From contig CP104013.1 of assembly GCA_025839675.1 (NCBI GenBank), positions 330,001 through 362,000 on the forward strand: a DNA stretch of 32,000 bases, read 5' to 3'. Under the pieces are notes generated by a model. That model was not told the DNA's origin and did not search any database. It was given only the letters and a program-made list of their open reading frames with translations. This document shows positions 1 through 32,000 of the stretch, piece after piece (position 1 is the stretch's first letter; each line of letters begins with the position of its first letter). The position numbers were made by a program, and so were the translations under genes. This DNA comes from Candidatus Lokiarchaeum ossiferum (GTDB taxonomy: Archaea; Asgardarchaeota; Lokiarchaeia; Sigyniarchaeales; Promethearchaeaceae).

Positions 1-1
1 T

Positions 2-1354
2 GCTCAAAAGAATTGGTCATCAATTGACTGGTATCACAGAGTTGTTATCTTTAAAAACGCAGCATCTCTATTGGCAGGTCCTAAAAGGATAGAAAATATC
101 GCTGCCATAATGCTAAATCATTCAAAAACACCTTATGAAGCTGAAATTGATTTGGCAGAAATGATTGATTTTTTAAATTTTAATGCTAAGTATCTGGAAG
201 AAATTTATCAAATCCAGCCAAATCAATCTATTAATGAGCGAAATCGATTTGATTGGCGCCCTCTAGAAGGTTTTGTTCTTGCAATTCCCCCATTCAATTT
301 TTATTCTATTGGAGGTAATCTACCCACAGCACCTGCGATATCTGGAAATGTTGTATTGTGGAAACCTGCCAGAAGTGTAGTTTTTTCAAACTATAAAATT
401 ATGGAAGTTTTAATGGAAGCAGGATTACCGGCTGGAGTAATAAATTTTGTTCCCTTCAACAGTAATAATTCGAATATTATCTATAAAAATTCAAATCTCG
501 CAGGATTTCATTTTACTGGAAGTTATGAGACCCTTGTTACAATATATCAAACGATCTCCCAAAATTTGAAATATTATAAAAATATTCCTCGAATAGTTGG
601 AGAAACTGGTGGAAAGGATTTTATTTTCCTACATTCATCAGCAAATATTCAATCAGCAGCATTTAATATTGTTCGTAGTGGTTTTGAATATCAAGGTCAA
701 AAATGTTCCGCATGTTCAAGAGTTTATGTTCCACAAAGCCAATGGGTTAACCTAAAACAAAAACTTATGATAATTCTTAAAAATTTTTCATTTGGAGATA
801 TTGCGAATCTTAATTGTGCTGGAGGGGCTATTATTAATAAAAACGCTTATGAAAAAATTGTATCCTACTTAGATATTGCAAAAGAAAATCCAAAAACCTA
901 TGAGATTATTTATGGAGGTTCTTTTGATTCAAGTAAAGGTTGGTTCATATCCCCTTGCCTCGTCCAATCTAAAGATCCCAGAAGTAAGTTAATGGAAGAA
1001 GAAATTTTTGGACCTATTGTGACAATCTATGTCTATCGAGATGAAGAATTTGAGTCAACTCTTAAAATTGCAGATGAAACTTCCCCATATGCTCTTACTG
1101 GAGCAATATTTGCCCAAGATAGATATGCTATTGAAAAAGCTGAAAAAATTCTAAGATTTGCAGCGGGTAATTTCTACATTAATGATAAACCAACAGGTGC
1201 TATAGTAAGTAGGCAGCCATTCGGAGGTACTCGTTCATCCGGGACTAATGATAAAGCAGGATCAAAATTAAATCTTCTACGATGGCTTAGTCCTCGTACA
1301 ATAAAGGAAAACGCAGTAGCTGCAAATAATTGGAAACCTCCTTTTCTAGAATAA
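2..1354 (+). CDS. 1-pyrroline-5-carboxylate dehydrogenase (aldehyde dehydrogenase superfamily), 5'-partial
   Basis: The frame is open from base 2 (AQKNWSSIDWYHRVVIFKNAASLLAGPKR...), so the TTG at 71 is an ORF-caller artefact and the gene continues upstream of the window. ALDH motifs VGETGGKDF and the catalytic-Cys block FEYQGQKCSACSR are what I recognise as the P5CDH (ALDH4/RocA-type) signature. Confidence 0.85.
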   Translation, partial: AQKNWSSIDWYHRVVIFKNAASLLAGPKRIENIAAIMLNHSKTPYEAEIDLAEMIDFLNFNAKYLEEIYQIQPNQSINERNRFDWRPLEGFVLAIPPFNFYSIGGNLPTAPAISGNVVLWKPARSVVFSNYKIMEVLMEAGLPAGVINFVPFNSNNSNIIYKNSNLAGFHFTGSYETLVTIYQTISQNLKYYKNIPRIVGETGGKDFIFLHSSANIQSAAFNIVRSGFEYQGQKCSACSRVYVPQSQWVNLKQKLMIILKNFSFGDIANLNCAGGAIINKNAYEKIVSYLDIAKENPKTYEIIYGGSFDSSKGWFISPCLVQSKDPRSKLMEEEIFGPIVTIYVYRDEEFESTLKIADETSPYALTGAIFAQDRYAIEKAEKILRFAAGNFYINDKPTGAIVSRQPFGGTRSSGTNDKAGSKLNLLRWLSPRTIKENAVAANNWKPPFLE

Positions 1355-1381
1355 TGATATAATAGGGATAAAGATTGAAAA

Positions 1382-2950
1382 TTATAAATGATCTTTAGGT
1401 TGTTTCCAATCCGCAGAAGAACTGTATTTTTTTACTTCTCGTTGAGCTCTCTTGAGCGGTGCTAATGTACCAGGACCACCAACGCAACCGTAGGGACAAG
1501 CCATTCCTTCCACAAGTAGTGGTGAAGGATCGAGTTTCCCCTTTTCCAATTTTTTTAATAGAATCACACATTCTTTCAAAGTATCCGCAGCAATAAGTGG
1601 AATGTCGTGATCTTGTCCAATAATTGCTTTGGTTTGTTCTATAACTGCGTTTGCTACTCCACCTGCGACGGGAAAACCACGACCTAAAGCCGATGCATCA
1701 TGCAGTTCTTCCGTACCCACCATTTTTGTTACATCAATATTATTTGCTTGAAATAGAGCTGAGAGTTCTTCAAAAGTAATAACAAAATCCACAAATTCAG
1801 CGACTTTAGGAATAAAACATTCTTCCTTTTTGGCGATGCAAGGACCTATGAAGACTACTATTCCATTAGGATCTTCTTTCTTGATTTGTTTAGCAATTTC
1901 TACCATGGGTGCAAAAGATTCGGATATATTGAGAGCAAAAGTAGAAGGAAATTTTTTTTCTGCCATCATTGCCCAAGCGGTGCAGCAACTTGTCCCAACA
2001 AATGATCTACAATCATCTTTTTCATCAGAATTTTCGATACATTTCTCTCGTTTCTCGATTAATTCAATCAATTCTTCTGCTTCATTTACTACCACGACAT
2101 CTGCACCATAGGCCACTTCGCGCACATCTTTGAACCCTAGAGTTTTTAATGCTTCAATTAACATTGGGGGTTTAACCAATGGTCCGAATTGGCTTACAAA
2201 TGCTGGAGCAATCTCAGCATAGACAGAATTAGGTCCTTTTAAAGCAGACAAAACTTGTACTATCTCAGATTTTTCAGCAATAGCACCAAATGGACAGGAA
2301 ACAATGCACATTCCGCATGAGACACATTGATCGGAATCGATTTCTGCAAATCCATCATCATCTGAATGTATTGCATTGACTCCACAAGCAGCAGCACAAG
2401 GTCTTTCCCGATAAACAATTGCATTATAAGGACACACTTGAGCACATTTCCCACACCGAATACATTTTTCCTGATCAATAAATGATTTGCCCGATGGTAA
2501 AATAGATACACAATTTTTTGGACAGACTGTTGTGCATGGATGAGCGATGCATCCTCGACACAAATCTGTAACTAAATAGGAATGTTCTGGGCACCTTTCA
2601 CATCCAACTTTAATTACATTTACAATCGGTCGTTTGGCAACCTTTCGATCTGTTATCATATTGATGACATCATCATCATTGATTGGACCGTGAGCTCCAA
2701 ATTCTTTAAGATCCATACCAAAGGCAAGCCGAACTCTTTCACGTACAATGGCTCTTTCCTTGAACACCGATTCACGATAAGTGGGGGTGTCTGTATTTAT
2801 GATTTTATATGGAATATGTTCAATATAACTGGGGAGTTTGTCTTGCACTATCATTCGAGCCACAGCGGATAAAACTCGACGACGAATATCGGTGACCGGA
2901 GTATAAAGCCCCCGCATCTTCTCAAAAATATTCAAGGATGGTAATGGCAT
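1382..2950 (-). CDS. [FeFe]-hydrogenase-like protein (N-terminal ferredoxin-type Fe-S modules plus H-cluster domain)
   Basis: 522-aa ORF with an ATG start. Cys clusters CERCPEHSYLVTDLCRGCIAHPCTTVCP, CIRCGKCAQVCP and CVSCGMCIVSCP are followed by H-cluster-like motifs TSCCTAW, GPCIAKKEE and EGMACPYGCVGGPG (canonical forms TSCCPxW, MPCxxKxxE, ExMxCxxGCxxGG). Confidence 0.75.
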   Translation of the reverse strand: MPLPSLNIFEKMRGLYTPVTDIRRRVLSAVARMIVQDKLPSYIEHIPYKIINTDTPTYRESVFKERAIVRERVRLAFGMDLKEFGAHGPINDDDVINMITDRKVAKRPIVNVIKVGCERCPEHSYLVTDLCRGCIAHPCTTVCPKNCVSILPSGKSFIDQEKCIRCGKCAQVCPYNAIVYRERPCAAACGVNAIHSDDDGFAEIDSDQCVSCGMCIVSCPFGAIAEKSEIVQVLSALKGPNSVYAEIAPAFVSQFGPLVKPPMLIEALKTLGFKDVREVAYGADVVVVNEAEELIELIEKREKCIENSDEKDDCRSFVGTSCCTAWAMMAEKKFPSTFALNISESFAPMVEIAKQIKKEDPNGIVVFIGPCIAKKEECFIPKVAEFVDFVITFEELSALFQANNIDVTKMVGTEELHDASALGRGFPVAGGVANAVIEQTKAIIGQDHDIPLIAADTLKECVILLKKLEKGKLDPSPLLVEGMACPYGCVGGPGTLAPLKRAQREVKKYSSSADWKQPKDHL

Positions 2951-2993
2951 AAGCTATCGCATTTTTTTATTGTATTTAGTAGAAAAGATATAA

Positions 2994-3290
2994 TTAAGCT
3001 TTTAGATCTCTGATAATTTCCATTAACTTATCGGCTGTCATGGAACTATAAATTTCATTATTAATGACTACGGTTGGGGATAACACACCTTCATTGCCAC
3101 AAGAATTTTGGCATGGAACACTTTCAATTTTGCAGTGTTTCTGAATAAAAGAATCATTTTCTGCCAAGTCGAGCAGCTCTTGTCCACCATGGGTCAAACA
3201 GTTCATTCCGCAACATATTTTTAAATTAATCTTTTCCATTAGTTTCTTCCCCATTTTATTTAGAACATATTTGAATTTGAATTTATTCAC
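2994..3290 (-). CDS. small thioredoxin-like [2Fe-2S] ferredoxin (NuoE/HydC-type Cys spacing), start uncertain
   Basis: CCGMNC (Cx4C) and CQNSC (Cx3C) spacing on a roughly 80-98 aa alpha/beta protein, immediately upstream of and co-oriented with the hydrogenase-like gene (43-nt gap). Internal ATGs at 3254 or 3239 (MEKINLKICCG...) would leave a more realistic divergent promoter region. Confidence 0.55.
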   Translation of the reverse strand: MNKFKFKYVLNKMGKKLMEKINLKICCGMNCLTHGGQELLDLAENDSFIQKHCKIESVPCQNSCGNEGVLSPTVVINNEIYSSMTADKLMEIIRDLKA

Positions 3291-3350
3291 CCTAGGATAT
3301 TAATGCGTCACTATTATTACCCCTAAGTGATATTATTGAAAAGAGAAGTA

Positions 3351-4847
3351 ATGAAAGAATATGATTTAATAGTTGTTGGTAGTGGAGTTGGATTAACTGT
3401 TTTAAGCTCAGGATTACAACGTGGGTTGTCTTGTGCACTAATTGAAGATGCTAAAATGGGTGGTACGTGTTTAACGCGAGGATGCATCCCGAGCAAAGTT
3501 TTAGTTTATCCTGCAGATGTTATTCGCGAAGCAGATCATGCAAAAAAGATCGGTCTTAGTATAAATTTCAAGCATTTTGATTGGCAATTAATTAGTGAAC
3601 GAATGTGGAGCCAAATTGATGAAAGTGAAGGGATAGAACAAAGTTTGAGTCAAGCTCCGAATTTAAAAATATTTCGGGGTGTTGGTGAATTTACAGGAAA
3701 ATATTCGCTGAAAGTAAAATTGAATGAGACTGGAGAATACTCCGAAGAATTCAAAGGAAAACAGATTATTTTAGCATCAGGAGGAAGATCTTTTATACCT
3801 CCGATTGAAGGATTAAAGCAAGTTGATTTTGTTACAAGTGAATCCTTTTTTGGAGATAAATTTCCAGAACGACCCTGGAAAAGTCTAACGATAATTGGCG
3901 GTGGGGTGATTGCTGCCGAATTTGCTCATATTTTTTCAGCATTTGGAACGAATGTAACAATTGTTGAAATGTTACCTCGATTAGTTCCTACGGAAGAACC
4001 AGAAGTGTCGAAAATTTTGGAACAAAGTTTTTCAAAACATCTCTCCGTTTTCACAAATCATAAAGCAATTCGTGTAAAACAAAATGGGAATTTGAAAGAA
4101 TTATTCATTCAAAATCTCGAAACGAACGAAATTAAAACGATTCAAAGCGAAACGCTGCTAATTGCAACAGGAAGGCGTTCTAATGCGGATGTATTGAGGG
4201 TGGAAAATGCCAATATTGAAACGACGAAAACAAATTGGATTAAGACAGACAAATTCTTACAAACGAATATTCGAAACATCTGGGCAATAGGAGATGCAAC
4301 GGGTAAATATCAATTTCGACATAAAGCAAATTACGATGCGGAAATTGTTGTTAGAAATATTTTTGGGAAAAAGGAAAAGACGATGGTGGATTACTCTGCG
4401 GTACCTTGGGCAATTTTTACTTATCCACAGATTGCTCATGTTGGGTTAACAGAAAAGGAAGCAATTGATCAAGGTAATCAAATCTATACGGCAGTTAAAA
4501 CTTATTCTTCTGTAGCAAAAGGATTTGCAATGGGATTAGAGGATACTGATGGACTATTTAAATTAATTGTAGATTCAGACTATCATATACTCGGAGCTCA
4601 TGCTATTGGACCTCATGCAGCAACATTGATTCAACCAATTGTGTATTTGATGAATGCGGGTTTTTCATGCGGAAATCAAGAATTTAAGATAGCAAACAAT
4701 CTTCGAAAATTCACTAATGCTTGTCCGGAAGCGGGTTCATTTATGCCAATATATAAATCTATGGTTATCCATCCGTCTCTAAATGAAGTAGTTGGGTGGG
4801 CTTTAGGAAATTTACAACCAGTCAATATTGAGCATTCTCATCACTAA
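3351..4847 (+). CDS. class I FAD/NAD(P) pyridine nucleotide-disulfide oxidoreductase (dihydrolipoyl dehydrogenase / glutathione- or mycothione-reductase-like)
   Basis: N-terminal YDLIVVGSGVG Rossmann motif, redox disulfide GGTCLTRGCIPSK, second dinucleotide fold LTIIGGGVIAAEFA, GDATG motif and a C-terminal HPSLNEV His-Glu dyad. I prefer the ATG at 3351 (MKEYDLIVVGSG) over the GTG at 3327. Confidence 0.85.
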   Translation: MKEYDLIVVGSGVGLTVLSSGLQRGLSCALIEDAKMGGTCLTRGCIPSKVLVYPADVIREADHAKKIGLSINFKHFDWQLISERMWSQIDESEGIEQSLSQAPNLKIFRGVGEFTGKYSLKVKLNETGEYSEEFKGKQIILASGGRSFIPPIEGLKQVDFVTSESFFGDKFPERPWKSLTIIGGGVIAAEFAHIFSAFGTNVTIVEMLPRLVPTEEPEVSKILEQSFSKHLSVFTNHKAIRVKQNGNLKELFIQNLETNEIKTIQSETLLIATGRRSNADVLRVENANIETTKTNWIKTDKFLQTNIRNIWAIGDATGKYQFRHKANYDAEIVVRNIFGKKEKTMVDYSAVPWAIFTYPQIAHVGLTEKEAIDQGNQIYTAVKTYSSVAKGFAMGLEDTDGLFKLIVDSDYHILGAHAIGPHAATLIQPIVYLMNAGFSCGNQEFKIANNLRKFTNACPEAGSFMPIYKSMVIHPSLNEVVGWALGNLQPVNIEHSHH

Positions 4848-5024
4848 TTTTTTCTTATTATTTTTCTTTTAGGTTCTTAACACCTTCTCTCGTATGATCA
4901 ATGATTAAATTTTTGCTTTTAGTGAATTGCTTCAAAAAACAACATATGTAAATTTTGAAAACAAACTTTATATATAACATACACACTAAAATATGTACTG
5001 TACACATTTTATAGTCATATATGG

Positions 5025-6389
5025 ATGTTGATTAATATGTCAAATTTGGATAAAAACCCACCAACTTTAAAAACCTATCACCAATATCTAATCATTTGGA
5101 TTGGCCAATTGATTTCGCTTATTGGATCAAATATTGTTCAATTTGTTATGATTTGGTGGATAACCATAGAGACGCAAAGCGCTGTATATCTGTCTCTCGC
5201 CACATTCTTTGGATACATCCCCAGTGTAATTTTAAGTCCTTTTACTGGAGTATTAGCCGATAAGGTAGATCGACAAAAATTAATAATTCTTGCGGATTTC
5301 TTGCAAGCTTTTGTGACTTTATTATTAATATGTTCGTTCTATTTCAATATGATGCAGATTTGGATTTATTTCCTTATTATTTCACTTCGTTCCATATTTC
5401 AAACTCTTCAAGGTCCGGCAAAATATGCAATAGTCTCTCAAATGGTTCCAAAAGAAAAACTGGCTCGATTGAATGGATTAGATTATTTCTTCTCAAATAT
5501 TATGAGTTTAATTGGGGCACCAATTGCAGCTTTATTACTCAATTTCTTTGATATTTTCCAGTTGCTATTCGTTGATATTTTTACATTCCTCATTGCCATA
5601 ATTCCATTCTTTTTCATACGAATTCCTAAATTAGCACATATTGGAGATAAAGTCCAATTACCCTCAATGGGTGAGTACAAGGAAGGAATAAAAGAAGGGT
5701 TTCAATTTCTACGAAGAAATGTTGGTTTTTTCAGTTTAATTTTGACGGCATCATTCGTCAACTTCTTCATCATGCCTTTTACTTCTTTGCTTGCCTATTA
5801 TATCAATGTAGATAATGGAGGAACTGAACAGCATTTAGCTTTAGTGATGATGGCTCAGCAAGCAGGATTAATATTTGGGGGGTTAATTACTACCATAAAA
5901 CCAAAGCGGAAGAATCCTATGAAATTCATGCAGTTTATTTTAACTATTCAATTTATTGGATTTGCAATTATTGGACTCGCACCTCTAGGATCCTATTGGA
6001 TAATGAGTCTTGGTATGTTTGTTTCAGGAATGACTTTTCCCTTTACTAATACGATTATCTCAACAATATTCCAAAAAAATGTACCAAATGAAGTCCAAGG
6101 ACGCATTAGCACAGTTTTAGGTGCATTATCAATGTTAATAAGTCCCATTGGGATGATAATTTCAGGACCTTTAGCCAATTTAATGAGTACTAAGCTATTA
6201 TTCATTGTATCGAGCCTTATACCAATATTAGCCATTCAGTTTATCTGGAAATTTACACCTATTATGGACGCAGAAAAAATAGTTCAGGATAACAAATCAT
6301 TAGAAGTGCTCAAAAATCCTGAAATTATGACTGAAGTCGTACCAGTTAATATAAAAGAACCAAGGGAAGAACAGGAATCACTTTCTTGA
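5025..6389 (+). CDS. MFS transporter (about 12 TM)
   Basis: 454 aa, hydrophobic throughout, with the MFS loop motif GVLADKVDRQK between TM2 and TM3. Alternative start at 5037 (MSNLDK). TATA-like CTTTATATATAAC lies about 50 nt upstream. Confidence 0.8.
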   Translation: MLINMSNLDKNPPTLKTYHQYLIIWIGQLISLIGSNIVQFVMIWWITIETQSAVYLSLATFFGYIPSVILSPFTGVLADKVDRQKLIILADFLQAFVTLLLICSFYFNMMQIWIYFLIISLRSIFQTLQGPAKYAIVSQMVPKEKLARLNGLDYFFSNIMSLIGAPIAALLLNFFDIFQLLFVDIFTFLIAIIPFFFIRIPKLAHIGDKVQLPSMGEYKEGIKEGFQFLRRNVGFFSLILTASFVNFFIMPFTSLLAYYINVDNGGTEQHLALVMMAQQAGLIFGGLITTIKPKRKNPMKFMQFILTIQFIGFAIIGLAPLGSYWIMSLGMFVSGMTFPFTNTIISTIFQKNVPNEVQGRISTVLGALSMLISPIGMIISGPLANLMSTKLLFIVSSLIPILAIQFIWKFTPIMDAEKIVQDNKSLEVLKNPEIMTEVVPVNIKEPREEQESLS

Positions 6390-6510
6390 TACCATCTAAT
6401 ATTTAAATTAGTAGAATTTTTTCTTTAATTCCATTTTGGAAAGAATTGAGCTATAATAGAATAATTCCGAGTCCTATAATTATATTAGTATAAAATATGT
6501 ATGAAAGTAT

Positions 6511-6518
6511 AAAAAAAA
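6511..6518 (-). terminator. oligo-T tract (T8 on the minus strand) downstream of the paralog pair
   Basis: A8 on the plus strand, about 29 nt after the stop of the 6547-7836 gene. Oligo-T tracts are the established archaeal termination signal. Confidence 0.3.
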
Positions 6519-6546
6519 GAAGCAATAAAAGTAGTTAGAATCATAA

Positions 6547-7836
6547 TTAAACCAGAAGAATTTTATGAACCGCTTCAACCCACTCCGATTCATCAATATT
6601 GCCTAAATTGCCTGTTTTTATAAATCCTTCAATCTCTGTTTGATATCGTTCTTCTAAGTAATTATTTAAGTAATTTAGCCGTTCCCTAAACGAGTCGTCA
6701 ACAGAATCACTTGTTATTGCAAATATTTTTGCATATTTTCCAACTGCAGCATTAATTTTAAAATTTTGATAATCTACTTCATTTAACATCCCCTTTCCTC
6801 CACTAATTTCTTCTATAAAAGAATCCATCGCAGATAGGAAACCTGAAATCATCAATTCGTTTAATGGCATACCCAATTTTGTTGCGTGAGAAAACATAGA
6901 TAACCCTGAATCATTGGATATTATAAGCAAATTTTTAAAAATATCTTGATATTTCAGATTCTTTTTTGAAGCTTCCATCAAATTGTGAGAGTTTTCTGGA
7001 ATATAGAATAACTGAACATCTTTGGGTCGATAGCTTTGCTTTTCAGAAAATGCATATTTAGAGATTTTTACTACTTGGGATGCTGCACGAATCGGAGTAG
7101 AAGGTAATTTACTAATGTAAGCATTTCTAAGTTCTTCAACTTCACGCTTTGATTTTCCTCCTTTCAATATCCCAAAAATTTGCTCTTGAACAGGATCAAC
7201 CACATATAACCAACAATTCAATTTTTTCATATCTACTAACAGTCTTTCATATCCTATTTTTAAAACTCCGACTGGTGTAGTCACAAAAATTTTCCAATCT
7301 GAGATTTCACCAGCTCTCTCAATATTTAAAAATGTTTCACGATATTTTTCTTGAATATCGTTTCCAGTTAGAATAAATACAGATTCAGTTTTTAAACGCG
7401 GATCTTTTTTAGTTAAATATAGATCAATATTGTATTCTTCATCTTTTTTGTTTTGAAATACGTTAATTTTTAAGTCGGCACAATAATCGGCAAAAATGTT
7501 GATTAAATCAGATTTTGCAATAAAATCAAACATCGCTAAATTACATTGCATCACTTGGGATGTGCAAATGTCTTTCCCGATAAGTTCAACTTTATTTAAT
7601 TTTTCTTTTTTTAACCGTTTTTCAATTATTTCACTCGAGAGATAATAATCCAAAATAATTGTAAGGATTGTATCCTTCTCAAAATGATCTTCAGGATTTA
7701 TTAAAGCTTGGATCAAAGCAAACTTGTGTAAATCTTCAACGGAACTGTGCTCAAATAAACATTCCAAGCATATTAATCCAAATTTTACTGGATTACTTTT
7801 TGATAAAAGTGCAAATTTTTCACGATTTGTTGTCAT
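6547..7836 (-). CDS. hypothetical protein, paralog B of a tandem pair (possible degenerate Mrr/PD-(D/E)xK-like core plus C-terminal longin/roadblock-like domain)
   Basis: 429-aa ORF that shares long conserved blocks with the upstream gene: INIFADYCADLKINVF, SDWKIFVTTPVGVLKIGYERLLVDMKKLNCWLYVVDPVQEQIFG, LPSTPIRAASQVVKISKYAF, GFLSAMDSFIEEISGG. Confidence 0.75.
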   Translation of the reverse strand: MTTNREKFALLSKSNPVKFGLICLECLFEHSSVEDLHKFALIQALINPEDHFEKDTILTIILDYYLSSEIIEKRLKKEKLNKVELIGKDICTSQVMQCNLAMFDFIAKSDLINIFADYCADLKINVFQNKKDEEYNIDLYLTKKDPRLKTESVFILTGNDIQEKYRETFLNIERAGEISDWKIFVTTPVGVLKIGYERLLVDMKKLNCWLYVVDPVQEQIFGILKGGKSKREVEELRNAYISKLPSTPIRAASQVVKISKYAFSEKQSYRPKDVQLFYIPENSHNLMEASKKNLKYQDIFKNLLIISNDSGLSMFSHATKLGMPLNELMISGFLSAMDSFIEEISGGKGMLNEVDYQNFKINAAVGKYAKIFAITSDSVDDSFRERLNYLNNYLEERYQTEIEGFIKTGNLGNIDESEWVEAVHKILLV

Positions 7837-7860
7837 TATTTAGTTCACTTCGCAAACTTT

Positions 7861-9162
7861 TCAAATTGATAAAGTTGATTTAATTAAAGGGACTATGAGA
7901 TGATCTATTGATGCAATTGATTGACCAGTTTCATAGAATAAGTCCAATTCTTCATTAAGTTTTTGCTCAAATAATTTTGTAAACACGGCTAAGCGTTCTT
8001 TAAAAATTTGACCACCACTTTTGGATAATATCGAAATAACTTTAATTTTTTTTCCTAGAATGGCATTTATTGTAAAACCTTGATAATTTATTTCTTCTAA
8101 TTTAGTAGAACCCGAAACAGAAGATACAAAAGAATCAAATGCAGAAAGAAAACCACCCACCATTTGTTCATCAACATCTTTCTGTTTGTATGAATAAATT
8201 GTCAGACCTGATTTTTTATCCAGAATAATTAGCGAACGAAATATATCAATAAACATTGGTTTTATTAATTTGGAGTGTTCCATCATTTTGGATACCGCTT
8301 GGTCTGAAAAGAAGAATTTACGGTAAATTTTATGCTTATATGCATATTTCTCTTCAAAAGCATATTTTGAAATTTTAACCACTTGTGAGGCGGTCCTTAA
8401 TGGTGTGGAGGGGAGATTAGTGATATATTCATCACGAAGATTTGAGTCTTCATTTTTTGATGTTTTTCCTTTTTCCACTCCAAATACACGTTTTTGAACA
8501 GGATCAACTATATACAACCATGTGTGTAATCGCTTCATATCAGCAAGTAATTTATCCATTCCAATGATTAAAGCCCCAATTGGAGTAGTTACAAACAGCT
8601 TCCATTCTGAAATTAAGGTAGATCTGGCAAGAGAAGACAAGATTTTTTCATAATCTTCCACCTTTAATTCAAATCCGGTCCGAACTATTACTGATTCGGT
8701 GGTTACGAATACTCCTTTTGTTTTTTTAATAAGATATGCGTCAAGATTGTAAATTTCATCGTTTAAAACACGATACACATTGATACCAAGATCTGCACAA
8801 TAATCGGCAAAAACATTGATGAGTTCTGTTTTGCTCACAAAATCGAATAGAAATTCATTTGATGTAACTGGGAGCAACTTTAGGAGATCGTCTCCAAGAT
8901 AATGGATAGAATCGAGATAAGAAGATTGAATCGCTTTTTCAGATTGATATTGGTTGTAATAAAAATGAAGAATTTTGTAGATAATTTTCTGTTTTTCTTT
9001 TATCTCATCGGTAGCAAGAATTATTCCTTTCTTCTGGCATAATTGTAAAAGATCCTCGATCCGGGATCTAAATAGTATTTCATCTACGGAAATATAATGA
9101 TATCTAAATGAATTCTTAGCGCTCATCTTATTTACAATATCTAGGAGCTGTGCTTCTTCCAT
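7861..9162 (-). CDS. hypothetical protein, paralog A of a tandem pair (same architecture as 6547-7836)
   Basis: 433-aa ORF, 24 nt upstream of paralog B on the same strand. Conserved blocks: INVFADYCADLGINVY, SEWKLFVTTPIGALIIGMDKLLADMKRLHTWLYIVDPVQKRVFG, LPSTPLRTASQVVKISKYAF, GFLSAFDSFVSSVSGS. A TATA-like TTTTTATAAG (minus strand, about 9181-9192) lies 20-30 nt upstream of the ATG. Confidence 0.75.
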   Translation of the reverse strand: MEEAQLLDIVNKMSAKNSFRYHYISVDEILFRSRIEDLLQLCQKKGIILATDEIKEKQKIIYKILHFYYNQYQSEKAIQSSYLDSIHYLGDDLLKLLPVTSNEFLFDFVSKTELINVFADYCADLGINVYRVLNDEIYNLDAYLIKKTKGVFVTTESVIVRTGFELKVEDYEKILSSLARSTLISEWKLFVTTPIGALIIGMDKLLADMKRLHTWLYIVDPVQKRVFGVEKGKTSKNEDSNLRDEYITNLPSTPLRTASQVVKISKYAFEEKYAYKHKIYRKFFFSDQAVSKMMEHSKLIKPMFIDIFRSLIILDKKSGLTIYSYKQKDVDEQMVGGFLSAFDSFVSSVSGSTKLEEINYQGFTINAILGKKIKVISILSKSGGQIFKERLAVFTKLFEQKLNEELDLFYETGQSIASIDHLIVPLIKSTLSI

Positions 9163-9346
9163 TAATCACTATTAAACGTTTTCTTATAAAAACACTTATT
9201 TAATGATTTATCTTTTTTTAACGAAAAATACTTTTAGATTAAAATGTCTCCATTTTATGACCATTTGAATAATTGAAAAGGAAAGAGTTGTATAATTAAT
9301 ATAATTTATTTAAAAGGAGAAGCAACAAACTAGAAACGTGGTAAAA

Positions 9347-9874
9347 ATGCTCACGGAAGATGAATTTGCTAAAAGTGCTGGTTTAAAAGTGGGAGATATG
9401 GCACCTGATTTTTCTCTAGTCAATACCGATGGTGAAATCAAAGTATTATCCCAACTCTATAAATCGAGTCCTTTAATCGTGAATTTTTTTCGAGGCTCTT
9501 ACTGAGTGCCTTGCAAAGAATTTTTTGTGAAAATAAACCAAAATTTGGATAAATTTAAGAAAATTGGGGCAAAAATGATTTCAATTGCTATTGATAATCC
9601 GAGAAAATTAAGAAAATTCAAAGAAGTCAATAAATTTGACTTAGAGATTTTAGTAGATCGCCGAGGTGCGATATCTAAAAAATATAATGTGTTTACTACT
9701 GGAACTAAAGCGGATCATAAATCTCTAAAATTTCGAATCTCGATTCCCTCAACATTTTTAATAGATGAAACTGGAATAATAAGATGGCGGTTTATAGGTA
9801 CCAGAGAAATAAGACCATCAATTGATTCTTTAATCTCCAATTTTGAGAAAAATTTTCCAAATAGAACTGTCTAA
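9347..9874 (+). CDS. peroxiredoxin-like thioredoxin-fold protein (AhpC/TSA, PRX_like2-type), predicted selenoprotein with in-frame TGA (Sec) at 9503-9505
   Basis: The ATG at 9347 gives MLTEDEFAKSAGLKVGDMAPDFSLVNTDGEIKVLSQLYKSSPLIVNFFRGSY, then TGA, then the same frame continues VPCKEFFVKINQNLDKFKKIGAKMISIAIDN... (the ORF track starts at the GTG right after the TGA). Together they form one 175-aa redoxin domain with a U-V-P-C motif where the family has CxxC. Confidence 0.7.
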
Positions 9875-9948
9875 AAGATCAACCCCTGTTGCAGAAAACA
9901 TAAGGTGTAACAGAGTTAATCGTAGCAATCGATTGATCTTTTTTTTTT
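9873..9948 (+). promoter_or_regulatory. nested stem-loop plus T10 tract in the 3' UTR of the TGA-containing gene (candidate SECIS-like element and/or terminator)
   Basis: The outer 10-bp stem AAAAGATCAA (9873-9882) pairs with TTGATCTTTT (9933-9942). An inner 8-bp hairpin CTGTTGCA (9886-9893) / TGTAACAG (9906-9913) has one G-U pair and the loop GAAAACATAAGG. A T-run follows at 9939-9948. Confidence 0.4.
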
Positions 9949-10067
9949 CATTTTCATCAATTTCATCAATTTTATCAGAAATCTCTAATTCTAAATTAAA
10001 CTTCAAATTAATTCTATTTTTTATTTTAAACATATTTATTAAGGTTAAGATAAAAATTGTATAAAGT

Positions 10068-11186
10068 ATGTTCCGAGAAGAGTTGGAAGAATTAGTTGTT
10101 CAAGAAATGCCAAATTGTATTGGCTGCAATGAATGTATGCGGGTGTGTCCCGTTTCAAAAGACCCCGGAATGACAATTTCAATGCTAAATGATCCAATTC
10201 TGTCAAACACACCCCCTAAAGGGATAGTAAGAGATTTTGCCCTGAATTGTATACAATGTGGAGAATGTGTTCCCGTCTGTCCCCCTGGGGTTCGGAGAGA
10301 TTTAATGGTGCTCTATTTGAGGGCAAACATATCTTCCTATCCATCGAATTACGAAAATTATGTCATGCTAAAGCAACCTAACCCTTCCCAAATAGCAAAG
10401 GGATTATATGCTGTAAAAAGGCGATCCGCAAAAAAAACTCTAGGAAATTTATATGATAAATGTGATCCCAAAGTGTTAAAAAAGGCGAAAGTATTATTCT
10501 ATCCGGGTTGCTACATTTTTAACGAGATCTGCCATAAAACGACTGCAATTTTAGATTACCTTAAAGAAGATTATGAAGTCTTGGGGGGTTATACTTCATG
10601 CTGTGGATGGCCCCAATATTTGCAAGGACGAATGGAAATGGCCGATGAATTTTTGGAAAGTTTATATAAATATATTATGAAAGTAGACCCAGAATATATA
10701 ATTACCACATGTGCGGAATGTTTTGCCGCTTTACGTAAAATCAAAGCAATGAAGAATGTAAAATTTATACCTCTAACTACCACTGAATACTTTTTATCTA
10801 AAGCAGATTTACTGCCCTTAATTAAGTCAAAAAAAGCATATGGATTTCACGATTCATGCCATATATCGCGAAAATACTTTCGAGATGAAGCCCCTCGTAT
10901 ATTATTATCAAAACTTGGTGAAGTTTACGAATTAAAAGATAATCGTGAGCAATCAAGTTGTTGTCATTATTACAATTTTGAAAATGATGCAATAAATTAT
11001 ACTAACCGCAAAGAGCGGATAGAGCAAGTTAAATTAGGCTCTGATACTATGTTAACCGATTGTATTACGTGTTATGAAGTCTTTAAGGAAAAAATGGAAA
11101 AGGAAAACCTTGAAATCGTTGATTTCAATGATTTGATATTTGAATGCATACATAAGGAGGCATCCAAAGAAGATCAAAGCGAATAA
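10068..11186 (+). CDS. HdrD/GlcF-like Fe-S oxidoreductase (2x [4Fe-4S] ferredoxin motifs plus 2x CCG domains)
   Basis: CIGCNECMRVCP and CIQCGECVPVCP, then CCG-type Cys motifs (YPGCY...TSCCGWP...CAEC and HDSCH...SSCCH...CITC). No SD-like sequence. An AT-rich TATA-like box at 10034-10051 suggests a near-leaderless transcript. Confidence 0.8.
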   Translation: MFREELEELVVQEMPNCIGCNECMRVCPVSKDPGMTISMLNDPILSNTPPKGIVRDFALNCIQCGECVPVCPPGVRRDLMVLYLRANISSYPSNYENYVMLKQPNPSQIAKGLYAVKRRSAKKTLGNLYDKCDPKVLKKAKVLFYPGCYIFNEICHKTTAILDYLKEDYEVLGGYTSCCGWPQYLQGRMEMADEFLESLYKYIMKVDPEYIITTCAECFAALRKIKAMKNVKFIPLTTTEYFLSKADLLPLIKSKKAYGFHDSCHISRKYFRDEAPRILLSKLGEVYELKDNREQSSCCHYYNFENDAINYTNRKERIEQVKLGSDTMLTDCITCYEVFKEKMEKENLEIVDFNDLIFECIHKEASKEDQSE

Positions 11187-11202
11187 AAGATTTGTGATTA
11201 AT

Positions 11203-12483
11203 ATGGTAAAAAAATATAAACCTGGAATTGTTGTTATTGGTGGAGGTCAAGCAGGAATACATGCAATTGAGGAGATTCGCAAGTCCGATGGTAAAATCCG
11301 TATTTATTTGATTGATCATGACAAACATTTGTTTTATTTCCGTGCTGCTTTGAAATATTTTGTAAAGAAGCAAATCGAATTACCCAATTTGAATGCACGT
11401 ATGGACAATTTCATTAAAAAAAGCAATGTGACTTTTTTTCAAGATGAAGTGAAAAATATAGATAGAGATCATCAATTTGTTTATACTGAGAATAGTTTAG
11501 AAATTCCCTATACTAAATTGCTAATTGCTACGGGAGGGATCCCTTTCATTCCTCCAAGTTTAAGAAAGGACGTTGACGGAATATTTCCAATGCATTCTTT
11601 GGAAGATACTCTCAATATTTGTGAAAAAGCAGATTCTGGAATATACAAAAAGATTGTAATTTTAGGAGCAGGTGTACTAGGTACAGAACTTGCAGAGTCA
11701 TTGATAGAACGAGGTGTTTCAGTTTCAATTCTTACTCGGGGATATGTTTTAGTTCCAAAAATGTTGGATACAAAGAGCTCCGCAATTGTGGTCAAGAAAT
11801 ACCAAAAATTAGGTATGGATATCCAATTCAATGAATCAATATCTGAAATCCATACTGATGAATCTGGGCAATTAACAGCAATTACAAACTCTAAAAATGA
11901 AAAAATAGAATGTGATTGTTTGTGTGTATGCACAGGTATTCGTCGCAATATTCAACTTGCCCAAGAATGCAATTTAGAAACAGATAATGGAATTAAAGTA
12001 AATCAATTCCTTCAGACGAGTGATCCAAACATCTTCGCAGCGGGGGATGTAGTGGAATATTATATTCCTGAATTAAAAACTCACAAGTTGATTGATTTAT
12101 GGGGACCTGCTGGAAAGATGGGGAAAATTGCAGGAAACAATATGACTAGGGATCACATTACTTATAACTTGGGCACTTTCCATGCTTATACAATATTTGC
12201 AGGACTGAATTGCCATGTAATTGGAGAATTTAATCCCAAGAACCCATCTGAGTATGAGATTTTAGAAACGGAATATTTAGTTCGGGATCAAGTTTGCCTG
12301 TTTAGACTTATTTTGCAAGATAATCTCATTAAAGGAGTGTTTTCACTCGGTGAAGCTCGACATCCAATGATCCTGGAAAAAATTATCACTTTAAAAAAAC
12401 AAATTCCTTCCAATATCACGAAATCGATGCTCTTAGAAAGAGGGTTTGATTTTGAACGTATCTTATACTATCAAGAACATTAA
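11203..12483 (+). CDS. FAD/NAD(P)-dependent oxidoreductase (pyridine nucleotide-disulfide oxidoreductase fold; rubredoxin/ferredoxin-reductase-like, no N-terminal redox Cys seen)
   Basis: IVVIGGGQAG and IVILGAGVLGTELAESL dinucleotide folds and an AAGDV motif. The ATG at 11203 lies 16 nt after the HdrD-like stop; the ORF-track start at 11140 overlaps the upstream gene and adds a non-homologous leader. Confidence 0.8.
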   Translation: MVKKYKPGIVVIGGGQAGIHAIEEIRKSDGKIRIYLIDHDKHLFYFRAALKYFVKKQIELPNLNARMDNFIKKSNVTFFQDEVKNIDRDHQFVYTENSLEIPYTKLLIATGGIPFIPPSLRKDVDGIFPMHSLEDTLNICEKADSGIYKKIVILGAGVLGTELAESLIERGVSVSILTRGYVLVPKMLDTKSSAIVVKKYQKLGMDIQFNESISEIHTDESGQLTAITNSKNEKIECDCLCVCTGIRRNIQLAQECNLETDNGIKVNQFLQTSDPNIFAAGDVVEYYIPELKTHKLIDLWGPAGKMGKIAGNNMTRDHITYNLGTFHAYTIFAGLNCHVIGEFNPKNPSEYEILETEYLVRDQVCLFRLILQDNLIKGVFSLGEARHPMILEKIITLKKQIPSNITKSMLLERGFDFERILYYQEH

Positions 12484-12492
12484 GGGAAAAAA

Positions 12493-13374
12493 ATGGTTTT
12501 CAATTGGTATATTCTGTTGATAATGGTAGGGTATGCCTTTTTTAACGGAATAGGATCCTTAGGCTTTAAATTAGGTCTGAAAAAAATAGATAAACCTTCT
12601 GTTTCACTACAAAATCTTTCAAAAGAAAATCGAAGTGCTTATATTCAGTTATTAAAAACACCAATTTGGTTATTTGGATGGCTTTGTTTAGGGATCGACT
12701 TTCTAATATATCAAATAGCGATAAAAAATTATGATCTCTCTGTAATTAAGCCTTTGGTCAACTTGAATTTAATTTTTGTAATCCTCTTTGGAACTATAAT
12801 TTTAAAGGAGAAAATTGGACTTTTCGAATGGATTGGAATCACATTTATAATTCTTGGAGCAATTATGATAACTCTGTTTAGTACACCCTCAGAAACAAAT
12901 ATTAATTTGCCTAAATTGATAATCTTCATTGGACTCATTTTGATAAGTGTAGTTTTGTTAGTTATTGCAAATCAATTTACCTCAATAGATAATAAGGAAC
13001 TAATTTTAGGATGTTTTTCGGGAATATTGTACGGCACAGGATCAATTTTTAATAAAGCAGCATATTCCACAAATAATTCTTATTTTCTAACCATAGTATT
13101 TATTATATTTTTTGGAATTTCATATGGTTTCGCATTTTTAAGTGGGCAAAGTGCCTATTTAAATGGAAGAATGAGCATTGTGTCAACTTTAGTAAATGTT
13201 TTTAGCATATTAACTCCCTTCATTGGAGGGATTTTGATTTTTGAAGAAACACTCATAATAGATACCCCAATAGGTTGGATGAAATATTTGAAGATAATTG
13301 GGTTAATTTGTATTCTTTTAGGAATAGCTTTTACTTCTATCAAAAACGGAAAAGAGAATAACTCTCCAGATTAA
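12493..13374 (+). CDS. EamA/DMT-superfamily-like membrane transporter
   Basis: 293 aa with about 9-10 hydrophobic helices in a two-halves arrangement. It starts 9 nt after the preceding gene, so it is probably in the same operon. Confidence 0.6.
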   Translation: MVFNWYILLIMVGYAFFNGIGSLGFKLGLKKIDKPSVSLQNLSKENRSAYIQLLKTPIWLFGWLCLGIDFLIYQIAIKNYDLSVIKPLVNLNLIFVILFGTIILKEKIGLFEWIGITFIILGAIMITLFSTPSETNINLPKLIIFIGLILISVVLLVIANQFTSIDNKELILGCFSGILYGTGSIFNKAAYSTNNSYFLTIVFIIFFGISYGFAFLSGQSAYLNGRMSIVSTLVNVFSILTPFIGGILIFEETLIIDTPIGWMKYLKIIGLICILLGIAFTSIKNGKENNSPD

Positions 13375-13402
13375 TAGCATTGAATCGCTGGTTATACAAT
13401 GT

Positions 13403-14419
13403 TCATCTAATATTTTCCACCTTATGTTGAAAATTCTTAATTTTTGCAAGTCTTTGGGTAATATCTTTAAATTTTTCAAAAAGAGGTAAATTGTTAATTT
13501 TACCAGAAATTTCAGTGTCAAAATTAACCCAATTGTACCAAATATGCCCTTCCATTGATTTTATAGGCATATGAGAAAAAATACGATCTAAATATTGCGG
13601 ATCTTCAGTATAACCATATTCTGCGATAATGTATGGCTTTTTATGCTTTTGAGTTTGTTTTAAGACCTTTAGAAAGTTTTTTTGGTATTGTTTAAAATCA
13701 ATATTGGATTTTTTTGCCATAAACTTCAGATATTTGACCATTAGTGGATATGAGCGCAAAATAATTTTAGGAAAAATGGAATATATCTTCGCTGCATCTT
13801 CAAGAAACATCTGAAAGACCGCACCTACATCTTCTTCATCATTACGAGAGATAGAATATTTGTACATGAAATAATCGGCCCCAATAATATCAGCATTATA
13901 ATATTTTGGGAAATTTAGATTCGCATTCGTTACAATTGTAGGTCGATTGGTTTTTTTTGAAATATTTTTTTGCACGGCATCAAGATATCGATGAGGGGAT
14001 AATAATCCATGATAAACTTCATTATTTATGCAGTAAATAATGATATTAGGATACTTTTCAGCAGAATATTTTTGCAAAAATTGATCCAAAATGGATAAAG
14101 AAGGTTTCAAATTCCAGTTTACTGGTAGGTTCATTACAATGTTAATTCCTTCTTCACCTAAGATCTTCAAACCTCCATCTGGAATACTCGAAATATGCTG
14201 GCCATTTAGAATAGTGGGCCATATTCTGACCGTATTAATATTCATTTCTTTGAGTAATGGGATGATATTCTGGATTAATTCAATAGAAGCCATTTTTGGA
14301 GTATAAATTTGACGAGGGTCTTTTTCTAAACGAAACTTATCCAAAAATAAATTCATTCCTTGAAGAAAGAATCTTTCTCCATTGAGATATAACTTTTGAT
14401 TGATAATTTCAAATTCCAT
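13403..14419 (-). CDS. TIM-barrel glycoside hydrolase-like protein (clan GH-A features), no signal peptide
   Basis: The N-terminal LYLNGERFFLQGMN resembles the start of GH2/GH5 catalytic domains. CINNEV (an NE acid/base-like motif) and IIAEYGY (a nucleophile-like E) are spaced about 130 aa apart. Confidence 0.5.
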   Translation of the reverse strand: MEFEIINQKLYLNGERFFLQGMNLFLDKFRLEKDPRQIYTPKMASIELIQNIIPLLKEMNINTVRIWPTILNGQHISSIPDGGLKILGEEGINIVMNLPVNWNLKPSLSILDQFLQKYSAEKYPNIIIYCINNEVYHGLLSPHRYLDAVQKNISKKTNRPTIVTNANLNFPKYYNADIIGADYFMYKYSISRNDEEDVGAVFQMFLEDAAKIYSIFPKIILRSYPLMVKYLKFMAKKSNIDFKQYQKNFLKVLKQTQKHKKPYIIAEYGYTEDPQYLDRIFSHMPIKSMEGHIWYNWVNFDTEISGKINNLPLFEKFKDITQRLAKIKNFQHKVENIR

Positions 14420-14638
14420 TTATTTCCCAAGTTCCTCGATTCAAATTTTATTTTTTACATAAATTGATTTTTAAATTGATTATGCTCTATATTTAATTGA
14501 ACACACTTATTAAGGTTAAGAATTTCAATATTAAAAGGTAGATTTTATTCATATTAGGATTAGCATGATATCGATAGAAAGATAAAATGTATTTTCTTAT
14601 GAGAATTTGACTATTGAAGAATATAAGGATGGGAAATA

Positions 14639-15412
14639 ATGCTTGATACGAGACTTAATAAAAGCAAACTGTCAAAAAAAATTGAAGCAATAGCGGAAAA
14701 GTATCTGCTTACCCATATTTCAGCTAATAAAATGACCATTATAGGATTAATACTAGGTATTCTGAGTTCGATTTTGTTTATTTTTCCTTATGTATTGAAT
14801 TTGAACTCCGGATTTCAGCAAGCTTTAGTCTTATTTGAAACGGATGTCAAGAATAATTCTTTAATACAAGCATTTAGAAACAGCCTATATCAAGCACATT
14901 TATTGAATTGGACATGGCAGCTAGGAGACACCTTTTTCTTATTAAGCTTGGTAATGATGCTTCTTTCATTTACTTCTGATGTTTTTGATGGTCCACTTGC
15001 TCGTTTAAAAAAGCCCACAATATTTGGAGGAATATTAGATATATTCTGTGATCGGACAGTAGAACTCGCTTTGATAATTGCAATAGTTTTCTCAGATCGA
15101 GAAAAACTCGGATTTCCTGGTAGTATTGCTATTAGTTCTATTGTTCTCTGTATCAGTATTTTTCTGCTCATTGGTGGCGCAGTTAATCGTTTGCAAGAAA
15201 AAAACTTAAATCAACAAGCAAAAGTAATTTTTTATTCCACGGGAATCATGGAACGCACCGAAACATTCATTTTCATATTACTAATGATGGTGTTTTCGAT
15301 CTTTCGCTTATTTTTATTGTACTTGTTCGCATTTTTAGTCTTTTTAACTGCATTTCAACGATTTTATAATGCTTATAAAATGTTCTATAAAAAATCCAGC
15401 AAAACTGAATAA
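14639..15412 (+). CDS. CDP-alcohol phosphatidyltransferase family protein (polar lipid head-group synthesis)
   Basis: Signature D-x2-D-G-x2-A-R...G-x3-D-x3-D is present as DVFDGPLARLKKPTIFGGILDIFCDR. Multi-TM protein. Confidence 0.8.
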   Translation: MLDTRLNKSKLSKKIEAIAEKYLLTHISANKMTIIGLILGILSSILFIFPYVLNLNSGFQQALVLFETDVKNNSLIQAFRNSLYQAHLLNWTWQLGDTFFLLSLVMMLLSFTSDVFDGPLARLKKPTIFGGILDIFCDRTVELALIIAIVFSDREKLGFPGSIAISSIVLCISIFLLIGGAVNRLQEKNLNQQAKVIFYSTGIMERTETFIFILLMMVFSIFRLFLLYLFAFLVFLTAFQRFYNAYKMFYKKSSKTE

Positions 15413-15721
15413 AATAGGATGTTTCCAAGATAAAAAAAAAATTTTTTGAATATGTGCTTATATTTCTTTTTTTTTATACAAATTCCTTAATATTTTCTAA
15501 AATGTGCTGATGAATTCTTGTTTAATCAAGTAATATTTAAGGATGTCGGTAATTTCATTGATTATAAACATATTATGAAAATTTAATTTGAAATATAATT
15601 TTTTTTCAACTAACATTTTTAAGTATAAACAGTGGACCTTTTATCAAGTAAAATCTAATCATAAATTAGAAATTTGATATACAACGTTTTTTTTTAATAC
15701 ATCAAGTTTGAGGTAAATAAA

Positions 15722-16093
15722 ATGGACTATTTAAAATGTAAGCACTGTGATGAACTCTTTGAAAAAGTTTTTGAAGGTTCAGTTTGTGATGAACACGGTT
15801 GTGCCTGCAACGATATGGATGTTGTAGAGCCAAAGACCGCTGACTGGAAAAATGAAAAACATGTCCCCGTTGTGGAAAAGACAGAAAAAGGAATTAAAGT
15901 AACTGTTGGATCTACTCTACATCCGATGGTTGATGATCATTGGATAACAATGATTGAAGTTGTAAAGGATAATATGCAATATCGGGCTTATCTAAAACCA
16001 GGCGATGCCCCCGTTGCTGAATTTCCAATTGATGATGTAAACGTTCTTGCGCGCGAATATTGTAATAAACATGGCCTTTGGGCTAATAAATAA
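15722..16093 (+). CDS. dfx: superoxide reductase, desulfoferrodoxin-type (2Fe-SOR-like)
   Basis: The N-terminal Cys-rich desulforedoxin-like module is CKHC...CDEHGCAC. Centre II ligand motifs are EKHVPV, HPM and CNKHGLW. SD-like GAGGT lies 8 nt upstream. Confidence 0.85.
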   Translation: MDYLKCKHCDELFEKVFEGSVCDEHGCACNDMDVVEPKTADWKNEKHVPVVEKTEKGIKVTVGSTLHPMVDDHWITMIEVVKDNMQYRAYLKPGDAPVAEFPIDDVNVLAREYCNKHGLWANK

Positions 16094-16133
16094 ACTTTTT
16101 TCATTAACTATTTAATAAAATGTGATAAAAAAT

Positions 16134-16637
16134 ATGACTAAATCTGAAGAAGACCTGATGGCGGCCTTTGCTGGAGAAAGCCAAGCTAACCGAAAATATC
16201 TCGCATTTGCAAAAAAAGCAGATAAGGAAGGATTTAAACAAGTTGCAAAAGTGTTCCGAGCTGCTGCTGCTGCAGAAACAGTCCATGCACATAATCATCT
16301 CCGAGCTGCTGGAGGAATAAAAGATACTGTTTCAAATGTAAAAGCTGCTATAGAAGGCGAGCACTATGAATTTTCAAATATGTATCCGGAAATGTTAGAA
16401 CATGCAAAGCAAGATGGAAATAAAAAAGCAGAGCAATCCTTCCATTGGGCAAACGAAGTCGAAAAAATCCATCATAAATTATACTCTGGTGCATTAGAAG
16501 CGATAGAAAAGAAGGAAGATCTCCCAGAACAAGAGATGTATATCTGTCCTGTCTGTGGTTTCACTGTTGAAGGTGAAGTCCCAGATCTTTGTCCCGTCTG
16601 TGGTGCTAAAGGATCCACTTTCCAGTTGATTGAATAA
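16134..16637 (+). CDS. rbr: rubrerythrin
   Basis: The ferritin-like di-iron domain (EEDLMAAFAGESQANRKY, EGEHYE, EVEKIHH) is followed by a C-terminal rubredoxin-like CPVCG...CPVCG. The ATG at 16134 is preferred over the GTG at 16122. Confidence 0.9.
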   Translation: MTKSEEDLMAAFAGESQANRKYLAFAKKADKEGFKQVAKVFRAAAAAETVHAHNHLRAAGGIKDTVSNVKAAIEGEHYEFSNMYPEMLEHAKQDGNKKAEQSFHWANEVEKIHHKLYSGALEAIEKKEDLPEQEMYICPVCGFTVEGEVPDLCPVCGAKGSTFQLIE

Positions 16638-16648
16638 ACCGAGAGAGA

Positions 16649-17605
16649 TCATTTAATTTTACATTTTTTTTCCTTTAATTCTTGAAGCCATTTGGAGACT
16701 TCTTCTGATTCAATAGATATTTTATCTTTTCCAAACCAAAAATATCGCAATTTTTCTAAATGAATGAGAGAATCAGGTATTTTTTTTATGGGATTATCTG
16801 CTAATATCAAATTTTGTATTTCAGTCAAATTACCGACCCATTCGGGTATTTTTGTAAGTTCATTTCCGAATAAGTTAAAATCTTGTAAATTTTTTAGAGA
16901 CTTTAAAGAATCGGGCAATTTTTTTATTTTATTTCTAAATAATGATAACTCTATTAGATTTTCAAGCTTCCCTATTTCATTAGGCAAATCTACCAAACAG
17001 TTATCACCGAGAGTCAATTCTTTTAATAAGCTCAGATCACCAATCCAAGTAGGAATTTTTTTAATTTTATTTTTATATAAAACCAATCGAGTTAATTGTG
17101 TCATTGTTTGAAGCCAATCTGGAAGTTGCTCTAAATTCAATCCAAATAAATAAATATGTTCTAATGTTTTAATAGAAGACAACCATTCTGGAATTTCTTG
17201 AAGAGGATTTCCCCCAATATTTAAAGCCTTAAGCTTCTTAACTTTACGAATCCAATTTGGTATTATTTTGAAATAATTATTTTGAATATGGAGTTCAGAA
17301 AATGCTTCTAAGTGCTGCAAATTTGAGGGAATGCTGGATATTTCATTATTGGCGATCCATAAATAATTAAGCGATCGTAATTTTGTAATGGAATCCGGAA
17401 GAATCTTCAATTTTTGATTTTGCAAAGCAAGTGCCAATATACGCCCTTCACGCGCAATAAATCCAAACATATTTCGATTAAAGCGAGAGATTGCAGGAAT
17501 TGGTTTCGAAATAAGCTGCTCAATTTCAAGTAAACATTCGCACTCTTCTTTATGTAGTTCAATATTTTGATAAACTTCGAGATTTTGGGAGTTTTTATCT
17601 ATCAT
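16649..17605 (-). CDS. leucine-rich repeat (LRR) protein, about 10-11 repeats of 23 aa
   Basis: Regular LxxLxLxxNxLxxIPxxI periodicity, for example LKELTLGDNCLVDLPNEIGKLEN and LIELSLFRNKIKKLPDSLKSLKN. No GTPase, kinase or other fused domain. Confidence 0.85.
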   Translation of the reverse strand: MIDKNSQNLEVYQNIELHKEECECLLEIEQLISKPIPAISRFNRNMFGFIAREGRILALALQNQKLKILPDSITKLRSLNYLWIANNEISSIPSNLQHLEAFSELHIQNNYFKIIPNWIRKVKKLKALNIGGNPLQEIPEWLSSIKTLEHIYLFGLNLEQLPDWLQTMTQLTRLVLYKNKIKKIPTWIGDLSLLKELTLGDNCLVDLPNEIGKLENLIELSLFRNKIKKLPDSLKSLKNLQDFNLFGNELTKIPEWVGNLTEIQNLILADNPIKKIPDSLIHLEKLRYFWFGKDKISIESEEVSKWLQELKEKKCKIK

Positions 17606-17657
17606 TTAAATTCACCAATCAATAGAGAAAAAAAATCAAAAAATGATACTTAAGTGC

Positions 17658-18320
17658 TTAAAAATCATCATTATCTAGCATTAAAATACCAATCATAGCA
17701 AAAATGGAGACAATTTTTTGTAAAGGTGGTTGAAGATCTTGGTAAATACAGTTATTTGGAGTAGGACATAACACACCTCGCAGAATGGCTAATATCATAT
17801 ATCCAAGCAACAAGATGCATAAAAAGATCAAGAATATTTGATCATAATCGATTTTTTTCCCTTCTAATCTATCTTTTTGTTTTCGTTGTACTCTTAGGAA
17901 TTGGCAGAAAATACAATAGATATAGAGACCCAATACAAAAATCATCGCACCAATCCGATGAATCATTGAGTATTTTTCAATGTTATATGGAAAACATGTC
18001 CCAATTGCACCTAAAAACATGGCATCTAGTGAAATTCCCTTCATTACATTCAATTTAGCCCTATTTTGCTTGGCAAAATATTCAAAGGACATTATAAGTC
18101 CAATTAGCCCCATTAGAATAAAACCTATAACAAAAATTAATCTCGATGTGGAATTATCACTACCTAAGATAGTAATAGTTGGTCCCAATTCGCTGATAAA
18201 GAATGTGAAGAACTTATAATCATCTGGATAAAAAATAATGGCTAAGCTTATGGTTGCAACAAATATAACCATTAAAATATAAATCATAGTTTTAATTTTT
18301 TTGACATTTACTACAGACAT
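17658..18320 (-). CDS. polytopic membrane protein of unknown function (about 6 TM)
   Basis: 220 aa and hydrophobic. The FFISELGP motif after TM1 is reminiscent of DUF998/Frag1-DRAM-Sfk1-type membrane proteins (weak recollection only). Confidence 0.55.
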   Translation of the reverse strand: MSVVNVKKIKTMIYILMVIFVATISLAIIFYPDDYKFFTFFISELGPTITILGSDNSTSRLIFVIGFILMGLIGLIMSFEYFAKQNRAKLNVMKGISLDAMFLGAIGTCFPYNIEKYSMIHRIGAMIFVLGLYIYCIFCQFLRVQRKQKDRLEGKKIDYDQIFLIFLCILLLGYMILAILRGVLCPTPNNCIYQDLQPPLQKIVSIFAMIGILMLDNDDF

Positions 18321-18631
18321 AATGTATTACTCCTATAAAAAATTGAATCAGTAAAAATATCTTAGTCAAAAAGCTTTAAAATTGTTTCTCAGTCAAATAA
18401 ATTAACCTAAACATTTGCATTTTTAGTATCCTCCCTAAAAAATTCTACAATTTTTTTTTTAAAGATATAGAACTTATGATTTTCCCTAACAGATCCATCG
18501 ACTCAAAATATGATTCTTGAATTGTAATTTAACCTGTATATTAGATAGTTGTTCTGGGGCCTGTCTATAATTTAGCTCAGAAGAGCCTTTGAAAAATTTG
18601 GACATTAAAAATAAATAATAAAAAAATAAAA

Positions 18632-19498
18632 CTAGAAACGTTTAGAATCAATTAACTTTTGTAACTTCCCAAAATCTAAGGTTCTTTCATATAAGGGGGA
18701 AGAATTATGTTTATAGGCAGAACTTTCTTCAACGAAGGTTCGTTTATTCGTATTTTGATAAAAAATACCTGTGGGGTATTTTCCAGTTTCTAATGCTCTC
18801 GCAAAAGCCATCTGTTGATTTGATTTATCATGAGATGATTCGAGTTCGTAAGTATTTTCTTTATACCACTTGAAAGTATTAATTTTATTCATAGAAACAC
18901 ATGGTACAAAAGAATCTATCAAAGCATAGCCTTTATGCTGGATTGCTTGCTTTATGACTTCCTTAGTTTGTTCCATATTCCCTGCAAACACGCGAGCGAC
19001 AAATGTTGCACCCATTGCAATTGCTACTGCTAATGGATTAAATGGTTCATTAGTTACCCCATTAACTTGAACGGGAGTAACTAATCCTTTTGGACTAGTC
19101 GGCGAAGCTTGTCCTTTTGTTAGCCCATAGATCATGTTATTATGCACGATTTGCACAATATTAGAATTTCGTGCCATTTGAGCTAAAAAGTGGTTTCCTC
19201 CTTCCCCATAGGAACAGCCATCGCCTGAATCAACGATTACAGTCAAATTTGGATTGCAAGCTTTTACAGCCATGGCTGCAGGTAAAGCGCGTCCATGTAA
19301 TCCATTAAACATATGTCCTTTCGTATATTGAGGGAGTTTAGCGGCTTGTCCAATACCCGATACAAATACAAGGTTATCATTAGGAATCTCAAGATCTGCT
19401 AAAGCTTGTCGTAATACTTTTTGAAGTGTAAAGTGACCACACCCGGGACACCATGCTTTTTCATGGGGCATATCATAATCTTTTTCAGTTAAAGTCAA
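18632..19498 (-). CDS. 2-oxoacid:ferredoxin oxidoreductase, beta (TPP-binding) subunit
   Basis: WCPGCGH near the N-terminus and the TPP-binding motif SGDGCSYGEGGNHF. It abuts the alpha-subunit stop (1-nt gap). TTG start at 19498, or an internal ATG (DMPHEK). Confidence 0.9.
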   Translation of the reverse strand: MTLTEKDYDMPHEKAWCPGCGHFTLQKVLRQALADLEIPNDNLVFVSGIGQAAKLPQYTKGHMFNGLHGRALPAAMAVKACNPNLTVIVDSGDGCSYGEGGNHFLAQMARNSNIVQIVHNNMIYGLTKGQASPTSPKGLVTPVQVNGVTNEPFNPLAVAIAMGATFVARVFAGNMEQTKEVIKQAIQHKGYALIDSFVPCVSMNKINTFKWYKENTYELESSHDKSNQQMAFARALETGKYPTGIFYQNTNKRTFVEESSAYKHNSSPLYERTLDFGKLQKLIDSKRF

Positions 19499-19499
19499 A

Positions 19500-21224
19500 T
19501 TAATTGGCCTCCTTTTTAATAATATGAGTTATTTCTTCTACAGAATACGGTTTACCTGTATATCGTAGAAATTGTTGCTCTTTTGGTATTGAAATATCTG
19601 CATGGAGTTTTAATATATTTGCAAACTGACCAGTGGCATTATTTTCAAGGATTACAATTTTTTTTGGTTTCTGTAATAATTTTGTTGTTTCTGCAGGCAA
19701 CGGATATAGTTGATGGAAATGTACTAAAGAAATGTTCTGATCATTCAATTTTTCTATAGCTTCTTTCACAACATGATAATTAGATCCCCAACAAAGGAAA
19801 GCAACTGAATTATCGAGATTTCCCTCAATCGTTGGCAACTCTGCAACTGCTTGAATTAAATCAAAGCGTTTGAATAGCCTTTTTTCCATCATTTTCGGCC
19901 GAATATACTCCATATCTTCAGTAATATGTCCATTTTCATCATGTTCATCGGAATCCGCACGAATTAATCCCGTCCCAAACCCTGGAACTCCCCGTGGACT
20001 AATACCGGACTCCGTAAACTTATATCGCTGATAATTATCCTGAGTTTCAACGATATTTTTATCAATTTGTAAATGAGAAATATCCAAACTTGGTATATTA
20101 TAATAAGCATCTACAAAATCTTGGTCAGTTAAGACAAATACTGGGACTTGGAATTTATCTGCTAAATTGAATGCTTTTTGGGTTAAGTAAAATGCTTGCT
20201 GAATTGAACCAGGTGCAAAAATTATTCGTTGGAATTCACCATGACCGGCATATAAAGCCAAATTCAAATCTTCTTGAGCAGTACGTGTAGGTAAACCAGT
20301 AGCAGGTCCAGGACGTTGTGCGATATGGATGACTAATGGACTCTCCATAATTCCCGCTAAAGATACACCTTCGGTCATTAGAGCAAATCCACCTCCAGAA
20401 GTGGAAGCAATTGCCCGTGCACCCGCATACCACGCAGCAACAGTTTTATTTATTGCGGCAATTTCATCTTCAGCTTGATCTACAACAATTTCAAACTCAT
20501 TGGAATTAGCTGCCAAAAATTGTAAGACTCCAGTGCTTGGTGACATGGGATAAGCTGAAATGAAATTACATCCGCCTGCAATCGCACCTAACGCGACAGC
20601 TTGATTACCATTGAATAATATTTCATTTTCTACTTCCGAATTTTTCTCAAGATTAATTTCAATAACTTTGTCCTTTAACATTTGAGTTCCAAGATCAAAA
20701 CCCTTATTGAAAGCAAGAATATTTTGAGTTATTATTTTTTCTCCTTTCTTTTGAAATCGTTCCTTCAAATATTTCTCTGCAATTATTGGGTTTGCATTGA
20801 AAATCCCAACGATTACACCCGTCGCGACCACATTTGAGTAAATTTTACTTCCAAATTCAGATGCAATATTGTTGAAAGGAATTTCATGAGTATTGTTTTT
20901 ATTCTTAATTAATTCTGAATTAATATTTGAGGGATCCGCAAAAATCACGGTTTCTTTACTGATCCGCGAATTTAAGTGGTTAAAAACGGCTTTAGACAAT
21001 GGAATTAAAATATCGATCCGTTGAACATAGGCTGCGACTCGATGCGAAGAAATTCTCAATTCTGTTGAATTAGTTCCTCCTCGAACTCGACTTTCATATT
21101 CTTTTGTAGCAAAAATATGATACCCGCTCATTTTTAATATCCCCACCAGCATCTCTTCGACTGTTTTAACACCTTGTCCCGCTGCACCAGATATTACGAT
21201 TGAATAATCTTTCACTTTGATCAA
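19500..21224 (-). CDS. 2-oxoacid:ferredoxin oxidoreductase, alpha subunit (gamma-alpha fusion type)
   Basis: The N-terminal gamma-like domain (IVISGAAGQGV) is followed by the alpha domain (GCNFISAYPMSPST, TSGGGFALMTE). TTG start at 21224. Substrate (2-oxoglutarate, pyruvate or branched-chain) cannot be assigned from sequence alone. Confidence 0.9.
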   Translation of the reverse strand: MIKVKDYSIVISGAAGQGVKTVEEMLVGILKMSGYHIFATKEYESRVRGGTNSTELRISSHRVAAYVQRIDILIPLSKAVFNHLNSRISKETVIFADPSNINSELIKNKNNTHEIPFNNIASEFGSKIYSNVVATGVIVGIFNANPIIAEKYLKERFQKKGEKIITQNILAFNKGFDLGTQMLKDKVIEINLEKNSEVENEILFNGNQAVALGAIAGGCNFISAYPMSPSTGVLQFLAANSNEFEIVVDQAEDEIAAINKTVAAWYAGARAIASTSGGGFALMTEGVSLAGIMESPLVIHIAQRPGPATGLPTRTAQEDLNLALYAGHGEFQRIIFAPGSIQQAFYLTQKAFNLADKFQVPVFVLTDQDFVDAYYNIPSLDISHLQIDKNIVETQDNYQRYKFTESGISPRGVPGFGTGLIRADSDEHDENGHITEDMEYIRPKMMEKRLFKRFDLIQAVAELPTIEGNLDNSVAFLCWGSNYHVVKEAIEKLNDQNISLVHFHQLYPLPAETTKLLQKPKKIVILENNATGQFANILKLHADISIPKEQQFLRYTGKPYSVEEITHIIKKEAN

Positions 21225-21348
21225 CTTAATCTTTTATTAGTAAAATGACCTAAATAGTCTGTGATTTATTTTGAATGCAATTCTTATAAAAGGCTCGTTA
21301 TAAAATAAAAGAAAAAATCGATGAAGAAACTAAACTTCATATCCTTAA

Positions 21349-21468
21349 TTAAATACGTTCAAAATCATCTGGATCGGTAGCTCCACAAACGGGACATTGT
21401 TCAGGTGGATCTTCTGTTTCTATTCGTGATTTCCATCCACAAACGGTACATCGCCAATAACTTTTCAT
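21349..21468 (-). CDS. 39-aa rubredoxin-like zinc-ribbon protein (not in ORF track)
   Basis: The reverse strand reads MKSYWRCTVCGWKSRIETEDPPEQCPVCGATDPDDFERI, with two CxxCG knuckles and ATG/TAA bounds. A hairpin plus T-run follows it, and it lies 124 nt upstream of the OFOR alpha gene. Confidence 0.55.
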   Translation of the reverse strand: MKSYWRCTVCGWKSRIETEDPPEQCPVCGATDPDDFERI

Positions 21469-22318
21469 TTTTTTTAATCACCTTATTCTGATTCTTATTA
21501 GATTCGCAATTTGTTTTAGAATATTAACTTTTTTCTTTGATTTTTAAAGATTTTCATTTAACTCTAAAAACAGTATTTTAAAGAATCTAAAATCAATTTT
21601 GAATTCATCTGGTATATGTTTTTTAGTTTTTTTTTAACAGAGAAACTAATTAGAGGGTCAAGAATAACATCCAGATTGATTTTGATGGTTTTACGAAATT
21701 CTTGATTATAATCCAGAATTTTATAAAAATTCTAATATTATCTTCTGAAAAATCCACTTTTGGATTTTCCTCAATCGATTCATAGTGAAATGGATCATTT
21801 TAAGTTTTTTTTTTACCATAAGTCGAGAAAATATGATCATTTAACTGGGAGTATGGATCGGAGACAATCCATATTGCATTTAAATATGCAGACTAGTTTG
21901 TTGTAAATTATTTAATATATAAGGAAATGAGATGAAAATACGAAGGTTTTAATATTTAACTTGACTTAATTAATATAAGAAAATATTACTACTTTAAAAC
22001 AACATCAAACAAACATTTATCAGCATTAGGTAATATTTATTTAAGAGTTGAATTATATGATACAAGAAAACTGGATTTTGGAAGAATTAGAACGTTATGA
22101 TCAATCTCTGCTTGATCAACAAAGTGAAAATGCAATTAGAAGACAAGTAAACCACGAATCATTGTTAACCTCTAAAAAAAACGCTCATGCTTATAGAGGA
22201 TAATCCTTTTTTTCTCAAAATTAAACCAAGTTTATCATTATTTTATATAGTAATTTTTAAAGTACTGTCCAAAGTTAAATCTAGCCGATAGTCAAATAAA
22301 TTCATTTTTCAATCTAGA

Positions 22319-22957
22319 TCATTCAGGATTTTGTTTTAATAATGACCAGAAATCATGAAACCCAATTAGGTACACTGTTATTAGTACCGATGAAATGATA
22401 AACAGAATCGGATTAACTAGCCATAATAGGGTGGCAATCATAAAAAATAATCCTCTCACGCCTAGCATCCAATGATTTTGGGCAGAAATAAATGTTCTTT
22501 TAGCTATATTAATTCCCTCAATTTTTTTTATCGAGTATTTGCGGGGATTTCCAGTTATTAACAATGATAATCGAGTTATGAATCTCAATGATAAAATGAA
22601 ATTTACTAAACAATAAGAAATTACAACAATAATGCTGCTAATTTGAACTAATCCTGTGGTTAAACTATTAAATATAACTGTTTCATCCAGAAAACCCCCA
22701 GAATAGAAGCCAACAAGTAAACCTAAAAGAATAAAAAGTGCTGAAATAAAAGAAGAATTTCCCATCATAAAATTTCTCAATGCTTGAACGCCGGTTAATA
22801 CAGAATCGTCATTTAGACGTTCTTCAACCCAATTTGCATAAATTAATCTCATGACATTTCTCTGCGATGGATTTCTCTTGATTTTGTTTAAATAAAAAAA
22901 AACAAAATAAGTTGCGATACAAACAATAAATGTAATTATGGCAAGTTCATGTATCAT
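22319..22957 (-). CDS. integral membrane protein of unknown function (about 4-5 TM)
   Basis: 212-aa hydrophobic ORF with no recognisable catalytic motif. Confidence 0.55.
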   Translation of the reverse strand: MIHELAIITFIVCIATYFVFFYLNKIKRNPSQRNVMRLIYANWVEERLNDDSVLTGVQALRNFMMGNSSFISALFILLGLLVGFYSGGFLDETVIFNSLTTGLVQISSIIVVISYCLVNFILSLRFITRLSLLITGNPRKYSIKKIEGINIAKRTFISAQNHWMLGVRGLFFMIATLLWLVNPILFIISSVLITVYLIGFHDFWSLLKQNPE

Positions 22958-23008
22958 TTCAATCCCTAATGTACATTTCAGTTATCAGATTTCTCAATTC
23001 TTTTTGAG

Positions 23009-24091
23009 TTAATTGTATCCAAATATGCTTCTCCATGCAATCATCCCTCCTTCAAGCACAATTGGATTTTTAAACCCAACTTGTTTCAATATTTGAGCAG
23101 CTGTTGAAGCTCTTCCACCAGATCGACAAATAATCACAATATCATCTTGCTTATATTTATCAAGAGCATCGACATTTGAAATTAGCTTCACAATTGGAAT
23201 ATTTTCAACCCCATCAATATGTTTTAATTCAGTTTTTAATTCGATAGGCTCTCGAACATCAAGTAGGACTAATTTTTCATTGCTATCCATCCGTTTTTTT
23301 AAAGTTAAAGGATCAATAGTTGAAAAAAGTTGGTCATTCACCCCTTTACCCATTGTGCCTTTAATTTCACATGCAGGAGAATCAACTGGAATCCAAGCAG
23401 CTTGCGGATCTCGAGCACAATTATAATTTGCTTTTAGAACATCCTTCATCCAATCAGCGGGACCAAGTTTCAAATCGGTCAAATAATTAATGAACTGGGA
23501 TTTGGTTCTCGGTTTTAAGTGAGGATTGGTTATCTTTTGTCTTTTTAGACTTGAGGGTTCTCGATTTCGATAATCATGGGCGGGATATACAATAATATCT
23601 TCAGGTAAATGGAGAAATTTTTGTAAACTCTCCCAATGTGCTCCAGGATCTCCACCCGGAAGATCATCGCGTCCAGCACCTCCATCATCTAAAAATAAAG
23701 CATCCCCAGTGAGAATTTTTCCAGGAATTAGATAAGAAACCGAATCTTGAGTATGTCCAGGTGTTTCAATGATCTCAATTGGAATACCATTTATATGTAA
23801 AACATCCCCATGTTTAACTCTAGTGGACGGACACTTCGCAGGAGCAGAGGAGTGCATAATCAATTCTGCATCGGTAATATCCTTCAAAGCTGCTGCTCCA
23901 GAGATATGATCTGCATGAGTATGCGTTTCTAAAATATGAGTTAAGTGAAGATTATCCTTTTTAAGGAGCTCATCATAAGATTTTAAATGGTCTAATAAAG
24001 GATCTACAATTATGGCTTCTTTTGCCCCTTCCATCCTAAATAAATACGTTTTACAAGCATGTGGATTTAATTGATCAAATATTATGTTCAT
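23009..24091 (-). CDS. MBL-fold metallo-hydrolase (glyoxalase II / persulfide dioxygenase-like) fused to a C-terminal rhodanese domain
   Basis: HTHADHISG metal motif, downstream His/Asp ligands (PGHTQDS, TGDALF, AHDY) and a C-terminal rhodanese active-site loop ICRSGGRAS. Confidence 0.85.
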   Translation of the reverse strand: MNIIFDQLNPHACKTYLFRMEGAKEAIIVDPLLDHLKSYDELLKKDNLHLTHILETHTHADHISGAAALKDITDAELIMHSSAPAKCPSTRVKHGDVLHINGIPIEIIETPGHTQDSVSYLIPGKILTGDALFLDDGGAGRDDLPGGDPGAHWESLQKFLHLPEDIIVYPAHDYRNREPSSLKRQKITNPHLKPRTKSQFINYLTDLKLGPADWMKDVLKANYNCARDPQAAWIPVDSPACEIKGTMGKGVNDQLFSTIDPLTLKKRMDSNEKLVLLDVREPIELKTELKHIDGVENIPIVKLISNVDALDKYKQDDIVIICRSGGRASTAAQILKQVGFKNPIVLEGGMIAWRSIFGYN

Positions 24092-24214
24092 GATTTTATC
24101 TGTTACTCATTTTTAAATTTGATCTTTATATTGATTTCTGTAAAAAAACCATTGTTAATTCGATTTTATAAAAATAGTCAAAATTGAAATTACAAGGTCA
24201 ATTCCAAATGCATT

Positions 24215-24295
24215 ATGGGAAATTCAGAATTGTATGAGGTGATAATTATTGGAGGAGGGATCGCCAGTAAAGGAATAAGAATTGCAATCGCTTAG
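24215..24295 (+). pseudogene. relic of the N-terminus of an FAD/NAD Rossmann-fold oxidoreductase (26 codons, then a stop)
   Basis: MGNSELYEVIIIGGGIASKGIRIAIA* carries the typical beta-strand-GxGxxG/A start of a flavoprotein but ends after 26 codons. No continuation is seen in any frame before the convergent beta-helix gene. Confidence 0.3.
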
Positions 24296-24347
24296 TTAGC
24301 AGACAATATTAAGAAACTTAGAATTATAGAAAATGATTTTAAACTGT

Positions 24348-24406
24348 TTAATGAATATAAAAAACGCCGATATGTGCTAAATTTCAGATGGAATTTAGTT
24401 TGAACT
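24348..24406. repeat. 59-nt direct repeat, copy 1 (covers the last 3 sense codons, the stop and the 3' flank of the beta-helix gene)
   Basis: 50 of 59 positions are identical to 25821-25879 by manual alignment. It contains the small hairpin CTAAATT-N8-AATTTAG. Confidence 0.8.
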
Positions 24407-25621
24407 TATCGATTCCGTAATTGTTTTTTTTTTTTGATTAGTAATAACTATCGCTGAAATTCCTAATGTAGTAAAAATTAACAAAATACTCGGAGCTCCA
24501 GTAATAGATTTTTGTTGAGGTGCAATATAATTAAAATCGAAACTAATTTCAAAGGGAAGGATTGATGGCCAAATATCAGCATTTTTAGAGTGATTAACCT
24601 TATATGGAGATTGCCAAAAACTTCCATTAATATCAGAATATGGATTATAAACTAAGTAATCACCCCAATAATTTCCATGCGTACCATTATCCCAATAATT
24701 TGAACCACGAGATCTATCGAAGGCTTGACCAAGTTCATTATCGAAAATATTATTTGCATAAATATGATTTTCGCTTGTGGTCCCCCATAATTCAATACCT
24801 TTAGCATTTCTTGAAATATTGTTATGATGGGCCGTATTGTTCATCATATCACCAATTCGAAGGCCAATTTTCCCATTGTTTATAATCATGTTGTGATGTA
24901 CGACGGTGTTTGTCATTTCATAAAGATTCATCCCATTCGCTTGATTATTGGCAATATAATTATATTTCACTAATCCATCATAAGATCGATAATAATATAG
25001 CCCAATTTCTGCATTAAAAGATACATTGTTACCGATCAACTCTAAGAATTGATTATTGTAAGAATCCCACCCAAAATTTCGATTATTAGTAATATTACAA
25101 TTAATTATTTGATTATATTTTGTATGAGCAGAAAAAATACCCTTATGATTATAGACTGTGTTACATTGGATTATTTTTACATAATTCGAACGAATTATAG
25201 TGATTCCTGCATCTTGATAGAAATGACCGGAATTGAAGATAGTACAATTCCGAATAATGAGATATTTTTGAACATTCTCAATATAGATTCCAGAACCTTC
25301 TCCATTGGAATCTATCACAAGATTTTCTAAAATATAGGGATTGTTGAGAGTTCCTCGTCCTGATAAATCATCGCAATCTCCAAAATTCTTATTTTCCTTT
25401 AAAGGATCTATATATATCTTATTATGATAGCCAGTTAAATTTAAAGGATTATTCGTTGAAGTTGCACCCATAGGAACCAAGATTGAGTCTTTTTTATTAT
25501 TCGTTAAAAATGGATTCTCAATTTTATCTGAGGATTCATCAATATTGACAAACATTACTCCAATGAAAAGTATAATTACCAGACTTAGGGTTAGCTTATT
25601 GTGAATTCGTGAATATACCAT
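24395..25621 (-). CDS. right-handed parallel beta-helix repeat (NosD/pectate-lyase-like) cell-surface protein with N-terminal signal/anchor and C-terminal TM anchor
   Basis: N-terminal hydrophobic LSLVIILFIGVMFV. Repeated about 22-aa units rich in N/G/I (IIQCNTVYNHKGIF, IINCNITNNRNFGW, LIGNNVSFNAEIGL, YIANNQANGMNL, MIINNGKIGLRI, NNISRNAKGIEL). Many NxS/T sequons. C-terminal ILLIFTTLGISAIVITNQKKK. Confidence 0.75.
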   Translation of the reverse strand: MVYSRIHNKLTLSLVIILFIGVMFVNIDESSDKIENPFLTNNKKDSILVPMGATSTNNPLNLTGYHNKIYIDPLKENKNFGDCDDLSGRGTLNNPYILENLVIDSNGEGSGIYIENVQKYLIIRNCTIFNSGHFYQDAGITIIRSNYVKIIQCNTVYNHKGIFSAHTKYNQIINCNITNNRNFGWDSYNNQFLELIGNNVSFNAEIGLYYYRSYDGLVKYNYIANNQANGMNLYEMTNTVVHHNMIINNGKIGLRIGDMMNNTAHHNNISRNAKGIELWGTTSENHIYANNIFDNELGQAFDRSRGSNYWDNGTHGNYWGDYLVYNPYSDINGSFWQSPYKVNHSKNADIWPSILPFEISFDFNYIAPQQKSITGAPSILLIFTTLGISAIVITNQKKKTITESISSN

Positions 25622-25820
25622 TGTTCATATTGATTAAATTAAATACGAATAAAAATGTTTTGAAAATAAAAAGTATGTATTATTTATAATTAAATCTGTA
25701 ATATTTGATATTAGCGAATTATAATCGGTTTAAATCTAAAAAATGATTGGTTTTATTTTTCATAATATTTTTAGTCCCAAGGATAATTTGAAGTATAATC
25801 AAAAATAGGCTATCAATTAC

Positions 25821-25879
25821 TTAGTGAATATAATAAACGCCATAAATTGCTAAATTTCAAATGGAATTTAATTTGAACT
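25821..25879. repeat. 59-nt direct repeat, copy 2 (intergenic, upstream of the beta-helix gene)
   Basis: 50/59 identity to 24348-24406. On the minus strand it also reads AGT TCA AAT TAA (S S N stop), like the end of the beta-helix gene, but no ORF precedes it. Confidence 0.8.
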
Positions 25880-25998
25880 AGTCTTTTGGTTATACTCTAA
25901 AAACACTAAGCTTTAAAGAGAAAGAAGCTAATTTGAATTTAGAATATTTCATTTTTTTATACGAAATATGCTTTTAAAAACACCAATGTGATAAAATT

Positions 25999-26151
25999 AT
26001 GGCAACATGGACATGTACATTATGCGGATGGGAATATAACGAAGACGAAGGGTATGAAGATTTTGCCCCTGGAACCAAATTTGAAGATTTACCTGAAGAT
26101 TTCGAATGTCCCGTTTGTGGGGCTAGTAAAGAAGATTTTGAAAAGAATTAA
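25999..26151 (+). CDS. rub: rubredoxin (50 aa; the ORF track reports the wrong frame here)
   Basis: [50 protein letters not shown] is the classic rubredoxin pattern: W-x-C-x2-CG-x-Y...G-x4-PGT-x-F-x2-LP-x2-CP-x-CGA-x-K-x2-F. SD-like GTGAT lies 8 nt upstream. Confidence 0.9.
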
Positions 26152-26169
26152 TTTCATTGGAAATTCGAA

Positions 26170-26177
26170 TTTTTTTT
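26170..26177 (+). terminator. oligo-T tract (T8) 19 nt after the rubredoxin stop
   Basis: GAATTTTTTTTATTC directly downstream of the rubredoxin TAA. Confidence 0.3.
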
Positions 26178-26202
26178 ATTCTGTATTCCTTTTTACTCTT
26201 TA

Positions 26203-27057
26203 ATGATAATAGCAATTTTTGCTATGATTGGTCGCATAATTCTTCTAGGATTTGAGCGCATTTTATTTAAAAAAGCAGGAAAAGATCAAAACTCTTTGGT
26301 TTCAACATTTTGGTTATTCGGTCTAGCGGCAGTTTTTCAAATCCCCCTTTTATTTATTTACCCTTTTACATTCCAAGATTTCTTAAATGCAGCCCCAAGT
26401 GCAGGAATTTACACTATTACATTCTCGATATATGTTTATGTGCTTTCAAATTATGAAGTTTCCTTAGTAACTCCTTTTTACAATTTCAATGTGTTCTTTT
26501 TGTTATTGTTGTCTGTCATTTTTCTTGATGAAGCATTTACAATCTTCAAAATTCTGGGTATATTTTTACTTTTCTTTGGTACTATATTTCTAAATAAGAA
26601 TGAAAGTATATTAGAATCCTTTAAATCAGTTTATAAGAACCGAGGCTGCCAGTTAATGATTGTGGTATCTTTACTAATGGCAGTGGGTCGAGTACTTGAT
26701 CGGAATATGATAGAAGAAACATCCCCTCCAATCTATTCCTTTGCCCTATATTTCTTAACGGGATTGTATATTGGAATTATTTTACTATTTCAACGAAAAG
26801 GGAAACTAATTGTTGAGTCATTTAAGTCCCAACCGAAAGAATTTTTAGCTGGTGGAGCGGCAAATGCGTATTCCTATTTATTTCTGTTAATTGCTTTTAC
26901 TGAAATGGAAGTTTCCGTAGCGGAGCCTTTATCTATGCTGTCAGTTATCTTGTCAATCATCCTATCTTATTTCTTTTTTAAAGAAAAAATAAAAAATCGA
27001 CTTATTGGAGCATTGATCATGTTTTCTGGTGCAATTTTGCTTGTAATAGGAATTTAA
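26203..27057 (+). CDS. EamA/DMT-superfamily membrane transporter (about 10 TM)
   Basis: 284 aa with two internally similar five-helix halves. Its stop overlaps the stop of the convergent gene (27054-27057). Confidence 0.65.
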   Translation: MIIAIFAMIGRIILLGFERILFKKAGKDQNSLVSTFWLFGLAAVFQIPLLFIYPFTFQDFLNAAPSAGIYTITFSIYVYVLSNYEVSLVTPFYNFNVFFLLLLSVIFLDEAFTIFKILGIFLLFFGTIFLNKNESILESFKSVYKNRGCQLMIVVSLLMAVGRVLDRNMIEETSPPIYSFALYFLTGLYIGIILLFQRKGKLIVESFKSQPKEFLAGGAANAYSYLFLLIAFTEMEVSVAEPLSMLSVILSIILSYFFFKEKIKNRLIGALIMFSGAILLVIGI

Positions 27058-29165
27058 TAGTAATTATGGAGTAACGCCTTTATACCCTCAAGTGATTGTG
27101 TTGGATTTGCGCAAATGAAATTGTGACATAAAAACGCAGTGAACGGGGCTCCAGGCAAATGAGATTTTTCTTTTAACCGCGAAATTGAGGCATTTTCACT
27201 ACCAAAATAAGTTACTAAAAATGGAATGTAGAATTCTCTCAGCATTTTTTTAATTTCTTTTTTACTATTAGCATTTGTATTATCGATAAGAACTGTGAGC
27301 TCATCAAATCCATTACGAGCTAATTGAAAAGCCATTAGTAAAGAACTGGAAAAATCCGGATGATTCTCGGCCATTTCAAACTGACGACTTATGATTGAAT
27401 TTGCGATCAAGTGGAAATCTTCATTATGGAAGAAATAGTGATACCGTAATAAATTTTCAGCCATAATCGCGCTTGGACTTGGTAGTGGCATGTCCATTTC
27501 TTTGATTGGACGGATTGATATGTCATTAACTGTATGATCTGTATAAAAAAAAGTCTTTGACTCATAATCGTAGAAATTATTAATAACATATTTCATCAAA
27601 AGCTCAAGTAATGCAAAATCGGAGTGCTGATAAAAAATACTATAACGATCTAAAATTCCTTGAATGAAATAAGCATAATCATCTAAATTTCCGGGAATTT
27701 TCGCTTGGCTTTCAGTAAAGATACGAAACATCTGGCCCGTAGCATAATTCACAATATTTTCCTCAAAAAATCCAAAAAGTTTAGCGGTCATTTGGAGTAT
27801 TTTTGATCCATATTCTTCATCTTCAAATATCCGATGAGCTGAAAATAACCCATGGAGTAGTAATCCATTCCATGAAGAAATTACTTTAGAATCCTTACTC
27901 GGAGAAATTCGATTGCTCCGATGATGAAGTAATTTTTCTTTAATTTTAGTTAATTGCATGTTTTCTTCGAGATCAACGGAATTTGATTCCACATCACGAG
28001 TTTTATTAGAGTTAGATTGTTTCACGGTGAGAATATTTAAATTATTATCAAAATTTCCTTGTACTGAAATATTGTATTTTTCAAAGAATTCTTCTTGCTC
28101 TTGCTCATCTAAGAGCGCTTTTAATTCGGAGATGGACCAACCATAATATTTCCCTTCTTTTCCTTCAGAATCGGCATCCATAGCGGAGAAAAATCCACCT
28201 GAAGGATCTTTCATTTCAGATTGTATCCAAAAAATAATTTCTTTTACAATCGCTTTGAACTCAGGCTCTTTAAAATATAAATATGCCTCAGAATATGCCA
28301 CTAAAGCCATTGCATTATCATATAACATTTTTTCAAAATGGGGGATTGTCCACTTTGCATCAACAGAATATCGATGAAATCCTCCACCGATGTGATCATA
28401 AATTCCCCCACTTGCCATTTTTCTTAAAGAATGAAGTATATTGCGCTTCAAATCTGCATGTAAGCTCGGTAAACTATTTTTAATAGAATTTAATTCTCTT
28501 AGTAAGAATACATAGGTTGGAAAATTGGGAAATTTCGGAGATTTTCCAAAACCTCCGTGGATTTCATCAAAATTTTGCTGAATTTTGGTCAGGATTTTCT
28601 CTATTTGGGGAGAATAATTAATCTCATTTAGTTTTACATCACTTTTCTCTTTCCCATTGGACCTTTTGAATATATTTTCAACATACGAGAGTATTTTAAT
28701 ACCTTGTTCCTCGATTTCTTGAGGTTGGGATTTATATATAGCAACTAATTTATGCAGTAATTCTTCAAACCCTATACGTCCAAAATTTGTTTGCTTTGGA
28801 AAATAAGTTCCTACATACATTGGCTTATTATTCGGAGTTAAAAATACGCTTAGCGGCCATCCTCCTTGGACACCCATAACTTGTCCCAAAGTTTGGTAGA
28901 CATGATCAATATCCGGTCGTTCCTCACGATCAATCTTGATTGAAATAAAGTGATGATTTAAAATTTTAGCGATTTTAGGATCTTCAAAGGATTCATGGGC
29001 CATTACATGACACCAATGGCACGAACTATATCCAATTGAAAGAAATATGAGTTTTTTTTCTGACATGGCTCGCTTTATCGCAGAAGATGAATAAGAAACC
29101 CAATTAACAGGATTCTCTGCGTGTTGTTTTAAATAGGGGGAAGTTTCAAATTGTAACTGATTCAT
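27054..29165 (-). CDS. DUF255 thioredoxin-domain protein with (alpha/alpha)6-barrel C-terminal region (YyaL/SPATA20-like)
   Basis: The N-terminal block NWVSYSSSAIKRAMSEKKLIFLSIGYSSCHWCHVMAHESFEDPKIAKILNHHFISIKIDREERPDIDHVY is the well-conserved signature of this family. The total length of about 700 aa also fits. Confidence 0.85.
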   Translation of the reverse strand: MNQLQFETSPYLKQHAENPVNWVSYSSSAIKRAMSEKKLIFLSIGYSSCHWCHVMAHESFEDPKIAKILNHHFISIKIDREERPDIDHVYQTLGQVMGVQGGWPLSVFLTPNNKPMYVGTYFPKQTNFGRIGFEELLHKLVAIYKSQPQEIEEQGIKILSYVENIFKRSNGKEKSDVKLNEINYSPQIEKILTKIQQNFDEIHGGFGKSPKFPNFPTYVFLLRELNSIKNSLPSLHADLKRNILHSLRKMASGGIYDHIGGGFHRYSVDAKWTIPHFEKMLYDNAMALVAYSEAYLYFKEPEFKAIVKEIIFWIQSEMKDPSGGFFSAMDADSEGKEGKYYGWSISELKALLDEQEQEEFFEKYNISVQGNFDNNLNILTVKQSNSNKTRDVESNSVDLEENMQLTKIKEKLLHHRSNRISPSKDSKVISSWNGLLLHGLFSAHRIFEDEEYGSKILQMTAKLFGFFEENIVNYATGQMFRIFTESQAKIPGNLDDYAYFIQGILDRYSIFYQHSDFALLELLMKYVINNFYDYESKTFFYTDHTVNDISIRPIKEMDMPLPSPSAIMAENLLRYHYFFHNEDFHLIANSIISRQFEMAENHPDFSSSLLMAFQLARNGFDELTVLIDNTNANSKKEIKKMLREFYIPFLVTYFGSENASISRLKEKSHLPGAPFTAFLCHNFICANPTQSLEGIKALLHNYY

Positions 29166-29344
29166 TGTTTAATAATCACACACTATTTGATGTATAACAA
29201 CCTATACCTTACAATTTGAAAAGAGAAAATTGCAATCTAATATGAATTATAATGTTTAGGATAAATTTCCATTTGGGGATTTATGGAAGACTTCATATAT
29301 ACAATCTTGTCTAATAGGAAGTGTAAAAGAAAGAAGTGAAAAAT

Positions 29345-29905
29345 ATGGATGTAAATGTTGCATTAGAAAAAAGACGAGCGTATCGGTCGCTAACTAACGT
29401 CGAAATTTCAGATGAAATAGTAGAAAAATTGGGAAAAGCCGCTCAATTGATGCCCAGCTGTTTCAATAAACAACCTTGGAGATTTGTTTTTGTTAAAGAT
29501 GATCCTAATTTAAATCGATTAAAGGAAGAAGCATTAAATGAAGGAAACCGATGGGCAAAAGAATCTTCTATGATAATTGCAGTATTCACAAAAAAAGATT
29601 TGGATTGTGTGATAAAAGATCGAGAATATTACATGTTTGACACAGGTATGGCCGTTTCCGCGATTTTACTACGAGCAACAGAATTGGATTTGGTCGCTCA
29701 TCCAATTGCAGGATATTCTCCAGAAAAAGTCAAAGAAATATTAGAAATTCCAGATGAGTATACAGTAATTACCCTCTTAATCATTGGAAAAAAAAATGCA
29801 GAAATTCCAGATTATTTTGATGATTGGAAACGTAAAGCTGAAAGTACCCGACCAGAACGATTGAAATTGAAGGAATTTGTTTTTACAAATAAATTCCGAT
29901 CATAA
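29345..29905 (+). CDS. nitroreductase-family flavoprotein
   Basis: The N-terminal LEKRRAYRS and SCFNKQPWRF motifs are typical of the FMN nitroreductase fold. The ATG at 29345 is preferred over the GTG at 29336. Confidence 0.75.
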   Translation: MDVNVALEKRRAYRSLTNVEISDEIVEKLGKAAQLMPSCFNKQPWRFVFVKDDPNLNRLKEEALNEGNRWAKESSMIIAVFTKKDLDCVIKDREYYMFDTGMAVSAILLRATELDLVAHPIAGYSPEKVKEILEIPDEYTVITLLIIGKKNAEIPDYFDDWKRKAESTRPERLKLKEFVFTNKFRS

Positions 29906-29939
29906 ATTTTTTTAAAGTTATATGATTTGGTGAATAAAA

Positions 29940-31112
29940 ATGCCTAAAAATATATGTGGAAAGTGTCATCATATTTATGACTCTCCGTTAGCTGGAAAAT
30001 GTCCTAATTGCAATTCACCAACAGGACAAACCTTTGATTTTCAGAACGATGATACTTTTCTTAATGAAAGTATACCTAAAATTTTAGAGGAACGCAAAGA
30101 ATTTGGATTAGAAGGCCTAGTCAAGGGATTAAATTGTATAATTATTAATACAGAACCGGAAAAACATCGTGCAGCGGTTGAAGAATTGCTGAAATACACG
30201 GGTTTTCAATTTAAATACACTTATGAATGGAATCAAGTACTCACAAGTGTATTATCATGCAAAAATTCACCAGATTTATTAATCCAATCCCGAAAGTTAG
30301 AAACAAATCCTTTTAGAATCTATAACAATGGAAAAAAGATTCACAATTTGCCCAACACTCGATTAGAGACTTTTGTATTCGCAACTGATCATTTGGATAA
30401 CTATGTCAAAAAGCAGAAAGCTCGGGGAATATCGTTTTTGACCGATGAGATATTAAACACAAGTAATTACTCCTTTATTCAGAGTAAACCCACACCTTAT
30501 ATGGGAATTTCATATGGTTTTATCGAATGGAAGGATCCAACCCACGATTATTATTCGGATGAAGCCTCAGAACTAAATTGGAATCTCGAAAAACCCTCTC
30601 AAAATTATTTGAAAAATATTGGTCGCTTGGATCATACTGCTACTCGTGTACGAGCAAAGGATCGAGATGCTGCGATAATTGAATTTATGAAATATACGAA
30701 TTATAACTTTGATTTTGCCGTTTATGTAAAACATTTAAATTCAATAACAAGTGTGGCTCGATTGTCCGCAACCGATTTTGCCATGGTATTTACCTCCGGA
30801 ATCACAGCATTTGAAAATATTACAAAATCAGGACCGACAGAAGGTTTTATTTATAATTATGGTACGCGAACTCATCACATGGCCTTCGATACGACAAATA
30901 TTGAAGATACTTTCAGTGAATTGCAAAATAACAAGATGGATTTCTTAATTGATTTAGTAGGATCGCGCGAAGAAGGATTAAAGCAGACTTTTTCAGCTCA
31001 ATCACCGAACACTATGTTGGTGAATGAATATATACACAGGTATGATGATTTCGACGGCTTTTTCACTAAGAGTAATGTTACAGATCTCACAAAATCAACT
31101 GAAAAGCAATAA
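29940..31112 (+). CDS. zinc-ribbon plus VOC-superfamily, 4-hydroxyphenylpyruvate-dioxygenase-like protein
   Basis: N-terminal CGKC...CPNC ribbon. The C-terminal half has HPPD-like metal-ligand blocks: LDHTATRV, GTRTHHMAFDT and VNEYIHRYDDFDGFF (compare FFEIIQR..GFG.GNF in HPPDs). SD-like GGTGA lies 8 nt upstream. Confidence 0.55.
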   Translation: MPKNICGKCHHIYDSPLAGKCPNCNSPTGQTFDFQNDDTFLNESIPKILEERKEFGLEGLVKGLNCIIINTEPEKHRAAVEELLKYTGFQFKYTYEWNQVLTSVLSCKNSPDLLIQSRKLETNPFRIYNNGKKIHNLPNTRLETFVFATDHLDNYVKKQKARGISFLTDEILNTSNYSFIQSKPTPYMGISYGFIEWKDPTHDYYSDEASELNWNLEKPSQNYLKNIGRLDHTATRVRAKDRDAAIIEFMKYTNYNFDFAVYVKHLNSITSVARLSATDFAMVFTSGITAFENITKSGPTEGFIYNYGTRTHHMAFDTTNIEDTFSELQNNKMDFLIDLVGSREEGLKQTFSAQSPNTMLVNEYIHRYDDFDGFFTKSNVTDLTKSTEKQ

Positions 31113-31153
31113 ATATCCCAAAAATTTTTTTTACAATTCTTCACTAATTACAA

Positions 31154-31495
31154 TTATCCGAAAGTTCCATGATGTTTTCCCCAATTTTCAGGAGAAATAT
31201 CCATGAAATTAACATCAATATTCGATTTCAGAAGACCATAGGTAGAAAGAATCTCACAAATCGTTGTTGATAGGGTATTATTCACGGGTAAAGAAAATCC
31301 TCCAATGCTGCGAATTTCAATAAAAGCAAAAATTGATGGATTTCCTGCGCGAATCATAGTTTGAGAAGAACGAATTGAAACTGTAACATATTTTTCAGGT
31401 TTAGAAAGACCCTTAGCGACTGCTTTTGATAATTCTTGACCTAACAAATTTGGATCAGATATTTCCGCGTTGGTTTCCAAGAGAACTGCTGGCAT
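31154..31495 (-). CDS. MIF / D-dopachrome-tautomerase-family tautomerase (Pro-1 enzyme)
   Basis: From the internal ATG at 31495 it reads MPAVLLETNAEISDPNLLGQELSKAVAKGLSKPEKYVTVSI...IRSIGG...NFMDISPENWGKHHGTF. This is colinear with the MIF hallmarks MP-x-f-x-v-x-TN, KP-x-x-Y-i-x-V, SIG and G-x-n-x-s-TF. The extra 6 codons (MHLDYF) in the ORF track would bury the catalytic Pro-1. Confidence 0.8.
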   Translation of the reverse strand: MPAVLLETNAEISDPNLLGQELSKAVAKGLSKPEKYVTVSIRSSQTMIRAGNPSIFAFIEIRSIGGFSLPVNNTLSTTICEILSTYGLLKSNIDVNFMDISPENWGKHHGTFG

Positions 31496-31582
31496 AAAAT
31501 AATCAAGGTGCAATCCAATTTTTAATCTTTTTATTGATCAACAACTAAATTATATTCAGCTTCGAAATTTAGAGAGATTAAA

Positions 31583-32000
31583 ATGATAGAAAATAAACCT
31601 TGGTTCAAATTTTATGGAGATGTCCCACATTCGATTGATGTTCCGAATATTATTTTATATGATAAACTTGTTTTGACAACAAAAGAATTTCCAAACAATA
31701 TCGCTTGGGATTTTATGGGAACAACTTATACCTATGCCCAATTTTTAAAAGATATTGATCTTTTTGCAAACGCCTTAGCTGCAATAGGTTTTAAAAAAGG
31801 AGATACTATCACAATAAGTATGCCCACCGCACCAAATGGCATCATCCCAATATATGCAGTCAATAAATTAGGTGGAATTTGTTCTATGATTCACCCCTTA
31901 AGTCCCTCACCCCAAATTAAGATGTTCCTTAATATGTCCAAAAGTAAATTTGCAATCACTTTAGATGCTTTTTATAAACCGTTTAAGGAAATATTGCATG
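31583..32000 (+). CDS. AMP-dependent synthetase/ligase (acyl-CoA ligase family), 3'-partial
   Basis: MIENKPWFKFYGDVPHSIDVP...TYAQFLKDIDLFANALAAIGFKKGDTITISMPTAPNGIIPIYAVNKLGGICSMIHP is a typical N-terminal region of long-chain/aryl acyl-CoA ligases. It runs off the window. Confidence 0.8.
   Translation, partial: MIENKPWFKFYGDVPHSIDVPNIILYDKLVLTTKEFPNNIAWDFMGTTYTYAQFLKDIDLFANALAAIGFKKGDTITISMPTAPNGIIPIYAVNKLGGICSMIHPLSPSPQIKMFLNMSKSKFAITLDAFYKPFKEILH

Follow-up and report, generated by a model that had tools for sequence, protein, structure and literature searches.

Two adjacent genes of the analyzed window (the whole 32,000-nt stretch of DNA), here called A and B, encode paralogous proteins of an undescribed family that occurs only in Asgard archaea and joins a predicted PD-(D/E)xK fold to a predicted longin domain. 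Since the family usually adjoins a membrane-lipid synthase gene, a role as a housekeeping adaptor looks more plausible than one as a defence nuclease. Our main reading, to which we assign a probability of roughly 40%, is that A, B, and their relatives are non-canonical, probably non-nucleolytic dimeric longin adaptors tied to membrane-lipid biology.

Two Paralogous Genes of a Family Confined to Asgard Archaea

The ORF listing contains exactly two minus-strand ORFs at positions 6547-9162, and both are read in the same direction. The features of the locus are as follows:

7861..9162, minus strand: gene A, 433 aa, upstream member of the pair (ORF listing)
6547..7836, minus strand: gene B, 429 aa, downstream paralog of A (ORF listing)
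7837..7860, minus strand: 24-nt intergenic spacer between A and B (aaagtttgcgaagtgaactaaata)
9183..9190, minus strand: TATA-like box TTTATAAG, about 25 nt upstream of the ATG of A
6511..6518, minus strand: T8 run, a candidate archaeal terminator, 29 nt past the stop codon of B

A first-pass annotation of this DNA had described the two genes as paralogs, and the comparison of their products bears this out: A and B are 41% identical over 413 aa (BLASTP, E 2e-102), with a local alignment score of 781 versus 43 ± 6 for shuffled sequences (n = 200). Identity is 22% over the N-terminal 106 aa, in agreement with the diverged N-termini noted in that annotation, 51% in the central domain, 38% in the C-terminal domain, and 87% in the motif LPSTP(L/I)R(T/A)ASQVVKISKYAF. 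Every near-identical block quoted there was found in the two translations, and the 24-nt spacer and the T8 tract after B were located as listed. The short spacer is consistent with co-transcription of A and B. The TATA-like box is present, but it is statistically undistinctive, because the spacer in which it lies is ~70% A+T. Rfam scans of the 32,000-nt window gave no significant match.

The best homolog of A, 98% identical, is annotated as hypothetical and comes from Ca. Lokiarchaeum ossiferum. A Promethearchaeum pair (locus L006) contains one ortholog of A and one of B. There are 73 strong full-length homologs; the family set analyzed below comprises 71 full-length members in 64 loci. A and B are genuine, conserved genes. 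All named relatives come from Asgard MAGs or genomes, and the family is absent from IMG/VR viral contigs. Pfam, NCBIfam, and PDB sequences were searched with individual sequences as well as with the profiles A1 and A2, and nothing matched; this supports the earlier remark that no described family has this combination. No PHROG model matched, and PADLOC returned no matches for four members.

The gene is present as a single copy in 52/64 loci and as a pair in only 11. Counted by genome bin, 36/53 hold one copy and 17 hold at least two paralogs, which almost always belong to different clades. Mean identity is 76% within clade II and 66% within clade I, and synteny follows the family tree.

Predicted Domain Organization

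Two AF2 models, both of monomers, were built: one of full-length A and one, the domain-only model, without the longin domain. The scores of the full-length model (pLDDT 86.4, pTM 0.87) suggest a compact particle; the domain-only model has a pLDDT of 82. Four parts can be distinguished, i.e., a helical N-terminal domain, a PD-(D/E)xK-type domain, a basic strap, and a C-terminal longin domain:

8845..9162, minus strand: A residues 1-106, N-terminal domain, mostly helical, poorly conserved (AF2, alignment)
8416..8844, minus strand: A residues 107-249, predicted PD-(D/E)xK (restriction-endonuclease-like) domain (AF2, Foldseek)
8347..8415, minus strand: A residues 250-272, strap (alignment, AF2)
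7864..8247, minus strand: A residues 306-433, predicted longin domain (AF2, Foldseek)
7108..7527, minus strand: B residues 104-243, PD-(D/E)xK-like domain
7039..7107, minus strand: B residues 244-266, conserved strap motif LPSTPIRAASQVVKISKYAFSEK
6550..6945, minus strand: B residues 298-429, longin domain, by homology to A

According to DSSP of the two models, the core of the central domain of A consists of helix 111-124, strands 128-131, 142-147, and 153-160, helix 168-183, and strand 187-192. This is an α-β-β-β-α-β topology, after which an extra hairpin follows. The best fold match is a viral (phage) MmcB-like nuclease (E 2.4e-5, TM 0.72, rmsd 3.0 Å over 141 columns; BFVD), and further BFVD matches include UL24 and proteins annotated "restriction endonuclease". 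Among PDB structures, Foldseek matched PaqCI and FokI with probabilities of 0.91-0.97 but E > 1e-3, together with Mus81-Eme1, EndoMS, SfsA, and Bax1. As modeled, the central domain has the PD-(D/E)xK superfamily fold. The first-pass annotation had called it Mrr-type; the PD-(D/E)xK core stands, but the subtype is not supported, as the Mrr_cat model (PF04471) found nothing in A, B, or 44 members with a cut-off as loose as E ≤ 10, and the best fold matches are nucleases of the MmcB-like and type IIS kinds. A profile search with the central domain recovered only fragments of the same family.

A carries D141 and E156, with Val at position 158 where Lys is canonical, and B carries D138, K149, E151, and V153; the alignment therefore agrees with the earlier statement that both acidic residues (Asp and Glu) are still there, whereas no canonical Lys is evident. 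Val occupies position 158 in 66/71 members, and the residue is hydrophobic in all 71. With Lys found there in none of them, the catalytic D...(D/E)xK motif is incomplete throughout the family. D141 is present in 69/71 members. E156 is found in 59/71 and is invariant outside clade II, where it is replaced by G/A/S in 12/12 members; the clade I paralog residing in the same genome retains it. A basic residue (R/K) occupies position 154 in 69/71 members, protein A being one of the exceptions, and K231 and K234 are conserved across the family. Migration of the lysine is known in the PD-(D/E)xK superfamily. Nuclease activity could persist, given the conservation of D141 and, outside clade II, of E156, and since the basic residue at 154, K231, or K234 might take the place of the lysine.

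The nuclease-like domain of A ends in a Gly/Lys loop, G228-x-x-K-G-K-(K/T)-S-K. The corresponding loop of B, GILKGGKS (222-229), formally fits the Walker-A pattern; a formal GxxxxGK[ST] occurs in 6/71 members, in the loop after the β-hairpin. The idea that the central domain is a degenerate G domain, which arose from Foldseek matches of the whole protein to Rag GTPases, was rejected because the domain-only model matches nucleases and not G domains, a P-loop is missing, and the rmsd of the Rag alignments is 17-20 Å.

The strap (consensus LPxxP(I/M)RAxSQVxK(I/L)SxYxFxE) is the best-conserved segment of the family, P251, R256, and S265 being invariant in 71/71 members. It is ordered and extended, and even in the domain-only model its pLDDT stays at ~90; in both models it packs onto the nuclease-like domain, where it may occupy the groove. 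The linker is strongly basic, with a charge of +7 in A and +5 in B. No transmembrane helix or recognized lipid-binding domain was found in the family proteins, which appear soluble.

In the C-terminal ~125 aa of A, strands 308-315 and 321-326, helix 332-348, strands 356-360, 363-369, and 373-379, and helix 384-401 are followed by further helices. The resulting β-β-α-β-β-β-α order with C-terminal helices is what the longin definition calls for: a five-stranded sheet, no N-terminal helix, and an extra C-terminal helix (PMC10933270). Characteristic motifs of this part of A are the SGFLSAxDSF helix and the EEINYxGF hairpin. Foldseek matches in the PDB comprise AP2-sigma, LAMTOR2-5, zeta-COP, Sec22b, MglB, MK-D1 Roadblock2, and the C-terminal domains of Rag proteins (prob 1.0, E 1e-4 to 3e-3, target TM 0.45-0.61). 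Topology and structural matches agree, and on these models the C-terminus belongs to the longin/roadblock superfamily, as had been proposed from the sequence. Pfam Robl_LC7 had no match in 44 members, the Longin model likewise misses the family, and Fuz_longin_1 gave a single weak match (1/44 members, E 0.0034).

GAP-type longins (FLCN, NPRL2, SMCR8) have a GP motif in the β1-β2 loop and an arginine finger (PMC12290439). In the family, this loop has the consensus D-x-x-S-G, in which G319 is invariant and not accompanied by Pro, and the sole near-invariant Arg of the longin domain, R390, lies in the helix after the sheet. A GAP-longin identity was rejected, as both the GP motif and the arginine finger are missing.

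Related longin-like domains were also seen directly after a transmembrane helix in receptor-like proteins, and the same longin-like domain is fused to winged-helix/PCI arrays and to a DEAD-box helicase.

Genomic Neighborhood

One further gene of the window is relevant here:

14639..15412, plus strand: CDP-alcohol phosphatidyltransferase, ortholog of the gene adjoining the family in 35/64 loci

In the window this gene lies 5.5 kb from the pair and on the opposite strand. Elsewhere, 35/64 loci have a CDP-OH_P_transf gene as the immediate neighbor of the family gene, co-oriented with it in 34 and with a median gap of 75 bp. Its product is divergent, the best NCBIfam match being archaetidylinositol-phosphate synthase with a score below the cut-off. 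The transferase gene may sit upstream of, downstream of, or between two family genes, which implies that the adjacency has outlasted rearrangements. Inheritance of a common gene order by related Lokiarchaeia could account for much of this synteny. The wider neighbors are housekeeping genes for lipid, redox, and transport functions; repair, replication, or defence genes were not found in the genomic context of the family.

Clade II genes are surrounded by genes for a PEMT/ICMT-like methyltransferase, a polyprenyl synthetase, and a Ras-like GTPase, and are flanked by two to three tandem-wHTH (MarR/TrmB-like) genes. The GTPase, a 198-aa Ras-family protein (Pfam Ras, E 2.5e-29), is encoded ~2.7 kb downstream on the same strand in 7/12 clade II loci; by clustering and Pfam it is confined to this clade. 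A G1/G3/G4 regular expression identified GTPase neighbors in two loci. Within 6 kb, no GTPase gene was found in the window, clade I, or the W clade.

The earlier suggestion of a duplicated-pair defence or signaling module is not supported: family genes are mostly singletons in housekeeping surroundings rather than always paired (single in 52/64 loci, paired in 11), a distribution that the first-pass annotation had itself named as speaking against its proposal. A defence system was rejected, given this context, the lack of PADLOC and PHROG matches, and the absence of viral copies.

Proposed Function and Alternative Explanations

To our knowledge, longin domains pair side by side in every characterized longin/roadblock protein. 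If those of A and B did the same, they would form an A-B heterodimer, or a homodimer in one-copy genomes. The dimer would act at the cytoplasmic membrane face as a platform for docking or regulation, coupled to the divergent CDP-alcohol phosphatidyltransferase and, through it, to polar-lipid head-group synthesis or membrane homeostasis, while the degenerate nuclease domain and its basic loop would serve as a ligand- or partner-binding module. We infer the longin dimerization by analogy, and likewise infer the loss of nuclease activity and the membrane or lipid role. The different-clade copies of two-copy genomes would, by the same analogy, fit a longin-mediated heterodimer, which would not be obligatory, as many bins (36/53) hold one copy. 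We counted the related longin domains that directly follow a transmembrane helix in favor of a membrane-proximal use; the 5.5 kb that separate the synthase gene of the window from the pair, and the lack of a transmembrane helix or lipid-binding domain in the proteins, were counted against the lipid model.

As a rule, roadblock/longin proteins serve as platforms for GTPases, and in Asgard archaea the two kinds of gene rarely share an operon (PMC10933270). It is conceivable, if doubtful, that the longin dimer is instead a GEF/GAP-type platform for an Asgard Ras/Rab/Arf/Rag-like GTPase, arranged as in Rag/Ragulator or MglB with the head domain swapped, so that the pseudo-nuclease head would be an accessory. 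Rag/Gtr GTPases and LokiRagO, followed by LAMTOR and MglB, are the top full-length Foldseek matches, but at an rmsd of 17-20 Å only the roadblock part superposes. The Ras-family gene ~2.7 kb downstream in 7/12 clade II loci also favors such a regulator; however, given the close relationship of the clade II genomes (76% identity), their synteny amounts to about one observation. The lack of GTPase genes within 6 kb in the window, clade I, and the W clade is weak counter-evidence, since such genes rarely share operons with their platforms (PMC10933270). The invariant G319 without a Pro, and R390 as the only near-invariant Arg of the longin domain, also speak against such a regulator.

An active MmcB-like nuclease or DNA-repair enzyme with a non-canonical active site, regulated or dimerized by the longin domain and forming a catalytic/non-catalytic heterodimer in two-copy genomes, appears unlikely. 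It would account for the MmcB-like DNA-repair nuclease as best fold match and for Mus81-Eme1, EndoMS, SfsA, and Bax1 in the PDB list; for D141 (69/71) and E156 (59/71), with R/K154 and K231/K234 as possible replacements for the lysine; for the loss of E156 in clade II and its retention by the co-resident clade I paralog; and for the basic linker (+7 in A, +5 in B). Yet 71/71 members have a hydrophobic residue in place of the (D/E)xK lysine, protein A has no basic residue at 154 either, the conserved strap packs on the nuclease-like domain and may fill its groove, and there is no repair, replication, or defence context and no PADLOC match. A nucleic-acid-binding regulator, in which the dead nuclease fold and basic loop would bind DNA or RNA and the longin-like sensor or dimerizer would control neighboring redox and lipid genes, strikes us as improbable. 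The fusions of the same longin-like domain to winged-helix/PCI arrays and a DEAD-box helicase, the two to three tandem-wHTH genes flanking clade II genes, and the basic Gly/Lys loop and linker agree with it, but winged helices of the PCI type in many cases serve as protein scaffolds instead of binding DNA, no recognizable DNA-binding domain was found in the family protein, and the genomic context is broad rather than one regulated operon.

A lipid-linked longin adaptor would bear on the debate over how much membrane regulation of a eukaryote-like kind Asgard archaea already possessed, a debate to which longin/roadblock proteins are central. We know of almost no Asgard longin/roadblock protein with a known partner or function. 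The A/B family is well conserved, readily modeled, and has a reproducible genomic partner in the CDP-alcohol phosphatidyltransferase, and Lokiarchaeum ossiferum is cultured. An "ESP-like" domain is thereby turned into a testable idea, i.e., a longin platform that binds or regulates a lipid head-group synthase, with heterodimerization of paralogs. The family would also exemplify the reuse of a nuclease fold in a non-canonical module, and a plausible "defence-like" architecture that is a vertically inherited housekeeping gene. There is a very slim chance that it represents an Asgard analogue of the Rag-type heterodimer, with a pseudo-nuclease in place of the GTPase head, that directly controls or is recruited by an inositol-phospholipid synthase. 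If so, it would be a prokaryotic forerunner of the coupling between longin regulators (TRAPP, Mon1-Ccz1, Ragulator) and phosphoinositide membrane identity, and the clade II neighborhood, with its Ras-like GTPase, polyprenyl synthetase, and ICMT/PEMT-like methyltransferase, would share the same logic.

Comparison with Known Systems

With the MmcB-like, FokI, and PaqCI nucleases, the family shares the α-β-β-β-α-β core, the Asp that opens β2, and the Glu in β3. It differs from them in having Val for the catalytic Lys (and, in clade II, no Glu), in lacking sequence-profile similarity to any Pfam nuclease family, and in the placement of the domain between helical and longin domains. The pairing of a better-preserved clade I with a more degenerate clade II paralog would recall the paralogous nuclease-fold subunits of Mus81-Eme1 and XPF-ERCC1, and Mus81-Eme1 itself is among the fold matches of A. 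Those complexes, however, dimerize by HhH domains and not by longin domains, and even the better-preserved paralog of the A/B family lacks the canonical lysine.

Rag/Gtr GTPases (RagA-RagC, Gtr1-Gtr2, LokiRagO 8yl2) resemble A and B in having an α/β head followed by a C-terminal roadblock/longin domain. The two paralogs per genome, adjacent here as in one MK-D1 Rag-like pair, may be a further resemblance; in the A/B family such pairing is seen in only 11/64 loci, with at least two paralogs in 17/53 bins. Unlike the Rag/Gtr head, that of A and B has a nuclease fold, with no G domain and no G1-G5 motifs; the formal Walker-A (6/71) lies in the post-hairpin loop and is not a P-loop, and the superposition is poor (rmsd 17-20 Å).

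Also close are the Asgard Roadblock/LC7-longin proteins, a multidomain superfamily of 130 asCOGs (Liu et al., 10.1101/2020.10.19.343400) for which structures have been reported (Tran et al. 2024, PMC10933270). In the literature on these proteins we found no description of a longin domain fused to a PD-(D/E)xK domain. Like them, the A/B family is confined to Asgard archaea, has the longin topology with the same structural neighbors (LAMTOR, MglB, MK-D1 Roadblock2, AP sigma, Sec22b), and uses a longin module that is promiscuously shuffled among architectures. Unlike them, it falls outside the Pfam Robl_LC7 and Longin models and has its own strap motif and a conserved lipid-synthase neighbor.

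Gene Pair and Family Distribution

The first-pass annotation had described two adjacent, co-directional paralogous genes, here called A and B, with a set of flanking signals, and both the genes and the signals were found in the A+T-rich window (G+C about 32%):

7861–9162, minus: gene A, open reading frame of 433 aa, the upstream member
6547–7836, minus: gene B, open reading frame of 429 aa
7837–7860: A–B spacer, 24 nt
6511–6518: T8 run
25 nt upstream of A: TTTATAAG box

BLASTP comparison of the two proteins gave 41% identity across 413 residues (E 2e-102), and the local alignment score was 781, versus 43 ± 6 with shuffled B. Judged by these comparisons, A and B are unmistakably paralogs. The TTTATAAG box is not distinctive in DNA this rich in A+T. 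Divergence is uneven: identity is 22% over the first 106 residues, 51% in the central domain, 87% in the LPSTP(L/I)R(T/A)ASQVVKISKYAF segment, and 38% in the C-terminal domain.

Single-sequence and profile searches of Pfam, NCBIfam, and PDB sequences produced no significant match. Among 5.8 billion proteins searched, 73 were strong matches of about 430 aa, all devoid of Pfam domains; the closest homolog (98% identity) comes from Ca. Lokiarchaeum ossiferum, where it is annotated as a hypothetical protein, and the remaining source-named homologs are all "hypothetical protein" from Promethearchaeota (Loki) or Hodarchaeota MAGs. About 40 full-length family clusters, with Helarchaeota among the named ones, were recovered when 1.84 billion cluster representatives were searched with a profile; family fragments are in part labeled Thorarchaeota. 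A scan of GTDB species genomes yielded 64 family loci, whose labels, as given by the submitters of the MAGs, are Promethearchaeota/-ia, Hod- and Hermodarchaeota, and thirteen "uncultured archaeon" bins; apart from these bins, no label other than that of an Asgard MAG occurs at the 64 loci.

Pairing, raised earlier as a possible rule, is the exception: two family genes are present in only 11/64 loci, and in one of these a phosphatidyltransferase gene separates them. Of 53 genome bins, 17 have two paralogs or more, nearly always from different clades: I + alpha (5 bins), Ib + alpha (4), I + II (4), and W + W (2). These counts are limited by MAG incompleteness and by the pattern-based scan. At one locus (L042, 5702–6987), two open reading frames of 97 aa and 305 aa stand in place of an intact family gene, the result of a frameshift, a pseudogene, or an assembly error. 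Each of A and B has its own ortholog in the gene pair of a Promethearchaeum sp. (L006), so that the duplication that gave rise to them is older than the split between the two lineages. The copy pattern fits, but does not prove, heterodimers formed via longin domains; homodimers could form in single-copy genomes.

Predicted Structure

An AF2 model of A, obtained with a 44-sequence alignment as input, had a pLDDT of 86.4 and a pTM of 0.87. Since the pTM is high, A is predicted to be a single compact particle, with the following parts:

Residues 1–106: helical
Residues 107–249: alpha/beta domain (H111–124, E128–131, E142–147, E153–160, H168–183, E187–192, then two helices and a beta-hairpin)
Residues 250–305: extended yet ordered segment
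Residues 306–433: beta-beta-alpha-beta-beta-beta-alpha, plus helices

The top Foldseek matches of the whole model in the PDB were Rag/Gtr GTPases (about 275 columns, rmsd 17–20 Å), followed by AP2 sigma, LAMTOR subunits, zeta-COP, Sec22b and VAMP7-like longins, MglB, and MK-D1 Roadblock2, a group with probability 1.0 and target-normalised TM of 0.45–0.61. These latter matches place the modeled C-terminal domain in the longin/roadblock superfamily, and its predicted strand/helix order is that of longins as defined in PMC10933270, bearing out the first-pass assignment of this domain.

Because of the Rag matches, a degenerate G domain was considered for the central part, and the idea was tested with a separate model of A residues 98–304 (pLDDT 82). 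Foldseek gave nothing below E 1e-3 in the PDB for this model; the high-probability matches were PD-(D/E)xK nucleases (PaqCI, 0.97; FokI, 0.91), with Mus81-Eme1, BsaWI, HindIII, SfsA, and EndoMS ranking after them. BFVD contained 11 matches at E ≤ 1e-3, the best being an MmcB-like DNA-repair protein (E 2.4e-5, TM 0.72, rmsd 3.0 Å, 141 columns), and "nuclease", UL24, "restriction endonuclease", and DUF2726 proteins were listed lower, with weaker E-values. No G domain appeared among the PDB or BFVD matches, and this assignment was rejected. The matches thus support, at the level of fold, the restriction-endonuclease-like core proposed from sequence, while the "Mrr-type" label attached to it is not supported.

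Conservation was counted over 71 full-length family members, using the numbering of A. D141, at the start of beta2, is kept in 69/71; E156, in beta3, is kept in 59/71 and is G/A/S in all 12 clade-II members. Position 158, the canonical Lys site, is Val in 66/71 and Lys in none. For A and B, the earlier reading of a retained Asp and Glu with no evident Lys was correct. Position 154, two positions ahead of the Glu, is R/K in 69/71 (Thr in A, Lys in B). A conserved Gly/Lys loop, G228-x-x-K231-G-K-K234-S-K, follows the hairpin; it formally fits Walker A in only 6 of the 71 members, B among them, and is not at the P-loop position. The most conserved stretch of the family is a strap, LPxxP(I/M)RAxSQVxK(I/L)SxYxFxE, with P251, R256, and S265 invariant. 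Its pLDDT stays at about 90 in a model without the longin domain, so that in the models the strap packs against the nuclease-like domain. Both linker regions are strongly basic (A, +7; B, +5). The central domain would be a nuclease fold that has lost canonical chemistry and now serves as a binding or structural module, though a migrated lysine is conceivable.

The longin module also occurs elsewhere. In the search of 1.84 billion representatives, there were 996 profile matches at E ≤ 1e-3, and hundreds of other proteins match only via residues ~280–430; the few source-named ones come from Asgard MAGs and one Korarchaeota MAG. Their architectures include arrays of winged-helix/PCI domains, a DEAD-box helicase, and a receptor-like form (N-terminal hydrophobic segment, FG-GAP and Ig-like domains, and a TM helix right before the longin-like domain). 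This variety agrees with the shuffling of Roadblock/longin modules among domain architectures in Asgard archaea (10.1101/2020.10.19.343400), and suggests that the module acts as a cytoplasmic, often membrane-proximal adaptor. In five receptor-like Asgard proteins of 1100–1950 aa (P0145, P0146, P0155, P0156, P0160), the longin-like domain lies 10–30 residues past a predicted TM helix, and the proteins also have an N-terminal hydrophobic segment and FG-GAP/beta-propeller and Ig-like domains; so arranged, they look like transmembrane receptors with a cytoplasmic longin output. A stand-alone longin-only version of 154 aa (E 3e-63 to profile positions 280–433) was seen at L065 (6085–6549, complete chromosome CP070805.1) and L066 (34–501). 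It sits at the usual family locus, with DUF1499, the CxxC protein, DsbH, and nitroreductase, and without the N-terminal part, the nuclease-like part, or the phosphatidyltransferase.

Genomic Neighborhood

Context was analyzed by clustering the ORFs of the 64 non-redundant loci. The main-clade order is Fer4, CCG, HdrA-like FAD protein, sometimes a HAD hydrolase, CDP-alcohol phosphatidyltransferase, family gene(s), DUF1499, and a 149-aa CxxC protein, beyond which a DsbH-type thioredoxin, nitroreductase, and AhpC follow on the opposite strand. The window holds this set in rearranged order:

9347–9874, plus: AhpC-like (AhpC/TSA-like redoxin), adjoining A
10068–11186: CCG protein
14639–15412: phosphatidyltransferase
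27054–29165: DsbH-type thioredoxin
29336–29905: nitroreductase

The phosphatidyltransferase gene directly adjoins a family gene in 35/64 loci (same strand in 34; median gap 75 bp). Since it can lie on the upstream or the downstream side of a family gene, or between two of them, the adjacency has outlasted rearrangement. In NCBIfam, the phosphatidyltransferase comes closest to archaetidylinositol-phosphate synthase, far under the cut-off (69–73 bits vs 180).

Several other features of the window were recorded. In the region around the pair (9347–16637, 27054–29905), genes for oxidative stress and thiol redox are abundant: AhpC-like, Fer4+CCG (HdrD-like), pyridine-nucleotide-disulphide oxidoreductase, DsbH-type thioredoxin, nitroreductase, a desulfoferrodoxin-family protein (15722–16093), and rubrerythrin (16122–16637). 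AhpC, the CCG protein, the DsbH-type thioredoxin, and nitroreductase are found again in the vicinity of family genes from other Asgard lineages. The redoxin gene has an in-frame TGA (9503–9505) at exactly the redox-active position (...NFFRGSY-[TGA]-VPCKEFF..., a U-x-x-C motif), and ORF calling yields only its 3' part (9506–9874); the TGA is a candidate selenocysteine codon, which would make the product a selenoprotein peroxiredoxin or redoxin. In its 3' region (9872–9950), a stem encloses a hairpin right after the stop, followed by a T10 run; a 199-nt stretch with this region folds no more stably than shuffled sequence (z −0.8), and the region gave no Rfam SECIS match. Between genes for a 2-oxoacid:ferredoxin oxidoreductase alpha-subunit-like protein and DUF599, 1.1 kb (21225–22318) contains no Rfam match, and any ORFs in it are shorter than 60 aa. 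A 318-aa protein (16649–17605, minus) consists of leucine-rich repeats only (LRR_8, E 3e-25), with no adjoining Roc/GTPase domain, and a 390-aa ORF (29940–31112, plus) has no Pfam match at E ≤ 1e-3.

Possible Function

Our tentative reading, to which we give a probability of about 0.4, is that the family forms a non-canonical, probably non-nucleolytic dimeric longin platform, which the neighboring phosphatidyltransferase would link functionally to the synthesis of membrane polar lipids. A platform regulating small GTPases is possible, though less probable. The neighbors of clade II include an ABC transporter, tandem-wHTH proteins, a PEMT/ICMT-like methyltransferase, a radical-SAM enzyme, a polyprenyl synthetase, and a metallophosphoesterase; in 7/12 loci, they also include a Ras-family GTPase of 198 aa, which has no CaaX box. 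The combination of GTPase, prenyl synthase, and ICMT-like enzyme is suggestive, but the clade II genomes are closely related (mean identity 76%), so that this synteny amounts to roughly one observation. At L061 (4821–11944; also L045, L053, L055, L056, L058, and L060), the clade II gene occurs with the GTPase, polyprenyl synthetase, PEMT/ICMT-like membrane methyltransferase, radical-SAM enzyme, and metallophosphoesterase.

The nuclease-like fold and the retained Asp and Glu would suit a nuclease or DNA-repair enzyme of non-canonical type, perhaps a heterodimer with one catalytic and one non-catalytic subunit; with Lys at position 158 in no member, we regard this as unlikely. A nucleic-acid-binding regulator, which the basic linker would suit, seems less likely still. 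The suggestion of a defense module is left without support: IMG/VR viral contigs contained no relative, and the window has no defense genes. Nor does the window contain a GTPase gene.

With the platform reading, an Asgard longin protein gains a concrete partner hypothesis that can be tested. No description of the combination of PD-(D/E)xK-like and longin domains was found in the literature searched. The family is not categorically new; its closest known kind is the Asgard multidomain longin/roadblock proteins. The architecture is like that of a Rag GTPase in which the G domain is replaced by a pseudo-nuclease, and because the defining G domain is lacking, the family is placed outside the Rag family.

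Follow-up and report, generated by a model that had tools for sequence, protein, structure and literature searches.

The stretch of Candidatus Lokiarchaeum ossiferum DNA analysed here (contig CP104013.1, positions 330,001 to 362,000, 32,000 nucleotides; hereafter the window) carries on its forward strand a reading frame that opens with ATG at 9347, runs through 52 sense codons ending ...NFFRGSY, meets a TGA at 9503-9505 and continues without a change of frame as GTG CCT TGC AAA (V-P-C-K), remaining open until the TAA at 9872-9874. The list of open reading frames cuts this gene, here called prxL, into 9338..9505 and 9506..9874, both in the same frame, and the GTG at 9506 taken as a start by the ORF caller is the codon right after the TGA; sequence and ORF list thus confirm the arrangement set out in the original prediction, from the ATG and its 52 codons to the same-frame continuation and the nature of the GTG. 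The public L. ossiferum annotation likewise splits prxL into two hypothetical proteins: NEF87_000301 is identical to the 52-aa N-terminal fragment and NEF87_000302 99% identical (BLASTP) to the C-terminal one, differing from it solely at the GTG start, as Met versus Val. The parts of the gene are as follows.

9347..9502, forward strand: N-terminal 52 codons of prxL, annotated apart as NEF87_000301; omega 0.14 against the relative L001
9503..9505, forward strand: predicted selenocysteine codon U53, the in-frame TGA, lying in a Sec/Cys alignment column and kept in L001, L066 and L067
9506..9874, forward strand: C-terminal 122 codons of prxL and the TAA stop, annotated as NEF87_000302; omega 0.24
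9512-9514, forward strand: Cys56, which completes the U-V-P-C redox box and aligns with the peroxidatic Cys of Aeropyrum pernix BCP (2cx3)

Joined across the TGA, the two pieces give a product of 175 aa that matches Pfam AhpC-TSA (PF00578) with E 2.4e-26 and 92.6 bits (cut-off 26) and Redoxin (PF08534) with E 1.4e-19. The AhpC-TSA match covers residues 15-147, and the domain therefore runs across the TGA; neither half alone is a complete domain or fold, in keeping with the earlier claim that two incomplete halves make up one 175-aa AhpC/TSA thioredoxin fold. The TGA codon stands first in a U53-V-P-C56 redox box, whose C56 is the sole Cys in the 175-aa sequence. Among the 25 long ORFs of the window the stop codon is TAA in 19, TGA in five and TAG in one, the TGA-terminated genes including the MFS gene (TGA at 6387-6389) from which site-specific recoding had already been argued; with TGA a normal stop elsewhere in the window, recoding at 9503-9505 would therefore be site-specific. 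Both strands of the window were also scanned for TGA codons flanked to either side by 35 or more open codons, and inspection of the flanking translations of the 16 sites returned placed only 9503-9505 inside sense-strand coding sequence.

The protein belongs to a described family. PrxL is one of five selenoprotein families of Lokiarchaeota, occurring in UxxC (PrxL.2) and UxxU (PrxL.1) forms with no Cys outside the redox box (Mariotti et al. 2016, PMC4989117). Prx-like selenoproteins are found in 43.2% of Sec-using Asgard archaea, and 85.9% of the surveyed Lokiarchaeia/Helarchaeales genomes use Sec (Huang et al. 2024, PMC11227280). The entry 'Prx-like thiol:disulfide oxidoreductase, PF00578, UxxC/UxxU' appears in a 2026 review as a high-confidence predicted prokaryotic selenoprotein family (PMC13188914). 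The L. ossiferum prxL protein is absent from the Prx-like sequence file of the 2024 survey (PMC11227280), and our literature search found no paper tying L. ossiferum to Sec. The PrxL UxxC family and its motif are already known, and L. ossiferum prxL adds one mis-annotated member.

The window protein was aligned with the published Asgard Prx-like selenoproteins (Sec written as X, from the supplement of the 2024 survey) and with Cys homologs. In this alignment the TGA falls exactly on the Sec (X) of the published Asgard PrxL, which read 'FFRGAFXVPCKE' in Lokiarchaeia_GCA_014730295_U_2 and 'FFRGAWXHYXKE' in the UxxU forms. In the Cys homologs the same column is held by the first Cys of CxxC (haloarchaeal CTNC, CPYC in P0003, CVPC, and CGPC in Prolixibacteraceae), and a Leptospirales Cys homolog reads 'NFFASYCVPCKEE' here. 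The published PrxL and Cys homologs aligned thus place Sec or Cys against the TGA, the outcome that favours the original prediction under the check proposed with it.

Wider searches returned further relatives. A scan of metagenome contigs with the pattern [IVL][DN]FFRG[SAN][WYF]C, which demands a Cys codon and so finds Cys forms only, gave 47 Cys-form homologs in a DFFRGxWC context, the Cys at that position being a property of the pattern; the scan of genome contigs gave three distant bacterial homologs only, of Cys or typical-Prx type. A profile of the region after the Sec found 388 relatives, and many among the best 120 are fragments of 104-122 aa that begin past the Sec codon. Six full-length profile matches (the class of ~170-195 aa) were read, and all six have W at the TGA column, which indicates that there the TGA has been called as Trp by gene finders. 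In a search with the HdrA protein, none of the best 120 matches was an L. ossiferum protein. An apparent stop in the translation of L002, considered as a bacterial Sec codon, proved to be only its natural terminator.

The TGA is also retained among close relatives. It is present in a Logan contig (L066, SRR22273278) whose DNA is 100% identical to the window, in L067 (CP163304), a further strain of L. ossiferum with ~98% identity, and in L001 (ERR13917544), a distinct relative found in a different sample, with 85% nucleotide and 82% amino acid identity. With TGA in four independent assemblies, counting the window itself, a sequencing or assembly error for TGC or TGT, for which nothing speaks save the prior that single-base errors exist, is excluded. 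Nei-Gojobori estimates for the window against L001 give dS 0.82, dN 0.115 and omega 0.14 for the 52 codons upstream of the TGA, where the non-synonymous deficit relative to synonymous change is significant (Fisher p = 2e-6), and dS 0.39, dN 0.095 and omega 0.24 for the 122 codons downstream; TGA is retained against TGA at dS ~0.5. Between the window and L067, pS is 0.063 and pN 0.005 (pN/pS ~0.08), and there is no frameshift or extra stop in prxL in any of the three lineages. These comparisons of sequence show both halves of prxL to be under purifying selection with the TGA kept in three lineages; the orthologs are neither truncated nor decaying.

Selection on both halves disfavours a pseudogene, or true termination at 9505 with the C-terminal ORF either dead or translated on its own, starting at GTG 9506. 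Such a reading would agree with today's annotation as two hypothetical proteins and with the lack of a canonical SECIS (see below), but we consider it very unlikely given the omega values of 0.14 and 0.24, the Fisher result upstream of the TGA, the incomplete fold of either half and the intact frame in three lineages. Nor is GTG 9506 a conserved restart, since the residue after Sec varies among other PrxL genes (S, H, I, V, P or N) and gene callers choose differing downstream starts.

The frame is continuous, its TGA sits at the first redox-box position, both halves are under selection and TGA is a stop elsewhere. On this evidence, and that of the Sec/Cys column, the in-frame TGA of prxL almost certainly encodes selenocysteine, and the UxxC selenoprotein with U-V-P-C at the redox-cysteine position that was originally proposed gains support. 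We put at roughly 0.8 the probability that NEF87_000301 and NEF87_000302 are one gene, prxL, for a predicted 175-residue Prx-like thiol:disulfide oxidoreductase in which UGA is read as selenocysteine.

With the Asgard PrxL.2 proteins prxL shares the AhpC/TSA thioredoxin fold, the UxxC box with Sec first and the 'FFRGxxU' context, as well as a size of ~170 aa, the lack of any other Cys, a Sec gene split by annotators and a structured 3' element that runs from the stop codon to a U-run. The string 'UVPCKE' is common to prxL and Lokiarchaeia_GCA_014730295_U_2. Its own strain variants and the relative L001 aside, prxL is at most ~47% identical to the other PrxL found, which makes it an outlier in the family. 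Bacterial Prx-like selenoproteins and their Cys forms (UxxC/CxxC) belong to the same Pfam family and have Sec or Cys at the same position (PMC13188914), and the 'SYCVPCKE' of the Leptospirales Cys homolog is the L. ossiferum sequence with Cys in place of Sec. Among solved structures the nearest are BCP-type peroxiredoxins, such as A. pernix BCP (PDB 2cx3, E 4e-14). Cys56 of prxL aligns with the peroxidatic Cys of these BCP/PrxQ enzymes, which have S/T-x-x-C (S-P-V-C in BCP), whereas prxL has Sec in the place of S/T, giving a thioredoxin-like two-residue redox box.

Any signal for Sec insertion was sought around the gene. Bacterial selenoproteins carry a SelB-bound hairpin directly downstream of the UGA; the one candidate of this type in the window, a 4-bp CCAA/UUGG hairpin (CCAAAAUUUGG) 3' of the UGA, was rejected, as by inspection it is not conserved in L001. 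Published lokiSECIS elements lie directly 3' of the stop codon and are defined by AUGA, a 9-bp stem, an 11-nt apical loop with A's first and AG last, and GA/AA 3' of the stem; even the loosest published Asgard model requires GA_[G/A]A flanking a stem of 7-15 bp. The following features lie at the corresponding place in L. ossiferum.

9873..9948, forward strand: the whole structured 3' element, a candidate non-canonical SECIS (from fold, conservation and layout)
9882..9885, forward strand: the 5' junction 'ACCC', where canonical elements have ...AAGR-AUGA (from an in-register layout against eight canonical elements)
9886..9913, forward strand: the upper hairpin HP1, CUGUUGCA, loop GAAAACAUAAGG, UGUAACAG (from a hairpin scan and pair changes)
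9915..9937, forward strand: the second hairpin HP2, GUUAAUCG, loop UAGCAAU, CGAUUGAU (from the RNAalifold consensus and single-sequence folds)

The 3' element begins inside the stop codon and closes with a T10 run (9939-9948). Its folding energy is -17.2 kcal/mol, and z is -3.1 in the window, -3.7 in L001 and -2.1 in L067. It is identical to L001 at 69 of 76 positions while synonymous sites differ at 37%, and no other non-coding sequence around prxL is conserved: the 5' UTR cannot be aligned with that of L001, nor can the spacer past the T-run up to the next promoter. HP1 may be drawn either as eight Watson-Crick pairs closing the 12-nt loop GAAAACAUAAGG or as nine 'pairs' with a G.G closure and the 10-nt loop AAAACAUAAG. 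Across both strands (64 kb) no other hairpin has an 8-bp stem together with a lokiSECIS-type loop, against 0.18 per window in shuffled sequence, figures that are to be read with a loop filter written after the sequence had been seen. All cells of HP2 are paired in the three sequences; the alternative to it is a mini-hairpin of 4-5 bp and a lower stem in which 9873-9881 pairs with 9934-9942.

Comparative support for pairing is limited. One HP1 pair shows a compensatory change to A-U in L001 from G-C, two stem pairs switch between G.U and G-C, and one HP1 pair appears as G.U, G-C or G.G, the last in L067; over three sequences this covariation falls short of significance, 168 of 500 shuffles doing as well. 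Between the window and L067 the 3' element differs at 5 of 76 positions, about the synonymous rate (pS 0.063).

As positive controls we took 14 PrxL loci from four sub-lineages (L052-L065), which hold eight distinct elements, and a canonical lokiSECIS (AUGA, 9-bp stem, 11-12-nt loop, GA/AA) is present in all 14. The pattern scan found the element in 12 of these loci (seven distinct elements), from 3 nt before to 19 nt past the stop; it missed L062 and L063, whose element, with two mismatches in the stem and a start 17 nt ahead of the stop codon, was placed by manual in-register layout. In L055 the order is AUGA-AUCACCUGU-GAAAAAACGAG-ACAGGUGAG-GA, then a mini-hairpin and U-run, with a short lower stem enclosing the whole.

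Set beside these elements, that of prxL is alike in its position after the stop codon, in its upper stem (here 8 bp, all Watson-Crick), in a loop that begins GAAAA and ends AAG(G) (compare GAAAAAACGAG in L055 and L064), and in the mini-hairpin after the upper hairpin, the enclosing lower stem and the U-run. It differs where the lokiSECIS core should lie: the 5' internal loop, ~11 nt ending in AUGA in lokiSECIS, is reduced to the 4 nt ACCC, the 3' side of HP1 reads AGU (9914-9916) instead of GA/AA, and the loop has 12 nt rather than 11. The kink-turn quartet is thus absent, and no alternative placement for it was found in the 3' element. There is no ATGA anywhere in 9875-10067 and no AUGA...GA/AA pattern in the prxL 3' UTR; a looser NUGA-stem-loop-stem-GA/AA scan of the whole window gave ~90 matches, none in this 3' UTR.

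Model-based searches gave the same result. The Rfam scan of the whole window found no family at the gathering threshold, and a covariance model built from the eight canonical PrxL lokiSECIS found no match to the 3' element at E <= 10. A hairpin-only covariance model scored L001 at 13.9 bits (E 1.2) and did not list the window. The eaSECIS signature of a GAA_A bulge and three G-C pairs was not found on inspection of 9875-9950, where a GAA follows the stem, without an opposing A and without an upper G-C stem. The tRNA scan of the whole window found no tRNA, and hence no tRNA-Sec nearby.

The loss of the AUGA/GA quartet, which all described Asgard SECIS models require, bears on how the UGA is read. 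It would suit a codon decoded as a standard amino acid (Cys or Trp, by a near-cognate or suppressor tRNA), or inefficiently without Sec, once the kink-turn core had gone. We think this improbable: a Cys codon is one mutation away and yet the TGA has been kept in three lineages at dS ~0.5, it stands at the canonical Sec site of the family, and Sec is used by most surveyed Lokiarchaeia/Helarchaeales (85.9%; PMC11227280).

If UGA is read as Sec, the recoding signal may be the 3' element at 9873-9948. Its conservation and fold, set against the failed model and covariation tests, lead us to grade it a candidate and not a finding, and that it is the signal, as a non-canonical SECIS, strikes us as close to an even chance, if slightly short of one. 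It may be instead that prxL encodes a selenoprotein and that the 3' hairpins and U-run are a termination or mRNA-stability element, the true signal lying elsewhere or being of an undescribed kind. The element does end in a T10 run, like the 3' regions of canonical PrxL genes, fails every SECIS definition tested and changes near-neutrally between strains, and we hold this alternative to be a real possibility, if a somewhat doubtful one. Against it, oligo-U alone suffices for archaeal termination, and terminator-like hairpins are not enriched in positions 1-20000 (14 found versus 10.2 expected), most of them lying, by their coordinates, inside ORFs and not at gene ends. As to a signal elsewhere, there is no other conserved non-coding element around prxL, and the only nearby AUGA...GA match, at 9360-9396 inside the coding sequence, was rejected as a chance match with no favoured structure, its 7-bp stem being rich in G.U and its z-scores 0.26, -1.17 and 0.46 in the three sequences.

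Were the 3' element the signal, it would be recognised through the upper hairpin and the A-rich loop. A more specific proposal, which we offer tentatively and consider rather unlikely as it stands, is that the L. ossiferum lineage directs Sec insertion into PrxL with a derived 3' element from which the AUGA/GA quartet has gone and in which the upper hairpin with its A-rich loop remains. Were this so, Asgard Sec decoding would not depend strictly on the eukaryote-like SECIS core. The argument that the eukaryotic SECIS descends from the Loki SECIS is built on that AUGA/GA core. To our knowledge, Asgard Sec decoding involves no SBP2 homolog.

The practical value of the analysis lies in a corrected annotation, with NEF87_000301 and NEF87_000302 becoming one Sec gene. 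What goes beyond routine is a UGA kept under selection without the SECIS core common to the described Asgard elements. The GA_[G/A]A quartet is obligatory in all published Asgard SECIS models, a requirement not known to have been put to experiment, and L. ossiferum is among the very few cultured Asgard archaea; a UGA under selection without the quartet in a cultured member therefore makes a concrete test case for Sec-codon recognition in this group. It also suggests that pattern-based SECIS searches may overlook genuine selenoprotein genes.

As to function, the UGA would be decoded as selenocysteine through a Sec pathway of the archaeal/eukaryotic type, whose presence in L. ossiferum we infer because 85.9% of the surveyed Lokiarchaeia/Helarchaeales use Sec (PMC11227280). 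From the Prx-like redox box and thioredoxin fold, Sec53 would be expected to attack a peroxide or disulfide substrate, Cys56 to resolve Sec53 through a selenenylsulfide, and a partner then to re-reduce that bond. PrxL would on this account be a selenol/thiol redox enzyme acting in peroxide or disulfide reduction.

The neighbours of the gene are consistent with a redox or oxidative-stress role. Whereas other PrxL genes lie by an Arf-like GTPase and a Sec23-like gene, or by peptidase M28 and an FMN dehydrogenase, L. ossiferum prxL is set in a redox island: a second Pyr_redox_2/dim enzyme lies upstream, an HdrD-like Fer4+CCG protein and a pyridine-nucleotide disulfide oxidoreductase follow directly downstream, in an arrangement that is syntenic in L001, and desulfoferrodoxin and rubrerythrin are encoded 6 kb downstream.

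The genes flanking the Sec-containing prxL in another PrxL sub-lineage were compared around locus positions 700-3300 in the comparator loci L055-L061, L064 and L065. Upstream there are consistently genes for an Rce1-like protease and for a small GTPase of the Arf/Ras family, and a gene with a Sec23/24 trunk domain lies downstream in the L055-L061 loci, its place being taken by an acetyltransferase in a contig labelled Thorarchaeota. This arrangement puts a selenoprotein gene beside 'eukaryotic signature' genes. In some PrxL genes the SECIS extends into the end of the coding sequence: the UGA stop codon doubles as the UGA of the SECIS AUGA in L064 and L061, and in L062 (1847-1900) the TAA stop lies inside the apical loop.

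All six full-length PrxL entries read from the protein database (P0125, P0127, P0129, P0131, P0132 and P0138), all of them on short contigs from metagenomes, have a W in the column of the prxL TGA (FFRGNWWSHCKK). This shows that the gene finders had changed to a code in which TGA is Trp, so that public protein collections systematically mis-translate Sec genes.

L001, a contig of a distinct relative, keeps the neighbouring gene order of the window apart from two additional minus-strand genes (L001 4027-5676), which lie between the gene for the 433-aa protein and prxL, where the window has 9163-9346:

L001, within 4027-5676, minus strand: radical SAM protein with DUF3641
L001, within 4027-5676, minus strand: DUF2064/CofC-like protein

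Further along, the spacer preceding the HdrD-like gene (ATG at 10068) ends in a conserved block, and other window features are as follows:

6547-9162, minus strand: tandem 429-aa and 433-aa ORFs, conserved in L001
10016-10067 (L001 6512-6563): block TCTATTTTTTATTTTAAACATATTTATTAAGGTTAAGATAAAAATTGTATAA, directly upstream of the HdrD-like gene
13403-14419, minus strand: 338-aa ORF
24215-24292, plus strand: short open frame MGNSELYEVIIIGGGIASKGIRIAIA, 26 codons and then a stop

Over the roughly 50 nt of the block the window and L001 show no differences, whereas the rest of this spacer is unalignable between them and synonymous sites are 37% different. The block is probably a promoter (TATA/BRE) with leader, or a regulator site.

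The mechanically called ORF 11140..12483, which begins at a TTG, shares 47 nt with the gene before it; the L001 counterpart, of 426 aa, indicates 11203 as the real start. For three sizeable window ORFs, of 429, 433 and 338 aa, Pfam gives no match at E <= 1e-5. The first two stand in tandem, have similar lengths and are both conserved in L001, and so may be paralogs of unknown function. The 24215-24292 frame is similar to the GGGxxG-bearing FAD/NAD Rossmann start seen in pyridine-nucleotide oxidoreductases and, because it lies in the spacer separating two minus-strand genes and ends so soon, may be a gene remnant.
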